The notes under the pieces were generated by a model that saw nothing but the letters and a program-made list of their open reading frames with translations, ran no database searches and was not told the DNA's origin. Below, piece after piece: positions 1-63,142 of a stretch of DNA of 63,142 bases (the first letter of the stretch is position 1; each line of letters opens with the position of its first letter). Where the stretch lies: positions 1 through 63,142 of the forward strand of contig JAGUWJ010000022.1 in assembly GCA_020062425.1 (NCBI GenBank), read 5' to 3'. The position numbers and the translations under genes are program-made. Origin of the DNA: Actinomycetota bacterium. GTDB lineage: Bacteria > Actinomycetota > Geothermincolia > Fen-727 > Anoxymicrobiaceae.

Positions 1-174
1 GACTTCCCTCATGACGGACGCTCCTTTCACTCGAGTCTTTGCAAACCCAAGTTTAATGGAGCATCCGTCTTCTTATTAATCCAGACCCCAAAAGGTGAAA
101 GTTCACAGGCGATATTCCTCTTTGTTGCGCTATAGTCTGGGCAGAGGCCGGCGGATCATACGGGGTGGGTCCAG

Positions 175-579
175 ATGAACGAGATTGATTTCGCGCCGAT
201 CGGGTACGTGGAGAGCGATTTCAAGGAGATACAGCACGACCCGGACATATTCAAGGGCACAGTGTCCGGCATAAGGATCCTCGATGAGTACGTGGATGGG
301 CTGTACCGCCTGGAGCAGTACCGCCGCCTTTACGTGATATTCGTATTCGACAGGGCTCGAGGCTACCGCCTGGTCATCCATCCGCGCGGTGACCTCAACA
401 GGCCCGAACGAGGGGTGTTCGGAACCCGCTCCCCGTACAGGCCTAATCCCATAGGACTCGCGGTGGTGGAGCTGCTCGGGGTGGAAGGCCCCCTGGTAAG
501 GGTGCGAGACCTCGATGCCATCGACGGAACGCCCGTGCTCGACATCAAACCCTGTGAGGACGACTCCGTCATCTACTAA
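175..579 (+). CDS. trmO: tRNA m6t6A37 methyltransferase TrmO/TsaA-like (YaeB/UPF0066 family)
   Basis: 134-aa ORF with family-typical motifs FAPIGYVES, RSPYRPNPIG and DGTPVLDIKP. ATG at 175. Confidence 0.8.
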   Translation: MNEIDFAPIGYVESDFKEIQHDPDIFKGTVSGIRILDEYVDGLYRLEQYRRLYVIFVFDRARGYRLVIHPRGDLNRPERGVFGTRSPYRPNPIGLAVVELLGVEGPLVRVRDLDAIDGTPVLDIKPCEDDSVIY

Positions 580-1987
580 AGCCCTCCGAGCGCTCCAGAA
601 ACTCGCGCGCCCGCCGGGCCGCCTCTTCTTTATCCTCCGGAGCGAGCGTGCCTTCAAGCACCAGGTCGGCAAGATGGCTCTTCACCTCTTTAAGCCATGG
701 GCCCGGGCCGCGGTCGAAGAGCCTCATCAGTTCGCGACCGTCGAGCGGCGAGCGCGCTTTCGCGACCTCGGATGCCGCCTCGAGCGCGTTGATCCTTCTC
801 TCCAGGTCGTCTATGAATGTGAGGAACGGCTCCACGGTATCGAGGCTTCCTGCCTTCACGTCCGCACGGGCCAGCTCCAGCACCTCCGAGACCGGCACCA
901 CCACCCGGCCGCTCCTGGTCATGGTGCAGTCGCGGACGAGCCTTCTCACCGCGGCGTCGCTGAAATCGGGTTCGTAGCGGATGGGGCGCATGTGCCTGCG
1001 GACCAGGAAAGCGGTCGTATCGACGTCTCTCCTGCCGTAGCGCAACCTGCGCATCGCCCTGCGCGTCAGGGTTTCGCTGATCTTATCGTGCTCCGGGAAC
1101 ATCGTCTTGGGGACCGTGACCTTTGTCGGCGGCTTGCCCAGGTCATGGAACAGGGCGGCGCGCCTCAGCAGGGGCTCCGCCGGCAGATACGTCATGGTGA
1201 GCAGGGTGTGCTCCAGCACGTCGGCCCTGTGATAAGCGGGAGGTTGCTCTACGCCTTCCATGGCGCTCACCTCGGGCGCCACGTGGTCCATCAGGCCCGC
1301 ATCGACCAGCGTCCTCACCCCGACGTCGGGGCGGGGTGAGACCAGGATGAGTTCGAGCTCAGCCTTTCGCCGCTCCCACGATATCTCGTCGAGCCGCTCC
1401 GCGTCGCGGCGGAGCACCTCCAACAGTCCCGGCTCGATGCCGAAGCCCAGTTGGGCCGAGAACCGCACGGCCCTCATCATCCTCAAGGGGTCCTCGGCCA
1501 TGCGTACCTCCGGCCGGCCGGGGGTCCTGATGACCTTTCGCCGCACGTCCTCCAAGCCTCCGAACGGGTCGACCAGGCAGCCCCTTTCGGGGGCCAGCGA
1601 AAGTGCTACGGCGTTAACGGTGAAATCACGGCGGGCAAGGTCCTCCTCAATGGTAGATACCGGGCTGACTTGAGGATGCCGGGAGCCGGGTCTGTACTCG
1701 TCCGAGCGGAAGGTGGTGATCTCCAGCTCGCCCTCGTCGCCGGAAAGGACGAGCGTCCCGAACTTCTCTCCGATATCGTGGATCGCGCCAAGCCCCTCCA
1801 GGGCCCTGCGTATCTCATCCGGGGACAGGTTCGTGGCGAGGTCGAACTCACCGGGTTCGGTGCCCATCAGCAGGTCCCGCACCCATCCCCCCACTACATA
1901 GAGCTCGCCTCCCGCCTGGTTCACCCTCCGGGCGAACTCGTCCAGGACCGCCGGCACTCGCTTCGACAGTTCTCGGTCATAGTTCAT
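569..1987 (-). CDS. cca: CCA-adding tRNA nucleotidyltransferase / poly(A) polymerase family with C-terminal HD domain
   Basis: 472 aa. N-terminal nucleotidyltransferase motif YVVGGWVRD..DLAT. HD-type region LFHDLGKP. Converges on trmO with an 11-nt overlap. Confidence 0.8.
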   Translation of the reverse strand: MNYDRELSKRVPAVLDEFARRVNQAGGELYVVGGWVRDLLMGTEPGEFDLATNLSPDEIRRALEGLGAIHDIGEKFGTLVLSGDEGELEITTFRSDEYRPGSRHPQVSPVSTIEEDLARRDFTVNAVALSLAPERGCLVDPFGGLEDVRRKVIRTPGRPEVRMAEDPLRMMRAVRFSAQLGFGIEPGLLEVLRRDAERLDEISWERRKAELELILVSPRPDVGVRTLVDAGLMDHVAPEVSAMEGVEQPPAYHRADVLEHTLLTMTYLPAEPLLRRAALFHDLGKPPTKVTVPKTMFPEHDKISETLTRRAMRRLRYGRRDVDTTAFLVRRHMRPIRYEPDFSDAAVRRLVRDCTMTRSGRVVVPVSEVLELARADVKAGSLDTVEPFLTFIDDLERRINALEAASEVAKARSPLDGRELMRLFDRGPGPWLKEVKSHLADLVLEGTLAPEDKEEAARRAREFLERSEGFSR

Positions 1988-2184
1988 ATCTCAATGATAT
2001 GCAATCTCGCATCACAGGTCGCGCCCGCGACGGTTCTGCCGGCACGATCCACCTTGAGCGGCGTCAATAATCAATCCACTGCGACTGTGATATTCTGTTC
2101 GACGTTCAGTCTCATCCGAGGGCACGGCGGGCGTTCCCGCCGGCGGTGAGATCTTGTAGCGGTGCCCCGCAGGATCGGGGATCG

Positions 2185-2730
2185 ATGATCAGTAATGTGA
2201 GCAGACAACTGGAGACAGCCCTCGAGGAGAGGACCGGCCAGAAGGTCCGGCACTGCTACCAGTGCAAGAAGTGCTCCGCGGGGTGCCCGGTCGCTTTCGC
2301 CATGGACGTCCTGCCCCACGAGGTGATGAAGCTCGTCCAGTACGGGCAATCCGAAAGGCTGCTGGGGTGTTCCACCGTCTGGCTCTGCGCATCCTGCGAG
2401 ACCTGTTCCACCCGCTGTCCCAACGACATCGACATCGCTGGGGTCATGGACGGCCTGCGGGTGATGTCCCTGGAAGCGGGCAGCGCTTCCGAACGCCGCA
2501 TAGGAGTCTTTCACCGCTCCTTCCTTAACGGGATAAAGCTCCTGGGCAGGACCAACGAGACCGTCCTGATAGGGCAGTACAAAGCCCTGTCGGGCAGGCC
2601 TTTCGACGACCTCGGGCTCGGGCTTGTGATGTTCCTCAAGGGCAAGATAAAACTCGTGCCCCGTTTCGTCAGGAACCGCCGGGCCGTCAGGAAGATATTC
2701 GAGGAGACCTCGAGGGGGCGGTCCGCTTGA
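2185..2730 (+). CDS. hdrC: heterodisulfide reductase subunit C-like
   Basis: Two ferredoxin-type Cys motifs (CYQCKKCSAGCP, CASCETCSTRCP). The ORF opens at 2146, but ATG 2185 (MISNVS) fits the family length. TTGA stop/start junction with hdrB. Confidence 0.8.
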   Translation: MISNVSRQLETALEERTGQKVRHCYQCKKCSAGCPVAFAMDVLPHEVMKLVQYGQSERLLGCSTVWLCASCETCSTRCPNDIDIAGVMDGLRVMSLEAGSASERRIGVFHRSFLNGIKLLGRTNETVLIGQYKALSGRPFDDLGLGLVMFLKGKIKLVPRFVRNRRAVRKIFEETSRGRSA

Positions 2731-3611
2731 CGGATCTGTCTTTCACATACTATCCGGGCTGCTCCCAATCCGGCTCGGCCAGCGAATACGGTGACTCCAC
2801 CGAGGTCGTCTGCGCGGCGCTCGGTATCGAGCTTGCCGAACTGCCGGACTGGAACTGCTGCGGCGCTTCTTCCGCGCATATGACGAACGACCTGCTCTCG
2901 GTCGCACTGCCGGGCCGTGACCTGGCCGCGGCGAGGCGGATAGGCAGGGACGTCCTGGTCGTGTGTGCCGCCTGTTACTCGCGGATGCGCATCGCCCAGA
3001 GCCGGATGCTCGAGGATGAGAAACTTGCGCGCCGGGTGGAGCGAGCAGTTGGGGAGAACCCCCGCTTCGAGGGAAGGGTCAGGCACCTCCTGGATGTGCT
3101 GGTCAACGACATCGGCCTTCCTTCCATCAGGGAAAGGGTGGCACTCAGCCTGGAGGGCTTGAAGGCGGTGCCGTATTACGGGTGCCTGCTGGTGAGGCCG
3201 CCGGAGGTCTGCTTCTGTGATTCAGTAGAGAACCCCACCGATCTCGACCGCTTCTTGGAGGCGCTGGGGGTACAGGTCAGACCCTGGTCGTTCAAGACCG
3301 ACTGCTGCGGCGGAAGCCTGTCGCTCTCGCGCCCGGATGTCACCGAGAAACTGGTGAACAAGATATTCACCCGGGCCGAGGAGGCCGGAGCCGAGTGCAT
3401 CGTCGCCGCGTGCCCGATGTGCGTCGCGAACCTCGAGATGAGGCAGAAGCCCTCGACGTTCGCCTTCGAGCTTCCGCACCGTTTGCCGGTGCTGTACTTC
3501 ACGGAGCTCCTCGCGCTGGCCATGGGCCTTCCCGGGGTGGACGAATGGCTGAAGAGCCACATCATAGACCCGCTTCCGCTGATGAGGCGGGCAAACCTGA
3601 TAAGAGCATGA
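2727..3611 (+). CDS. hdrB: heterodisulfide reductase subunit B-like (two CCG domains)
   Basis: YYPGCS...NCCG and YYGC...DCCGG Cys-rich CCG-type repeats. TTG start overlaps the hdrC stop. ATGA junction with hdrA. Confidence 0.85.
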   Translation: MTDLSFTYYPGCSQSGSASEYGDSTEVVCAALGIELAELPDWNCCGASSAHMTNDLLSVALPGRDLAAARRIGRDVLVVCAACYSRMRIAQSRMLEDEKLARRVERAVGENPRFEGRVRHLLDVLVNDIGLPSIRERVALSLEGLKAVPYYGCLLVRPPEVCFCDSVENPTDLDRFLEALGVQVRPWSFKTDCCGGSLSLSRPDVTEKLVNKIFTRAEEAGAECIVAACPMCVANLEMRQKPSTFAFELPHRLPVLYFTELLALAMGLPGVDEWLKSHIIDPLPLMRRANLIRA

Positions 3612-6600
3612 GCGAAGAAGAACAGGCAGCGAAAAAAGAAAAGAGAGCCCCCGCCTCGAAAAAGGCTTCGGGAAAGAAGGCGGCGAAGAAAGCCACTCCG
3701 GCGAAGAAAGCCACCGCCGGCAAGCCAGCGAAAAAACCCGCAAAGAAGGCCGCGAAGAAGACGGCCTCCAAGGCCTCAGTGGTGAAGAAGGCGGCCGGGA
3801 AGACCGCGGAGAAGCGTGCGCGGGTGAGAGCGGGCGCGGCGGGGTTGGCCCCTGAAAAGCCGGGCTCCGGGGTGTTGAAACGCGGCCCCGTCGGTGCGGT
3901 GATGGTCATCGGGGGAGGCATAGGCGGCGTCCAGGCATCTCTCGACCTGGTGGAGATGGGTTACAAGGTGTACCTGGTGGACTCCGGGCCCTCCATCGGC
4001 GGGGTTATGGGACAGCTCGATAAGACCTTTCCCACCAATGACTGCTCGATGTGCATTCTCTCGCCGAAGCTGGTAGAGGTCGGTTCGAATCGGAACATCG
4101 ACATCTATACTCTTTCTGACGTGGTAGGCGTCGCAGGGGAACCGGGCCGCTTCGAAGTGACACTCCGTGTCCGGCCCCGTTACGTCGACCTGGAGAAGTG
4201 CACCGGATGTGGTATCTGCTCAGAGCACTGCCGGGTCAAGGTGAAGGACCCGTACGATGCCGGCCTTTCCAGGGCTCCTCTCATACGGGTGCCTTTCCCG
4301 CAGGCGGTCCCCGGGGCGGCGTTCATCGACCCCACAAAGTGCCTGTACCTGCTCAAGGGAAAATGCGGTAACTGCCGCGAGGAGTGCCCGGCGGGCGCGG
4401 TCAACTACGAGGACTCCGAGCGCACGGAGACCCTCCAGGTCGGCTCGATCATCCTCGCCTCCGGCTACAAGCCGTTCGACGCCACGGCCCGCGCCGAGTA
4501 CGGGTACGGTGCCTACGATAACGTCGTGACCAGCCTCGAGTTCGAGCGCATACTCGCGGCGAACGGCCCCACCGGAGGCCACGTGGTCAGGCGCTCCGAC
4601 GGTGAGCCGGTGAAAAAACTCGCCTTTATACAGTGCGTCGGCTCCCGCGACTCGACACTCGGAAACACGTACTGCTCGTCGGTGTGCTGCATGTACGCCA
4701 CCAAGCAGTCGATAATCGCGAAGGAGCATGCGCGCGAGATAGAGCCCACCATCTTCTTCATCGACATGAGGACTTACGGAAAGGGCTTCGAGGAGTACTA
4801 CCAGAAGGCCAAGGACGAGCAGGGCGTGCGCTACGTACGCTGCCTGGCTTCGTACGCCAAGGAGCTCCAGCCATCCAGGAAGATACTCATCGGCTATACC
4901 GACCCGCGCGGGCGGACTGTCGAGGAGGAGTTCGACCTGGCGGTGCTCTGCGTGGGCATTACGCCCGATGCGGCAGGCCCCGCCGGAGCGCTGGGGGTAA
5001 GTCTGAACGAGCACGGCTTCGTGGAGACTGACGACTTCCTCTCGGTAAAGTCCACGCGGGAGGGCGTCTACGCCTGCGGCGCGGTGGAGGGCCCCAAGGA
5101 CATCCCGGACTCGGTCATCCAGGCCAGCGCGGCTGCGGGACTCGCCAGCTCGAGGCTGGGGGTCTGCCGCTGCGAGCTGACCGAGCACGTGGAGTACCCT
5201 CCCGAGCGGGACGTGTCGGGGGAGGAGCCCCGGGTAGGCGCGATAATATGCCGCTGCGGGACCAACATTGGCGGAGTAGTGGACGTTCCTTCCGTGGTGG
5301 ATTACGCGAGATCGCTCCCCAACGTGGTCTTCGCGGACGAGCGGCTGTACGCGTGCAGCCAGGACGCGCAGGAGTGGATACGGGAGGTCATCAGGGAGAA
5401 CAGCCTCAACAGGGTCATGGTGGCATCCTGCACCCCCCGCACCCACCAGCCGCTGTTCAGGGAGACCGTGCGCTCGGCGGGGCTCAACAAGTATCTCTTT
5501 GAGATGGCTAACATCCGGGAGCACTGTTCGTGGGTGCACATGGACATCCCCGACGACGCCACGCATAAGGCCAAGCTGCTGGTCAAGATGGGCGTGGAGA
5601 AGGCATCACTTCTCGAGCCTCTGGAGGAAGGTGTCTCCCAGGTCATCCACAACGCCATGGTGATAGGCGGCGGCGGGGCGGGCATGGTAGCGGCCCTCCA
5701 GCTCTCCGACGCGGGCTTCAAGACCTACCTGGTGGAGAAGGAAGCGGAGCTGGGCGGCAACATGAGGCACATCCACCGCACCATAGAGGGAGCGGACGTC
5801 CAGGCTTACCTGCGGGACCTCACCGAACGGGTCACGGGTCACGAGATGATAGAGACCATGCTCTCCTCGCGCGTGGAAGAGGTCGACGGCTACATCGGCA
5901 AGTACCATACCAGGGTGCGAACCCCGGGGGGGCCGCGGGAGCTCGACCACGGGGTCGTGGTTGTCGCCACCGGCGGGTCGGAGTATGAGCCGGCCCCCGG
6001 CGAGTTCGGGTGGGGAGAGAGCGAGCGCGTCATCATACAGGTAGAGCTGGAAAGGCGGCTCGCGGAGGAGCCGGAGTCACTTCGCGGCCTGAGATCGGTG
6101 ACCATGATACAGTGCGTGGGTTCCCGCAACGATGAGCACCCTTATTGCAGCAAGATATGCTGCGGGGTTGCCGTGAAGAACGCGCTGATGCTGAAGGAGC
6201 TGAACCCGTCAGTCGACCTCAATATCTGTTATCGGGACCTGAGAACCTACGGCTTCAAGGAAGATTTCTACCTCAAAGCCCGGGACCGGGGGGTCAACTT
6301 CATCCGTTACGAGAAAGAGACGCCTCCGCTGGTGCGGTGCACCGCGGGTGGCCGGCGGGTGACGGTGCGGGACTGGAACATCCAGGGCGAGGAGGTCGTC
6401 CTGGCCCCTGATCTGGTGGTCCTCTCCACGGGCGTCGTCTCCAACCCCGAGGCCGCCGAACTGGGGCCCAAGCTGAAGGTAACGCTCAACTCTGACGGGT
6501 TCTTCCTGGAGGCCCATGTCAAGCTGCGCCCGGTCGATTTTGCCACGGACGGAGTATTTCTCGCAGGGCTTGCGCATTACCCCAAGACGATCTCCGAGAG

Positions 6601-6904
6601 CCTCACCCAGGCTTGCGCCGCCGCGGCCCGCGCGGAGTCGGTCCTCTCCAAGGAGAACGTGGTGACAGAGGGCGTGGTGGCATACATCGATCCTGATGTC
6701 TGCTCTGGGTGCAAGGCCTGTGTTGACCTGTGCTCGTACGAGGCCGTGTTCTTCGACGAGGCCAGGAAGGTCGCTTCCATCAACAGGTCGCTCTGCAAGG
6801 GCTGCGGGGCCTGCGCCGCCGCCTGCCCCTCGGGGGCCAACCGCCTGCTCGGGTTCAAGCCGCGGCAGATAATCGCTCAGATCAAGGCCGCCTGCGGAGC
6901 CTGA
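3608..6904 (+). CDS. hdrA: HdrA-like flavoprotein: tandem duplication of the HdrA core with a Lys/Ala-rich N-terminal extension
   Basis: Two FAD GxGxxG folds (VIGGGIGG, VIGGGGAG). Two CVGSR...YCS..CC motifs. FPTNDCSMCIL. Several CxxCxxCxxxC ferredoxin motifs. The ORF opens at 3395, but ATG 3608 overlaps the hdrB stop (ATGA). Confidence 0.85.
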   Translation: MSEEEQAAKKEKRAPASKKASGKKAAKKATPAKKATAGKPAKKPAKKAAKKTASKASVVKKAAGKTAEKRARVRAGAAGLAPEKPGSGVLKRGPVGAVMVIGGGIGGVQASLDLVEMGYKVYLVDSGPSIGGVMGQLDKTFPTNDCSMCILSPKLVEVGSNRNIDIYTLSDVVGVAGEPGRFEVTLRVRPRYVDLEKCTGCGICSEHCRVKVKDPYDAGLSRAPLIRVPFPQAVPGAAFIDPTKCLYLLKGKCGNCREECPAGAVNYEDSERTETLQVGSIILASGYKPFDATARAEYGYGAYDNVVTSLEFERILAANGPTGGHVVRRSDGEPVKKLAFIQCVGSRDSTLGNTYCSSVCCMYATKQSIIAKEHAREIEPTIFFIDMRTYGKGFEEYYQKAKDEQGVRYVRCLASYAKELQPSRKILIGYTDPRGRTVEEEFDLAVLCVGITPDAAGPAGALGVSLNEHGFVETDDFLSVKSTREGVYACGAVEGPKDIPDSVIQASAAAGLASSRLGVCRCELTEHVEYPPERDVSGEEPRVGAIICRCGTNIGGVVDVPSVVDYARSLPNVVFADERLYACSQDAQEWIREVIRENSLNRVMVASCTPRTHQPLFRETVRSAGLNKYLFEMANIREHCSWVHMDIPDDATHKAKLLVKMGVEKASLLEPLEEGVSQVIHNAMVIGGGGAGMVAALQLSDAGFKTYLVEKEAELGGNMRHIHRTIEGADVQAYLRDLTERVTGHEMIETMLSSRVEEVDGYIGKYHTRVRTPGGPRELDHGVVVVATGGSEYEPAPGEFGWGESERVIIQVELERRLAEEPESLRGLRSVTMIQCVGSRNDEHPYCSKICCGVAVKNALMLKELNPSVDLNICYRDLRTYGFKEDFYLKARDRGVNFIRYEKETPPLVRCTAGGRRVTVRDWNIQGEEVVLAPDLVVLSTGVVSNPEAAELGPKLKVTLNSDGFFLEAHVKLRPVDFATDGVFLAGLAHYPKTISESLTQACAAAARAESVLSKENVVTEGVVAYIDPDVCSGCKACVDLCSYEAVFFDEARKVASINRSLCKGCGACAAACPSGANRLLGFKPRQIIAQIKAACGA

Positions 6905-6919
6905 CCGGGCAGACCCGCC

Positions 6920-7002
6920 AAATTCAACCTTTGACCTTTGGGGTCAGACCCCCCAGGTTGAATTTTTCACATTCCGGGATCAAACCCCAGAATGTGAAAA
7001 AA
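6920..7002 (+). terminator. two adjacent 11-bp-stem hairpins after hdrA; the first is followed by a T5 run
   Basis: AAATTCAACCT(6920-6930)/AGGTTGAATTT(6955-6965) followed by TT. TTTTCACATTC(6964-6974)/GAATGTGAAAA(6990-7000). Confidence 0.5.
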
Positions 7003-7075
7003 GGCTCGACAATTCCGCGATAATGGTTTTCAATTCTTGCGCGGCTTTGTTGAGTGAGAGAGACGGGTGTAACAG

Positions 7076-8392
7076 GTGAATCCACTTGCTGAAGAACTGA
7101 ACGCCACCATAGGGTCGGCGAACCCGGCCCTGCTTACAACGCTCTCTGCGCTGGGGAGAGAGCTGTTCTTCCCGAAGGGGATACTGACCCAGACCGCGGA
7201 GGCCAGGGAGAAGGCGTACCGTTTCGATGCGACGATAGGCATTGCCCGCGCGGGCGGCGAGGCCATGAACCTTCCGGCCGTCACGAGCGGGCTGGCGGGC
7301 ATCAGCCCGGACGAGGCGTTGGATTACGCGCCGTCGACCGGCAACCCCGGTCTGCGCCGGAAGTGGCAGGCAGATATGATGGCCAAGAACCCCTCGCTCG
7401 AGGGGAAACCGACCAGCCTGCCAGTAGTGACCGGCGGCATCACGCACGGCCTCTCGCTATGCGGGGAGTTGTTCCTGGATCCCGGAGACGTGGTGTTGCT
7501 TCCGGACAAGTACTGGGGCAACTACCGCATGGTGTTCGGCACGCGACGCGAGGCGGAGGTCCGCACCTTCCCGTTCTTCTCCGCCGATGCCGGATTCAAC
7601 ATCGACGGGGCGTGCGAAGCCCTTTCCGGGGTACTCGACGAAAGGGGCAAGGCGTTTCTGGTCTTGAACTTTCCCAACAACCCGACCGGGTACTCGATAA
7701 GACGTGCTGAGGCCAGGGCTATGGCGGAGGTGCTGGACTCACTCGCGGGACCGGGCCGTGATCTGGTGGTGGTCCTCGACGACGCCTACTTCGGCCTGTT
7801 CTACGATGACGACGCCTGCCCCGAATCGCTCTTCGGGCTTATCGCGGGCATGAATGAACACCTCTTCCCCATCAAGCTGGACGGGGCCACCAAGGAGGAG
7901 TACGCGTGGGGTCTCAGGGTCGGCTTCATAACTTTCGGGGTCGCAGCCGCCGGTCGCGAGGCTGAAGTCCACCAGGCGCTCGAGAAGAAGGTGGGCGGCG
8001 CTGTGAGGGGAGGCATATCCAACTGCTCTCAACTCGGGCAGACGCTGGTCCTCCGCGCGCTGGATGACCCCGATTTCCACGCCCAGAAGAACGACAGGTT
8101 CGAGCTCATGAAGAAAAGGGCCCTCGCGGTGAAGAAGGCCCTTGCGAACGAGGAATATGACCGATTCTGGGAGCCGTACCCGTTCAACGCCGGGTACTTC
8201 ATGTGCGTCCGGCTCAAGAGCCTCGACGCGGAGGAATTCCGGGTGCGCCTGCTCGAACGTCACGGGGTCGGGGTCATAGCCGACGGCGGTACTGACATCC
8301 GGGTCGCTTTCTCTTGCCTGGAAGTTGATGAGATCCCCGAACTCTTTGCTATAATGTTTGCCTGCGCAGAAGAGATGACCAGCTTGAGCTGA
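7076..8392 (+). CDS. class I/II PLP-dependent aminotransferase
   Basis: 438 aa, GTG start. Fold-type I aminotransferase layout (NFPNNPTGY, DDAYFGL, KLDGATKE with a candidate PLP lysine). Confidence 0.75.
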   Translation: MNPLAEELNATIGSANPALLTTLSALGRELFFPKGILTQTAEAREKAYRFDATIGIARAGGEAMNLPAVTSGLAGISPDEALDYAPSTGNPGLRRKWQADMMAKNPSLEGKPTSLPVVTGGITHGLSLCGELFLDPGDVVLLPDKYWGNYRMVFGTRREAEVRTFPFFSADAGFNIDGACEALSGVLDERGKAFLVLNFPNNPTGYSIRRAEARAMAEVLDSLAGPGRDLVVVLDDAYFGLFYDDDACPESLFGLIAGMNEHLFPIKLDGATKEEYAWGLRVGFITFGVAAAGREAEVHQALEKKVGGAVRGGISNCSQLGQTLVLRALDDPDFHAQKNDRFELMKKRALAVKKALANEEYDRFWEPYPFNAGYFMCVRLKSLDAEEFRVRLLERHGVGVIADGGTDIRVAFSCLEVDEIPELFAIMFACAEEMTSLS

Positions 8393-8448
8393 TCAGGGAC
8401 AATCCACACCGGTCCAGGCGGGCCACCGCCCGCAAAAAGGAGAGTTTA

Positions 8449-9777
8449 ATGGGCCAGAACCGCACCATATACGTGATAGACGTGACCAACAGGGACGGGG
8501 TACAGACTTCCCAGCTGGGCCTGGCTAAGATAGAGAAGACCATCATCAATATGTACCTGGACCAGATGGGCGTCTTCCAGAGCGAAGCCGGTTTCCCCAC
8601 CACAAACCACGAGACCAACTACCTGCGGGGCAACCTGGAACTGGTGGAGACGGGAGCCATAAAGCGGCTGCGCATCTCCGGCTGGCTCAGGGCCATCAAG
8701 GCCGACATCCACCTGGCGCGCGAGATGGTGCCTGAGCTCAAGCACATCAATATATCCATCTCCACCTCCCCCCAGATGATAAACGGCAAGTGGCAGGGTC
8801 AGCGCACGTTCGACGACGTCAACAACAGCATGCGCGAGGCTCTGGAGATGGCCCTCGAGCACGGTTTCGAGACCGTGGGCGTCAACGCCGAGGACGGCTC
8901 GCGCACACCCATGGACGACCTGATCAAGTTCGCGGCCACGGCCAAGGAAGCGGGGGCCACAAGGATCCGTTACTGCGACACCCTGGGCTATGACGACCCG
9001 TTCACCATCTACGACAGGATGAAGACGCTGGCCGAAGAGGTAGGCATAGATCTGGAGCTGCACTGCCACAACGACCTCGGCCTCGCTGTGGCCTGCACCG
9101 TGGCTGGAGCCGCGGGCGCCATCGACGGCGGCGTGGACGCCTATATCAATACCACCATCAACGGCATCGGCGAGCGTGCCGGCAACGCGGACATGATCTC
9201 CTGCCTGCTGGCGATCAAGAAGTCGAGCGGTATGGCCGGGCGCTACAGGCTCGATCCCAGCATCGACATGAAATGCAGCTGGAGGCTCGCCAAGTACTCC
9301 TCCTACGCCTTCCGCGTGCCCATACCCATTAACCAGGTCGGGGTCGGCCAGAACGCGTTCGCTCACGAATCGGGCATACACGCCGACGGTGCGCTGAAAG
9401 ACAGGCGCAACTACGAGCTGTACGACTGCGAAGAGTTGGGCAGGGGCGAGCCGGAGTTCATCGAGACGGGCCGCATGATAACCACGGGGGCGTACGGCGG
9501 CATCAAGGGTTTCCGGAACGTTTACGACAGGCTCGAGATAGAGTTCCGTTCCGACGAGGAAGCCAGAGAGATACTGGACCTGGTGAGGCTAGCCAACGTC
9601 ACCACCGGAAAGCCGCTCACAGAGGACGAGCTCAAGTTCGTGGCGCAGAACCCCCAGCAGGCCAGAAAGATATTGACGCTCTCGCTCTACCAGGAGCCGG
9701 AGATCCTCGAGGAGAGGACACGCGTCACCAGGAAGGTCGGTTTTCCGTGGGAGAAGACCTCGAGCCCCAAGACCTGA
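8449..9777 (+). CDS. DRE-TIM metallolyase of the homocitrate / isopropylmalate / Re-citrate synthase family
   Basis: 442 aa. N-terminal DVTNRDGVQ motif, HCHNDLGLA, and NGIGERAGNA typical of HMGL-like synthases. Confidence 0.75.
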   Translation: MGQNRTIYVIDVTNRDGVQTSQLGLAKIEKTIINMYLDQMGVFQSEAGFPTTNHETNYLRGNLELVETGAIKRLRISGWLRAIKADIHLAREMVPELKHINISISTSPQMINGKWQGQRTFDDVNNSMREALEMALEHGFETVGVNAEDGSRTPMDDLIKFAATAKEAGATRIRYCDTLGYDDPFTIYDRMKTLAEEVGIDLELHCHNDLGLAVACTVAGAAGAIDGGVDAYINTTINGIGERAGNADMISCLLAIKKSSGMAGRYRLDPSIDMKCSWRLAKYSSYAFRVPIPINQVGVGQNAFAHESGIHADGALKDRRNYELYDCEELGRGEPEFIETGRMITTGAYGGIKGFRNVYDRLEIEFRSDEEAREILDLVRLANVTTGKPLTEDELKFVAQNPQQARKILTLSLYQEPEILEERTRVTRKVGFPWEKTSSPKT

Positions 9778-9837
9778 ACGGGCCCGCAGCGCGGTCCCGT
9801 GCCGCCACACATTCGATCTGAGGCGGGAGGCATATAC

Positions 9838-10245
9838 TTGGAAGTAAGCGACGAGGTATGGGATATCGTCAACCTGCGGAAGCCAACCATGGGTTTTCTG
9901 GCCACCGCCGACGGCCGGGGCAGGTGCAACGCGGCCTGTATCGGTTCTCTTCAGCTCTCCGACCGCGGCACCATGACCATGTTCGTCGGTGATAACAGGA
10001 CGCTCCGCAACCTCAAAGAGAATCCCAGCGCTGTTTTTATCACCTCCACGGGAGGGGATATCGAGAATGTGAACGGCTGCAGGATCTACCTGGAGGTCAC
10101 CGGCATCGTGGAGGAGGGCCCCGTCATCGAGAAGGGCCGTGCCATGATGGCCGAAGCCGTGGACGGCAATGTGGCGTTAGAGATGAAGGCGTTTGTGACC
10201 TTCGACGTGAAGGAAGTAAGGCCCCTGCTCGGGACCGAACCGTAG
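9838..10245 (+). CDS. pyridoxamine 5'-phosphate oxidase-related FMN-binding split-barrel protein
   Basis: The ORF opens at GTG 9799. TTG 9838 lies 7 nt after GGGAGG. FLATADGRGRCNAA plus beta-rich sequence resembles the PNPOx-like fold. The start is uncertain. Confidence 0.55.
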   Translation: MEVSDEVWDIVNLRKPTMGFLATADGRGRCNAACIGSLQLSDRGTMTMFVGDNRTLRNLKENPSAVFITSTGGDIENVNGCRIYLEVTGIVEEGPVIEKGRAMMAEAVDGNVALEMKAFVTFDVKEVRPLLGTEP

Positions 10246-10350
10246 AGACCAGCCCTCGCCGACAACCGCCCGCGCCCCCCGGAATCCGGCGCTGTGCCTG
10301 ACCGCGGCGGCCCTGGGAGGAGGAGGACACCGGTGGACGACATCATCTGG

Positions 10351-11745
10351 ATGAGCGCGCACGAGCTGTTGGAATCCTACCGGGCCTCCAGGCTCTCACC
10401 CGTTGAGGTCCTGGGCGCCGTGCTCGAGCGTGTCGAACGGGTCAACCCCGCCATCAACGCTGTCGTGACCCTCACCGCGGATCTCGCCCAGGAACAGGCC
10501 AGGGCTTCTGAAGAGGCCTACCGGAACGGCACCGCCCGCGCCCTCGAAGGTGTGCCCGTTACGATCAAGGACCTCATCCACGTGAAGGGCGTCCGCAACA
10601 CTTACGGCTCCAGGCTCTTCGAGGATTTCGTGGCCGGTGAAGACGCCGTCCTGGTGGAGAGGCTCAAAGGTTCCGGCGCCGTCATCGTGGGAAAGACGAA
10701 CACCCCCGAGTTCGGCCTGGTGGCGGTGACCGACAACCTCGTGTTCGGGCCGTCCCGGAACCCGTGGGACATCTCCAAGACCACCGGCGGGTCGAGTGGC
10801 GGAGCAGCCGCCAGCGTTGTCGCCGGCTTCGGTCCCCTGGCGGCGGGAAACGACGGCGGCGGGTCGATCCGGATACCGGCCAGCCTCTGCGGAGCGTTCG
10901 GTCTGAAGCCGCAGTTCGGGAGGGTGCCTTCCTATCCGTATTCGCTGCACGGCTGGGACACCATGAACCACGAGGGGCCTATCACCAGGACCGTGGCGGA
11001 CGCGGCGCTGATGCTGAACGTGATGGCGGGGCCCGATGAGAGGGACCGGAGGACCCTGCCGGCGTCAGGCGTGGATTACCTGGAGGGGCTCGATGATGGG
11101 ATAGAAGGGCTGCGTGTCGCTTACACTTGCGACCTCTCCGCTCCGGCGGTTGATCCCGAGGTGGCGGAGATAACACGAAAAGCGGCCTTCGCCATGAGCG
11201 AGCTGGGATGCGAGGTGGCCGAGGAAGACCCCGGGATAATGGACATGTCCGGTGACCTGACTATGCTGGTCATAGCCGAGCAGGCCGCGGTGCACTCCGA
11301 GAACCTGGACGAAGACCTCGAGAAGATGTACCCGGCCTTCGCGCCGTTCATAATGCTCGAGCCGTCGCTGGACGCGGCGGACATCGCGCGGATCGCCTTC
11401 CATCGCGAGGACATCTGGGACAGGCTCTGGCGTTTCTTCTCCAGATACGACCTGCTTCTCACCCCTACGACCGCATGCGCGGCTTTCGATCTCAAAGAGG
11501 GTCCCATGACCTGCCCCGACGAGATAAACGGGATCCCCATGACCCCCGCCAACTGGATCGCTTTTACCCACCCTTTCAACTTCACGGGCCAGCCCGCCGC
11601 TTCCGTCCCCTGCGGCTTCACGGCCTCGGGACTGCCCGTGGGTCTGCAGATAGTGGGCCGCCGGTACGATGAGACTACGGTGCTCAGGGCGTCGGCGGCG
11701 TTCGAGAATGCTTTTCCCTGGTCGGGCAGACACCCCGATATCTGA
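10351..11745 (+). CDS. amidase (amidase-signature family, GatA-like)
   Basis: GGSSGGAAASV signature with a downstream GNDGGGSIRIPA motif. ATG 10351 is preferred over 10294. Confidence 0.85.
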   Translation: MSAHELLESYRASRLSPVEVLGAVLERVERVNPAINAVVTLTADLAQEQARASEEAYRNGTARALEGVPVTIKDLIHVKGVRNTYGSRLFEDFVAGEDAVLVERLKGSGAVIVGKTNTPEFGLVAVTDNLVFGPSRNPWDISKTTGGSSGGAAASVVAGFGPLAAGNDGGGSIRIPASLCGAFGLKPQFGRVPSYPYSLHGWDTMNHEGPITRTVADAALMLNVMAGPDERDRRTLPASGVDYLEGLDDGIEGLRVAYTCDLSAPAVDPEVAEITRKAAFAMSELGCEVAEEDPGIMDMSGDLTMLVIAEQAAVHSENLDEDLEKMYPAFAPFIMLEPSLDAADIARIAFHREDIWDRLWRFFSRYDLLLTPTTACAAFDLKEGPMTCPDEINGIPMTPANWIAFTHPFNFTGQPAASVPCGFTASGLPVGLQIVGRRYDETTVLRASAAFENAFPWSGRHPDI

Positions 11746-11899
11746 GCCGGCTGATCCGTGGTCCCGCGTTCAGTTATGTAGGCCGGGTTCCGATAAGAGT
11801 CTTGGAACCGGTATGAACTGAAGGCCTGGTCGATTCCGGACATCGCGCCTGCGTGCGAGCGGGTCTTTCTAGTTCTACAATGGGTGTGGAGGGATATTC

Positions 11900-13363
11900 T
11901 TGAAGGCGTATCGCATCGTCTATCTTGGCAGCGACAGCGACTTCCTGTCGAGCTTGGAGAGCTCGCTCCAACAGGTGGGGTGGCCCATCTTGCGTGAGCC
12001 CGGTGATGCCGATGGGACAAGAAGAGCGCTTACCTTCAACCCGGATCTCGTACTGTGGGACTGCGACAACGACCAGCCGGGTGAGGGTTTCCCCCTGGAG
12101 ATGCTGAGAGGTGCGGGCTTCACCACTCAGCCGGTGATGTCGGTCGTGCGAAGGGACGATCCGCGGAGCACTATAAACAGCCTGGCGGGTGGAGCGGCCG
12201 ACTACATAGCAAAACCTCTGTCCGAGATGCCGGTGCCGAGACTTCTCGCCGCGCTCAACTCGGGGCGCAGGCAGCTCAGGATAGACTGGTTCGGCCGGGT
12301 GGTGGATGAGTCGAACAACCAGGTCAAGGGGATGCTGGCCAACCTTTCTGATCCCGCTTACGTGGTCAAACCCGATTACCAGATACTCTGGATGAACAGG
12401 GCCGCCGAGGAGATCTTCGGGGAGGGTCAGAGGGGGGGGACCTGCCACCATGTCTTCTACGAGCGGACCGAACCGTGCGAGGCCTGCGCCAAGAGTGAGG
12501 GCATGGCAAGGTGGAGGGCCGCGCTCAAGAACGGCAAGACCTACAGGTTCGTCTCCGTGCTGGCGAGGAACGGGAAAGGCGAGATAGAGAGGGTGGTTGC
12601 CGGCACCGATATCACTCCGGATGAGGAGGTTCAGAAGATACACAAGACCTTCGTGGCTAACGTGAGCCACGACCTCAGAACCCCCCTGGCCGCGATCGAC
12701 CAATACGTGAGTATACTCAATGACGGCCTCGCCGGTGAACTCACCGACGAGCAGAAAGCTTATATTGATATCATCCAGAGGAGCAGCTTCAGGTTGCACA
12801 ACCTGGTGGAGAACCTGATCGATGCCAACAAGATACTATCCGGCGAGTTCAAGCTGAGGATGGAAGTTGTCAAGATCGAGGATGTGTTGGGGCTGGTGCT
12901 CGAGAGTCTCAAGGCCCAGGCCGCCGACCGCGGTCTCGAGATACAGACACAGGTCGCGGAAGCCCTGCCGCCGGTCTATGTAGACAGGGCTCGCATCGCC
13001 CAGGTCATCGCGAACATAGCCGGCAACAGCATCAAGTTCACCGAGCAGGGAATGATCCAGATAAGAGCCGGTTTCATGCCCCGGGACGACGGCAAGGTGA
13101 TGGTGTCCGTAGAGGACACCGGCATCGGGATACCGCGCGAGGACCTGGGGAAGATATTCGAGCTTTTCTACCGGGTGGAGAACGATCAGGTCTACGTCGA
13201 AGAGGGGGCGGGACTGGGTCTGTCGATAAGCAGGGAGATAATCCGGACGCACGGCGGCACATTGTGGGCGGAGAGCATGGAGGGCGCGGGCAGCGCCTTC
13301 CACTTCACCCTTCCGGTGCACTCAGGGGAGCGCCAGGATGCGGCCGGCGCGCAGGGCCTCTAG
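11900..13363 (+). CDS. hybrid REC-PAS-HisKA-HATPase sensor histidine kinase
   Basis: TTG start. N-terminal receiver-like domain (LVLWDCD, AADYIAKP). PAS domain with a CHH...CEAC motif. H-box VSHDLRTPL. G-boxes DTGIGI and GAGLGLSI. Confidence 0.85.
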   Translation: MKAYRIVYLGSDSDFLSSLESSLQQVGWPILREPGDADGTRRALTFNPDLVLWDCDNDQPGEGFPLEMLRGAGFTTQPVMSVVRRDDPRSTINSLAGGAADYIAKPLSEMPVPRLLAALNSGRRQLRIDWFGRVVDESNNQVKGMLANLSDPAYVVKPDYQILWMNRAAEEIFGEGQRGGTCHHVFYERTEPCEACAKSEGMARWRAALKNGKTYRFVSVLARNGKGEIERVVAGTDITPDEEVQKIHKTFVANVSHDLRTPLAAIDQYVSILNDGLAGELTDEQKAYIDIIQRSSFRLHNLVENLIDANKILSGEFKLRMEVVKIEDVLGLVLESLKAQAADRGLEIQTQVAEALPPVYVDRARIAQVIANIAGNSIKFTEQGMIQIRAGFMPRDDGKVMVSVEDTGIGIPREDLGKIFELFYRVENDQVYVEEGAGLGLSISREIIRTHGGTLWAESMEGAGSAFHFTLPVHSGERQDAAGAQGL

Positions 13364-13392
13364 AGGCACCACGGGCGAGGAAGGAGCTGGAA

Positions 13393-13770
13393 TTGACCGA
13401 GGAGCAGAAAGTCATTCTGGTCGCCGATGACGACAAGGACCTCGTCACGGCGCTCAGCATCAGGCTCCGCGCGCAGGGCCATCTGGTCGTCGAAGCCTAC
13501 GATGGTGAGCAGGCCTTCCAGGTCGCCCAGGAGAACAAGCCAGACCTGGTCATCCTGGATGTGCGGATGCCCGCCGGGGGAGGCTTCGCGGCGATCGACA
13601 AGATCAAGCACTCTCTATCCACCAGGGCCGTACCGGTGATCTTTCTCACCGCTTTCGACGATGAGGAGATGAGGGAGCACGCCAGGCAGCTCGGCGCCGT
13701 CGGGTTCTTCAGAAAGCCGTTCGACGACGGGGAGTTCATGGGCGCCATCAACAGTGCCCTGGGGTCCTAG
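13393..13770 (+). CDS. single-domain CheY-like response regulator
   Basis: TTG 13393 follows AGGAAGGAG. ILVADDD, DLVILDVRMP and FFRKP receiver motifs. Confidence 0.8.
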   Translation: MTEEQKVILVADDDKDLVTALSIRLRAQGHLVVEAYDGEQAFQVAQENKPDLVILDVRMPAGGGFAAIDKIKHSLSTRAVPVIFLTAFDDEEMREHARQLGAVGFFRKPFDDGEFMGAINSALGS

Positions 13771-13794
13771 CGCCCTCCCACCGGCAACCGGACC

Positions 13795-14904
13795 TTAATC
13801 CTCCAAGGTGATCAGTTCGTATTCCCTGCTGCCCAGGCCGATCTCTTCAGCGTAAGCCAGCTGGCGGTTCCAGCTTTCCCCCTGAGCCCCGAGAAAAGTG
13901 TCGGATGAGCCGCCGGCCCCTTCCGCGAGCGCCTGCTTCTCGAGCGAGCGGATGACCAGGTCGCCCGAGGCCTGATCCAGGGCCACCGGGTCCAGCGATG
14001 CCAGGAACCCTATATCAGCGACAGCCGGCGCCGCGCTGAAGTTCCAGCAGTCGCAGGTGGGGGTGATGTTGGTGAGGAAGCTCCAGAAGCCTGCGCGCCC
14101 CTGCTTGTTGGCCAGGACGCCTTTGGTTATCTCGGCCAGCTTCTCCTGGGCTTCCCTGGGATCACCGTGCCACATCACCTTGATCGCGTGCTCCGGGCAG
14201 ATGGCAACACATTCACCGCACCCGTAACAAACGTCGTTGTCGAAGACTATGAGGTTATCCTCGAGACTGATAGCCCCGGTCGGGCAGTTCTCGAGGCACG
14301 CCTCGCAACGGGTGCACTTGTCTTCCTTCAATGACGGTCTCACCTGGGAGTGCACGGCCATCTTCATCCGCCTGCCCGCCGCGCCCATGCCGAGGTTCTT
14401 TATGGTCCCGGCGAAACCCGTCAGCACGTGTCCGGTGATATGGGTTATGACCATCATGCTGCCCGCATCGTGTATCGCGCCCGCCACGTCTATGGAGTCG
14501 AAGTGCTTGAGTCCTACCTGCACGTGTATGACATCGCTCCCCCGCAACCCGTCGGCTATCAGAACAGGAGCACCAGCGGTTGCGCGGTTGAAGCCGTGCT
14601 CCTCGGCCACTATCAGGTGGTCGCGGGCGTTATAGCGCTTGCTGAAGTAGAGACAGCCCGTGTCGGTCAGGAACGGGCGACCGTTGAGCTTCTCCACTTC
14701 ATCCACGATCGGGCGTATGTAGTGAGGCTGGACGCGTGAGGTGTTGCCGGGCTCGCCGAAATGGACCTTGAAGGCCACCAGGTCCCGCTCCCCTATGACT
14801 TCAGAGAATCCAGCCGCCTCGAACAGCGCGCGAATCTTGTCCAGCGGTCCCTGCTTCACGTTTCCGCCGACCGTTGCAAAACAGACCTTCGAAGACAATA
14901 TCAT
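13795..14904 (-). CDS. DUF362 domain protein with an inserted 2x[4Fe-4S] ferredoxin domain
   Basis: 369 aa. CTRCEACLENCP and CYGCGECVAICP motifs inside DUF362-like sequence (VAFKVHFGEPGN). Confidence 0.75.
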   Translation of the reverse strand: MILSSKVCFATVGGNVKQGPLDKIRALFEAAGFSEVIGERDLVAFKVHFGEPGNTSRVQPHYIRPIVDEVEKLNGRPFLTDTGCLYFSKRYNARDHLIVAEEHGFNRATAGAPVLIADGLRGSDVIHVQVGLKHFDSIDVAGAIHDAGSMMVITHITGHVLTGFAGTIKNLGMGAAGRRMKMAVHSQVRPSLKEDKCTRCEACLENCPTGAISLEDNLIVFDNDVCYGCGECVAICPEHAIKVMWHGDPREAQEKLAEITKGVLANKQGRAGFWSFLTNITPTCDCWNFSAAPAVADIGFLASLDPVALDQASGDLVIRSLEKQALAEGAGGSSDTFLGAQGESWNRQLAYAEEIGLGSREYELITLED

Positions 14905-15012
14905 CCCCTCCTCGTGGAAGTCGCCCGGGCTTGCGCTACTTCATTCTCGACCTCGAAGGGGCTTTCCTGCCGGTGCCTCTAAGACGGGGTGGATCAGGCG
15001 CGCCCACCGCGC

Positions 15013-15384
15013 TCAGGGCATCGACTCCAGGAACCCCACCAGCTTGTCGAGGGTCTCGTCGCTTATCACGTGCTCAATCTCGCAGGCGTCTCTGTCGGCC
15101 ACATCGTCATCCACGCGGAGGACGTTGGTGAAGAACTCCCTGATGACCACGTGCTTCCTGTCGAGCCCCTTGGCTATACGTAGCCCCATGGCCGTAAGCT
15201 CTATATGCTGGTACTTGTCGTGCGTTACGAGCGAATTGTCCACCAGCTTGTCGACCATCTCCGAGACGCTCGGGTAGGATATGCCCAGGAGGTTGGCGAT
15301 GTCCTTGACACGCACCTCATCGCCTCCCCGCGCAACCTCGTAGATAACCTCTAGGTATCTCTCGAACGTTCCGCTGTTGCCCAT
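15013..15384 (-). CDS. DtxR/IdeR-family metal-dependent transcriptional repressor (short form)
   Basis: 123 aa. N-terminal wHTH (YLEVIYE...VRVKDIANLLGISYPSVSEMV) and a dimerisation helix. TGATG junction with feoC. Confidence 0.8.
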   Translation of the reverse strand: MGNSGTFERYLEVIYEVARGGDEVRVKDIANLLGISYPSVSEMVDKLVDNSLVTHDKYQHIELTAMGLRIAKGLDRKHVVIREFFTNVLRVDDDVADRDACEIEHVISDETLDKLVGFLESMP

Positions 15385-15635
15385 CAGGACGCGCCTCCTT
15401 CATCACTGCTCGCGCAGGATGCCCGGAATACGCAAGCGGCACAGGTCATTTCACCGCACTCCCGGCATCCCTGGTCCGGGCGGTAGATGGCGAGCTTCCC
15501 CTTTCTTTCCAGGAACTCCAGCATGCCCATAAGGGCCCCCTCCTCGGTCCCAAGCCGCCCGGCCAGTTCCCTGGTCGTGATCGGCCCCTTGTTCACTTCG
15601 AGTTCTTTCAGGATCTCCTCGAGCACTGCGATCAC
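15384..15635 (-). CDS. feoC: FeoC-like winged-helix protein with a C-terminal Cys cluster
   Basis: 83 aa. GTG overlaps the feoB stop (GTGA). [11 protein letters not shown] wHTH. The C-terminal stretch [18 protein letters not shown] is Cys-rich. Confidence 0.6.
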
Positions 15636-17680
15636 CCTCCGAAGCCCAGCAGCAGACCGACCCTGTAGATGATGAAAGCCATGACCCAGGCCAGCACCAG
15701 CGAGTAGGCCACCGCGAAGGCTGCCCATTTCCAGGAGTTGGTCTCCCTGCGGATGACCGCCACGGTCGCCAGGCACGGCGTATAGAGCAGGGTAAAGGCC
15801 ATGAAGGAATAAGCCGTTAGCGGCGTGAATATCCCCTGAAGCCCTTCGGATATGGCGGTAGAGTTATCACCGACCCCCAGAATCGCACCGTAAGTGCTGA
15901 CCACTATCTCTTTGGCCACGAAACCGAAGAGGAGGGCTACGGCCGCCGTCCAGTCGAACCCGAGCGGCTTGACCAGGGGCTCCAGCGCGCGACCCAGCAT
16001 CCCCACCAGGCTCTCGCTCCCAGCGTACTCGGCTCCTGTGGGGAAGTAGGAAAGGAGCCAGATGACGACCGACCCGGCCAGTATCACGGTGCCGGCCTTA
16101 CGCAGGAACAGCGAGCCCCGGTCCCACATGTGTATCAGGGTCCCCTTGGGGGTGGGCCACCTGTAGGGCGGCAGCTCCATGACGAACGGCTCGCTCTCAC
16201 CGGGGAACAGGAACTTACGGAAGAGCTTCGCCAGCAGCACCGCCAGCAGTATGCCCATGAAGTAGAGAGAGAACACCACTATCCCCTGGTTGGCGGCGAA
16301 GAACGCCGCAGTGAAGAGCGCGTATACCGGAAGCCTGGCGCTGCATGACATCAGGGGGTTCACCAGGATGGTTATCATCCTGTCCCTTTCGCTCTCCAGG
16401 GTCCGGGTCGCCATGACCCCTGGAACGTTGCACCCGAAGCCCATGAGCATGGGGATGAACGACTTCCCGTGGAGGCCCAGCCAGTGCATCACCCGGTCCA
16501 TAATGAAGGCGGCCCTGGCCATGTAACCGGTATCCTCGAGGATGGATATGCACAGGAAGATTATAAATATCTGGGGCAGGAAGACCAGCACCGATCCCAC
16601 GCCGCCTACCACACCGTCCGAGAGCAGTGAGCCGAGCCATGCGGGGGAGGTGAGGTTGGAGGATATGAGGTCCGCCAGGCCGGATACGAGCACCTCGATG
16701 ACCCTGGTGAGGTACTTGCCCAGGAAGAAGGTGAGGAAGAACATCAGCCACATGAAGAAAGCGAAGATGGGGAAGCCCAGGATGCGGTTGGTAAGTATGT
16801 TGTCTATGCGGTCCGAGGTCGTCAGAGGCTCGTCGAAGCGCCGCTTCACGGCTTCGCGCACCACTCCCGCCACGAAGCCGTAGCGCATGTCAACGATCAC
16901 CGTCTCGATATCCTCGCCATATATCGTGTTGAGGTGCTTCCTGCTCTCGTCCAGTTGCCTGAAGGCGGCGCAGTCCTGCCCGCAGAAAGAAGCGATGTCT
17001 TTCTCGACGCGTTCGTCCTCCTCCAGCAATTTGACCGCCAGCCACCTTGGTGAGTACCTGCCGAGCAGTTCGCTGGAGAGGTCGGGCTCCGCCACGAGGG
17101 CGGCCTCGAGCTTCTCGATTTCCTCCTCGACCTCCCAGCCGTAGTTGACCGTTATCCTGCGGAAGCGGACCTCGCCGTCCGCGGCGGCGAGGATAGAGCC
17201 CTTGAGTTCAGTCGTACCCTGGTTGCGGAAGCCAACAGTTCCCACCACCGGCAGGCCGAGTAGCTCTGAGAGGAGCTCGATGTTGATGCCGACTCCGCGA
17301 CTCTCCGCAACGTCCGTCATATTAAGCGCTAGGATGACCGGAACCCCGAGTTCCATCAGCTGGGTGGTGAGGTAGAGGTTTCTTTCGATGTTGCTGGCGT
17401 CGACAACGTCGACCACCACATCGGGCCTTTCGGAGGCGATGAAGTCCCTTACTATGACCTCTTCCAGGGAGTAGGCGGTCAAACTGTAGGTGCCGGGCAG
17501 GTCGACCACGTTGAAGGAGCGTTCCTCATGGCGGGCGGTGCCCTCCTTTTTCTCGACGGTGACCCCCGGCCAGTTGCCTACGTGCTGCCTCGAGCCGGTA
17601 AGGTTGTTGAAGATGGTGGTCTTGCCGGCGTTGGGGTTGCCGGCAAGCGCAACGGTGATCCGGGCTGATTCCGACATCAT
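15632..17680 (-). CDS. feoB: ferrous iron transporter FeoB
   Basis: 682 aa. N-terminal G-domain [13 protein letters not shown] and NMTD. Polytopic C-terminal permease. Confidence 0.95.
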
Positions 17681-17691
17681 GGCGACCCCGG

Positions 17692-18063
17692 TCAGCTTTC
17701 TTGCAGAGGGGTTTCAGCGGCGCACACGTCCCCCTGGTCGGGCCTGATCATCACCTTCGAGGCTATCCCCCTTCCGAGGCACAGCCTGGTACCCCTGACC
17801 GCGACTATCAGAGGGCCCGGCGCATCGTTCTTCAGCACTTTAACCCGTTCCCCCCTGACGAGGCCCATATGGTTGAGCCTGTGTTCGAGCCTGTGGCCGC
17901 GGTCGGCATGGAAGAGGTGGCCCCGGCGGTAAGACTTCGACGGGCCGGCGTGGGTCCTTGCCGGGCCGCCCTGCCCGTGGTGCCGCAAGCCCCGGATATC
18001 CTCGAGCACACCGCTGTCACCAGGGCACATGAACCCCAGCGGTATCAATCCGTCAGCTCCCAT
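17692..18063 (-). CDS. feoA: FeoA-domain protein with a His-rich internal insertion
   Basis: FeoA SH3-like motifs (PGDSGVL..., [34 protein letters not shown]) interrupted by [13 protein letters not shown]...[17 protein letters not shown]. Confidence 0.7.
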
Positions 18064-18394
18064 CCTCCTGCACCTCCACCCAGATATCGCCCGCCTCGTC
18101 CTTGCGGAGTGAGAGGTGAAAGCCTTTGAGCTTCAGCTCTATCGGATCGCCCAGGGGGGCGACGCGCTCGATCTCGACCGCTGTGCCTGACACGACACCC
18201 ATGTCCATGAGCCGTCGCCGTAACTGACGCTTGCATGAGAGCTTGTGTATGCTCCCGGTGCATCCGGGGGGCAGGTCTCTGAGTCTCACTATCCTTGAAT
18301 TGCCGGGTCCCCGCGGGCCGCCCGTAACCTTGTGCTGCTCGCCCGGAACAAAGGGCGCGCTTTCCTCGGCGCCTCTTCTGTGTCTATGTTTCAT
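18053..18394 (-). CDS. feoA: FeoA-domain protein
   Basis: LRDLPPG..., RRRLMDMGVVSGTAVEIERVAPLGDPIELKLKGFHLSLRKDEA. ATG 18394 with AGGA 8 nt upstream is preferred over GTG 18451. Confidence 0.7.
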   Translation of the reverse strand: MKHRHRRGAEESAPFVPGEQHKVTGGPRGPGNSRIVRLRDLPPGCTGSIHKLSCKRQLRRRLMDMGVVSGTAVEIERVAPLGDPIELKLKGFHLSLRKDEAGDIWVEVQEDGS

Positions 18395-18416
18395 ATCAAG
18401 TATCCTGCTCAATGAT

Positions 18417-18470
18417 TTAGGCACACCTAACTTATAGCACGAGGTTAGCACCGGTATGTCAGGGTGTCAA
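18417..18470 (-). promoter_or_regulatory. candidate feo promoter (TTGACA-17-TAACCT) and a palindromic DtxR-type operator TTAGGTGTGCCTAA
   Basis: Read on the minus strand: TTGACA at 18470-18465, TAACCT at 18447-18442, and a perfect palindrome TTAGG-N4-CCTAA at 18430-18417, 23 nt upstream of the feoA ATG. Confidence 0.4.
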
Positions 18471-18583
18471 TATCGAAGGTCAAGCCTCGAGGTGCGGGTA
18501 GTGGAGCCGCCTTACTGCTATAATCTCGTTCTCAGCAGGATTTACCACGCGGCATCGCAGACTGTCGAATCGGGGGGTGGGCG

Positions 18584-19810
18584 ATGAGAGCGATACGGTT
18601 CAACGCGAGTATTCCCAGATACGCCGTCACGTTTCCGCTAGGGCGTATAAGGAAGGAAGCGTACTATAAGGGGCCTATGTCCACCACCTACATGGACGAC
18701 GTCCCCGAGCCGGAACTCTTCAACGATAACTGGGTAAAGGTCCGGACTACCTACGGTGGTGTCTGCGGAAGCGACATCAACCTCATATTCTTGAAAGATT
18801 CTCCTTATTCCGAGCCGTTCGCCACCATGCCGTTCACCGTCGGGCACGAGAATGTAGGAAGGATTGTGGAGATCGGCTCCGGAGTCGACGGATTCGAGGC
18901 AGGGGACCGCGTGGTGGTGGACCCGATGATGCCTTGCGCGGCCCGCGAGATAGACCCGGTGTGTGACTCATGCGCCCGGGGCGATTACTCACAGTGCCTA
19001 AACCTGCGCAAGGGGGACATCCCGCCGGGGTTCTATACCGGCCTGGGCGCGCCTTCAGGGGGCTCTTGGAGCGAGTTCTTCGTCGCTCACAAGACTCAGC
19101 TTTTCAAGGTGCCTGATACTATGAGCGACGAGCAGGCGGTCATGCTGGAGGCCCTGGCGATATGCGTGCACTCGGTGATGCGCAACCTGCCCGAAGCCGG
19201 GCAGACCGTTCTTATATACGGCTGCGGGGCGATCGGTATGCTCACCGCCGCCAGCTTGAAGGCGCTTGCGCCGGAGTGCCGTCTCATTGTGATAGCCCGC
19301 TACCCCTTCCAGGCGGAGGTGGTTCGCCGGTACGGGGTGGACGAGATCATAATGCAGCGCGAGGTCGACGACGTCTACGCGGAGGTCGCGGGCCTTACGG
19401 GAGCCGAGATTCTCAAGCCGATGATAGGCCCGAGGTACCTCAACGGGGGTCCGGAGACCGTATTTGAATGTGTGGGCAGCAGCGGGACCGTCAACGACGC
19501 CTTGAGGATGACCAAGTCGGGCGGCAGGGTCGTGATGGTGGGTCTGATCACCTTCGCGCCGGGTATCGACTGGACGCCGGTCTGGTTCAAGGAGCTCACC
19601 ATCAACGGGTCGCTCTGTTCGTCAACCGACACATATCGGGGCGAGACGAAGAGGTCGTTTGAGTGGGCGAAGGAGCTGGTAGCCGAAGGGAAGATCGACG
19701 TTGACGGCCTGGTCACCCACATCTGGGAACTGGACCAGTTCGTCCAGATGATCGAGACCGCGACCTCCAAGGGGGGCACCGGCTGCATCAAGCAGGCGTT
19801 CAAGTTCTGA
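18584..19810 (+). CDS. zinc-dependent alcohol/polyol dehydrogenase (MDR superfamily)
   Basis: GVCGSD, GHENVGRIVEIG, structural-zinc Cys cluster (CAARE..C..C..C), and the Rossmann motif IYGCGAIG. Confidence 0.85.
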   Translation: MRAIRFNASIPRYAVTFPLGRIRKEAYYKGPMSTTYMDDVPEPELFNDNWVKVRTTYGGVCGSDINLIFLKDSPYSEPFATMPFTVGHENVGRIVEIGSGVDGFEAGDRVVVDPMMPCAAREIDPVCDSCARGDYSQCLNLRKGDIPPGFYTGLGAPSGGSWSEFFVAHKTQLFKVPDTMSDEQAVMLEALAICVHSVMRNLPEAGQTVLIYGCGAIGMLTAASLKALAPECRLIVIARYPFQAEVVRRYGVDEIIMQREVDDVYAEVAGLTGAEILKPMIGPRYLNGGPETVFECVGSSGTVNDALRMTKSGGRVVMVGLITFAPGIDWTPVWFKELTINGSLCSSTDTYRGETKRSFEWAKELVAEGKIDVDGLVTHIWELDQFVQMIETATSKGGTGCIKQAFKF

Positions 19811-20134
19811 GACCTCGAATCACCTATCCCATATGCTTCGGAGGCCTCCTTCAGGATATGGCCCCATCCGACCGTCCGCACGTTGCGCTGAAGGCGCATT
19901 TGCTATATACTCTTCGACTTGGCCGGAGGCTGTTAGGGGTGGTTTGCCCTGCATCAGAACCGGCCTGTTGGTTGTTTGACCGGAGCGTATTCGCAGCCAT
20001 TTAGCGTCAGGCGACTTCGAGAAGACGTCTGAGTCCGTGTCTAATCGCCTGTAATCTTGAGAAGCGACCTCGGAGTCGGCTGCGCCCGCACAAACTCGCC
20101 AGCCTGGCTGGCTGAGACGGAAAGGAGCCTGGAG

Positions 20135-22126
20135 ATGGCAGGACCTGGAAACGAGAAAACATCGGAAGAAGAAGTCCAGATCATCTATCCGCCCGAGGAG
20201 CTCAGCAAGAGCGCCTACATCAAGAGCATGGACGAATATAAGAAGATCTACGACAGGTCAGTAAACGATGTGGATGCCTTCTGGGGTGAGATGGCGGAGT
20301 CGCTCGACTGGTACAAAAAGTGGGACAAGGTCTTCGAATGGGACGAGAAGGAGTGCAAAGCCACCTGGTACGAAGGCGGGAAGCTCAACGTCTCGTATAA
20401 CTGCCTCGACAGGCACTGCAAGAGCGGCAAGGGCGACTCGGTAGCCCTCATCTGGGAGGCCGATGAGCCTGGCGAGAGCAAGACCTTCACTTACCAGCAG
20501 ATACTGGACCAGGTATGCAAGTTCGCCAACGTGCTCAAGAAATACGGCGTGAAGAAAGGCGACCGCGTCTGCATATACCTGCCGATGATACCTGAGCTGC
20601 CAATGGCGATGCTGGCATGTTCACGCATCGGAGCCATCCACAGCGTAGTCTTCGGCGGCTTCAGTTCGGACGCACTGCGCGACAGGATCCTGGACAGCGA
20701 TTGCCAGACGCTCGTCTGCTCGGACGCGAGTTACCGCAGCGGAAAGGTCATACCGCTCAAGAAGAACGCCGACTGGGCTCTGGAGGAGTGCCCCAACGTC
20801 AGCACCGTGTTCGTGATAAAGCGCGCGGGCATCGATGTGGAGATGGCTGACGGCAGGGACCACTGGTGGCACGAGGAACTCGAAGCGGACGACATCGATT
20901 CCACGTGTGAGCCCGAGCAGATGGACGCCGAAGACCCGCTCTTCATCCTCTACACTTCCGGGAGCACCGGCAAACCCAAGGGAGTCCTTCACACGACAGC
21001 CGGGTACCTGCTGCATACCTCACTCTCGCACAAGTGGATCTTCGATATTCACGACGATGACGTATGGTGGTGCACCGCGGACATCGGGTGGGTGACCGGA
21101 CACAGCTATATCGTGTACGGCCCTCTCGCCAACGGATCGAAGGGCGTCATGTTCGAAGGTGTTCCGACCTACCCCGACCCCGACCGTTTCTGGGAGATCT
21201 GCGAGAAACACAAGGTCACTGTCTTCTATACCGCTCCTACGGTCATACGGTCGCTGATGCGGCTGGGAGACAAGTGGACCAAGACCCGAGACCTCTCATC
21301 TCTACGCATACTGGGCACCGTGGGCGAGCCGATAAACCCCGACGTCTGGCTCTGGTACTACGAGAACATCGGCGGCGGAAGGTGTCCCATAATGGATACG
21401 TGGTGGCAGACGGAGACGGGGGGCATACTGATCACCCCGCTCGCCGGAGCGACCCCCATGAAGCCGGGCTCAGCCAGCTTTCCCTTCCCAGGCGTCATGC
21501 CGGTGATCCTGCGGCAGGACGGGACCGAGGCCGACGTGAACGAGAGCGGGTTCCTCTGCCTCAAGCGGCCCTGGACCGGTATGATGCGGACCTTATACGG
21601 GAACCACGAGCTTTTCATCAACACTTACTTCGCGATGTTCCCAGGCGTTTATGTGACTGGTGACGGCTGCAGGAAAGACGAGGACGGATTTTACTGGCTC
21701 CAGGGGCGGATAGACGACGTCATCAACGTCTCTGGCCACCGCATCGGCACCGCCGAGGTGGAGAGCGCCCTGGTGAGCCACGAGTACGTATCCGAGGCGG
21801 CAGTAGTGGGGATGCCGCACGAGATAAAAGGGCAGGGTATCTACGCGTACGTGACGCTCAAGAGCGAATACGAGTCGCGAGAGGAGGGTGAGGTAAAGCA
21901 GAAGCTGGTACTTCACGTGCGCAAGGAGATAGGCCCGATCGCCACTCCGGACATCATTCAGTTCACTCCCTCGCTGCCCAAGACACGGAGCGGCAAGATC
22001 ATGAGGAGAATCTTGAGAAAGATCGCTGAGGGCACTAGTGATTCGCTGGGAGACACCAGCACGCTGGCGGAGCCGGCCGTGGTGGACCAGCTGATATCGG
22101 GCTCCAAGGAACTGCTTTCGAAGTAG
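20135..22126 (+). CDS. acs: acetyl-CoA synthetase (AMP-forming)
   Basis: YTSGSTGKPKG, WWQTETGG, and C-terminal SLPKTRSGKIMRR. ATG 20135 follows AAAGGAG. The ORF opens at 20057. Confidence 0.95.
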   Translation: MAGPGNEKTSEEEVQIIYPPEELSKSAYIKSMDEYKKIYDRSVNDVDAFWGEMAESLDWYKKWDKVFEWDEKECKATWYEGGKLNVSYNCLDRHCKSGKGDSVALIWEADEPGESKTFTYQQILDQVCKFANVLKKYGVKKGDRVCIYLPMIPELPMAMLACSRIGAIHSVVFGGFSSDALRDRILDSDCQTLVCSDASYRSGKVIPLKKNADWALEECPNVSTVFVIKRAGIDVEMADGRDHWWHEELEADDIDSTCEPEQMDAEDPLFILYTSGSTGKPKGVLHTTAGYLLHTSLSHKWIFDIHDDDVWWCTADIGWVTGHSYIVYGPLANGSKGVMFEGVPTYPDPDRFWEICEKHKVTVFYTAPTVIRSLMRLGDKWTKTRDLSSLRILGTVGEPINPDVWLWYYENIGGGRCPIMDTWWQTETGGILITPLAGATPMKPGSASFPFPGVMPVILRQDGTEADVNESGFLCLKRPWTGMMRTLYGNHELFINTYFAMFPGVYVTGDGCRKDEDGFYWLQGRIDDVINVSGHRIGTAEVESALVSHEYVSEAAVVGMPHEIKGQGIYAYVTLKSEYESREEGEVKQKLVLHVRKEIGPIATPDIIQFTPSLPKTRSGKIMRRILRKIAEGTSDSLGDTSTLAEPAVVDQLISGSKELLSK

Positions 22127-22183
22127 GTGGAGCCACTGGGCGACTTTCGACGGGGATCGTAATTCACGAGAAGGAGATGACAC

Positions 22184-22786
22184 ATGGAAGACGTCAAGCT
22201 TGCCAACCCGGCCGTACTGGGGCTGACCTGCTTCGGTCTGACCACGATGCTTCTGAACTTGCACAATGCGGGCCTCTTCAAGATGGACGCCACCATTCTT
22301 GGCATGGGCTTCTTCGTGGGAGGCTTTGCGCAGGTGATCGCCGGGACCCTTGAGTTCAGGAAGGGGAACACCTTCGGAATGACCGCGTTCACTGCCTACG
22401 GCACCTTCTGGATAAGCCTTGCCTTCGCGATAGTCTACAAGCCTATCCTGCTGACCAAGGTCGGTCTCGAGGCTACGGGCAAGGGGCTTGCCTGGTACCT
22501 GGTCCTCTGGGGAGTGTTCACGCTTTTCATGACCGTAGGAACCTTCAAGATCAACAGGGTCCTGCAGTTCGTATTCATCACCCTGGTGGCACTGTTCGCC
22601 TTGCTCGCCATCGGCATCGGCTGGGAACTTCCCAACGTTATCAAGGCGGCCGGAATACTTGGCATATTCACCGGGGCAGGCGCCCTGTATCTCGCCATGG
22701 CCGAGAACCTGAACGAGATATACGGCAAGCAGATCCTCCCCATCTGGTCGATGAACGTCAACTACAAGGAGCCTGAGGACCTCTAG
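22184..22786 (+). CDS. satP: acetate/succinate uptake channel, GPR1/FUN34/YaaH (SatP) family
   Basis: N-terminal NPAVLGLTCFGLTT motif and six hydrophobic helices. Immediately downstream of acs. Confidence 0.85.
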   Translation: MEDVKLANPAVLGLTCFGLTTMLLNLHNAGLFKMDATILGMGFFVGGFAQVIAGTLEFRKGNTFGMTAFTAYGTFWISLAFAIVYKPILLTKVGLEATGKGLAWYLVLWGVFTLFMTVGTFKINRVLQFVFITLVALFALLAIGIGWELPNVIKAAGILGIFTGAGALYLAMAENLNEIYGKQILPIWSMNVNYKEPEDL

Positions 22787-22851
22787 ATTTCCATTGGGGA
22801 CGGACCCTTAACCGGAAATCTTACGGGATTTTACCCCCTGGGTGAGTAAAG

Positions 22852-22877
22852 GCCCGGGCATCGCCCGGGCTTTTATT
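22852..22877. terminator. bidirectional intrinsic terminator between satP and pabC
   Basis: GCCCGGGC-atc-GCCCGGGC self-complementary stem flanked by AAAG upstream and TTTTATT downstream. Confidence 0.6.
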
Positions 22878-22879
22878 CT

Positions 22880-23755
22880 TCACGGCGCAGTCTCTTGCGC
22901 GACCAGCCCGCGGTAGGCCTCGTGAAGTGTGAGCGTTACCGGTCCTGGGCAGGAAGGAACCACCCTCGTACCCACCCGCCGTACCGGCATCAGCTCGAAC
23001 ATGCTGTTGGTGAGGAACACCTCGTCAGCGCCCATCAGGGTCTCGAGGCTTTCCATAACGGGCTTGCAGGGCGTTCCCGCCTGAGCGCACAGCTCCAGGA
23101 CGGCCTCGCGGGTGACGCCGGGGAGAAAGGCGCAGCCCAGGTTCGGGGTCAGGACCTCGCCACCCTTCACCATGAACAGGTTCGAGGATGTAGCTTCGGA
23201 AAGGTTGCCCGCCGTCGTCAGCATCACCGCGTCGTCGTCCCCGCGGTCGAGGGCTTCCTGCCTGGCGAAAACGGAATCCATGTAGTTCCCGCTTTTCACC
23301 GACGAGAGGTGTGACGAGGTGTTCCGCTTGATACCCGATACCGCCAGTGTGACTCCGTTCCTGTACGCCTCTTCTGACGGGGGCTCATAAGGTCTGGCAA
23401 GAATGAACAGGCCGGCCGGCCCCTTCTTATTCAGGCCCTTGACTCCCTCCGACTGCCCTCCGGTCACGGTGATCCGCACCCGGGCCTGACGGCCGGCCCC
23501 GTCGAGGCCGTTCTGCTCGAGCAGTAAGTACACCGCTCCTATGATGTCTTCGGCACTGCAGGGTATATCGATCCTGAAAAGCCGGACGGCGTCGGCGAGG
23601 CGGCTCAGGTGCCTCTCCAGCCTGAAGGGGCGCCCCGAGTATGCCCTCACTGTCTCGAAAACGCTCTCGCCGAAGAGTATCGCGCGGTCATCTACTGGAA
23701 GCCGCGCGTTCGCGAGGTCGAGGAACTCGCCGTTCATGTATACTTGCTCGCTCAT
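22880..23755 (-). CDS. pabC: class IV aminotransferase, probably aminodeoxychorismate lyase
   Basis: 291 aa fold-type IV PLP enzyme (FGESVFETVRAY, GVTR). The assignment to PabC rests on adjacency to pabB and pabA. Confidence 0.7.
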   Translation of the reverse strand: MSEQVYMNGEFLDLANARLPVDDRAILFGESVFETVRAYSGRPFRLERHLSRLADAVRLFRIDIPCSAEDIIGAVYLLLEQNGLDGAGRQARVRITVTGGQSEGVKGLNKKGPAGLFILARPYEPPSEEAYRNGVTLAVSGIKRNTSSHLSSVKSGNYMDSVFARQEALDRGDDDAVMLTTAGNLSEATSSNLFMVKGGEVLTPNLGCAFLPGVTREAVLELCAQAGTPCKPVMESLETLMGADEVFLTNSMFELMPVRRVGTRVVPSCPGPVTLTLHEAYRGLVAQETAP

Positions 23756-23807
23756 GATTGGATTTTACCCCATTGCCGTGGGTGTGCACGCGGGGCTAAA
23801 TGCGACG

Positions 23808-25270
23808 TCAGCGCTGGCCGGTGACGGTTGAGAACATAGCCTTGCCCTTGTCCAGCGTCTCCTGGAACTCGGACTCGGGGTCGCTATCGGCCACGATTCC
23901 TCCCCCGACCTGAAAGTAGACCCGGCCACCAGTGATGATCATGGTACGGATAGCGATGTTGATATCGTGGGTCCCGTCGAACCCCAGGTAGCCGATACCT
24001 CCTGTGTAGACGCTCCTGGCGGTGGGCTCCAGTTCGTCGATGATCTCCATGGAGCGGATCTTGGGCGCGCCGGTGATGGAACCCCCCGGCCAGGACGCCC
24101 TGATGAGGTCGACGACGTCCTTTCCCTGGTGGAGGTTACCGGTCACCGTTGATACCAGGTGGTGAACCGTGGCGTATGACTCGAGGACGGCATGCTCCTC
24201 CACGCGGACGCTGCCGTAGTCACACACCCTTCCCAGGTCGTTACGCTCGAGGTCCACTATCATCGAGAGCTCAGCGCGGTCCTTGGCACTCTCCAGCAGC
24301 TCCTTCCTGTAGTGCTCGTCCCGGTCCCGGTCGTCCGAGCGGGGCCTCGTTCCTTTGATCGGGCGGGTCTCCACGCGCCGCCCTTCGACCTTGAGGAATC
24401 TCTCGGGCGAAGACGATGCTACTGCAAAGTCACCATAGTTCAGGTAAGCGCTGAAAGGCGCGGCATTCAGGACACGAAGGCGCTTGTAAAGGCTCCAGGA
24501 CGGCTCCAGCAGAGGCGCGCTAAAACGCTGTGAGAGGTTCGCCTGGTAGATGTCCCCGGCGAGGATGTATTCCTTCACCGCTTCGACTGCGTTCAGATAC
24601 TCGTCCCTGGTGAACCCCGAGTCGAAGTCGAGCGGAGAACCTTCCTCGGCCTGCGCGGGAACCCGCCCCGCTTTCGTCTTGCCGAACGCACCCGCTCCAG
24701 GGGCGATGCGCGCCATCGCCCGCTCGGTCGTCTGCTCGAGATCATCCCCGCGCGGTGCAGTCAATACCAGCCACTTCCTGCCGCTCTCCAGGTCGGAGGC
24801 GACCACACGGTCGAAGAAGCAGAAAGCCAGCTCCGGGAGGCGAAGGTCGTCGACCACACCCTCGGGGAGCCTCTCGATATGGCGGCCCAGCTCGTACGAC
24901 AGGTAACCTACGCCTCCGCACAGGAAAGGCGGAAGGCTGGCGGGCATTGCACCATCAGGCAGCACCCTCTCTTGGAGTGCCGCTCTCAGGGCGTCGAACG
25001 GGTCTGTCTCGACCTCCACCTCGACCGAACCTCTCCTCGAGAAGCGCGCCGCACGTCCCCTGGTCGTAAGTACCATGTACGGATCGAACCCGATAAAGGA
25101 GTACCTGCCGAACCGCTGCATCAGAAGGCTCGAGTCGAGAAAGCACGAGTGGGGGAGGTGTGCGACCTCGTCGAATATCTCCACCATCTCGCGCCCGTCC
25201 TCGAGCTCTATCACCTGCAACTCGAGCTCATCGACGCGTGCCGTCTTTGTGACAGTGTCAACACGTGCCA

Positions 25271-25274
<4 letters not shown>
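23808..25274 (-). CDS. pabB: aminodeoxychorismate synthase component I (chorismate-binding enzyme)
   Basis: 488 aa. PERFL, PGGSITGAPK and GGIGY motifs of the TrpE/PabB family. A 4-nt overlap with pabA. Confidence 0.85.
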
Positions 25275-25846
<572 letters not shown>

Positions 25847-25856
25847 CAGAGCCTCC

Positions 25857-25883
25857 AAACAAAAACCCAGCCTTACGGCTGGG
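25857..25883 (-). terminator. intrinsic terminator-like hairpin in the pabA leader
   Basis: Minus strand: CCCAGCC-gtaa-GGCTGGG followed by TTTTTGTTT, then GGAGG and the pabA ATG about 10 nt further on. Confidence 0.5.
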
Positions 25884-25958
25884 TGCCGCCTTTCAGGGCG
25901 CCTGGGCATACCGTTTTGAGATTCGATCTCTTCTATGTTCCGATCCCGGGCGAGTATT

Positions 25959-26780
25959 TTACCCGAGACCGGGTATGACTTCCAGAGCGTTCTTGTAGTA
26001 AAGCCTCTCCCTGACGTCCTCGGGCAGGTCCACCTCCGCCAGCTCGCTTACCACCCTCTGCCGGGAGACCAGTGGGTAGTCACTGCCGAGTAGGGCCTTT
26101 TCCTTGACCGGCCCCTTCATGTAGCTGTAGACGAACTCCGGTACCCGCTTCGGAGCCCACCCGGCTATGTTGAAATAGACGTTAATGTTCCGGTGGACCA
26201 CCGCCAGCGCCTCCTCGTACCAGGGCCATCCGAAGTGGGCGATGATGAACTTGACCTCCGGCATGTCCACTGCGATGTCGTCAACGTCGATAGGCCGGCA
26301 GAACTTGAGCCTGGTGCCGGTATGGAATTGGGTGCCCATGTGGAAGAGCACGGGGATGCCCAGCTCTTGAGCCTCTTCATAGAGTGGATACATCACCGGG
26401 TCGTTCACATAGCATTCGGTGAGGTGGGGAAGGATCTTCAGGCCTCTCATGTCGTCTTCCTCGACCGCTCGCCGAAGCTCTTTTCTGGCGGTCTTTCCCT
26501 TGTGCGGGTCTACACTGGCGAAGCCGATGAGGCGGTCCGGGTTCGCGCGCACTGCTTCAGCCACCAGCTCGTTTGCGACCCTGTAATCCCACCTCGTCTC
26601 CGCGTCGACCGCGACGATGACTGATCTCGAGACGCCCGCGGCATCCATGTCCGCTATGGTGTCCTCGAGGGTCGGCAGGTTTTCACCGAACACCCGGACG
26701 TAGCCGTTCCGCATCTTCTCGGGCATGGACATGATCGCTTCGGCTGTCCAGAGCTGCGCGTGCGTGTCGATTATCTGCAT
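25959..26780 (-). CDS. metal-dependent amidohydrolase (amidohydrolase-2/TIM-barrel family)
   Basis: Starts MQIIDTHAQLW (HxH-type metal site). HFGWPW and DYP motifs. The ORF opens at 26867. Confidence 0.7.
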   Translation of the reverse strand: MQIIDTHAQLWTAEAIMSMPEKMRNGYVRVFGENLPTLEDTIADMDAAGVSRSVIVAVDAETRWDYRVANELVAEAVRANPDRLIGFASVDPHKGKTARKELRRAVEEDDMRGLKILPHLTECYVNDPVMYPLYEEAQELGIPVLFHMGTQFHTGTRLKFCRPIDVDDIAVDMPEVKFIIAHFGWPWYEEALAVVHRNINVYFNIAGWAPKRVPEFVYSYMKGPVKEKALLGSDYPLVSRQRVVSELAEVDLPEDVRERLYYKNALEVIPGLG

Positions 26781-26859
26781 TGGGAGCCTATGCCTTTGCT
26801 GCGAGCGATACTCATTTCCGTATAGAATCCGTTGGTGCCTGCACCGAGGCGTGGCCCCC

Positions 26860-27342
26860 TCATACAACGGAAGCCCTCAGATACTCCTTTGTCTTGGCTG
26901 CGTCCTCCCAGCCCTCGCTGGTGACGACCTTGGCCTCCAGCCTCTTGTAGGTCAGAAAGAAGTTCTCTATCTCGTTCAGGAGGTGCGGCGGTATCTCGTG
27001 GATGTCGTCCAAATGCTGCCAGCGCGGATCGTTTATCGGAACCCCCAGTACCTTGTTGTCCGGCCCCTTGTCATCTCGCATGAGGAGCATGCCGATAGGC
27101 TTGGCTTCCAGCAGACAGCCTGAGAAGGTGGGCTCCTCGATGAGGACAAGGATGTCGACTTCGTCTCCGTCTTCCGCGAGCGTGCCCTCTATGAAACCGT
27201 AGTCGGCGGGGTAGTGGACCGCGCTGTAAAGGACCCGGTTCAGTTTGATGCGGCCGCTCGGGTGGTCGAACTCGTACTTGTTCCGGCTGCCCTTGGGCAC
27301 TTCGACGATGACATCCACCGTGTCGGGGTATCGTTCGTTCAT
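26860..27342 (-). CDS. ppa: inorganic pyrophosphatase (family I)
   Basis: VEVPKGSRNKYEFD, YPADYGFI and DGDEVDILV motifs. ATG 27342 follows GAGGAGG. Confidence 0.95.
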   Translation of the reverse strand: MNERYPDTVDVIVEVPKGSRNKYEFDHPSGRIKLNRVLYSAVHYPADYGFIEGTLAEDGDEVDILVLIEEPTFSGCLLEAKPIGMLLMRDDKGPDNKVLGVPINDPRWQHLDDIHEIPPHLLNEIENFFLTYKRLEAKVVTSEGWEDAAKTKEYLRASVV

Positions 27343-27519
27343 CCAGCCTCCTCTCAAGGGCCTATTGGCATATTATCTGGCAAGCTCGCCGGCCGGACAA
27401 GTTGGAACACCGCGCGCGACGAGGTGTGCCGGCAGGTCATATCTGCATACCGTCGAAGTATTGCATCGGTTAGTCGTGGTCGGCCTTACGGGTGGTACCG
27501 GAGAAAGGGGCTGTGAATC

Positions 27520-28080
27520 ATGAAGAAGATCTTTGCGTTGCTGCTGGTGCTGGTGTTGGGGGTCACGCTTCTCGCAGTCGTAGGGTGCGGAGGAGACACG
27601 GATCAGGCCAAGGAGTATATAAAGGAAGCCGACGCCGCCTACGAGGCGGTCAACAAGAAGATGGAAGCGCTGTCCGAGACCCTGGCGACGACGGTCGGCG
27701 GCGCGATGAGCGGCAACTTCTCTGCGATAACGCCGGAGACCATGTCAGCGACCGCGGCGACCATCGACGAGGTGCTAAAAGAGCTGCCCGAGGTCGCCAA
27801 GCTCTATGAGAAGGTCGAGGACCTCGAAGGAGTGGAAGATTACCAGAATTACGCTGACGCCATGGTGAAGACGATCTCGGCGCAGGAGGCCGCGGTATTG
27901 AACGGCAAGAACCTGCTCGAAGCGATCGCGCCGCTCGCGGCGTCGGGCGACCAGGCGGCGCTCGCGGCCTGGTTCCAGGCTAACAGCGCGGAACTGATGA
28001 AAGCCCAGGAACTGTCGACTATTGCGGATGAGCAGTACGCCAAGGCTCGGGAGATGAAGAAGGACCTGGATCTCGAATAA
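27520..28080 (+). CDS. lipoprotein of unknown function (helical)
   Basis: Signal peptide with lipobox LAVVGC at residues 18-23. The remainder is Ala/Glu/Lys-rich. Confidence 0.7.
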   Translation: MKKIFALLLVLVLGVTLLAVVGCGGDTDQAKEYIKEADAAYEAVNKKMEALSETLATTVGGAMSGNFSAITPETMSATAATIDEVLKELPEVAKLYEKVEDLEGVEDYQNYADAMVKTISAQEAAVLNGKNLLEAIAPLAASGDQAALAAWFQANSAELMKAQELSTIADEQYAKAREMKKDLDLE

Positions 28081-28119
28081 CCGCTCGAAAGGCACAAGGG
28101 GCTGAGGGTTCACAAGGAA

Positions 28120-28148
28120 GGCCGGGGTCTGACGTGGCCCCGGCCTTT
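28120..28148. terminator. hairpin between the convergent lipoprotein and xylB genes
   Basis: GGCCGGGG (28120-28127) / CCCCGGCC (28138-28145), then TTT. Confidence 0.45.
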
Positions 28149-28201
28149 CGTATGCGGATTTCAAAGCACGACGATCCCAGTCTTCACGGGGCGCCGCACC
28201 C

Positions 28202-29737
28202 TCAGTATTCCCGCATGAATACCGGTTTCAATGCGGGATAGAGCCTGCGGTACTGTCCGTAAGAGCGGCGGTAAGCATCGAACGTCTCCGCCTGCGGCTC
28301 GAGACGTTCTCCTTCCCCAACCGCGGACCCCACAGCTTCTTCGACCGAGGGGTAGACACCTCCCGCCACCCCTCCGAGCAGGGCCGCGCCCAGCATGGCC
28401 GCATCGTTGGAACATGCTGCGGCTATGGGCAGCTCGAAGACGTCGGACTGCATCTGAACCCAGAACCGGGAACGCGATCCGCCACCACCGGACACCACTG
28501 AGTCGAGAGGCAGGCCTGCCTCACTTATGAGTAAAAGGGAGTCCTTCAGGCCGAAGGTTATACCCTCCAGCACCGCCCTGAGAACGTGCGAGCGTGTCTT
28601 TGTGAGATCCAGGCCGAACAGCACTCCCCTTGCGAACGGATCGGAGTGGGGTGTCCGCTCTCCGGTCAGATACGGGAGGAAGATGAGGCCCTCCGAGCCG
28701 GCGGGCGCGCGAGATGCCGTATGAACCAGCAGATCGTAAGGGTCATCGCCGCTTTCCTCTGACTCGCTCAGTTCCGGCTCGCCCATCTCGTCGCGGAACC
28801 ATCGCAAAGTCAGTCCCGCCGAGAGCATGACCCCCATCAGGTACCAGGTGTGGGGCGCCGCGTGACAGAACGAATGGAGCCTCATCTCGGGGTCGACGTG
28901 TGGAGAGCCGGTGGGGGCCAGCACCGTTCCGGACGAGCCTATACTGACCGCTACTCTTCCCGGCGATAGGACCCCCATTCCCAGCGCACCGCACGCGTTA
29001 TCCGCGCCGCCCGCCGCGACGGGTGTACCCTCTTTCAGGCCGGTGGCTCGAGCAGCCTCGGCGCTGACAACACCCGCTGCGTCACCGGACTCGAGAACCC
29101 CGGGCAGCCACTCCACCGGTATCCCCAGCCTGTCCGTCATGTGTTTGGACCACGACCGGTTCACGACGTCGAAGAGGAGAGTGCCGGAGGCGTCGGAGAC
29201 GTCGGTCGAGATATCACCGGTGAGGCGCATGTTGATGTAGTCCTTGGGCAGCAGAAGGTGCCGGACCCTCCTGTACGAACCAGGCTCGTTCTCCTCGAGC
29301 CACAGTACCTTCGGCGCGGTGAACCCTGGAAGCGCCGGGTTGCCGACCCACTCTGCGAGATGCCTGTCGCCGACCAGTTCACGTATCTTCGCGCACTGGT
29401 CGGAGGTGCGCTGGTCGCACCAGATCATGCAGGGGCGCAGTACGGCTCCCGCACCGTCGAGGAAGACAGATCCGTGCATCTGGCCCGAGAGGCCGACGCC
29501 GGCAACGGCGGCGGGATCGACATTCCCGGCGGCAAGCACCTTCCGGATCGCCTGGGCCGAAGCGTCCCACCAGTCGAGCGGGTCCTGTTCAGCCCAGCCC
29601 GGCCTGGGTGTGGAGGTCTCGTAACCCACCGAGGCTTCAGCGGTCACCGCGCCCGCGGCACTGACCAAGCCGGCCTTGGCCCCCGTGGTCCCGAGGTCGA
29701 GCCCCAGTATGTGAGTGCCGTCCCTGCTCAGTTTCAC
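28202..29737 (-). CDS. xylB: FGGY-family carbohydrate kinase, xylulokinase-like
   Basis: 511 aa. N-terminal ILGLDLGTTG, and the C-terminal FGGY motif GGGSRSRFW. Confidence 0.8.
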   Translation of the reverse strand: MKLSRDGTHILGLDLGTTGAKAGLVSAAGAVTAEASVGYETSTPRPGWAEQDPLDWWDASAQAIRKVLAAGNVDPAAVAGVGLSGQMHGSVFLDGAGAVLRPCMIWCDQRTSDQCAKIRELVGDRHLAEWVGNPALPGFTAPKVLWLEENEPGSYRRVRHLLLPKDYINMRLTGDISTDVSDASGTLLFDVVNRSWSKHMTDRLGIPVEWLPGVLESGDAAGVVSAEAARATGLKEGTPVAAGGADNACGALGMGVLSPGRVAVSIGSSGTVLAPTGSPHVDPEMRLHSFCHAAPHTWYLMGVMLSAGLTLRWFRDEMGEPELSESEESGDDPYDLLVHTASRAPAGSEGLIFLPYLTGERTPHSDPFARGVLFGLDLTKTRSHVLRAVLEGITFGLKDSLLLISEAGLPLDSVVSGGGGSRSRFWVQMQSDVFELPIAAACSNDAAMLGAALLGGVAGGVYPSVEEAVGSAVGEGERLEPQAETFDAYRRSYGQYRRLYPALKPVFMREY

Positions 29738-29895
29738 AGTATCTCCTCGCTATGAACCCGCCTGAGGCTGCTTCGAGCAACTATGGTAACATTAACCGCG
29801 ACGGCTCAGGGCTTTGACGGCCGACGGCCCGTCCGCCGCGACGTATGACTCCACGCGCGCGCTTTCCCGCGCTGTTCCTTTGAAAGGAGTATCTG

Positions 29896-30504
29896 ATGGA
29901 AGAAAGGGTTCTCGAGGCGATGAAAGAGGTCCTTACCACCGGGCAGGAGATGGCTCGTCGTGGGTTGGTGGCCGGCTCCTCAGGCAACTGTAGTGTCAGG
30001 GTTCCAGACAGCGACTACATCGTCATCACCCCCACCTCGCAGGAGTACGAGCTCATGCTGCAAGAGGACATGTGCGTGGTCGATTCAGCTGGAGAGCTGG
30101 TCGAGGGCAGGTACAAGCCGTCGGTGGAGATAAACATGCACCTGGCTATCTACGAAGCTCGTCCTGAAGTGGGAGGTATTGTGCACACCCACCAGACCAT
30201 GGCGACGGCAGTCGCCATTGCAGGCCACAGCATCCCTCCCATACTGGAGGAGCAGGTGTTCACACTGCTGGGCGCGGTGGAACTTGCGGACCACGCCCTT
30301 CCCGGCACTGTCGAACTCGCCCGAAACACGGTAGCCGCGCTGGGAAACCGCAACGCCTGCCTGCTGGCCCATCACGGCGTGGTCGCGGTGGGCCAGAAGA
30401 TAAGGGATGCCCTTCTGAACGCTGAGATAGTAGAGCGTGCCGCCTCCATCTATATCATGTCGAACATCCTCGGAGGACCAAAGATCGTCCCCTTCATGAC
30501 GTGA
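29896..30504 (+). CDS. class II aldolase/adducin family protein (fuculose-phosphate aldolase / ribulose-5-P epimerase-like)
   Basis: GSSGNCSVR, HTHQ, and LLAHHGVVAVG motifs. Confidence 0.85.
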   Translation: MEERVLEAMKEVLTTGQEMARRGLVAGSSGNCSVRVPDSDYIVITPTSQEYELMLQEDMCVVDSAGELVEGRYKPSVEINMHLAIYEARPEVGGIVHTHQTMATAVAIAGHSIPPILEEQVFTLLGAVELADHALPGTVELARNTVAALGNRNACLLAHHGVVAVGQKIRDALLNAEIVERAASIYIMSNILGGPKIVPFMT

Positions 30505-30561
30505 TCCCGGGGCTTGGTCACGTCAGCGCTTACCTTGCGGTGTCTGTCCCCAAAGGTAAGC

Positions 30562-31356
30562 TCAGTGCTGGCAGGAAGGGCAGTAGTAGCTGGTCCTTCC
30601 AGCGATGGTCTTTTTCAGCAGAGGCTCGCCCGTGCGCGGGCACTCTCCTCCCTTGACCCTGTTCGGTATCAGGAACACGTCGGCGTGGCCGTCCAGCTCC
30701 GCGTCGAGATCAACGGCGCGGCGCAGGACCCACTTCATCCTGTCGTAGAGCGCACGCACTTCTTCGTCCGAGAGGGTCTCCGTTCTTCGGTACGGAAGGA
30801 CTCCGGCCTGGTAGGTTATCTCGTCCGAGTAGATGTTCCCGATGCCGGCTATAAGCTCCTGGTCCATCAGCAACTGGTGGATGGTCGTCCTGTGACCACG
30901 GACTATGCGGTTGAAATCCTCGTACTTGAAAGAGCGGTCAAGCGGTTCGGGTCCCAGTCTGGCAACGTACGGTATCTGGCTCTCGTCGGCGGTACGGTAC
31001 AAGGCTACCTTCCCGAACAGCCGCGTATCGAGGAAGTGGAGGCACCCTCCGCCCTCGAAGTTGAACTCCACCCGGCTGAACCGCGGCCTCGGCTCCCCAC
31101 GGCCGCGGAAGTAAAGGTCGCCGGTCATGCCGAAGTGCAGGAGAAGCGTGGCATCGGAATCGGTGTACGCGAGTATGTACTTGGCGCGGCGGCGCGCACC
31201 GACGAGCCTGGTGCCCTTGAGTCCCCGGGCCAGCCCCGCCGGAGTGATGCCGTCCAGGACCCGCGGGTCCTTTACTGAGACCTTATCGATAGGTTTGCCC
31301 ATTGACGTCCGCTCCAGGTACCGCTTTTTCGTCTCGACTTCGGGAAGCTCGGGCAT
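30562..31356 (-). CDS. mutM: formamidopyrimidine/Nei-family DNA glycosylase
   Basis: Starts MPELPEVE. H2TH region. C-terminal zinc finger CPRTGEPL...YYCPSCQ. The ORF opens at 31584. Confidence 0.9.
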   Translation of the reverse strand: MPELPEVETKKRYLERTSMGKPIDKVSVKDPRVLDGITPAGLARGLKGTRLVGARRRAKYILAYTDSDATLLLHFGMTGDLYFRGRGEPRPRFSRVEFNFEGGGCLHFLDTRLFGKVALYRTADESQIPYVARLGPEPLDRSFKYEDFNRIVRGHRTTIHQLLMDQELIAGIGNIYSDEITYQAGVLPYRRTETLSDEEVRALYDRMKWVLRRAVDLDAELDGHADVFLIPNRVKGGECPRTGEPLLKKTIAGRTSYYCPSCQH

Positions 31357-31500
31357 GCCTGGTCCCTTCCTGGCCGTTTGCCTTGTCCACGTACCGGGTA
31401 TTTCAACGCCGGAAGCGTGTTTCCCCCGACCTGTGCGGCGGGGGTCAACCGTGGCATGCGGATATTCACATGAGCGGCCCCTGAGGTTGTGGTACGATTC

Positions 31501-32565
31501 ATGCCGAGACGGCGGAATAGAAAGCCACTGTTTAACATGATCAGGCTCAGGAAGAAGATCTCCAGCTCGCAGTATGTGCGGCACATCGTCGTATCGGTGT
31601 TTCTCCTGCTCGCGGTGGTCATGACCGGTGTCATCGGTTACATCCTCATCGAGGAGATGTCTTTCACCGAGGCGTTCTACATGACCATCATCACCATCTC
31701 CACGGTGGGGTTCCGAGAGGTCAAGTCCCTGAGCACGGCGGGCTCCTGGTTCACCATCTTCATGATAGTCGTGGGCGTGAGCGCGGTGCTCTTCTTTCTT
31801 GCAGGCCTGTTCGAGTTCATTCTCAGCGAGGTGCTGGGTGATCTATGGGGGAGAAGAAGGATGAATAACATGATATCCAGGCTTTCCAGCCACTACATCA
31901 TATGCGGCTACGGAAGGGTGGGCAGAAGCGTGGCCGAGGAGCTTGCAGAACACGGAAAGCGGTTCGTGGTGATAGAGAGCGACGAGGACGCGTTCCGCGA
32001 GTGCGTCGATGACGGGTACCTCGCGGTGATGGGAAGCGCGACCGAGAACGAAAGCCTCGTCGACGCCGGCATAGAGCGTGCGGTCGGCCTGGTGAGCGCC
32101 CTGCGCTCGGACGCGGACAACCTGTTCGTGGTCCTCACCTCACGAACCATGAACCCTAACCTGCTCCTCGTGGCCAGGGCCGACCAGCTCGAGTCGGAAC
32201 AGAAGCTGGAGATGGTGGGGGCCGACAGGGTCATATCGCCACACAAGATAGCCGGCAAGCGCATGGCGAACCTGCTCATCCGGCCGGGGGCGTGCGAATT
32301 CCTGGACGTCGCCATGGCTTCCACCCTCCCGGAATACTTCCTGAGCGAGCTCAAGGTGGGTGAGGATTCTGACCTGCTGGGTAAGAGCATAATTGAGAGC
32401 CGGCTCCGCGAGCGGACCGGGGTGACAGTCCTGGCGGTGAGGAAGACTGACGAGAGGATATTCAACCCGAATCCCTCAGTGGACACCGTTATCGAGAAGG
32501 GTGACGTACTCGTCCTCATCGGGACGCCGGAGCAGATGGCCCTTATGGAAAGCGAACACTCCTGA
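31501..32565 (+). CDS. two-TM ion channel with RCK (TrkA-N/TrkA-C) domains
   Basis: Pore region TIITISTVGFRE. Rossmann motif IICGYGRVG. C-terminal TrkA-C (GDVLVLIG). The start is uncertain (GTG 31489 or ATG 31501). Confidence 0.8.
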   Translation: MPRRRNRKPLFNMIRLRKKISSSQYVRHIVVSVFLLLAVVMTGVIGYILIEEMSFTEAFYMTIITISTVGFREVKSLSTAGSWFTIFMIVVGVSAVLFFLAGLFEFILSEVLGDLWGRRRMNNMISRLSSHYIICGYGRVGRSVAEELAEHGKRFVVIESDEDAFRECVDDGYLAVMGSATENESLVDAGIERAVGLVSALRSDADNLFVVLTSRTMNPNLLLVARADQLESEQKLEMVGADRVISPHKIAGKRMANLLIRPGACEFLDVAMASTLPEYFLSELKVGEDSDLLGKSIIESRLRERTGVTVLAVRKTDERIFNPNPSVDTVIEKGDVLVLIGTPEQMALMESEHS

Positions 32566-32636
32566 GTGGATATCCGCCCCCTGCATGCAGGCGCGCGGTC
32601 TCAGGAATGAGAGGGAACTGACTTCGCTTACGCGTC

Positions 32637-32729
32637 TTACTTCTTGTTCTTGTGACGGTTCTTCTTCAGCTGCTTCTTGTGTTTTTTCTTGCGCATCTTC
32701 TTGCGGCGCTTCTTGATGACCGAACTCAT
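32637..32729 (-). CDS. 30-aa actinobacterial ribosomal protein bS22-like micro-protein
   Basis: Translates to MSSVIKKRRKKMRKKKHKKQLKKNRHKNKK. AAAGGAGGGAG lies about 12 nt upstream of the ATG. It resembles mycobacterial bS22 (MGSVIKKRRKRMSKKKHRK..., recalled from memory). It is below the ORF-track length cutoff. Confidence 0.75.
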   Translation of the reverse strand: MSSVIKKRRKKMRKKKHKKQLKKNRHKNKK

Positions 32730-32842
32730 ATGTTCTGGGTTTTCTCCCTCCTTTCGGGGACCGGAGCACAACAGTGAGAATCCTACCATAAACAGGGCAT
32801 GAAACGCATCGGTGTGGTGCCGTTGGATCGAAGGTGGCCGAT

Positions 32843-35800
32843 CTAACCAGACTGCGGTAAGTCCATGAGGGTGAACTCAAAGCAGGCGCCGTTGTCGTTA
32901 TAAGCCGTGATGGTCCCCCTGTAGAGGGTGACCACCTTCTCCACCGTGGCCAGGCCTATTCCGGTCTCACCTTCCTTCTTCGAGAAGAAGGGCAGGAAGA
33001 TCTTGTCGATGTCACCAGGATCTATACCCGCCCCGTTGTCACGGACCAGGTACTTGTGAAGACCTTCCCCGGTACGCCCCAGGTAAGATACGATAACTTC
33101 CGGCTTCCGGCTGTCGTTGTGCTTTATGGCGTTCCCAATGAGATTACTGAACAGCTGGTACATGTGGGTCTTGTTGGCCGACACCCGGCCCAGGTCCGAG
33201 TCATACTTCAGCTTGACCCTCCTCTCCTTGATGGGCCCGGCCTTTTCGTCAGCGATCCTTTTTACAATGGTTTCTATGTCGACGTCGCTGACATCCCACG
33301 GCTTTTCGCCGGCCTGCGCCAGCTGGAGCAGGCCGTTTATCATCGCCGTGCTCTTCCTGACGTTCGCCTCGATGATGTCGATGAGCTCTCGGGCGTCGCG
33401 CTTGGCGGCCTCGTCCTGGGGTCTCTCCAGTACCTCGCGCAGTGACAGGCCGGCGGCCTGCATGGACGCGAGCGGCCCCTTGAGGTCGTGAGACACCATG
33501 TGCGCGTATCCCTCGAGCTCCCTGTTCATCACCAGCATCTCGTGCTCGGCCCTCTTGCGCCCGGTGATGTCTCTGGTGATGGTGATGAAGCTGGTCGGGT
33601 TTCCGTTTTTATCGCGAATGACCGAGGCGCTGGTCTCCACCATGAACTCGGTGCCGGTCATGGACCGTACCTTGAACTCCCTGACGTTCGTACCTTTTTC
33701 CAGCAGCTCCTGCATCGAAGCCTGGGCCTCTTCACGGTTTCCCGGCTCGACGAGGGTCAGGCCGCTCATTCCTCTGAGCTCTTCCAGGTCGCTGTACCCG
33801 AAAAGGTCAAGCGTCGCCCGTGAGGCTTCGACTATGTTGCCCTCCAGGTCGGTCACCACCACGGCGTCGGGGGATGTATATAACAGGCTGCGGTACAGAG
33901 CCTCCGACTGCTGGAGCTTCTCCTCGGCCTTCCTGCGCCTGGTGGCGTCCCGCACGACGGCAGCGTAGTTATTCTCGCCGGATATCTTCCAGGTGGAGCG
34001 GGAGAGTTCCATGGGGAATAAGGTGCCGTCTTTCCTGAGACCGGTCATCTCGAGAACATTTCTGGGTATAGGCTCCTCACCGCCGCTCTCTCGCATCATC
34101 GAGCCTAGTCGGGACTCCCTGTCGCCCTCCGGCAATATCGAGACCAGGGGCTTGCCGAACATCTCCTCGGCGGAGTGCCCGAATATCTGCTCGGCCCCCG
34201 GGTTCCAGAAGATGATCTCAAGGTTACTGTCGGCGCAGATGACCGCTTCCAGTGCGCTCTCGGCCATCGAGCGAAAGCGTTCCTCGCTACTCCTCAGCAT
34301 CTCCAGGCGGCGGCTGTCACGCAGGGCGACCGCGGCGATCTCACCGAAGGCCGACGCCATCATCGCGTCCCTCCCGGAGAAGCCGCCCTGCTTGTTCGCC
34401 AGCATGAAGATGCCCGCGGGGTCGCCCTCCACCAGGAGCGGGGCTACCAGCACGCTCTCGACCTTGAAGTGATCCTCGGGCAGGCCTTCCTCGATGCCGG
34501 TCTCCTTGACCGCGTTGTCGTAGTAGGCCTTTCCCGCCTTGAGTTCCGGAGTGATCAATGCCTCCACCGGCATCCTGGCCAGAGGACCCAAGCTACCCTT
34601 AAGCCTGTCCGGCTCGCAGAAGAGCATCCTTCCCTCACCCGTATCCTCTTCAAGCAGGATGACGCAGCCCGCCTCGGCTCCCACCAGCTTGTGGCAGAGG
34701 GTGAAGATCTCTCTCGCCGAATTCTCGAAGTCCTTGTGCTCGAGGACCAGCCGGGTGCTTTCCAGCAGGGCGGTGATCTCCTCCCTGCGCTCGTTGGTTT
34801 CCCTTATGACGTTGTGCAGGGCTTCGTCCGCCCGCTTCCTATCGGAGATGTCTCTCCCCAGGCCGGTTATCCCCACGGGCGTACCGTCGCTGTCCCGTAT
34901 CAGTGAGAGGGTTAGCTCGAAAGGAATCCTCCTGCCGTCCTTGGTTATCAGTTCCAGCTCCATCTTGCGGATCCCACCGGTCTGGGCCACGTGTTCAAGA
35001 GAAGCAGTAAGGCGAAGGTAGTTCTCCGGCGAGAGGAAGTCGAACGTCCTCATGGCGTCGATCTCCTCGTCTGTATAGCCGGTGACCTCACACAGGCTGC
35101 GGTTCCACTTGTTGAAACTGCCCTGAAGGTCCGCGACAACTATTATGTCGGGAACCGCGTTGAGAGCGTCCATGGTGAATGCCCTCTCGTCCGCAAGTGC
35201 CTTCTTGGATATCTTCCGTTCGCTCAAGTCTCTGACAGCCACCACATAACGGACGCCCTTCCTGGTGATGACTTCTTTCGCTCTGACCTCGACGGGGATA
35301 GTGCGCCCGTCCTTGGTCAGGTTCTCGGATTCCACGGCGCTGCCGGCAAGGAGCCTGCCGACGACTTCTCCGAATCCCTCGCGCTTATCCTCCGGGAGCA
35401 GTTCCATCGCCGACGCGCCCTTGATCTCCTCAGCCTCATACCCGAGCATCCTGCACGCCGCTTCGTTCACGTCCTCGATCCGGCCTTCCACAGTCTCCAC
35501 GAAAAGCGCGTCCGCGGACTCGTTGAAGAGCGTACGGTAGAAAGCCTCGCTTTCCCTGATGGCCTCTACGGCCTTTGCGAGCACGTAATCGTGGAGAGCC
35601 CTCTCTACAGCAACGGGGAGGGCAGCCGCCAGCTTGTCGTTCTTGACGATGTAACCTGCTGCCCCCTGCTGGAAAGCCAGCGAAGCGACGTCCTCGTCGC
35701 CGCGGCCTGTCACCACTATGACGGGGGGGTGCTGTTCGGCGGCGGTTATCTCAGGCAGCAGGTCGAACCCGAAGCCGTCAGGGAGCTGGTAGTCCAGGGT

Positions 35801-35971
35801 TATCAGGTCGTATGCGGAGGAGCGTATGCGCTCGCGGGCGTTCTCGAGGCTCGGAGCGATATCAACACGAGCGGCGCTCTTGAGCTCGAGAAGCTGCTTC
35901 AGGATATCCGCGGTCTCGGGCTCATCCTCGATTACCAGAACTCTAGGGCTTCCGTCCGGCTCCTGTCTCAC
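32843..35971 (-). CDS. hybrid sensor kinase: N-terminal receiver, multiple PAS domains, GAF, HisKA-HATPase
   Basis: 1042 aa, GTG start. VLVIEDEP...LITLDYQLPDG receiver. Repeated PAS-type segments. H-box VSHDLKGPL. DNGAGI and GIGLATV G-boxes. Confidence 0.9.
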   Translation of the reverse strand: MRQEPDGSPRVLVIEDEPETADILKQLLELKSAARVDIAPSLENARERIRSSAYDLITLDYQLPDGFGFDLLPEITAAEQHPPVIVVTGRGDEDVASLAFQQGAAGYIVKNDKLAAALPVAVERALHDYVLAKAVEAIRESEAFYRTLFNESADALFVETVEGRIEDVNEAACRMLGYEAEEIKGASAMELLPEDKREGFGEVVGRLLAGSAVESENLTKDGRTIPVEVRAKEVITRKGVRYVVAVRDLSERKISKKALADERAFTMDALNAVPDIIVVADLQGSFNKWNRSLCEVTGYTDEEIDAMRTFDFLSPENYLRLTASLEHVAQTGGIRKMELELITKDGRRIPFELTLSLIRDSDGTPVGITGLGRDISDRKRADEALHNVIRETNERREEITALLESTRLVLEHKDFENSAREIFTLCHKLVGAEAGCVILLEEDTGEGRMLFCEPDRLKGSLGPLARMPVEALITPELKAGKAYYDNAVKETGIEEGLPEDHFKVESVLVAPLLVEGDPAGIFMLANKQGGFSGRDAMMASAFGEIAAVALRDSRRLEMLRSSEERFRSMAESALEAVICADSNLEIIFWNPGAEQIFGHSAEEMFGKPLVSILPEGDRESRLGSMMRESGGEEPIPRNVLEMTGLRKDGTLFPMELSRSTWKISGENNYAAVVRDATRRRKAEEKLQQSEALYRSLLYTSPDAVVVTDLEGNIVEASRATLDLFGYSDLEELRGMSGLTLVEPGNREEAQASMQELLEKGTNVREFKVRSMTGTEFMVETSASVIRDKNGNPTSFITITRDITGRKRAEHEMLVMNRELEGYAHMVSHDLKGPLASMQAAGLSLREVLERPQDEAAKRDARELIDIIEANVRKSTAMINGLLQLAQAGEKPWDVSDVDIETIVKRIADEKAGPIKERRVKLKYDSDLGRVSANKTHMYQLFSNLIGNAIKHNDSRKPEVIVSYLGRTGEGLHKYLVRDNGAGIDPGDIDKIFLPFFSKKEGETGIGLATVEKVVTLYRGTITAYNDNGACFEFTLMDLPQSG

Positions 35972-36151
35972 GTCTTGCCCCTCGAGCTGTCGCGCTTATC
36001 AGTGTCTTTCTATGGGTAGGAAAGGCCGCAGCAGCGGCGCGCCGCCATTTAACAACCAAGGGTCGAGGTACTAACTAAATAATAGCACATCGGACATTAT
36101 CGATGGGAGTGTACGTGCTGCCGCGGCGATCGGCGGGCACCTGCAGCCAGC

Positions 36152-36715
36152 CTAGAAGACCCCGGCAGCCATAAGTATGCCAAAGACGATGAACAGTACT
36201 CCTGAGATCCAGCGGATGTACCTGAACGGAACCACCCTGGCAAGCCCCTCCCCGGCGATGGCGCCGATGAACGAGGTGAGCCAGAGGGCCAGGGTTCCTC
36301 CAATGAATACGAATAAGGGGTAGCCGTACCGGCCGCTTAGCGCAATTAGAGCGAGCTGGGTCTTATCGCCCAGTTCCATGAGTGAGACAACGAGCAGCGC
36401 AGAGATGAAAGGCGAGCGGGAGGCCTTTCTCTCCGCTTGAGGCTTCTCTTCCTCCTCACCTCTGAAGGAGAGCACACCGAAAATAATGAACACTGCCGCG
36501 GCTACGTAGCGTATCACATGCTCCGGGACGTACCGGGCGACCACCGCTCCCACGGTCACCGCAAATGCGTTCAAGACGGCGAACGCCACACCGGCGCCCA
36601 GGAATACCGGCAGGTAGCCGTAGCGAGCCGACATGGCCAGTATCGCTATCTGGGTCTTGTCCCCCAGTTCGGCGACGAATGTTAGTCCGAATGCAGCTGC
36701 CAGAGCTTTTATCAC
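36152..36715 (-). CDS. GDT1/TMEM165 (UPF0016) family cation (Mn2+/Ca2+) transporter
   Basis: Two ELGDKTQ motifs in an internally duplicated 6-TM protein. GTG start. Confidence 0.85.
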   Translation of the reverse strand: MIKALAAAFGLTFVAELGDKTQIAILAMSARYGYLPVFLGAGVAFAVLNAFAVTVGAVVARYVPEHVIRYVAAAVFIIFGVLSFRGEEEEKPQAERKASRSPFISALLVVSLMELGDKTQLALIALSGRYGYPLFVFIGGTLALWLTSFIGAIAGEGLARVVPFRYIRWISGVLFIVFGILMAAGVF

Positions 36716-36727
36716 GTGGAGATTATA
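36716..36727 (-). promoter_or_regulatory. -10 box TATAAT 6 nt upstream of the GTG, suggesting a leaderless transcript
   Basis: Minus strand: TATAAT (36727-36722), then ctccac, then GTG at 36715. No Shine-Dalgarno sequence is possible. Confidence 0.35.
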
Positions 36728-36769
36728 ATCGGATGAAGGACCACGGGGACAGGGAAATGCACAGATCTG

Positions 36770-38497
36770 TCAGGCGCCGGCAGCTGGGTAGTCGAACAGT
36801 GTGAACTCGAAGCACGCCCCTCCGTCGCAAAAGGCGGTGATCTCGCCGCCGTACAGCTCCACCACTTTCTTGACTGTCGCGAGTCCTATTCCGGTGTCGC
36901 CGGTCGACCCCTCCTTGAAAAAGGGGATGAAGATCCGTTCCATGCTCTCTGGCGGGATGCCCGGGCCGTTGTCTCTGACCAGGTAGCGGTGCCCACCCGG
37001 ATCGACCTCCCCGAGGTAACGGATGGTGATCCGTGTCTTGTCGCTCAAACCGTGCCTGAGCGCGTTCCCGATGAGGTTGGTGAAGATCTGGTACAGGTGG
37101 GTCTCGTTCGCCACAACCGTTCCCATGTCGTCGTCGCAGAGGATTTCGACGTTATATTCTTCGAGGAAACCCCGCCTCTCGTCGAGCACGGCGTCGACCA
37201 CGGTTCTCACAGGCACCGGTGAGAGGTCAGTCGGCTCGAGCTCCGCCTCTGCGAGGGCCAGCAGGTCGTTTACCATGGACACCGACCTTCCAACGTTCCT
37301 GGATATGATGTCGCCGATTTCCTCTAGGTCATGGTCGACCGCCTCGCTGCGGGGCTCGGCCAGAAGGTCTCTCATGGTCTCTACGGCAAGCACGAGGGCG
37401 CTCAGGGGGCCTTTGAGGTCGTGCGAGACAGTGCGCGCGAAACCGTCCAGCTCAACGTTTGCCAGTTCCAGCCTGGCGTATGTGCGGGCGTTTGCGACGC
37501 CTAGCCCGCACACCGCAGCCAGCGTACGGGCCATGCTCTCGTAGTGATCGATATACTCCGGGAATGCCACCCTCCTCGCCGAGAGGATTCCCAGCAGTTC
37601 GTCACCGTGTGCTATGTCGATGTCGAACCCCGAGCGGGTGCCGGACGGGGTCTCGTCCGCGAGCGGTTCGATCTCGACGCCATCGGGCAGCGAGTACGTC
37701 CTCTCCGTCCTGCCGGACGAGACCACCGCGTACCCCACCCGCTCAGGGGCTATCAGCATCACGAAGAGTTCGATTATCTTCTCAATCACGCGCTCCTCAC
37801 CGCTGATCTCGGCGAGGGGGCCGATGAGGTCGAAGACCATCTCGTAGTCCGCGGTGCGCCTCGAGACCGTGGACAGGGCTTTTCGTGACGCGCTCTCCTG
37901 CTTCTCCAGTCGCCACTCGAGGTCGAGCCTCGTGAGGAAGAGGCCGAGGTAGTCGAGTCCCACCTGTAGCACTTCGAACGGTACCCCGACGAACTCGGAA
38001 AAAGAGGCGAGGTTCGCAGAAGCCGTCGGGTCGACACCTGTATCGAGAAGCACGAGCTTCGATGTGGACTCCTGGAAGAACTGCCGGGCGGTCTCCCGGT
38101 CGAATTCCCAGAACTCCATGTATTCTTTCCATTTGGTCAGCCATCCAGGCGTGAGCAGGTAGGCTCCCTCTGATAAGGACCTGTCGAGAAGGCTGGGGTT
38201 GACGAGGATGTTGAAGCACTGCTCCTGACAGCGGATCCGCCAGCGCTCGGGAAGGTCGCCGGCGCAGGCCAGCCCCGCCAGGCACTGCCCGCCCACGATG
38301 AACACGCGCTCGCAGCCGTCGTCCACGACGATGTCCAACCTGGCCACGCCGTGAGTCGTCACAGGGGGGCATGGGCGCTCTAGTTCATAAGACTGGACCG
38401 AGATACTGTCGAGGCCCGCGGACTCAGCGGCCCGGGCGACCTCTTCCGCCAGGTGTTCGCAGACGACGACGCAGTACTGCTCAGACGCCATACTCAT
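36770..38497 (-). CDS. histidine kinase with an N-terminal DUF1638-like domain and a central GAF-like region
   Basis: N-terminal VVVCEHL..., FIVGGQCLAGL, CFNIL, and YLLTPGWL resemble the DUF1638 consensus as I recall it. H-box VSHDLKGPL. DNGPGI and GIGLATV. The ATG (38497 or 38491) lies inside the end of the preceding gene. Confidence 0.8.
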   Translation of the reverse strand: MSMASEQYCVVVCEHLAEEVARAAESAGLDSISVQSYELERPCPPVTTHGVARLDIVVDDGCERVFIVGGQCLAGLACAGDLPERWRIRCQEQCFNILVNPSLLDRSLSEGAYLLTPGWLTKWKEYMEFWEFDRETARQFFQESTSKLVLLDTGVDPTASANLASFSEFVGVPFEVLQVGLDYLGLFLTRLDLEWRLEKQESASRKALSTVSRRTADYEMVFDLIGPLAEISGEERVIEKIIELFVMLIAPERVGYAVVSSGRTERTYSLPDGVEIEPLADETPSGTRSGFDIDIAHGDELLGILSARRVAFPEYIDHYESMARTLAAVCGLGVANARTYARLELANVELDGFARTVSHDLKGPLSALVLAVETMRDLLAEPRSEAVDHDLEEIGDIISRNVGRSVSMVNDLLALAEAELEPTDLSPVPVRTVVDAVLDERRGFLEEYNVEILCDDDMGTVVANETHLYQIFTNLIGNALRHGLSDKTRITIRYLGEVDPGGHRYLVRDNGPGIPPESMERIFIPFFKEGSTGDTGIGLATVKKVVELYGGEITAFCDGGACFEFTLFDYPAAGA

Positions 38498-39542
38498 CGA
38501 CCCAGTCGAGCGGGTAGCTGCCCCATTTCCTGGCGGCCTCAGAAACGGCGAAGAGCACTTCGTCGGGTACCTGGAACGGTATCTCACCATGGTTGTCGGC
38601 GAGTATGAAGCCACCCCCCTGGCCGGCCCCGGCGATAGCCTCCTTCACAGCGCTTTCAGCCTCTTCATGGGTCCACCTGCGCATCTCGATGCCGTTCAGA
38701 TTGCCCAGGATGGTTATCCTGCCTGAGCAGGCCGCTTTCAACAGCCTGATGTCCTCCAGCGCGCTGACGCCGACCACAGCAGCACCCGATGCGATGATAT
38801 CGTCTATTATGGGCAGGCACCGCCCGGATGCCAGATGTATGGCCAGGGGACCGTTTGCCCGTTCGGTCACGCGACTGGCTATCTCATATCCGGTCTCGAG
38901 GTACAACTCCCGGGGGATGATGGTCCCTGACGAAACAGGGTCGAAATAACCTATAGCTGTCGCGCCCGCGTCCAGCTGGGCGTTGACCCACTCGACATGG
39001 AACTCTTGGTTGACCTCCATCAGCCGCCAGAACAGCTCGCGGTCCTCGTAGATGAGGTCCAGGTAGCTGTCGAATCCCATCTGCATGACGGGAAGGGAGA
39101 ACGGCGATATGGCCGCCGCGATTACAGGAGCCTCGTCTCCCACTTCTGACTTGAGTAACTCAATAGCCCGCAGGCTTTTCTGCAGGACGGGGCTCTCGCT
39201 AACCCTGGGAGGTTCTAGACTCGTTATATCGGAGCGTTTTCTGATGATGGGCTCCCCGGCATTCGGAGGCCCGTCGTCGAAGAACAGCACCTCTCCACCC
39301 CAGGCTTCCACCTCCGCCGCAGCGTAGAACAGCGGGTAAACGCAGTCGTGGCCGTACCTGGCCCGGAGACGCATCTGGCCTTCGACCACGTTCTCCGGGC
39401 GCGAGAAGTACTCGGCGAGTGACATCCCGAGCTCCTTCGCGCCGTGCATGGTGAGGAACAGGAAGAGGGGCACGCGGTCGGGTTCGTTGTGCCCCAACGT
39501 TGTCAGGGTACGCTCGAGCGAGGTTGTAGACGGCTGATCCAT
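38481..39542 (-). CDS. uroporphyrinogen-decarboxylase-fold methyltransferase (MtaA/MtbA-like corrinoid methyltransferase)
   Basis: 354 aa. URO-D family layout (PDRVPLF..., AISPFSL, IHLASG...). The ATG overlaps the stop of the corrinoid protein gene (TGATG). The ORF opens at 39626. Confidence 0.8.
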   Translation of the reverse strand: MDQPSTTSLERTLTTLGHNEPDRVPLFLFLTMHGAKELGMSLAEYFSRPENVVEGQMRLRARYGHDCVYPLFYAAAEVEAWGGEVLFFDDGPPNAGEPIIRKRSDITSLEPPRVSESPVLQKSLRAIELLKSEVGDEAPVIAAAISPFSLPVMQMGFDSYLDLIYEDRELFWRLMEVNQEFHVEWVNAQLDAGATAIGYFDPVSSGTIIPRELYLETGYEIASRVTERANGPLAIHLASGRCLPIIDDIIASGAAVVGVSALEDIRLLKAACSGRITILGNLNGIEMRRWTHEEAESAVKEAIAGAGQGGGFILADNHGEIPFQVPDEVLFAVSEAARKWGSYPLDWVDEYGV

Positions 39543-40183
39543 CACAGAGCTCCGTTCAACTCTGTCATCAGTCGCATCGCGTCGGATGCGTCGCGGCCCA
39601 TCGCGGAGGCCCCGACCTCTCTCCACAGCCTCTCGTCAAACAGGAACGGCGCGCCACCGACTATTATCCTGGCGCCCGAGCCGGCTTTTTTCAGCCCCGC
39701 CGCGAGAGCCTCGACCTTTAGTGCGGACCTCAACATAAGTGTTGAGACCAGGAGCACCTCGATACCGTCCGCGACCGATCTCTCCACCAGTTTATCCGCG
39801 GTGATTCCGTGTCCGTAGTCGGTGAGCTCGTAGCCTGACGCCCTCAGAGATGAATAGACGATCCTCTTTCCCAGCGCGTGGTGATCTTCGAGGGCGGCGA
39901 TTGCGGTGACCGGCTGCCTCTTTCTCTTCTCGTCGGCGGGGGGAAGGAAGGTGTCGACCAGCTCCTCGCAGATCCGGCCGCTCATGTAGACCTGCGACAG
40001 GGCGACGTCGCCGCTCTCCCATGCATCGCCTATCCACTCCAGAGCAGGCACTATGGTCTGTTCTACGACTTCGATAGGGGACATACCTTCGTTCAGCAAC
40101 TCGAGGATGTCAGATGCCCTGGCCCGGTCGATTGTGAGCAGGGCTCTTTCGAACTCCTCCACGGAGTCTTTGGACCGCGTCAT
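39542..40183 (-). CDS. cobalamin-binding corrinoid protein (B12-binding cap plus Rossmann domain)
   Basis: 213 aa. Helical cap domain, then EDHHALG (DxHxxG lower-ligand loop), SxL (LVSTLM), and GG (IIVGGAP) motifs. Confidence 0.85.
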   Translation of the reverse strand: MTRSKDSVEEFERALLTIDRARASDILELLNEGMSPIEVVEQTIVPALEWIGDAWESGDVALSQVYMSGRICEELVDTFLPPADEKRKRQPVTAIAALEDHHALGKRIVYSSLRASGYELTDYGHGITADKLVERSVADGIEVLLVSTLMLRSALKVEALAAGLKKAGSGARIIVGGAPFLFDERLWREVGASAMGRDASDAMRLMTELNGAL

Positions 40184-40281
40184 TTCTCACCACCCGAAGT
40201 GGAAACTGAGGTCTTTCTCACTCCATCAATCTCGGCTCAACTTAAGATTCCATAAAATGGCCGCCCTGGCCTGTAACGCCC

Positions 40282-41739
40282 TCAGTAATCGATTCCACTG
40301 AAGTGCTTCCAGTCGAGCCTGGCACGGGCCCGCTCCAGGATGCGAGACCTGAGCCGCCCGGGCACCAACCTGGAGCCCAGGAACAGGTCGGTTACCTTTT
40401 CAGCCGCCCGGGCCAGTGGCCAGGGCAGCCTGAAGATCCTGCGGTAGGCGACCATCAGCAATACGAAGTTCTCACAGACCATCTCCACCTGGGCGGCCGT
40501 CATGCTGTCCAGCTCGAGCTGGGAGCGCCCCGAGAACAGGGTATCCAGAGACGCGTCTCCCAGCATATCCTCCTCTTCACATACTTTGTATATGCTGGTC
40601 TTGGGGAAGGGGCAGAGAGCTGTGACCTGTGCGAGACCGGGTTGGACGCGGGCGTTCATCTTCACGGTGTCGAGTGCCATGGAGAGGGTCTCGCGGGGGA
40701 AACCGGTCATATTCAGCGAGACGGTCGGGATGCCGTAAGACCTGCATAGCTCGAACGCCCTCTCTATCTTGCTGTCGTCCATGTCCCTGAGCAGCACTTT
40801 CTTCCTGAGCCATGTATTGCCGCTCTCGATCCCCATGGCTACCGCGCTGCAGCCGGCATCGGCCATGAGGGAGACCATCTCCTCGTTCAGGAGGTCCACG
40901 CGGGCATTGCAGATGAAGGGAAGCCCCACCTTTTCCTTGAACAGGGGCGCGAACTCCCTGAACCAGCGGCGGTCGAGAGTGAGGATGTCGTCCTCGAACC
41001 TCACATGGTCGAGCTCAGGCTCGTTCACCAGGGCCGCTTTTATCTCAGCGACAACGTTGCCGGGGGACCGGAAGCGCACGTAGTCCCGGCTGTTCGGGTA
41101 AATGCTCTTCTGGAGGTGGTTGCAGCAGTAGCTGCACTCGAACGGACAGCCGCGCGAGGCCATCACCGATAGCCGGGTCCTCTGGTTGGCGGCGAACTTC
41201 TCCTTGTTGAAGATGCTCCTGTCGGGGAACGGCAGTTCGTCCAGATCCCTTACCAGCGGCCTGACAGGGTTAGAGAACGTTCTCCCGTCGCCGGCGCCCC
41301 AGAGGCCGGCTATCCCGTCCGTGGGTCGGCCGGACTCGAGCGAGTCGCACAGCTCGAGGAGGGTCACTTCACCCTCACCCACGCAGACATAATCGATCCC
41401 GGGGACCTCGACGACCTCCTCAGGGCATATCGTGGGGTGCACCCCACCACATACCTTCGGCATCTGAAGTACGCCATCCATCCACGAGCAGAGCATCCGC
41501 ACCTTGGGGAACTGAAGTGTGGTTGCGGAGAACGCTACCAAATCGGGCTCCGTACCCCCGACCTCTTCGAGAAAAGATTCTCTTTCCGGAGGCCTGGTGA
41601 AGTGAATGAGCTCGGTCCGGTGGCCGGCCTGCTTGAGGAACGCCGAGAGGTAACCGATTCCCAGGTAGACTCGGCCCTGCGACTCCTCGATGAGATCCTG
41701 AGTCTCGAAGTAATCCGTGTATACGAAAGTTACTTTCAC
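40282..41739 (-). CDS. B12-binding domain radical SAM protein (class B)
   Basis: 485 aa. N-terminal B12-binding Rossmann (DLVAFSATT, VCGGVHPT). CPFECSYC radical SAM cluster motif. Confidence 0.9.
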   Translation of the reverse strand: MKVTFVYTDYFETQDLIEESQGRVYLGIGYLSAFLKQAGHRTELIHFTRPPERESFLEEVGGTEPDLVAFSATTLQFPKVRMLCSWMDGVLQMPKVCGGVHPTICPEEVVEVPGIDYVCVGEGEVTLLELCDSLESGRPTDGIAGLWGAGDGRTFSNPVRPLVRDLDELPFPDRSIFNKEKFAANQRTRLSVMASRGCPFECSYCCNHLQKSIYPNSRDYVRFRSPGNVVAEIKAALVNEPELDHVRFEDDILTLDRRWFREFAPLFKEKVGLPFICNARVDLLNEEMVSLMADAGCSAVAMGIESGNTWLRKKVLLRDMDDSKIERAFELCRSYGIPTVSLNMTGFPRETLSMALDTVKMNARVQPGLAQVTALCPFPKTSIYKVCEEEDMLGDASLDTLFSGRSQLELDSMTAAQVEMVCENFVLLMVAYRRIFRLPWPLARAAEKVTDLFLGSRLVPGRLRSRILERARARLDWKHFSGIDY

Positions 41740-41741
41740 TC

Positions 41742-42755
41742 CTATTCCGCTTCCCGAGCGGGCTTGACCCCGGCGAACGCCCCCACCATCAGAACAGCGA
41801 GCCCCAGCACAAGGAGGCCAAGGGGGATGTAGACGAATTGCAGCTTGAGCTTGGATACCTCTTCGCGGGCGAAGGCGCTCATCGTCTTTACGCTCTCCCT
41901 GGTCTGCTTGTACTCGAGGGTGTAGAGCGCCCTGCTCAGGAGGAGGTTCCCGCCCGCATCCTCGACCGCCAGAGTAACGGTATCACGCCCTGAGGAGGTT
42001 TCTACTATGGTGCCCATCCTGGGCTCGACCTTGAGCAGGGTATCCTGGCTGCACCTGTATTCGGGCTTTACCTCCACATCGTCATCGACCGCCACGTCGC
42101 TCATTTCCAGCCACTCTTTCAGCGGTGCTCCCTGAATGGTTTCAGGATAACCGCGGGGCGTAGCGGCGGCGGGCCGGTCCGCGAAAGACATCGAAAAGCG
42201 GTATGTAGCGAGCCCTCCCGCGAAGGTCTTTCCCTCGAACTCCGCAGGAAACGTCGCTCCGGCAAGCTCGCTCCAGAGCGGGACGCTGCTTCGGGGGGTG
42301 TTGAATGGGAAGACGATGAAGTACCCCGAGCGTTCCCGGTCGGCGAGATCGCTCTTCACCTGCTCCCCCGTCCTCCTGTCGACCGCGTATGTGTGCTCCC
42401 CCTCGGAGATGAGCTGCCCCGACGCTGAATCGTAGATGCTGGTCTCGGCTTTGAACACTGCCGTCTGCGCCGTGGATACCAGGGGCTCGCTCCGCACCGT
42501 CTTGGTTATGCCCACGCTTGCCCGCGACGGTGGCGCGCCGGGGACCTGTCTATCCGGGGGGTTCACGAAGTAGGTCAGAACACCCTCGTACTGAAGCACC
42601 TGCTCCATGTCGGTGGCCACAACCTTGAGCGCGGGGGCTACCGCGAATCTCCAGATCGGGGCCACGAGTATCAGTGCGATGCCGGCCGCGACCAGCAGCA
42701 GGTTTGCCCTCATGCGCTTCACGGCGCGCCATCTCTTCTGGAGGATGTTTAACAC
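41742..42755 (-). CDS. DUF3068 (PorA-family-named) bitopic membrane protein
   Basis: An N-terminal TM helix (LLLVAAGIALILVAPIW) followed by RFAVAPALK, and a C-terminal TM helix (IPLGLLVLGLAVLMVGAF). An alternative start is ATG 42713. Confidence 0.6.
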   Translation of the reverse strand: MLNILQKRWRAVKRMRANLLLVAAGIALILVAPIWRFAVAPALKVVATDMEQVLQYEGVLTYFVNPPDRQVPGAPPSRASVGITKTVRSEPLVSTAQTAVFKAETSIYDSASGQLISEGEHTYAVDRRTGEQVKSDLADRERSGYFIVFPFNTPRSSVPLWSELAGATFPAEFEGKTFAGGLATYRFSMSFADRPAAATPRGYPETIQGAPLKEWLEMSDVAVDDDVEVKPEYRCSQDTLLKVEPRMGTIVETSSGRDTVTLAVEDAGGNLLLSRALYTLEYKQTRESVKTMSAFAREEVSKLKLQFVYIPLGLLVLGLAVLMVGAFAGVKPAREAE

Positions 42756-42772
42756 GGGACGCTCACGACCAT

Positions 42773-43075
42773 CTAGCGCCCGGGGGGATGAAGGTACTTC
42801 TTGCGGAACTCTTCTGTGGTCAGGATGTCGATGTCCACGCGTATCTTGGCCAGCTCGTCTCTCGCCTGATCGGAATCGTCGAACAGCTCCCGCCTGAGAA
42901 CCCGCTTGGTGCGGTAGTTGATGACTTCCACAATGTATCCTTCACCGAGGCCGACCCCAAGCAGGCCTTTGGTGAGCCTCGCCTTGTAGTAGTCATCGGC
43001 CAGGTAGCCGAGCTCTGATTTATGATCGCCGCGGGCGCTGCTGTCCTCCCGCTCTTTACGGCCTCTTTTGACCAT
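42773..43075 (-). CDS. hypothetical 100-aa protein, first gene of the corrinoid operon
   Basis: ATG preceded by AAAGGCAAGG. No family recognised. It lies 17 nt upstream of the DUF3068 gene. Confidence 0.5.
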   Translation of the reverse strand: MVKRGRKEREDSSARGDHKSELGYLADDYYKARLTKGLLGVGLGEGYIVEVINYRTKRVLRRELFDDSDQARDELAKIRVDIDILTTEEFRKKYLHPPGR

Positions 43076-43230
43076 GCCTTGCCTTTACAGATCTCCGGCT
43101 TCCGCTTGCCCTCCGGGGGGCGGCCCCTGTTCCTCCTGCTTGGGCACTACTATGCGCTGCAGCGCGTAGACCCCCAGCGCGGTGATGGCGCAGCTGTGCG
43201 TGGGAGGCAGCTTGGAAGAAGCTATATAAA

Positions 43231-43340
43231 GGGCGCAGGTGTCCTCGCACGGCACCTTCGCTCCCGGTATCTGCGGAGAGCGTATCGGACACCAGCTTCC
43301 AGGGATTGATGCCACCGGACTCCTTTCGCACCCTGCGTAA
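43231..43340 (-). promoter_or_regulatory. cobalamin-riboswitch-like leader (compact aptamer)
   Basis: Minus strand: a P1-like pairing CGCAGGGTG/CACCTGCG encloses GAAAGGAGTCCGGTGGCATCAATCCCTGGAAGCTG (compare GGGAA.CCGGUG.AAAUCCGG.GCUG) and a B12-box-like GCGAGGACACCTGC. Confidence 0.45.
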
Positions 43341-43362
43341 GCCCGCACGTAAGGGCGTTCAT

Positions 43363-43392
43363 ATTCTATCGCTCAGTTTTCCGCCGTGTAAA
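43363..43392 (-). promoter_or_regulatory. candidate sigma-70-type promoter TTTACA-18-TAGAAT
   Basis: Minus strand: TTTACA at 43392-43387 and TAGAAT at 43368-43363, about 25 nt upstream of the riboswitch-like element. Confidence 0.4.
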
Positions 43393-43442
43393 CCTCGCCT
43401 GGCTACGGCGGCACCTCATCGTAAGGCGGACTGCTCGCTCTA

Positions 43443-45713
43443 ATGTACCAGTCTGTCAGACTCCGAGTAAATCGCCGCGAACAGTCAGGATTGCTTCACC
43501 GAAAAAGGCTAAAGTTCTTTGCCACTATAGCCGATGCACATGAACGACGCAGGACTAGGGGGCAGGTTTTGGCGCAGAGAGACTGGTACTTCATCTGCTT
43601 CGGGTTAACAGCGGTTGTCGCGTTGAGCTGCTGGATTCTCGCGATAGTTGTTTACCGCAACAACAGGAAACAGTATCTCAATCGGTCTTTCGCGCTCATG
43701 ATGCTGTTCCTGGGATTGTGGGTCCTTGCGGGGTTCGCTGAGAGGCTGCCCTCGACACCAAACGACGCATTCACACTGTGGGTATTCAGGTGGGCGTATG
43801 CGAATGGCACCATGCTCTCGATCTGCTTCCTTCTCTTCGGTATCACTCTCTATCTCGATCGCGCACCAAAGAAAGTATTAACGGGAACATTCCTGGGCTT
43901 CAGCGCCGTTATTTCTATTCTCTGTTTCTCCCCACTGATCATTCATTCCGCGACATTACGGAACGGTGTTCTGGTAACGAAATTTGGTCCTTTGTATCCG
44001 CTCAATGCGTTGGTGATCCCATTCGTCAGTATCACCAGTATCTATCTCATTGCCAAGAAATGGTCACATTCCGCCGGCATTGATAGGGCTCGCTCCAGTG
44101 TTGTGCTCTTGGGCTTCGTCATATTTGTTCCTTTCTGCATGGTTTCGGCTCTCGTGTTGCCTGTAGTTTTAGGCAGTGATGCAAGCAGCGGGTACGCTTT
44201 TATAACCGCTGTAATTCCGGTGGGATTCCTCTCATATGCGATTGTCCGCCTGCGCCTGCTTGACACGCGCATAATCCTTCGAAGGACGACGGTTCTTCTG
44301 CTCACTGCACTTGTCTTCTCGGTTCCTCTTGCGTTGCTCTTCGTGATTATCGAACTTGCCAGCCCCTCGAAGGGGGTACAATATCTCGCCGTATTTGCGC
44401 TTTTCATCCTTGTTATGATCTTCGCCCAGGACGTGATGAAGCGCCTTCACGTCCTTTCGGCCAGACTCTTCTTTTCTGGCTTGTACGATGAGGTCCAGCT
44501 CCTCGAAGAAGTTTCAGATACCCTTAGCGCCGAATCCGAACCGAACAAGAGCCTCGAGGCAGGGCTCTCCCATCTGGTCGCACCCCTTGGCGTGGATAGT
44601 GTGGGTCTGATGATACCTCCTGGTGTGGTCAACGGGAGCTGCTGGTACTTCAAGGCGTTTCAGACGCTTGACGGACCGGTTGATTGTGAAGTCGACTACA
44701 ACGCGGAGTTCCTGTGCTGGCTTGGAGCGGTAGAAGGTACAGTTGTGACTGAAGAAGTCACGCGCTGGCCCAGAAACGAGCAGGAGGAGAACCTGGGAAG
44801 GTGCATGGCCGCAAAGGATCTTTGCGCCTGCCTCCCGGTAAGGATATCTGAAGAGCGGATAGGGTATCTGCTTATCGGAAACAAGATCAACGAGAAGGCG
44901 CTTTCCTCGACAGACATCTCACTTCTGGAAAAGACGGCGGAGCGTATCGCTGTGTTCATCGACAACTATGGACTCTCTTCCAGGCTGGCCAGTCAGCTTA
45001 ACGAGCTCCAGCAGGTATACAGCGATCTTCATCAGGCCTACGACTTCAAATCTGAGATAATCCAGGTGGCATCTCATGAGTTCAGGACGCCCATCACCGT
45101 AATAGATGGCTTTGTGCATACACTGGTATCAAATTGGGATTCGATTTCCGAGGAGGACAAGGCCGAATATCTTACCAGCATCCTTGTGGCCAGTAAGAGG
45201 CTGGTCAACCTGACGGATAAGTTCCTTGATATCTCGAAGCTGGAGAACGGGAATAAAAGTGTGGTCAAGGTACCGACCAAGCTCAGCGCCATCGTTCAGA
45301 CAACGTTGTCGGACATAACTGATCAGGATATTGGGCGGATTCTTGTAGAGGGCAATCCCGAGCTGTACATATCATGCGACCCGGAGCATTTACGGATGAT
45401 GCTGGAGAACCTGGTTGAGAACGCGCTTCGCTTCAGCCCCCCGTCGAAGCCCGTGATGCTGAAGGTATGGCGTGACAGCACCATGATATACATCCAGGTA
45501 CAGGATTTCGGGAAGGGTATTCCCCTTGCGGAGAGGGAAAGGGTTTTCGAGCCGTTCGTACGTCTGGAGACATTGGAGAACCATTCAAGAGGAATGGGGC
45601 TCGGCCTGCACATCGTCCGCCTGTTGTCCTCTCGGCTCGGCATAGAAGTTGAGATCGATTCAGGGGAAGGAAGGGGAACCACGGTAACCCTCTGTCTCGG
45701 GCAGGAATATTGA
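43443..45713 (+). CDS. sensor histidine kinase with an N-terminal polytopic (7TM-type) domain and a GAF-like region
   Basis: 756 aa. About seven hydrophobic helices in the first 330 aa. H-box ASHEFRTPI. ENLVENALRF, DFGKGIP and GMGLGLHIV. Lower GC than the flanks. Confidence 0.85.
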   Translation: MYQSVRLRVNRREQSGLLHRKRLKFFATIADAHERRRTRGQVLAQRDWYFICFGLTAVVALSCWILAIVVYRNNRKQYLNRSFALMMLFLGLWVLAGFAERLPSTPNDAFTLWVFRWAYANGTMLSICFLLFGITLYLDRAPKKVLTGTFLGFSAVISILCFSPLIIHSATLRNGVLVTKFGPLYPLNALVIPFVSITSIYLIAKKWSHSAGIDRARSSVVLLGFVIFVPFCMVSALVLPVVLGSDASSGYAFITAVIPVGFLSYAIVRLRLLDTRIILRRTTVLLLTALVFSVPLALLFVIIELASPSKGVQYLAVFALFILVMIFAQDVMKRLHVLSARLFFSGLYDEVQLLEEVSDTLSAESEPNKSLEAGLSHLVAPLGVDSVGLMIPPGVVNGSCWYFKAFQTLDGPVDCEVDYNAEFLCWLGAVEGTVVTEEVTRWPRNEQEENLGRCMAAKDLCACLPVRISEERIGYLLIGNKINEKALSSTDISLLEKTAERIAVFIDNYGLSSRLASQLNELQQVYSDLHQAYDFKSEIIQVASHEFRTPITVIDGFVHTLVSNWDSISEEDKAEYLTSILVASKRLVNLTDKFLDISKLENGNKSVVKVPTKLSAIVQTTLSDITDQDIGRILVEGNPELYISCDPEHLRMMLENLVENALRFSPPSKPVMLKVWRDSTMIYIQVQDFGKGIPLAERERVFEPFVRLETLENHSRGMGLGLHIVRLLSSRLGIEVEIDSGEGRGTTVTLCLGQEY

Positions 45714-45743
45714 ACTGCGGTCGAGGTCAGGCACGTTCCAGCC

Positions 45744-47531
45744 CTATGACCGGGAGATGGTAGCGGGAGAACTATCGGCCTTTTTAACACGCTCCGCTTC
45801 CAGTGCCTTTTCACCGATGAAAGCCCAGTAGGTCTGGGTTCCAAGAAGTCGAGTCTTGAGTGGGAATCCAGCCTCTTCACTGATGCGCTCGATGAATTGA
45901 GGGAGGAACGCGGACTTGTCGCAAACGTCACCCCCCAGGGTCCAGTTGCGCTCGGCAACTGTTTCAAACAGAGTTGAAAGCATTAGGTTTACGAAGCCGA
46001 AATTGCGTAGATGCCGTGTTGTGAACAGGGCGGTGATGTACCAGAAGAGCCCCTGTTCAACAGCCTGAGGGAATTCATCGCGGAGGAATTTAGGACTGAT
46101 ATATGCTGCAGCGGCTTTGTCCAGATTGTTGGTGAGGAGCAACATGACGACAGGCTTATCGCCGATCACCATAATGCACTTGTTGTATTCTGGGTCGTTC
46201 AGTGCATACACGAATGAGTTGTGGTCATAGCAGGATTGATCCTGGATCGACTCGTCGTGCCGGAGGCTCTCCTGATACATTTCCCACAGAGGTTCCCACC
46301 ATCTTTCCGGTGTGGTTTTCAAATAGAAATACAATGTCGCGGTTTCGCCGTCCTGCTCGAAGACGAACCGCTTTTCTTCATCGTATTCAGGCTGGAAATC
46401 CTTGCCAGCGGGCTTGTCTCCCCAGAGTGTCTCGAAACGCTCCGTGCCGCCAAGAATATGTATTTCAGGTGGGTCGAAGCCGTGGAAGTTGCTCGCGTAG
46501 ACGAAAGAGTAGGCTCCGGTGTTCTGGATGAACAGCCTGTCGCCGACTTTCACCTCAGGAAGCAGGACCTCCGAGAGTATAGTGTCGTCCGGGTCGCATG
46601 TCGGTCCGGACAGTACGTAGTTCCTGAGCGAGGCGCCGTTCTTCGAGGTCTTGACGGGGTATGGAAACCGTCCTTTCACCTGCTGGGCTTCCATCAGGCC
46701 GTGCAGGGCGCTGGCGTCCAGAAAGAGCCACTCCTCATCACCACGTCTGGCTCTCCCTATGACGGTGCTGACCAGGACCGCGGATTCGCCGACCAGGTAC
46801 CTTCCCGGCTCGAGGATGAGGCCCGTTCCCTGAGGGAATCGCGAGTTGAATATCTCATGCACCGCGCGTCCTATCTCCTCGATGGAAGGAATATCTTCGA
46901 TGTACTTGACCGGAAAACCGCCGCCGATGTCGAGCGCCTGGCACTTTATGCCGCGCGCCTCCACGGCTGAGAAGACCCGCGCGGCCGATTCCATGGCGTC
47001 GAGCCACGTCTGCAGCCGGGCGCATTGGGAACCCACATGGAAAGCGACGCCATAAGGGATGAGACCCATCTCGCGCGCGTCCTCGAGCAGTTCCACGGCG
47101 TGCTCCGCAGGCGTGCCGAACTTCATGCTCAAGGGGAAAAGGCTTCCTTCGTTACCGACGGCGAGCCTTACGAGGACACGGGAGCCGGGAGCCAGAAAGG
47201 CGAGCTTTGAGAGTTCTTCCTCCGAATCGAATACGAAGAGATCCACGCCCATCTGGAAGGTGTCTCTTATGTGCGACTGCAGCTTGACGGGCGAAGAGAA
47301 GACGAGGTCTTCTGGCCTTGCTCCGATATCGAGGGCAATCTCAGCCTCGCGCTTGGACCCGACCTCGAACCTGGAACCCTCGGAGATAAGCGTGTTCAGG
47401 ACTTCGTGATTGTTGTTTGCTTTCACGGCGTAGTAGATCGTAGCGCTTGGGAAAGCCGCTTTCATGCGTTCGTACTGGCGCCGGACCTTCTCGAGGTCGA
47501 ACAGGAAATAAGGTGTCTGGTAATCCGACAT
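45744..47531 (-). CDS. group IV PLP decarboxylase (ornithine/DAP/arginine type) fused to a ~200-aa uncharacterised GNAT-like C-terminal domain
   Basis: YYAVKAN (PLP lysine), HVGSQ, DIGGGFP, EPGRYLV, and GPTCDPDD in residues 1-390. The C-terminal 200 aa has no decarboxylase motifs. ATG 47531 is preferred over 47561. Confidence 0.85.
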   Translation of the reverse strand: MSDYQTPYFLFDLEKVRRQYERMKAAFPSATIYYAVKANNNHEVLNTLISEGSRFEVGSKREAEIALDIGARPEDLVFSSPVKLQSHIRDTFQMGVDLFVFDSEEELSKLAFLAPGSRVLVRLAVGNEGSLFPLSMKFGTPAEHAVELLEDAREMGLIPYGVAFHVGSQCARLQTWLDAMESAARVFSAVEARGIKCQALDIGGGFPVKYIEDIPSIEEIGRAVHEIFNSRFPQGTGLILEPGRYLVGESAVLVSTVIGRARRGDEEWLFLDASALHGLMEAQQVKGRFPYPVKTSKNGASLRNYVLSGPTCDPDDTILSEVLLPEVKVGDRLFIQNTGAYSFVYASNFHGFDPPEIHILGGTERFETLWGDKPAGKDFQPEYDEEKRFVFEQDGETATLYFYLKTTPERWWEPLWEMYQESLRHDESIQDQSCYDHNSFVYALNDPEYNKCIMVIGDKPVVMLLLTNNLDKAAAAYISPKFLRDEFPQAVEQGLFWYITALFTTRHLRNFGFVNLMLSTLFETVAERNWTLGGDVCDKSAFLPQFIERISEEAGFPLKTRLLGTQTYWAFIGEKALEAERVKKADSSPATISRS

Positions 47532-47923
47532 CACCGCCACCCCCGCTTTGAAGTTGTGCAAGCGTCATACCTCAGTGATAGCACAGGATAAGTATAGTTA
47601 CTAATGTTGAATAAGGTCAATAGAGTTAATTTAAGTGAACTATATATAGTAGTGGTGTTCGACGGTGACTACTGACAGTTGTGTTAGTTGCCTGCATGTG
47701 TTGACAATAATTATAAACAGCTAGAGAGCGGAATAGACACAGAACGCGGCAATGTAGTGACACATAAGTCCACCCGTATGGGGGATACCGTCACCCCCAT
47801 TAGGGTAATACCGGCGTCGCGGATCGACCCTTCTGGACAATCAATTGTTCTTCAATTAACCTCTTCAGATGAGCGGCTCGGCGTCCGAAGTCTTCGCGGG
47901 ATCTCGAGCCTCGATCACGGCAC

Positions 47924-47999
47924 GGGCCCATAGCTCAGTTGGCAGAGCAGCGGACTCATAATCCGCGTGTCGCAGGTTCGAGTCCTGCTGGGCCCACCA
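47924..47999 (+). tRNA. tRNA with anticodon CAT (elongator Met or lysidine-modified Ile2)
   Basis: A 76-nt cloverleaf: acceptor GGGCCCA/TGGGCCC, D arm GCTC-AGTTGGCA-GAGC, anticodon arm GCGGA-CTCATAA-TCCGC, T arm GCAGG-TTCGAGT-CCTGC, and an encoded CCA. Confidence 0.9.
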
Positions 48000-48089
48000 A
48001 CGGTTTTCCGCATGGGCATGGGCTTTGAGCATACCAGGCAAGACCCGCGGTCCGGGGGAGCTTGTATCGGTGTGCCGCTCTGGTGCCGC

Positions 48090-49199
48090 TCACTTCCGCC
48101 GGGAGGCCCTGAAATGGGTGACCCGATTGTCCGCTATAAGCGCGTCAATCCGTGACTCGATTCCCTGGTCCACGGAGGGCAAGAGGTGGCCGTAGCGGTC
48201 TAGCGTGGTGGTGATGGAGGCGTGGCCCATTCGCTCCTGGAGAACCTTAGGATTGCAGTTGAGGGAAATCATCAGGGCGGCGTAAGTATGGCGGAGGTCA
48301 TGGAATCGGACGCGGCGGAGCCCGGCGCGCTCCAGCGCGGGGTGAAACTCCCGGGCTATCATGTTCGAGAAGTTGACCGGCTTGCCGGCGCGGTTGCGGT
48401 AAATCAGGTCAGACGGCTTCTGGCCTGTCGGTCGGTGCGCCTCGAGCTCCTCAGCCAGGAGCGGGGAGATCGGGACGGCCCGGACCCCGCGCTTGCTCTT
48501 CGGGGAAGAGAACCCGTACTCCGGATGGTATGACCGCCGAATGTATATCACCCCGCGCGCCTGGTCATAATCACTCCAGCGCAAAGCCAGGAGCTCGCCT
48601 TGCCGGGCCCCGGTCAGGACGGCCATGGCGAACAGGGCGCGGTATTCAGGACTGGCCGCGTCGAGGAGCCTGGCCACTTCATCAGGTCTGAGGTAGTCCA
48701 TCTCTCGGTGCGGAGCTTGAGGGAGCTCGACGAATCGGGTGGGATTCTGCTGGACGTACCCCCAGGCCTCTGCTTTCTTCATCATGGACTTGAGGACGGC
48801 GAGCGTCTTGCTCACGGTCCTGGGGGAATATCCCGCGCGGATTTTCTCCGCCACGTATGATTGCACTACATCGGGAGTGATGTCCTCCAGGGGGCCAGAG
48901 AAGAACGGGGCCAGGTGGTTCCTCGTCACCTCGCGGTAGTCTTTCAGGGTGCTGGGTTTCAGGCCCTTGACGCTTGCGTAGTCCTCGAGCCAGCGCTCTG
49001 CCAGGTCGGAGAAGGTCACGCTCCTGGGCCTGCCGAAGGTGCCCTCGGCCAGCTCGGCGCTCGCCGCGCGGAGACGGGCCTCGGCGTCCTTCTTGCGAGC
49101 GAACCCGCCCAGATTCTTGGCGCGACCGCCCACGCGCGCCACGGCATAGTATCTGACCGCCCCGGACGGGAGGACCCGGCGCCTTATATGCCCGGACAT
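48090..49199 (-). CDS. int: tyrosine recombinase, phage integrase
   Basis: 369 aa. An N-terminal SAM-like domain. Catalytic region TGARQGELLALRW, HDLRHTYA, and GHASITTTLDRYGH. Confidence 0.95.
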   Translation of the reverse strand: MSGHIRRRVLPSGAVRYYAVARVGGRAKNLGGFARKKDAEARLRAASAELAEGTFGRPRSVTFSDLAERWLEDYASVKGLKPSTLKDYREVTRNHLAPFFSGPLEDITPDVVQSYVAEKIRAGYSPRTVSKTLAVLKSMMKKAEAWGYVQQNPTRFVELPQAPHREMDYLRPDEVARLLDAASPEYRALFAMAVLTGARQGELLALRWSDYDQARGVIYIRRSYHPEYGFSSPKSKRGVRAVPISPLLAEELEAHRPTGQKPSDLIYRNRAGKPVNFSNMIAREFHPALERAGLRRVRFHDLRHTYAALMISLNCNPKVLQERMGHASITTTLDRYGHLLPSVDQGIESRIDALIADNRVTHFRASRRK

Positions 49200-49564
49200 C
49201 AGCGTTTCTTTTTCTCTTCCTGGAGCTTCTTCGAGGTCCGACCGAGCCGCTTGGTGGCCTTGTATTTCACCAGCGTCATCACCTCGTCGATGTCCTCCTG
49301 GACGATGCCCGGGTAATTCTCGAGACAGTTGCGGAGCTCCATGTCAGATGATGGGCCACCGCCCCTGCTGTCCATGGGTACGCCCAGAATCTCGAAGTGC
49401 ATGACCTCTGCCACCTGGATTAATGCATCCAGTCCCGGGCTACCGCCCCGCAGATAACGCGAGAGAGAAGATTCGGAAATCCCCAGCAGTATCGCGAACT
49501 CCTTTTGAGTCATGCCGAACTCCTCCATCCTCTCACGAAGCCAACGAGCAAAGTCAAATCCCAT
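49199..49564 (-). CDS. XRE-family HTH protein, CI-like repressor
   Basis: MTQKEFAILLGISESSLSRYLRG HTH. ATG 49564 follows GGGGGTGG. The ORF opens at 49585. Its stop overlaps the int start. Confidence 0.75.
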   Translation of the reverse strand: MGFDFARWLRERMEEFGMTQKEFAILLGISESSLSRYLRGGSPGLDALIQVAEVMHFEILGVPMDSRGGGPSSDMELRNCLENYPGIVQEDIDEVMTLVKYKATKRLGRTSKKLQEEKKKR

Positions 49565-49585
49565 TATCGCCACCCCCGCGTACAT

Positions 49586-49720
49586 ATTTCAACGGAATTC
49601 TCACTGAGTAGCATCTCATAAACCTGGAATCCCGTGGCAAAAATGCAGGATTCTATATTGACAATGCCGAATTCCTAATGTAGAATCTGACACGGTTACA
49701 ACCAACAGGGAGAAGCGCAA
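49586..49720. promoter_or_regulatory. divergent lysogeny-switch promoters with repeated GGAATYC-type motifs
   Basis: Plus strand: TTGACA (49658-49663), 17 nt, TAGAAT (49681-49686). Minus strand: TTAGGA (49678-49673), 17 nt, TAGAAT (49655-49650). The ATTCTA/TAGAAT inverted repeat brackets the -35 box. Confidence 0.5.
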
Positions 49721-49957
49721 GTGGGGAACCTCGAGTCAGACATCAAGCCCAAGCGAAAAGCTCAAGACATCAACCTCAGAGAGCTTGAGCAGTTGACCGG
49801 GATAAACCGGGGAGAGCTTTCACGGATAGAGCGCGGTCGGCTGGTCTATGACGAGAGGCAGAAACGACTCATAGAGGAGGTGCTAGGGGAGGTCGCCATG
49901 TGGGCGCTCGAAGAGAGAGACGGCCTTCTGGTGAGAATCCCCATCAGGCCAGCATGA
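49721..49957 (+). CDS. XRE-family HTH protein, Cro-like
   Basis: 78 aa, GTG start. INLRELEQLTGINRGELSRIERG HTH. Divergent from the CI-like gene. Confidence 0.7.
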   Translation: MGNLESDIKPKRKAQDINLRELEQLTGINRGELSRIERGRLVYDERQKRLIEEVLGEVAMWALEERDGLLVRIPIRPA

Positions 49958-50277
49958 AACTTATCACCGCTAAAGAACTCGCGGAACTCATGAGCATCCC
50001 TGTCGGGACCGTGTGGGCCCTGGCGCGAGAAGGCCGCATCCCGCACTACCGGACGGGGAACATCCTGCGCTTCGATGCGGAAGAGGTCCTGGGGACCATC
50101 CGCAACGGCAACGGGGGGAGAGATGAACACGACGGAAGCGAGAAGGACGAAGGCGACGGCGGAGTTACTTCTGGAGGTGCAGGCTATCGACATGGAAGTG
50201 GCCGGTCTGTTGCGGCGCCTGTTGGTCTTGATGCAGGAGCATTGGAATCTGCTCCGCGAGGCCCAGGCCACGAATGA
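49954..50277 (+). CDS. excisionase-type (MerR-like) HTH DNA-binding protein; the C-terminal tail is doubtful
   Basis: MKLITAKELAELMSIPVGTVWALAREGRIPHYR... ATGA junction with the cro-like gene. After about residue 60 the third-codon-position GC drops sharply. Confidence 0.6.
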   Translation: MKLITAKELAELMSIPVGTVWALAREGRIPHYRTGNILRFDAEEVLGTIRNGNGGRDEHDGSEKDEGDGGVTSGGAGYRHGSGRSVAAPVGLDAGALESAPRGPGHE

Positions 50278-50290
50278 CGAAAGGGGGTGA
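50123..50290 (+). CDS. hypothetical 55-aa helical protein (overlaps the tail of the previous ORF in another frame)
   Basis: ATG follows GGGGGGAGAG. Third-position GC is about 80 percent by hand count, against about 30 percent in the competing frame. Confidence 0.5.
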   Translation: MNTTEARRTKATAELLLEVQAIDMEVAGLLRRLLVLMQEHWNLLREAQATNDERG

Positions 50291-50294
50291 TCGA

Positions 50295-50534
50295 ATGCCA
50301 ATAGCTACAAGGACTCATGCGAACGGGAAGATGGCCTCTCTCTACATCGTCAATGACGAGCGGTTCAACTACTACCCGATAGTAGAGGTCAGCGTCTATG
50401 ACTGGCGGGACCACGGGGCCGGGGTCAAGGTCGTCGTTGAGCCCAGGGTCGAGGGCGTGAAAGTCGAGGTTGTGGACCTGGCAGAGGTCCTAGCCGACGA
50501 CGAGAGACAGAGAAGGGAGGCGGCGAATGCTTGA
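50295..50534 (+). CDS. hypothetical phage protein
   Basis: ATG 50295 follows AAGGGGGTGAT. An alternative ATG is at 50274. No family recognised. Confidence 0.5.
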   Translation: MPIATRTHANGKMASLYIVNDERFNYYPIVEVSVYDWRDHGAGVKVVVEPRVEGVKVEVVDLAEVLADDERQRREAANA

Positions 50535-51285
50535 CCATCTATCACCATCACAGATGTCGATGTGGGGGCGCTGTCAGGTCCAGTGGTACTTCCGTTATGT
50601 CGAGGGCCTGAAGATACCGCCGAGTGTGTCCATGGCCCAGGGTTCGGCCATGCACGAGGGGGCGCGGTTCAAGTTGGCCGCTCGGGTGGAAGGTGCGGAG
50701 GAGCCCTCCGACAGCGACACGGAAGAGTACATCGTAAACGAATTCGAGGAGGCCGGGAGAAAAGGCCTGGACCTGAAGGAGGGGGACGACCTCGGCAAGG
50801 CCAAGGACGAGCTCACCGCCTGTGGCAAGGTCCTCCTCGAAGAGTCCCTCCCGGACATCACGACACCCACAGCAAGTGAGAAAAGATACGACCTGAATCT
50901 GGAAGATAGAGACGTTGGCCTGGTGGCGATTACGGACGTTGAGGAGGAGGGCCGAGTTAGAGACTTCAAGCTGACCTCTAAAACACCCGACCCCCTCTCC
51001 GAGCTACAGCCTGTAGTCTACACCTACTGCCGGTGGCAGGAAACCGGGGAGGTCCCGGACTTCACCTATGAAGTGGTGAAGAAGCTCAAGACCCCAAAGC
51101 TTGAGCGGGTAAACCACCGGTGCACAGAGGCCGACATCAACTTCTTCTTCGCACAATTCGACGCGGCGGTGTTCCAGATGAAGCACGCAATCGAGGCCGG
51201 CAACTTCGTCCCCAACCCCTGCGGTTGGTGGTGCTCGGAGTCCTGGTGCGGTTACTGGAACCATTGCCGAGGCAAGGGGGTATGA
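50527..51285 (+). CDS. PD-(D/E)XK exonuclease, Cas4-like with a Cys cluster
   Basis: An N-terminal Cys (WGRCQVQWYF). Core acidic motifs (ITDVEEE..DFK). C-terminal CGWWCSESWCGYWNHC. Confidence 0.7.
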   Translation: MLDHLSPSQMSMWGRCQVQWYFRYVEGLKIPPSVSMAQGSAMHEGARFKLAARVEGAEEPSDSDTEEYIVNEFEEAGRKGLDLKEGDDLGKAKDELTACGKVLLEESLPDITTPTASEKRYDLNLEDRDVGLVAITDVEEEGRVRDFKLTSKTPDPLSELQPVVYTYCRWQETGEVPDFTYEVVKKLKTPKLERVNHRCTEADINFFFAQFDAAVFQMKHAIEAGNFVPNPCGWWCSESWCGYWNHCRGKGV

Positions 51286-51288
51286 CAG

Positions 51289-51999
51289 GTGAGATCGTCA
51301 GACTCAATAGCAAAGCTCGCCCCGGACCTGGTAAAGCTCCAGGGGGAGCTCAGTAACCCGAAGGTCAACAAGACTAATCCACACTTCAACAAGAAGTACG
51401 CCGGCCTGGACGCGGTGACAGATGTAATCCGCCCGGTGGCGGCAAAGTACAACTTCGCCATTGTCCAGGAGCCCAGCAACGCGAACGGCGCCGTGCTCAT
51501 CACCACGCGCCTGATTCACACATCCGGGGAGTGGCTGGAGCTCTCGCCGCTCTTCCTCGTGCCCGACAAGAACACACCCCAGGGGGTCGGAAGCGCTATC
51601 ACTTACGGTCGGCGCTACACCGAGTCGGGGCTGTTCAACGTGGCGAGCGAGGACGACGACGACGGGAACGGCGCCGAGCCTGCAAAGGCACCCTCCAGGA
51701 AGCCTCCCACCGCCAAGCCCAAGGAAGCCGCAAAGCCCAAGGAAAGCGGTGGGCCCTCCGAACCTCAGATTAGAGCCCTGAAGGGCCTCGGCTACCAGCT
51801 CGGCTACCGCGAGAAGGACCAGAACGATGTCGGCTGGTGGACGCCCACTTTTATGGACATCCTCCAGAACCAATACGGTGTGGACGAGATCGACGAGCTC
51901 ACCGGGGGAGCGGGCGGGACGGCCAGCCACCTCATATCTGCCCTCACTAAGCAGGCGGACGAGGCGCGAAAGGCCAAGGAGGCGGAACATGGCGTGTAA
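51289..51999 (+). CDS. ERF-family single-strand annealing protein
   Basis: GTG follows AAGGGGG. PHFNKKYAGLDAV and GSAITYGRRY motifs. An acidic then basic low-complexity C-terminus. Confidence 0.8.
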   Translation: MRSSDSIAKLAPDLVKLQGELSNPKVNKTNPHFNKKYAGLDAVTDVIRPVAAKYNFAIVQEPSNANGAVLITTRLIHTSGEWLELSPLFLVPDKNTPQGVGSAITYGRRYTESGLFNVASEDDDDGNGAEPAKAPSRKPPTAKPKEAAKPKESGGPSEPQIRALKGLGYQLGYREKDQNDVGWWTPTFMDILQNQYGVDEIDELTGGAGGTASHLISALTKQADEARKAKEAEHGV

Positions 52000-52126
52000 A
52001 CACCTGGCGGTAGAAACGGACTTCCTGGTCCTCTGTCTCAGGTGGGACGAATACGTCACCGCCGAGGACTGTCAGGAATGCCCCGACTACTCGGAAGTCA
52101 CGGAGGAGGTGGCCCGTGAGAACTGA
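51989..52126 (+). CDS. hypothetical 45-aa Cys-containing protein
   Basis: ATG 51989 overlaps the erf end. MACKHLAVETDFLVLCLRWDEYVTAEDCQEC... Confidence 0.4.
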   Translation: MACKHLAVETDFLVLCLRWDEYVTAEDCQECPDYSEVTEEVAREN

Positions 52127-52457
52127 GGTTACCCGGCTGGTGGCGACCATGGTTGGATACCGAGGGTACGACCGGCGGATAGCAGGCGCGGACCTCGCCG
52201 CCAAGCTGGGAATAAGCGAGCGCGAGCTCAGGGATGTCGTCAACGCCGCCCTGGATAACGGGCACCCCATCGTCGCGCTGTTCGAGGGCGGCTACTACTA
52301 TGCCATGAGAAGGGAGGAGATCGAGCACCCCGTCCGCCAGCTCCGCTCCATGAGCAAGAAACTGAAGGAGAAGGCCGACAGGATGGAGGCGGCGGCGGAG
52401 AAAGTGTTCGGGCCCCCCACCCTTTTCGGAGGGGGTGGTGGTCTTGCCGAGGGATAG
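52116..52457 (+). CDS. hypothetical winged-helix-like phage protein
   Basis: GTG start. ADLAAKLGISERELRDVVNAALDNGHPI looks like a wHTH. Confidence 0.5.
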   Translation: MRTEVTRLVATMVGYRGYDRRIAGADLAAKLGISERELRDVVNAALDNGHPIVALFEGGYYYAMRREEIEHPVRQLRSMSKKLKEKADRMEAAAEKVFGPPTLFGGGGGLAEG

Positions 52458-53451
52458 GAGGATGGTGTCCCGGTCCCTGTTCACCTCCAAGAAGGTCTAC
52501 CAGGTGACCGACAGCGAGGCCGCGCTCTTCGTGGGGCTAGTTGTGGAGGCAGACGATGAAGGCCGGGGCGAGGGTGAACCCTTCGCCCTTCGCCTTAAGT
52601 TTGCGAACCGCACCTGGAGCGACACGAAGCTTGAGACGATGCTGAAGCACCTGGACGAGGTCGGCCTTATCTGGTGGTACAAGAACGGCCAGGGGACCTA
52701 TTACGAGGTGGTGGACTTCATGAAGCACCAGCGCGGTTCATGGCACGGGAAGTGTGCGGTCCCTTCGGAAATTCCTTCTCCAGGGAACCCGGAAAGCACC
52801 CTGGTCAACCATGAACGGTGTAGCGCTACACCGGAGGCGGTGGAGCACTCCACCACGAGTGGTCCTAATAGAACTAAAGGGAAGGGAATAGAAGATAATA
52901 TATACCCCTCGCCTGCCGGCTCGGGCAAGTTTGAATACCCGCAAGAATTCGAGGACTTCTGGAGCGCTTACCCGCGCAGGGTCGAAAAGCGCAAGGCCTA
53001 CCGGCTGTGGCTCGCCCACGTGCAGGACGGCGTGAAACCCGCAGACCTGGCGAAGGCCGCCGGCGAATACAGCCGCGAGACGAAAGACCGAGAGTCCGAG
53101 CACATCAAGCACCCTTCCACCTTTTTAGCCAAGCGTGACCGACCTTTCGAGGACTACATCGAGAAGGCCGGCGCCAATGCCAAAAAGGTGGAAGCAGACA
53201 AGAAAGCCGTGGAAAAGGTCCAGGAGCGGCTGGAGCAACGTCCGGAGGAGAAACTCACCCCGGACCAGGCCCAGGCCAAGGTTGAGAACCTGGAGAAGGC
53301 GGCGAGGCAGGCGACTGGCCCCGCGCGCGAGCGGCTCCACGGGCTTGCTCAGAGCATCGCGGAAAAGTACTCGATACCCCGAGCAGTTGAGGACAACGGG
53401 AGAAGGGAAGCGCTCGGTGAGTTGAGGCCCAGCGCAGAGATGGGAGGGTGA
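52435..53451 (+). CDS. phage replication / replisome-organiser-like protein
   Basis: An N-terminal replisome-organiser-like segment (FVGLVVEADDEGRGE..., LDEVGLIWWY). A central FEDFWSAYPRRVEKRKAYRLW motif common in phage replication proteins. The start is uncertain (52435-52462). Confidence 0.55.
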   Translation: MVVLPRDRRMVSRSLFTSKKVYQVTDSEAALFVGLVVEADDEGRGEGEPFALRLKFANRTWSDTKLETMLKHLDEVGLIWWYKNGQGTYYEVVDFMKHQRGSWHGKCAVPSEIPSPGNPESTLVNHERCSATPEAVEHSTTSGPNRTKGKGIEDNIYPSPAGSGKFEYPQEFEDFWSAYPRRVEKRKAYRLWLAHVQDGVKPADLAKAAGEYSRETKDRESEHIKHPSTFLAKRDRPFEDYIEKAGANAKKVEADKKAVEKVQERLEQRPEEKLTPDQAQAKVENLEKAARQATGPARERLHGLAQSIAEKYSIPRAVEDNGRREALGELRPSAEMGG

Positions 53452-53456
53452 GAACA

Positions 53457-53822
53457 ATGAGCTTCAAGAGAGACGATGCTCCGCCGGCCCCTTCATATTG
53501 GCGCGTGGTCACTCCGCGCATGGAGGGCATTAGCACCTGGGAAGAGGGTCTGCGGCTGGTCCTTGACGACCTCGAGGACCTCATGGTCCGCAAGCACAAC
53601 GACTACGGCCCTGGGAACATCGACGCCCTGGGCGAGCGCGGCATATTCGTCCGGGTCTGGGACAAGGTGAACAGGCTGAAGAGGCTGGTCTGGGAAGGGC
53701 GGAAGGCAAGGGTCGACGAGACGACAGAAGATACCTGGAAGGACTTGGCCAACTACGGGATTATCGCGCTCATGGTGGAGCGGGGATACTGGGACCTCCC
53801 CTTCGGTGGTGATGCGGAGTGA
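53457..53822 (+). CDS. DUF1599-like (nucleotide-modification-associated, MazG-like all-alpha) protein
   Basis: RKHNDYGPGNI...GIFVRVWDKVNRLKRL...DTWKDLANYGIIAL matches the DUF1599 pattern as I recall it. ATG 53457 lies 8 nt after GGGAGGG. Confidence 0.55.
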   Translation: MSFKRDDAPPAPSYWRVVTPRMEGISTWEEGLRLVLDDLEDLMVRKHNDYGPGNIDALGERGIFVRVWDKVNRLKRLVWEGRKARVDETTEDTWKDLANYGIIALMVERGYWDLPFGGDAE

Positions 53823-54175
53823 AGAGAATCTATATCTCGGCGCCCTACCGTGGGAACGGTGACTCATTCAGAGTCCAGCAGAACATCGAGAGGGCGAAGA
53901 AGCTGGGCCGGTCATACGTGGAGAATGGCTTCATTCCATTTGTCCCGCACCTGGCACAGGGATACTTCGAGAACACTTCCTGGGAGGCCGGCAACGCGCT
54001 TTACTACTGCCTGAAATGGCTGGAGGTGTGCGACGAGCTCCACTACTTCGGGACCCCGACTGAGGGGATGAAGGACGAGATCAGATACGCGAACGGCATG
54101 GGAATCAAGGTGGTGCAGAAGCCATGGCCCCCTGGACTCCAGCGGGGACAGGTCAATCCGAAGGGGGGGGTGTGA
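53819..54175 (+). CDS. nucleoside 2-deoxyribosyltransferase-like (DUF4406-type) protein
   Basis: GTG start overlaps the previous stop. IYISAPYRG...N...A...G..PFVPH pattern of the flavodoxin-like NDT fold. Confidence 0.55.
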   Translation: MKRIYISAPYRGNGDSFRVQQNIERAKKLGRSYVENGFIPFVPHLAQGYFENTSWEAGNALYYCLKWLEVCDELHYFGTPTEGMKDEIRYANGMGIKVVQKPWPPGLQRGQVNPKGGV

Positions 54176-54176
54176 T

Positions 54177-54488
54177 GTGGGCTGGGTGCAGATAGATACC
54201 TACCTTGAGCGGGACGAGAGTTTATACGAGCAGGCCTACGGGCCCACGGATACGAGGACCATCATCCCCCGGGCCCGAGAATGCGAAGTGTGCAGGGACC
54301 CCACACCTTTCTACATATCGGGGTCCCTTTGCGAGCCGTGCGCGGCTCTGGAGCGCCTTTGCCTGGACTGTGGAACCGACATATCCCACATGAACACGAA
54401 CACCCGGAGGTGTCCCGCGTGTAGGCGGATATGGAGGCACTCACCGCTCAGGCTGGAGATGAAGGAAAGAAAGGCGGTGAACAGTTGA
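54177..54488 (+). CDS. hypothetical Cys-rich zinc-ribbon protein
   Basis: CEVC...CEPC...CLDC...CPAC pairs. GTG start. Confidence 0.5.
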   Translation: MGWVQIDTYLERDESLYEQAYGPTDTRTIIPRARECEVCRDPTPFYISGSLCEPCAALERLCLDCGTDISHMNTNTRRCPACRRIWRHSPLRLEMKERKAVNS

Positions 54489-54796
54489 AGCACAAGCGGT
54501 GCGGATTGTGCGGCCTGGAGCTTGTAGAGGAAAACGGAAAGTACCACAAGGACTGTGGTACGGCCTTCAAGAAACTGGCGGACCGGATGCGCCGGCGCCG
54601 TGGCCACGGAGACTATCGGCACCCGGACTACCTGGCGCTGGAGTCAGTCGCCGAGGAGGTCCAAGACCTACTGGTGAACCGGAGCGTGCACGAATTGAAG
54701 GAAGCTTTCGGGGACAAGACTCCCGTAGTCGAGGAGCTCCTAATTTCGGTGCACCTGAAGATGAAGGAGTTAGGGTGGAGGGGTTTGTACGCTTGA
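54485..54796 (+). CDS. hypothetical protein with an N-terminal CxxC...C motif
   Basis: TTG 54485 overlaps the previous stop (TTGA). The ORF opens at 54431. KRCGLCGLELVEENGKYHKDCG. Confidence 0.45.
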   Translation: MKHKRCGLCGLELVEENGKYHKDCGTAFKKLADRMRRRRGHGDYRHPDYLALESVAEEVQDLLVNRSVHELKEAFGDKTPVVEELLISVHLKMKELGWRGLYA

Positions 54797-55038
54797 GGCA
54801 ACTCTTCGGGGAGCTGTTCCTCGACGGGTATGAAGGAGAGCGAGACAACGAGCTGGAGAAGCTCGGGATAAAGATACCCCATAACGACCTGGGGTTGAGG
54901 GTCAGGGACCCGGTCGCCTACAGGCTCTATGAAGAGCTGGACCGAAGGTGCTTGAACCTGGCCAGAGAGTACGAGTACCTCCGGGCGAAAGCATATCGCC
55001 CAGGAGAGTACGTCGAGTTACAGAGGGAGGTTTCATGA
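54793..55038 (+). CDS. hypothetical phage protein
   Basis: TTG 54793 overlaps the previous stop. The 3' part of ORF 54499-55038. No family recognised. Confidence 0.4.
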   Translation: MRQLFGELFLDGYEGERDNELEKLGIKIPHNDLGLRVRDPVAYRLYEELDRRCLNLAREYEYLRAKAYRPGEYVELQREVS

Positions 55039-55631
55039 AGCGAAAACAGAGAGAGCGCCGGGGGTCTATCACGCTTTGCTGTGTAGGCGTGGGCGCGATA
55101 GTCCTGGCCACGGCGCTCGGAGTGTTAGCGTATCAGGAGCAGGGGCCCGGCACAAAACAGAATAGTACGGACGTAGCCAGAGTACCCGCCGAGTCCCTGC
55201 TTGCTGATGATGGATACCCGGCCATGGAGAAGGCCAAGTGGGATTACATCATATCCCAGGTGGTCAGGCTCAAGACCATCGAGAAGGTCGACGGCTACCT
55301 GTCGCGCAAGGGTTCACCGCTTGCCGGCACCGGTGCGAAGTGGCTGGAGTGCTCCGAGCGGTACGGCATCCCTTACTCACTCGCTATCGGAATCATGGGA
55401 TGGGAGAGCGCTATGGGCCGACAATGTTTCAGACCTATGAACGCCGGCGGCCTGATGCAGTACAGCGGGTTCGGGTCGTGGCAGGACTACATCGAAGCGC
55501 AGTACGGCTTTCTCGCGCAACACTTTGGCCAGCCACGGGTAGCGGAGGACTGTCCTGGCTACTGCGAGGGGACGCCGCAGAGCTGGCTCAATGGGGTGAA
55601 CGGAATCAGGAGGGAGGTGGAGTCGCTATGA
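55035..55631 (+). CDS. membrane-anchored peptidoglycan hydrolase-like protein (glucosaminidase/lysozyme-type motif)
   Basis: ATGA junction. An N-terminal TM helix (ITLCCVGVGAIVLATALGVLAY). AIGIMGWESAMG resembles the xESGWG motif of FlgJ-type glucosaminidases. Confidence 0.5.
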   Translation: MKRKQRERRGSITLCCVGVGAIVLATALGVLAYQEQGPGTKQNSTDVARVPAESLLADDGYPAMEKAKWDYIISQVVRLKTIEKVDGYLSRKGSPLAGTGAKWLECSERYGIPYSLAIGIMGWESAMGRQCFRPMNAGGLMQYSGFGSWQDYIEAQYGFLAQHFGQPRVAEDCPGYCEGTPQSWLNGVNGIRREVESL

Positions 55632-55789
55632 ACGGAATCGAGGTGGCGTGTCTGGTGCTGCTCGCGGCTCTCGGCATCACGGGGAACGTGTTGTACCTCA
55701 TAGAGGGGCGGCGGAGAAGGGAGGCCGAGGCCTTGGCCGACTACTTAGCGGAGAAGTGGGTGCGCAGTTTGAGGGAGGGGGAGGCGTGA
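55628..55789 (+). CDS. 53-aa single-TM protein (holin-like?)
   Basis: ATGA junction. MNGIEVACLVLLAALGITGNVLYLI followed by a charged tail. Confidence 0.45.
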   Translation: MNGIEVACLVLLAALGITGNVLYLIEGRRRREAEALADYLAEKWVRSLREGEA

Positions 55790-55790
55790 G

Positions 55791-56150
55791 ATGAGCGTGT
55801 GTGATGAAGGTTGGGACACGGGTGAGCCAACTTACGGCCAATGTCCTGCTCTGGAGTTCGACGAACATCTAGCGTGGTGTGCGCTCGGTTATTTCCCTAT
55901 CACGGCGGCATGGAACAAGCCCACCACCTGCCCCTTCGCCTCCATCCTCCGCGCCCTACCCACCGCCGAAATCCACTACGAGGAAGTGGAGGGCTGGGAC
56001 ACTTGGGTGGTCAGCGTCAAGAAGCCCGACACCTGTCCCACCTGCGGAGGGAAGGAACGGAATCCCCACGCTGAAGTTAACGTGGTAACGGGCGAATCAG
56101 AAGATGAAGCGTGTCCGACTTGTGGCAAGTGGCAACGAAAGGGGGAGTGA
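55791..56150 (+). CDS. hypothetical Cys-rich protein with a C-terminal zinc ribbon
   Basis: CPTCGG...CPTCG pairs. 119 aa. Confidence 0.5.
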   Translation: MSVCDEGWDTGEPTYGQCPALEFDEHLAWCALGYFPITAAWNKPTTCPFASILRALPTAEIHYEEVEGWDTWVVSVKKPDTCPTCGGKERNPHAEVNVVTGESEDEACPTCGKWQRKGE

Positions 56151-56278
56151 TGGGTAAGTGTAAATTCGCCGAGTCGGTTATCTATTGTCACCTAAAGGAT
56201 GAATACACCGACCCGTCAGATTGTAAGACTTGCGAGGAGTACTGTACCGCCGGTGGTAAGGCACGAAAGGAGAAGTGA
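56150..56278 (+). CDS. hypothetical 42-aa Cys-rich micro-protein
   Basis: The ATG overlaps the previous stop. MGKCKFAESVIYCHLKDEYTDPSDCKTCEEYCTAGGKARKEK. Below the ORF-track cutoff. Confidence 0.4.
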   Translation: MGKCKFAESVIYCHLKDEYTDPSDCKTCEEYCTAGGKARKEK

Positions 56279-56510
56279 CTTCGCGACCAGGTTGACCGCG
56301 ACGAATTCCGCGCGTAATCTCAAGGTGAGTCATAGTCGAAGCCCCCGCCTGGGGGCTTCACCCTTTCGCCACCCCAACGGTGACAGGGACCTTCTCACTT
56401 GCTGAAGGCCGGGCACGTACCAGCCCGGCCAAAGAACACAATCGTTGCGCCCCCTCGCAACGTCGGAAGAGCGGGGGCCCCAGGTCCCCGCCTTCCACCT
56501 TAAAGGAACC

Positions 56511-56753
56511 ATGAAGCGCTGTAACTTCTGCGGACGCCGTGCCCAGACACATCACATATTCACGCGGGGCGCCCATGGGAAAGCGGCGCTGGTCCCGGAG
56601 AACGAGATCGACTTGTGCATCAAACATCATGCGGAGGCTCACAGCCTGGGGAGGGAAACATGGGCGAGGAAGTACGGGCTGACAGAGATGGTGAGAACGG
56701 CGAGAGAAGCAGTACGAAAGAAGGAGATAGCCTCCAGTTCCAGGCGAGCATAG
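56511..56753 (+). CDS. HNH endonuclease
   Basis: CNFCGRR...HHIF...NEIDLCIKHHAEAH fits the HNH beta-beta-alpha-metal motif. ATG follows AAAGGAACC. Confidence 0.7.
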   Translation: MKRCNFCGRRAQTHHIFTRGAHGKAALVPENEIDLCIKHHAEAHSLGRETWARKYGLTEMVRTAREAVRKKEIASSSRRA

Positions 56754-56907
56754 CGCCCACATCAACGGCGATAAAGTTCGACGGCGCCGGCGGGGGAGCG
56801 AGGGTACAACTGGACCTCCCAGAGAGCCAATACAGGGAGGCCTTGGTCCTGACAAGCTACAGGGGGATGCTCCTAAATGTGACGGTGGAAGTGGACGAAA
56901 ACAGCCC

Positions 56908-56937
56908 TTGACAAACTTTTGCTAGCTTTGCTAAAAT
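56908..56937 (+). promoter_or_regulatory. candidate promoter TTGACA-18-TAAAAT ahead of the packaging/late genes
   Basis: TTGACA at 56908-56913 and TAAAAT at 56932-56937. The spacer contains the direct repeat TTGCTA-GC-TTTGCTA. Confidence 0.45.
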
Positions 56938-56973
56938 ATAAGCAAGGCAAGCAAGAGGAAGGAGGGGGCGCAC

Positions 56974-57285
56974 GTGACAGACTACCGAGAGGCCGCACTG
57001 AAGGCCTGGGCTACAAGACTCGCCGAGATGGAAGAGGAGGACTACCAGGCGCTGGTCCTGAAGAGGCTCGACCGCGAAGAGAAGGCGTCGAGCGCATATT
57101 TCAGAAGCGTCATAGTGAACGACTGTGGCGGTGTCAAGGACGAGGACTACGAAAGCATCCCCGTCTGGGCGCGGAGGCGAAACGGAACGACCCTGGACGA
57201 CCTGATAGAGGTTGCTACCAGGCACGGCTACTACTGCGAAACAGCCAACGATGTATACCAGGTCCTCCAGGAGGTGTCGCCGTGA
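56974..57285 (+). CDS. hypothetical phage protein
   Basis: GTG follows GAGGAAGGAGGGGG. 103 aa. No family recognised. Confidence 0.55.
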   Translation: MTDYREAALKAWATRLAEMEEEDYQALVLKRLDREEKASSAYFRSVIVNDCGGVKDEDYESIPVWARRRNGTTLDDLIEVATRHGYYCETANDVYQVLQEVSP

Positions 57286-58073
57286 GCCTTATCTACGAGC
57301 CCAAGGGAAGGGCCGGGGAATATGCACAGCTCGCGCTTAACATCTACCAAGGATGCGGCCACCAGTGCCGCTACTGTTACGTCCAGAAAATGCCAGGACC
57401 CGCAGGCAACACCTGGCACCAAGAACCAAAAGCACGGGACAACCTCATAGACCGACTGTCGAAGGAGCTTAACAGTCGCTCAAAGGCGCTCACAGCCCCC
57501 ATAACGCTTTCGTTCACTTCGGACGCATACCAACCTATAGAAGCAGAGCTAGGACTCACACGGAGGGTTATAACCCTTCTAAAGCACCACGGCCTGAGAG
57601 TGGAGGTTCTCACAAAGGGAGGGGCGCGAGCCTGCCGTGACCTGGACCTGCTCGGGCCAGAGGACGCCATGGCCGCCACTTTGACTTTCACGGACGAGAA
57701 AGACAGCGCCGAGTGGGAACCGGGGGCGGCACCGCCGGCGGAGAGGATGGAGATGCTGGCTCGCGCGAAGGAGCACGGCATCAGGACCTGGGCCAGCTTT
57801 GAACCGGTCATAGACCCGGAGCAGACCTTTCGCCTCATGCGTGAGGTGGCCGGGGTAGTGGACCTGTACAAGGTCGGGAAGATGAATTATCGAGGAGTCC
57901 CGGTTGATTGGGAGGACTTCGCGCACAGAGCTCTCGATCTTCTGCAAGAGCTCGGGGTGGATTACTACATAAAAAAGGACTTGAGGTCATACATTGGGGA
58001 CCGCCGGCCAGAAACAACACGAGCAGATGTACCGGAAGCTCAAGCTCCGGAGGACCCTGCTTCGCTTTTCTGA
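57282..58073 (+). CDS. radical SAM protein (SplB/COG1533-like)
   Basis: The GTG overlaps the previous stop (GTGA). NIYQGCGHQCRYCYV cluster motif. TIM-barrel-length protein of 263 aa. The 384-aa ORF call from 56919 is rejected. Confidence 0.8.
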   Translation: MSLIYEPKGRAGEYAQLALNIYQGCGHQCRYCYVQKMPGPAGNTWHQEPKARDNLIDRLSKELNSRSKALTAPITLSFTSDAYQPIEAELGLTRRVITLLKHHGLRVEVLTKGGARACRDLDLLGPEDAMAATLTFTDEKDSAEWEPGAAPPAERMEMLARAKEHGIRTWASFEPVIDPEQTFRLMREVAGVVDLYKVGKMNYRGVPVDWEDFAHRALDLLQELGVDYYIKKDLRSYIGDRRPETTRADVPEAQAPEDPASLF

Positions 58074-58620
58074 GCCTGGACCCGCATACGTCCCGTTCAT
58101 CGGGGATGGAGATATTGCCGCCGAGCTCTACGGCGGCTTTTCCATATTCGGAGCCGACCTCGACTCCCAGAGAATACAGGCCGCCAGGGAGAGGCTCGCG
58201 GGGGCAACACTTCGGGTCTGGGATTGCAATGCCTGGCCCTTTCCCCGGGCTACCGAACCCTTCACCCTGGCAGACTTCGACGCCTACAGCGAGCCTTACG
58301 CATCGTTCAGGAGCTTCTGGGAACAGGCCCCACACGCAGAGAAGATGGTGCTCTTCTTCACGGACGGGCACCGGCAGGGAATAGTCCGGAGCGGCTCTTG
58401 GACCAGGCCCGACGGCAAGAAGGTCAGGCTCGAAACGACCAACGAGCGGAGAGCGATTTTCAATAAATACTTTGGCAGGTATATCCTCCCTTGGTTCAAG
58501 GAGTACGTGGAACCTTACGAGGTCAAGGTCGTAACGAAATACCTCAGAGGGATGCAGTTATATTGGGGAGCGGTGATCGAGCATGGCGATAGAGAATCCG
58601 TACAAAATGGACGCCAATAA
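58027..58620 (+). CDS. Rossmann-fold methyltransferase-like protein
   Basis: VPFIGDGDIAAELY (motif I-like) and LADFDAYSEPY (D-x-D-P/A-[FY]-type motif IV-like). It overlaps the radical SAM gene end by about 47 nt. Confidence 0.45.
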   Translation: MYRKLKLRRTLLRFSEPGPAYVPFIGDGDIAAELYGGFSIFGADLDSQRIQAARERLAGATLRVWDCNAWPFPRATEPFTLADFDAYSEPYASFRSFWEQAPHAEKMVLFFTDGHRQGIVRSGSWTRPDGKKVRLETTNERRAIFNKYFGRYILPWFKEYVEPYEVKVVTKYLRGMQLYWGAVIEHGDRESVQNGRQ

Positions 58621-59056
58621 AAAGGCGGAGTACCTCGAGCAGTTGCGGGACGGCCTGAACAGGGGCGAGTCCGCCAGGGCCATAGGGGTCAGTCGAATGA
58701 CCGTCTGGGAGCACAGGAAGGACGACCCCGACTTCGACCAGGCCTGCAAGGATGCACAGGACGAGGCGGTAGAAGAGGTCGAGGACGCGCTATATGAGAG
58801 CGCGGTCAACGGAAACGTGACAGCCGCCATCTTCTATCTCAAGAACAGGGCACCAGGACGGTGGAAAGATGTCCAGCAGAGAGAGTACGGCGGTAAAGAC
58901 GGAGGACCTGTCAGGGTCGAAGTTAGTATCGCAGAGCGACTTGAAAGAGCTCGCCAACTGCTCGACGTCGGCGCTGCTCCTGGCGGCGCGGGTCCTGATG
59001 AATCCGCTGATACCGCACGAGCCGACATCGAAACAGGCGAGGTTCCTAACCCTTAG
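58583..59056 (+). CDS. terS: terminase small subunit
   Basis: An N-terminal HTH (GESARAIGVSRMTVWEHRK) and an AAIFYLKNRAPGRWKD motif typical of TerS. Confidence 0.8.
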   Translation: MAIENPYKMDANKKAEYLEQLRDGLNRGESARAIGVSRMTVWEHRKDDPDFDQACKDAQDEAVEEVEDALYESAVNGNVTAAIFYLKNRAPGRWKDVQQREYGGKDGGPVRVEVSIAERLERARQLLDVGAAPGGAGPDESADTARADIETGEVPNP

Positions 59057-60251
59057 CGAGAGAGAGTGTTTCTACGGGGGCGCCGCAGGAGGCGGGAAGT
59101 CCGAGGCCCTGCTCATGGGAGCCCTTATGTACGCGGACACTCCCGGATACAACGCGATAATCTTTCGGCGCACATACGCGGACCTGGCACTTCCGGGCGC
59201 CTTGATGGACCGGGCGTGGGAGTGGCTCGCAGGGACGGACGCGAAGTGGGATGAGAGGGACAAGACCTGGGCATTCCAGAGCGGCGCCACGCTGACGTTC
59301 GGGTATCTTGCTACTGAGAATGACAAGTTCCGGTACCAGTCGGCGGACTTCCAGTTCATAGCATTCGACGAGCTGACGCAGTTCACGGAGACACAGTACA
59401 CATACCTGTTCGGCAGGCTTCGCCGGCTGGTCACCAGTAAGATTCCGGTCAGGGTCCGCGCGGCCTCGAACCCTGGAGGCCTGGGGCACGAATGGGTGAA
59501 GCAGAGATACATCATCGAGGGCCCGAAGAAAGGCAGGCCCTTTATCCCGGCCAGGCTGGAGGATAACCCCTACCTGGACCAGGAGGACTACGAGCTGTCA
59601 CTGGCCGAGTTGGACCCGGTGACCAGGGCACAGCTACGGTACGGGGATTGGGAGATAACAGCCGCCGGTTCCAAGTTCCACCGGGAGTGGTTCGAGATAG
59701 TGGACCAGGCCCCGAATGAGGGCGAATACTGCCGGTACTGGGACCTGGCCGCGACAGAACCGAAGAAGCCGGGGGACGACCCCGACTACACGGTGGGGGC
59801 GTTGCTCTGCCTGCACGATGGCATCTGGTATGTCTGTGACATCAAGCGGGACCGCCTCACCCCCGGAGGGGTGAAGAAGCTGGTCAGACAGACCGCCGAG
59901 CTGGACCGGCAGGACCATCCGGGAGTGCGGGTGGCCATGGAGCAGGAGCCCGGCGCATCAGGGAAGAGCGAGATCGACCGCTACCGCAGAGAGGTCCTGG
60001 TGGGCTTCGACTTTCGCGGCAGAAGGGTGTCTGGAGACAAGGAGCTCAGGGCCAACCCTGTGAGCGCGGCGGCAGAGGCCGGCAACGTGAAGCTGGTGAG
60101 GGGCCTGTGGATTAACGACTTCCTGGACGAGCTGGTCCTGTTCCCCCAGGGAGCGCACGACGACCAGGTAGACGCCACGAGCGGCGCCTTCTCCGAATTG
60201 GCGGGGCCGCGCCTGGCGAAGGGTGGAACCATCCGAAAGAGGAGCAAATGA
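58998..60251 (+). CDS. terL: terminase large subunit
   Basis: Walker A GGAAGGGKSE, Walker B IAFDELTQF, and a C-terminal RNaseH-like nuclease (DDQVDA). The start is uncertain (58869 or 58998). Confidence 0.9.
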   Translation: MNPLIPHEPTSKQARFLTLSERECFYGGAAGGGKSEALLMGALMYADTPGYNAIIFRRTYADLALPGALMDRAWEWLAGTDAKWDERDKTWAFQSGATLTFGYLATENDKFRYQSADFQFIAFDELTQFTETQYTYLFGRLRRLVTSKIPVRVRAASNPGGLGHEWVKQRYIIEGPKKGRPFIPARLEDNPYLDQEDYELSLAELDPVTRAQLRYGDWEITAAGSKFHREWFEIVDQAPNEGEYCRYWDLAATEPKKPGDDPDYTVGALLCLHDGIWYVCDIKRDRLTPGGVKKLVRQTAELDRQDHPGVRVAMEQEPGASGKSEIDRYRREVLVGFDFRGRRVSGDKELRANPVSAAAEAGNVKLVRGLWINDFLDELVLFPQGAHDDQVDATSGAFSELAGPRLAKGGTIRKRSK

Positions 60252-61762
60252 AAGACCTCACAAAGCTATCGACCGCCGCTTATCCGCCAGAGCTGAAGAT
60301 TCTGCGGGACAGCGAACGGGAACGCATCATAGCCTGCGCGAAGGCCCAGGCGTATTACGACCAGAAGTTTTGGGCCTACATCGTCGAGGAAGAGCGGTCC
60401 TGGGAAGGAAAGACGCTCTTCGAAAAGCAGGCGACGGACTACTTCTCACCGAGAGACGAGGAGCTGGACTACACGCCCACGAAGCTGGAGCTCGGCTACC
60501 CGAAGTACTTCATCGACGAAATGGCCTCTTGGATGTTCGAGAACCCGGTGGGGCTGAAGGTCACCAACCCCGACTACCATGAGGCGCTGAGGAGAATCCA
60601 CCGCTCCAACCTGGTCGATGAGAAGTTGATGCAATCCGCGCAAGAGGGGTGCCTCACGGGCGGCATAGCGGTGAAGGTGCTTTATGTCCCGGGCCTGGGG
60701 GTGCGGCTTATATTCCGACCTTCCCGCGAGTGCTTCCCGCTGATGGACCCTGATGATGCTGACGTCATGAAGAAGGTGCACTTCTGCGCGTACCTGGACG
60801 ATGACGAGCACATCTGGAAGCAGACCTTCGAGCTTGTGCCCTGGGGCCAGGGGCAGGCCTGCAAGGTCACGGAGGCGATATACCACGTGAATTCGCTGGG
60901 GAGATCGAACCCCGTGCCCGAGAAGTCGGACCAGGAAATCCTCCACAACGGCGACCGGGCCATAGATTTTATACCGGTGCAGTTGATTCCGAACGAGCCG
61001 AACCTGGGGGATGTCTGGGGGAAGAGCGACCTGGAGCCGCTCTACTCTCCTATCAATGAGATATGCCGCAAGACGTCCGACCTCGGGGACGCGCTGAAGT
61101 TCGAGCTGTTCCCCATAAACATCCTGAAGAACGTCCTCGAGAGCGAGGTGGACCAGTTCGAGATACGCCCCGGGGCCCTGTGGAACCTGGTGGACGGCGA
61201 CTCCGAGCACCCCGCGTCCGCGGACAAGCTCGAGAGCTCCATGGCCAACGCGGACCACGTGAAGCAGTACGTCGATATGCTGAAGGAGGCCCTGCACCTC
61301 TTCAGCGGCGTGCCCCAGACCACCAGGGACAAGGTGGACGCGACCGGGCAAGTCTCGGGAGTGGCCTTGAAACTCATGTTCACCGCGATAGTGAGCAAGA
61401 GTAGCCGCAAGCTCAAGTACTGGCTACCCCGGCTGGAGAGGATGTACGATTACGCGCTCCGCACCGCCAGCACCTATGAGGGGCTGGATTATGACCCGGA
61501 GGAATTCGACCTCGAGGTGAACGCCGTACCGCGAGTCCCCCAGAACGAGATGGAGGAGCTCGAGAAGCAGGCGAAGAGGATAGAGATGCTGGTGGCCAAG
61601 GTGGTGACCGTCCTCCAGGAGCAGGGGATAGAGGACCCCGAGGAGTACCTGGCCGAGGTCCTCACCGAGCGCCGGCAGATAGAAGATGCTTTGAACCCGG
61701 ACATCTACGGCGCGGCCATAGAGCAGGAGGCTGAGTCATTCGAGGAGGAACCCGAGGAGTGA
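60248..61762 (+). CDS. phage portal protein (SPP1 gp6-like)
   Basis: 504 aa. ATGA junction with terL. The position and size, plus an acidic C-terminus, are typical of portals. Confidence 0.8.
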   Translation: MKDLTKLSTAAYPPELKILRDSERERIIACAKAQAYYDQKFWAYIVEEERSWEGKTLFEKQATDYFSPRDEELDYTPTKLELGYPKYFIDEMASWMFENPVGLKVTNPDYHEALRRIHRSNLVDEKLMQSAQEGCLTGGIAVKVLYVPGLGVRLIFRPSRECFPLMDPDDADVMKKVHFCAYLDDDEHIWKQTFELVPWGQGQACKVTEAIYHVNSLGRSNPVPEKSDQEILHNGDRAIDFIPVQLIPNEPNLGDVWGKSDLEPLYSPINEICRKTSDLGDALKFELFPINILKNVLESEVDQFEIRPGALWNLVDGDSEHPASADKLESSMANADHVKQYVDMLKEALHLFSGVPQTTRDKVDATGQVSGVALKLMFTAIVSKSSRKLKYWLPRLERMYDYALRTASTYEGLDYDPEEFDLEVNAVPRVPQNEMEELEKQAKRIEMLVAKVVTVLQEQGIEDPEEYLAEVLTERRQIEDALNPDIYGAAIEQEAESFEEEPEE

Positions 61763-62733
61763 CCTGGGAGCAGTACATGATGAAGGCCCGGCGCGAAGCC
61801 GTACTGGGCCTCAAGAGATACGACAAACAGCTCGGCACCATCTATCGGAGGTTGACGGATGAGGTCCTGGACGTCCTTGACTCGGCGGCTGGAGCTCGAC
61901 GGTGGCAACAGCGGCAGGTCATTAGCGCCCTGGCGCAGGCGGCGAAGGCGTCTGGTCAGGAGGTTGAAGGACTTATGTCTCGGGCCCTGCTCGACGCCGG
62001 TAGGCCGGTGGTCAAGTACACCGCTCAGGGCCTGGGGCCATACGAGGCCGCCATGGGAGAGGCCGGCCTTCGCGTAGACATGGCCACGGTCCTGTTCAGG
62101 GTCCCCCAGGAGGCGGTGGCCGTTCTCCACGCGCGGACCTACTCGGACGGACTGTACCTGTCCGACCGGATATGGAATCTGACCAGAAACTCCCAGAGGG
62201 GCCTACAGAGGATGGTCATAGACGGGCTTGCGAAGGGCCTGCACTATGACGACCCCAGGCTGGCGGAGCAGGCCAAGAGGTTTCTCCAGCCGGCGCGCCT
62301 GGGGAAGAAGGTCAAGCCCCAGATAACCCGCACCCTGAAGGACGGCACGAAATACACCTTCAGACAGAGGCCGGTCAGTTTCGACGCGGCCAGGCTTCTG
62401 AGGACCGAGTACATGAGCGCCTTCCGGGAGGCCGGCTCTATATGTGCTGAGAAGAACCCGGCCTGCGAGGGTGAGCAATGGCTCATCTCGGAGTTCCATC
62501 CGGACATCGGGTGCGCTTGTGAGGACTATGCGACTCACGACGAGGGCCTGGGGGAAGGCGTTTACAAGGTAGGTGACCTGCCGATAACGCCGCACCCGAG
62601 TTGCCTGTGCACTTCCCAGCAGGTGACGGTGTCCCTGGACGAGTTCATGGGGTGGTGCCAGGACTACGTGAACGGCGAACGGAACCAGATCGCCGAGTGG
62701 TGGGATAAGTACGGGATGGAAATGGCGGCTTAA
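61759..62733 (+). CDS. head morphogenesis protein (SPP1 gp7 / Mu F-like)
   Basis: GTGA junction with the portal gene. C-terminal CACEDY...HPSCLC motif characteristic of the family. Confidence 0.75.
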   Translation: MTWEQYMMKARREAVLGLKRYDKQLGTIYRRLTDEVLDVLDSAAGARRWQQRQVISALAQAAKASGQEVEGLMSRALLDAGRPVVKYTAQGLGPYEAAMGEAGLRVDMATVLFRVPQEAVAVLHARTYSDGLYLSDRIWNLTRNSQRGLQRMVIDGLAKGLHYDDPRLAEQAKRFLQPARLGKKVKPQITRTLKDGTKYTFRQRPVSFDAARLLRTEYMSAFREAGSICAEKNPACEGEQWLISEFHPDIGCACEDYATHDEGLGEGVYKVGDLPITPHPSCLCTSQQVTVSLDEFMGWCQDYVNGERNQIAEWWDKYGMEMAA

Positions 62734-62811
62734 AGCAACCCGCGCGAGCGGTTTATATATTCCCCAGGGTCCCCAGAGCGGGGGCCTTCTTAGTACCAGA
62801 GGAGGTACATC

Positions 62812-63142
62812 ATGGCCGAACCTAACGATGAGGGCCAGGAGCAAGCGCAGGAGGAAGGCCGGCAGGCCGCTTCTGAGCCAGCTTCAGGTGCCAATTGGGA
62901 GGAGAAGGCAAAGCACTTTCAGTCCATAGCGGACAAGAGAGATGCAGACCTGAAAGCCTTGCAGGACAAGGTCAGCAAAATGGAGGAGGAGCGGGACAAG
63001 AAGCGAGAAGAGGAGCTCAAGGAGCAGGAAAAGTTCCAGGAGCTTTACAACGAGGCGAAGGCCAAGGCCGAGTCCCTTGAAAGGGAGAAGGCAGGCCTCG
63101 ACCTACGGGTGAAGCTACAGGACCATCTCTCCAACGAGCACC
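62812..63142 (+). CDS. scaffolding-like coiled-coil protein, 3' partial at the window end
   Basis: ATG follows AGAGGAGG. An acidic N-terminus, then Lys/Glu heptad-like sequence. The ORF is still open at 63142. Confidence 0.55.
   Translation, partial: MAEPNDEGQEQAQEEGRQAASEPASGANWEEKAKHFQSIADKRDADLKALQDKVSKMEEERDKKREEELKEQEKFQELYNEAKAKAESLEREKAGLDLRVKLQDHLSNEH

Follow-up and report, generated by a model that had tools for sequence, protein, structure and literature searches.

A cytoplasmic histidine kinase with a DUF1638–GAF input, encoded in a conserved cassette with corrinoid and URO-D-family proteins

In Phaeobacter inhibens, B12-dependent synthesis of methionine requires a stand-alone DUF1638 protein that is encoded beside a B12-binding protein and whose distribution follows that of a RamA-like activase (PMC5764234). 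These genetic data tie DUF1638 functionally to corrinoid proteins, and since 2018 the domain has had this phenotype without a function. The sensors MsmS and RdmS, which regulate catabolic methylsulfide methyltransferases, have a PAS–GAF input whose GAF domain employs heme or redox-active thiols, and contain no DUF1638.

Here we analyse a stretch of 63,142 nucleotides from a bacterium of the Anoxymicrobiaceae (contig JAGUWJ010000022.1), hereafter the window, which is about 60 % G+C and bacterial in its gene content, with a PorA/PgfA-like gene as a weak pointer to Actinomycetota. An earlier note, made from the letters of this sequence, had proposed that one of its genes encodes a histidine kinase with a DUF1638 sensor module, a previously unreported architecture that might sense the corrinoid or methyl-transfer state. 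We find that the product of this gene is a cytoplasmic histidine kinase with an input composed of DUF1638, a long helix and a dedicated GAF fold (Table 1), and that it belongs to a three-gene cassette that is widespread in bacteria and undescribed in the literature searched.

Domain structure of the DUF1638 kinase

The kinase gene is contained in a minus-strand open reading frame at 36770..38614, and its product would have 575 residues if translated from the ATG at 38497 and 573 if translated from the ATG at 38491. The upstream URO-D-family gene, whose stop codon occupies 38483–38481, overlaps the kinase gene by 17 nt with the first of these and by 11 nt with the second, so that the translational overlap of the two genes described earlier is real with either start codon. 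The start at 38491 appears the likelier, since the same 11-nt overlap is found in relatives (e.g. L001 and L002).

The assignment of the N-terminal region to DUF1638, which had been made from blocks of conserved sequence, was borne out by profile and by structure prediction. Pfam matched residues 61–184 to model positions 27–157 of 161 in DUF1638 (PF07796) at E = 8.3e-11, the score of 42.5 bits exceeding the gathering cut-off (27), and all four quoted blocks were located, in this order: YCVVVCEHLAEEV at residues 8–20, ERVFIVGGQCLAGLA at 63–77, RCQEQCFNILV at 89–99 and AYLLTPGWLTKW at 111–122. AF2 models of the region were confident (pLDDT 93.1 for residues 1–345, and 91.5 for a second model with DUF1638) and predict a bilobed α/β fold, in which Cys13, Cys43, Cys72 and Cys94 lie at the C-terminal ends of strands β1–β4 and the second lobe holds the TPGWL..W and LLDTG motifs. 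These four cysteines are 91–100 % conserved across relatives, most of which have the second at position 41, so that it is shifted by two residues in the present protein. When the DUF1638 domain alone was compared with PDB structures, no match was found at E ≤ 1e-3; the top match, to the N-terminal domain of PrpR (2pju), was weak (E = 3e-3, probability 0.96, TM 0.39), and an alignment-profile search of the PDB returned matches in the kinase and GGDEF C-terminal parts only, with none for DUF1638. The family match is significant and, because the best PDB match is weak, the modelled domain appears not to be a common named sensor fold, these being the two points on which the earlier note had made its reading depend.

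A helix of roughly 49 residues joins DUF1638 to the domain that follows. While no Pfam GAF family matched the kinase at E ≤ 0.01, Foldseek related this domain to the GAF domains of DosS, KdpD, PDE5 and NlhH with a probability of 1.00 (target TM-scores 0.5–0.66). The segment that had previously been called GAF-like is in this way confirmed as a predicted GAF fold, by structure though not by sequence profile. Its last helix points to the dimerisation helix of the kinase, and residues E234, P251, Y256, G290, Y319 and R338 are invariant in 22 diverse relatives. At one related locus (L087), a GAF-only protein with no DUF1638 follows the corrinoid and URO-D pair; given this protein, DUF1638 may not be the sole or main reading head.

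The remainder of the protein is a canonical kinase core, as had been read from the sequence. HisKA and HATPase_c score above their Pfam cut-offs (37.1 bits against 26.9, and 80.3 bits against 26.4), the H (H359), N (N474–N478), G1 (D509–G513), F (F523–F527) and G2 (G536–L539) boxes are intact in the sequence, and the core matches kinase cores in the PDB at 1e-18, with HK853 among the structures matched. The two profile matches and the full set of boxes place the protein in class I (HisKA-type).

Table 1 Genes and domains of the locus, in coordinates of the window
Feature	Coordinates	Strand	Evidence
Soluble class-I histidine kinase gene	36770..38497	(-)	ORF and start codons; Pfam DUF1638, HisKA and HATPase_c
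DUF1638 domain, residues ~6–181	37955..38482	(-)	Pfam, AF2 models, conservation
Connector helix, residues ~182–230	37808..37954	(-)	DSSP on AF2 model
Family-specific GAF-fold domain, residues ~231–344	37466..37807	(-)	Foldseek; residue conservation
HisKA (DHp), predicted phospho-acceptor His359	37241..37447	(-)	Pfam, residues 351–419; H-box SHDLKGPL
HATPase_c catalytic domain, N/G1/F/G2 boxes intact	36797..37108	(-)	Pfam, residues 464–567; PDB kinase cores
URO-D-family gene, 353 aa from ATG at 39542	38481..39542	(-)	Pfam URO-D, E = 2e-51
Corrinoid protein, B12-binding_2 cap and B12-binding Rossmann domain	39542..40183	(-)	Pfam
B12-binding radical SAM gene, upstream of corrinoid gene	40282..41739	(-)	Pfam and NCBIfam
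GDT1-family cation transporter gene, between kinase and REC hybrid kinase	36152..36715	(-)	Pfam GDT1
REC–PAS×4–GAF–HisKA–HATPase_c hybrid kinase, second gene downstream	32843..35971	(-)	Pfam

A cassette shared among bacterial phyla

The kinase gene is the last of a conserved, translationally coupled cassette, in which a corrinoid protein gene is followed by a gene for a URO-D-family protein and then by the DUF1638–GAF transducer; the URO-D gene is coupled to both of its neighbours. With an alignment of 22 sequences, 80 related loci were selected by patterns that included a GAF-specific motif, which biases the sample to the fused clade. Of the 72 informative genome loci, 65 have the URO-D and corrinoid genes directly upstream on the same strand, the URO-D gene ending a median of 4 nt from where the module is estimated to begin. 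Precomputed Pfam gene tables give a matching order. At three loci (L019, L021 and L057) the module has neither a corrinoid nor a URO-D gene in its vicinity, and at three further loci a corrinoid protein gene alone lies near it. Identity to the proteins of the window is 63–68 % for cassette-type URO-D homologues in other phyla, 55–62 % for the corrinoid proteins and 36–39 % for the transducer module, whose nearest relatives (in Poribacteria, Anoxymicrobiaceae and Anaerolineae) are all less than 40 % identical; conservation is thus higher in the two partners than in the transducer. Among DUF1638 proteins that stand alone, those nearest to the domain of this kinase occur in the same trio, as at L032.

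The DUF1638–GAF module was found in at least 129 species genomes from many bacterial phyla; its cultured carriers include Geomonas sp. Red32, Dethiosulfatarculus sandiegensis SPR and Heliophilum fasciatum DSM 11170. In more than 100 protein clusters it is joined to HisKA/HATPase_c, HisKA_2/HWE, GGDEF, HD-GYP, STAS, PAS or REC domains or to a Cys-rich tail, and across 81 species-representative loci the output domains included HATPase_c at 55, REC at 15 and GGDEF at 9. Exchange of outputs behind an unchanged module is typical of sensory inputs, and DUF1638–GAF can be regarded as one. The signalling context that the earlier note had foreseen for DUF1638 is thereby extended to at least six kinds of fused output domain, while its claim of an unreported architecture holds in part. 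Literature searches (DUF1638, PF07796 or IPR012437; corrinoid with kinase and cyclase; URO-D with B12-binding and GGDEF) returned no description of a DUF1638–GAF kinase, and nothing relevant on the CKKIRD tail motif, but hundreds of database sequences already carry a precomputed DUF1638+HisKA annotation. The DUF1638–kinase architecture is thus new only to the searchable literature, and is not unique to this gene.

The corrinoid protein carries a DxHxxG motif (D100, H102 and G105). It matches methyltransferase cognate corrinoid proteins in NCBIfam at 2.7e-22, versus 1.9e-8 for CarH, and in the PDB it matches MtmC (3ezx) at 1.9e-15, versus 5.2e-8 for 8j2w, with the TMA corrinoid protein (7xcn) also among its nearest relatives. 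By these comparisons of sequence its nearest kin are corrinoid proteins of the methyltransferase type and not CarH. The CarH cap motif, which we take to be W-x9-E-H, is not present in full: V65-Y66 occupies the positions after W55 where E-H would be expected.

Thousands of URO-D homologues were found at E ≤ 1e-20, the 120 closest of which are 62–69 % identical to the protein of the window, and these homologues are now auto-annotated as uroporphyrinogen decarboxylase or MtbA. The partner belongs to a highly conserved, uncharacterised subfamily, which amounts to a large, unannotated protein family. In NCBIfam it scored 89.7 bits for TIGR01463, where the cut-off is 235.4, and 67.6 bits for MtaA, where it is 400; the gene was considered both as a true MtaA and as a true HemE, and was rejected as either since it falls below the cut-offs of both. 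In PDB searches the protein is about equally close to HemE and MtaA. We take the zinc ligands of MtaA to be His-x-Cys … Cys, at the positions of the H-I-C and P-G-C-G motifs; in a phmmer alignment with MtaA (4ay7) the partner has H264-x-A266 and H346 there, so that two of the three positions are replaced, and both replacements (Ala266 and His346) are conserved in 74 cassette homologues. The neighbour that had been described as MtaA-like is therefore a member of the URO-D family, but not a bona fide MtaA, and with two presumed zinc-ligand positions replaced and HemE as close as MtaA, methyl transfer by this protein is not assured.

The families that recur around the cassette are REC, HK and PAS. 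Substrate methyltransferases, pterin methyltransferases and RamA are absent from the recurrent neighbour families listed, as are substrate-specific methyltransferase and activase families from those listed in a census of upstream genes. No response regulator is immediately adjacent to the kinase gene, as had been noted, but a REC domain, one of only two in the window (a small REC protein is encoded at 13264–13770), is present in the hybrid kinase encoded by the second gene downstream. This protein shares 51 % identity with the DUF1638 kinase over the kinase core (E = 2e-76), and we regard it as a candidate phospho-acceptor or partner. The intervening transporter family, GDT1, is not among the recurrent downstream families listed for related loci. 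On the other side of the cassette, the B12-binding radical SAM gene and the PorA/PgfA-like upstream genes were considered as possible members and set aside, phmmer having found no homologue of them in the ORFs of L001–L084; the radical SAM gene is specific to the context of this genome and lies outside the conserved cassette. A scan for promoters and terminators across 32.5–43.5 kb gave counts equal to chance expectation, which do not define the operon.

What the cassette may sense

The cassette probably uses its cobalamin protein as part of a sensor. We see about even chances that it works as a three-protein sensor, in which the URO-D-family protein sets the cobalamin state of the corrinoid protein and DUF1638–GAF reads this state and controls the kinase. 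In such a system, the URO-D-family protein would act on the cobalamin of the small corrinoid protein, either by methylating or demethylating it or by some other change in the ligand or redox state of the cobalt. DUF1638–GAF would then, we infer, dock on the corrinoid protein, possibly through a metal or cofactor that cysteines ligate in the cleft of DUF1638, and the state of the corrinoid protein would be converted into a helix movement through DUF1638–GAF that switches autophosphorylation at His359. The phosphoryl group would pass to a REC domain, the best candidate being that of the REC–PAS–GAF hybrid kinase two genes downstream. The earlier proposal of corrinoid or methyl-transfer sensing fits this picture, because the module is almost always co-operonic with corrinoid and URO-D proteins; the state that is sensed is a matter that we infer. 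More tentatively, and with some doubt, the cassette can be read as a chemosensor, in which a URO-D-family methyltransferase would write the presence of a methyl donor or acceptor, or the redox poise, onto a dedicated corrinoid protein as its methylation or oxidation state, and DUF1638–GAF would read this state so as to drive two-component, c-di-GMP or partner-switching outputs in many phyla.

Several other explanations place the sensory function elsewhere. DUF1638 could sense redox state or a metal by itself: its four cysteines would bind a metal or an Fe–S cluster, the oxidation state of this site would drive the kinase directly, and the corrinoid and URO-D proteins would be co-regulated clients that, for example, need reductive activation. 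The strong conservation of these cysteines at the ends of consecutive β-strands, a typical cofactor site, speaks for this, as do the P. inhibens genetics that link DUF1638 to a RamA-like reductive activase (PMC5764234) and the three loci that lack nearby corrinoid and URO-D genes. We nevertheless consider it unlikely, as the tightly coupled trio is kept in ~90 % of loci and other recurrent client genes are absent, while at L087 both partner genes are retained although the third protein has only the GAF domain. Furthermore, GGDEF, HD-GYP and STAS outputs are not obviously regulators of the adjacent corrinoid and URO-D genes, and since some transducers have such outputs these genes are not simply transcriptional targets.

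A light sensor, with the B12 protein as a cobalamin photoreceptor like those of CarH, AerR and the proposed photoglobin–B12 bundles and DUF1638–GAF relaying the change on photolysis, would leave the highly conserved URO-D partner unexplained. A light-sensing role has been put forward for stand-alone B12-binding_2 plus B12-binding proteins encoded beside genes for signalling (PMC8717448). Carriers of the cassette include the phototrophs Heliophilum, Viridilinea and Chloroflexaceae, and the PDB relatives of the corrinoid protein include, weakly, the cobalamin-binding signalling proteins 8j2w and 8j2y; many carriers, however, are anaerobes of sediment or groundwater. Together with the far better match of the corrinoid protein to the methyltransferase type than to CarH, and its lack of the presumed CarH motif, this makes light sensing improbable. 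We judge it just as improbable that DUF1638 is a corrinoid-maintenance enzyme or chaperone fused to a signalling protein, with the GAF domain as the real small-molecule sensor and the kinase regulating the operon. Small-ligand binding is common in GAF domains, and this one is strongly conserved (E234, Y256, Y319 and R338 being invariant) and can occur behind the two partner genes in a protein that lacks DUF1638, as at L087; DUF1638, however, is always N-terminal, in the sensor position, and is coupled to the GAF domain by a long helix as in signal-transmitting linkers, and the cassette has no consistently linked DNA-binding regulator, its listed recurrent neighbours being REC, HK and PAS.

That DUF1638 serves as an exchangeable input for kinases, cyclases, phosphodiesterases and STAS proteins is a sign that it recognizes or reads corrinoid proteins and, if the chemosensor reading is true, the role of the domain would be the state-specific recognition of such proteins. 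The cassette may represent a cobalamin-based form of signal perception that is independent of light. Should such cassettes be sensory, their corrinoid and ‘MtaA’ genes would be no evidence for methylotrophy in the annotation of metagenomes.

Comparison with known systems

The P. inhibens protein, PGA1_c13340, and the kinase described here both contain PF07796 and are both encoded near a B12-binding_2/B12-binding corrinoid protein. Whereas PGA1_c13340 is a stand-alone protein with pieces of methionine synthase and a RamA-like activase as neighbours, DUF1638 is here part of a histidine kinase, to whose core it is linked by a long helix and a GAF fold, and the neighbours are signalling genes. In its architecture of two α/β lobes with a cleft between them, the DUF1638 model is like the N-terminal domain of PrpR and the periplasmic-binding-protein-like sensor folds, but the superposition is weak (TM ≈ 0.39, rmsd about 10 Å), and these folds have no sequence relationship to DUF1638 and lack its conserved set of cysteines.

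As in MtaA/MtbA-type methyltransferase systems, a gene for a URO-D fold is paired in the cassette with one for a DxHxxG corrinoid protein. The cassette URO-D protein nevertheless falls far below the family cut-offs when set against MtaA/CmuA, with a conserved Ala in place of the Cys of the MtaA H-I-C motif and a conserved His in place of that of P-G-C-G.

The MsmS and RdmS proteins of Methanosarcina acetivorans (reviewed in PMC11784639 and PMC6944256) resemble this kinase in being soluble, in containing a GAF domain and in being encoded beside corrinoid/methyltransferase genes. Their presumed role is also shared with it, a report on the redox state or on methyl-transfer metabolism. Unlike them, the kinase described here is bacterial and has a DUF1638–GAF input; Pfam found no PAS domain in it, and hence no PAS–GAF input of the MsmS/RdmS type. 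Its partner genes resemble accessories of a sensor, whereas MsmS and RdmS are linked to a catabolic pathway.

Finally, the cassette shares with the CarH, AerR and photoglobin–B12 bundles (PMC8717448) the combination of a B12-binding_2 plus B12-binding unit with a non-catalytic partner, leading to two-component or c-di-GMP outputs. It differs from these bundles in that its B12 protein is, by its sequence matches, of the methyltransferase type, in that the partner is DUF1638–GAF in place of a photoglobin or a MerR-type DNA-binding domain, and in having a URO-D-family protein as a third component.

Domain organisation and predicted structure of the kinase

The open reading frame of the DUF1638 kinase has two in-frame ATG codons, and the preceding gene ends just downstream of both, with its stop codon at 38483–38481, so that the translational overlap with the preceding URO-D-family gene, as described in the earlier note, is real and amounts to 17 nt (ATG 38497) or 11 nt (ATG 38491). 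Because relatives such as those at loci L001 and L002 also show an 11-nt overlap, the comparison points to 38491 as the start codon and to a protein of 573 aa, which is identical to database entry P0001. Pfam placed DUF1638 at residues 61–184 (E = 8.3e-11; score 42.5 bits, cut-off 27), HisKA at residues 351–419 and HATPase_c at residues 464–567, all three above their curated cut-offs; the four sequence blocks from which the first of these domains had been recognised were all found, in the order claimed. With intact H, N, G1, F and G2 boxes, and with no membrane-associated domain found in it by Pfam, the protein appears to be a functional, soluble histidine kinase of class I with an ordinary kinase core, which bears out the observation in the earlier note.

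Features of the window discussed in the text
Feature	Position	Strand	Remarks
Hybrid kinase, REC–PAS×4–GAF–HisKA–HATPase_c	32843–35971	−	1,042 aa; two genes downstream of the DUF1638 kinase
DUF1638 kinase (ORF)	36770–38614	−	in-frame ATGs at 38497 and 38491
URO-D-family gene	38481–39542	−	ATG overlaps the corrinoid protein gene's stop codon by one base
Corrinoid protein gene	39542–40183	−	B12-binding_2 and B12-binding; DxHxxG present
B12-binding radical SAM gene and PorA/PgfA-like envelope protein gene	40282–42755	−	directly upstream of the cassette
7TM-type histidine kinase (HisKA_7TM)	43443–45713	+	
tRNA-Met gene	47924–47999		
Tyrosine integrase	48090–49199	−	after tRNA-Met
PD-(D/E)XK nuclease	50527–51285		
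Large terminase	58869–60251		

The structure of residues 1–345 was modelled using AlphaFold2, with 119 homologues as its basis (pLDDT 93.1, pTM 0.80). In this model, residues ~6–181 form a two-lobed α/β domain with seven strands, residues 182–230 a single helix of ~49 residues, and residues 231–344 another α/β domain, whose terminal long helix runs toward the dimerisation helix of the kinase. A Foldseek search of the PDB with this model returned matches to the second domain only, pairing it with the GAF domains of DosS, KdpD, PDE5 and NlhH (probability 1.00, target TM-scores 0.5–0.66). Although no GAF profile of Pfam detected a domain there, the segment previously described as GAF-like is therefore a true GAF fold.

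When modelled alone (pLDDT 91.5), the DUF1638 domain had no Foldseek match in the PDB at E ≤ 1e-3; the best was a weak one, to the N-terminal sensor domain of PrpR (2pju; E = 3e-3, TM 0.39), followed by periplasmic-binding-protein and LacI-type bilobed folds. Because these matches are so weak, DUF1638 is, judging from the model, a domain with no solved structure and not a common, named sensor fold. Neither of the outcomes that the earlier note had set against its own assignment, an N-terminal region with no DUF1638 or structural match, or one with a common named fold, was found. Across the family, conservation reaches 91–100 % at four cysteines (Cys13, Cys41, Cys72 and Cys94), the second being at position 43 rather than 41 in the window protein and its closest relative; each lies at the C-terminal end of one of the modelled strands β1–β4. 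The second lobe carries near-invariant TPGWL..W and LLDTG motifs. Mapped onto the model, these features suggest a site, facing the inter-lobe cleft, for a cofactor, a metal or a partner.

The corrinoid–URO-D–transducer trio

On the minus strand of the window, a corrinoid protein gene is followed by the URO-D-family gene and then by the kinase gene, and precomputed gene tables revealed an identical gene order on unrelated contigs. A census of this cassette was made by scanning ORFs in species-representative loci with HMMs derived from the window proteins, and is based on our own ORF calls and HMMs. Among the 72 informative loci (those with a complete DUF1638–GAF module and ≥1.8 kb of upstream sequence), both the corrinoid and the URO-D gene were found directly upstream on the same strand in 65, the corrinoid gene alone in 3, the URO-D gene alone in 1, and neither in 3. 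In the 65 loci with both genes, the median distance from the URO-D end to the estimated module start was 4 nt. Measured as identity to the window proteins, the partners are far more conserved (63–68 % for the cassette URO-D proteins, 55–62 % for the corrinoid proteins) than the transducer, the protein carrying the module (36–39 % over the DUF1638–GAF module).

Beyond the trio lies a signalling neighbourhood: in 34 genes upstream of the corrinoid gene and 52 downstream of the transducer, the families that recurred were REC, HisKA/HATPase_c and PAS. The families listed for these genes included no MttB/MtaB-type substrate methyltransferase, pterin-binding methyltransferase or RamA/DUF4445 activase, and the surroundings of the trio hold no conserved metabolic genes. 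This picture was unchanged when neighbourhoods were surveyed starting from the URO-D side. The stand-alone DUF1638 proteins nearest to this domain are likewise found in a corrinoid–URO-D–DUF1638 trio (L085, with a second trio in Geomonas, L032). In a Thermodesulfovibrio MAG (L087:6034–6726), the corrinoid and URO-D genes precede a gene for a 230-aa protein with a family-type GAF domain (E = 2e-41 against module HMM positions 201–337) and a Cys-rich tail, without DUF1638; the B12/URO-D pair can thus be joined by a GAF domain on its own.

At another locus (L088:6141–9666), repeated genes for a '23S rRNA intervening sequence protein' come after the corrinoid/URO-D pair, and what survives of the GAF part of the transducer is split between two reading frames; this cassette appears degraded. 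As for the two genes directly upstream of the window cassette, the closest models of the radical SAM gene (BchE, HpnJ and PhpK) all fall far below cut-off, and neither it nor the PorA/PgfA-like gene recurred in the related loci searched. Further along, the HisKA_7TM kinase falls within DNA of reduced G+C (44–48 kb; 0.53–0.55 against ~0.60 elsewhere), just before the tRNA-Met/prophage region. The region from 47924 to 63142 appears to hold a prophage integrated beside the tRNA-Met gene, and GC skew is strongly positive from ~50 kb on.

By sequence, the nearest relatives of the corrinoid protein are of the methyltransferase type: in NCBIfam it matches 'methyltransferase cognate corrinoid protein' at 2.7e-22, with CarH much further away (1.9e-8), and in the PDB it matches MtmC (3ezx) at 1.9e-15, with the TMA corrinoid protein (7xcn) also close. 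Its D100-x-H102-x-x-G105 is 99–100 % conserved in the cassette family, and W-x9-E-H, which we take to be the CarH cap motif, is absent from its sequence. The URO-D protein, called MtaA-like in the earlier note, scores 89.7 bits against the MtaA/CmuA model (cut-off 235.4), matches HemE (4zr8, 1.2e-10) and MtaA (4ay7, 1.4e-8) about equally and, in a phmmer alignment, has Ala266 and His346 where MtaA has the cysteines of H-I-C and P-G-C-G, presumably its zinc ligands. Both replacements are kept across 74 cassette homologues, and by these scores and alignments the protein is not a recognisable MtaA. Its subfamily is very large and unusually well conserved (3,966 matches at E ≤ 1e-20, with 62–69 % identity to the window protein throughout the best 120); cassette-type homologues (P0247–P0365) have named sources from several phyla, and the homologues carry automatic names only, either 'uroporphyrinogen decarboxylase' or 'MtbA'. 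The URO-D fold is common to tetrapyrrole-binding enzymes and corrinoid methyltransferases and, because it serves both, it is plausible by analogy that this protein acts on the cobalamin of its corrinoid partner.

One input module with many outputs

A search with kinase residues 1–344 returned 119 protein clusters, all ≤40 % identical to the query, in which the DUF1638–GAF module precedes HisKA/HATPase_c, HisKA_2/HWE kinases, GGDEF, HD-GYP, STAS, PAS, REC or a short Cys-rich tail. An index-free search of 1.84 billion cluster representatives with the DUF1638 domain alone gave 1,122 proteins at E ≤ 1e-3, the best 150 of which are mostly 400–1,479 aa long with an N-terminal DUF1638. Relatives were present in 129 species in a one-genome-per-species scan, with carriers including Anaerolineae, Desulfobacterota, Beggiatoaceae, Verrucomicrobiota, Rhodocyclales, Geomonas, Myxococcota, Acidobacteriota, Heliophilum, Poribacteria, Anoxymicrobiaceae and others. 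The C-terminal parts at 81 of these loci contained HATPase_c (55), HisKA (43), REC (15), PAS (~12) and GGDEF (9); the loci, including those of the cassette census, were chosen with patterns that included a GAF-specific motif, and the sample is thereby biased toward the fused clade. One constant N-terminal module on many different outputs is a classic signature of sensory input, and the signalling context proposed for DUF1638 is borne out by this range of fusions.

Family members of ~420 aa (L018, L020; P0016, P0024, P0032), like the GAF-only Thermodesulfovibrio protein, end in a Cys-rich tail with the conserved consensus 'PICxxCKKIRDxxGxWxxxExYxxxHSxAxFSHGxCPxC'. The Pfam census of C-terminal parts yielded no family for these short tails, and we found no literature on the motif; the tail may be an uncharacterised zinc-ribbon-like output.

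A putative three-protein sensor

We think that the cassette is a three-protein sensor, in which the URO-D-family protein would set the state of the cobalamin on its dedicated corrinoid protein, through methylation, demethylation or an altered redox or ligand state. We infer that the DUF1638–GAF module would read this state by direct docking, possibly via a Cys-ligated site, and that the long helices would relay the change to the output, in the window kinase as autophosphorylation at His359. Supporting background comes from Phaeobacter inhibens, where B12-dependent methionine synthesis needs a stand-alone DUF1638 protein encoded beside a B12-binding one, and the distribution of this type tracks a RamA-like activase (PMC5764234); the authors assigned it no function (PMC5764234; echoed in PMC12478193).

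The conserved cysteines and three orphan loci would suit a self-contained redox or metal sensor with the B12 genes as its clients, but that reading leaves unexplained both the strict trio and the GAF-only variant that keeps the corrinoid/URO-D pair. As a second alternative, the cassette would be a light sensor resembling CarH or the photoglobin–B12 bundles that have been proposed as light-sensing systems (PMC8717448); against this speak the type of its corrinoid protein, that of methyltransferases, and the obligate presence of a URO-D partner. In a further alternative, the GAF domain would be the true ligand sensor and DUF1638 a fused maintenance enzyme.

For the three-protein sensor that we favour, the candidate phospho-acceptor is the REC domain of the hybrid kinase, one of only two REC domains in the whole window. 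The hybrid kinase and the DUF1638 kinase share 51 % identity over their kinase cores (E = 2e-76), against 27 % for another window kinase; the two cores are thus close paralogues, which suggests a shared phosphorelay or heterodimerisation. Across related loci, the downstream gene has a REC domain in 23 of 52, often as a hybrid kinase, and at L001 it encodes a σ54-type response regulator.

In a literature search of incomplete coverage, we found no paper on DUF1638 as a signalling input or on the cassette. The DUF1638–GAF architecture is already visible in database annotations, so that its description as previously unreported holds for the papers searched and not for the annotations. We rate the DUF1638 kinase as a sensor kinase with accessory-protein-dependent input, and it is a realistic possibility that it works by a new mechanism. 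Functionally, it comes nearest to MsmS and RdmS, the methyltransferase-associated kinases known from Methanosarcina (PMC11784639, PMC6944256), and to the cobalamin-based photoreceptor bundles; it belongs to neither group, having no MsmS-type PAS–GAF module, no CarH motif and a different set of partners.
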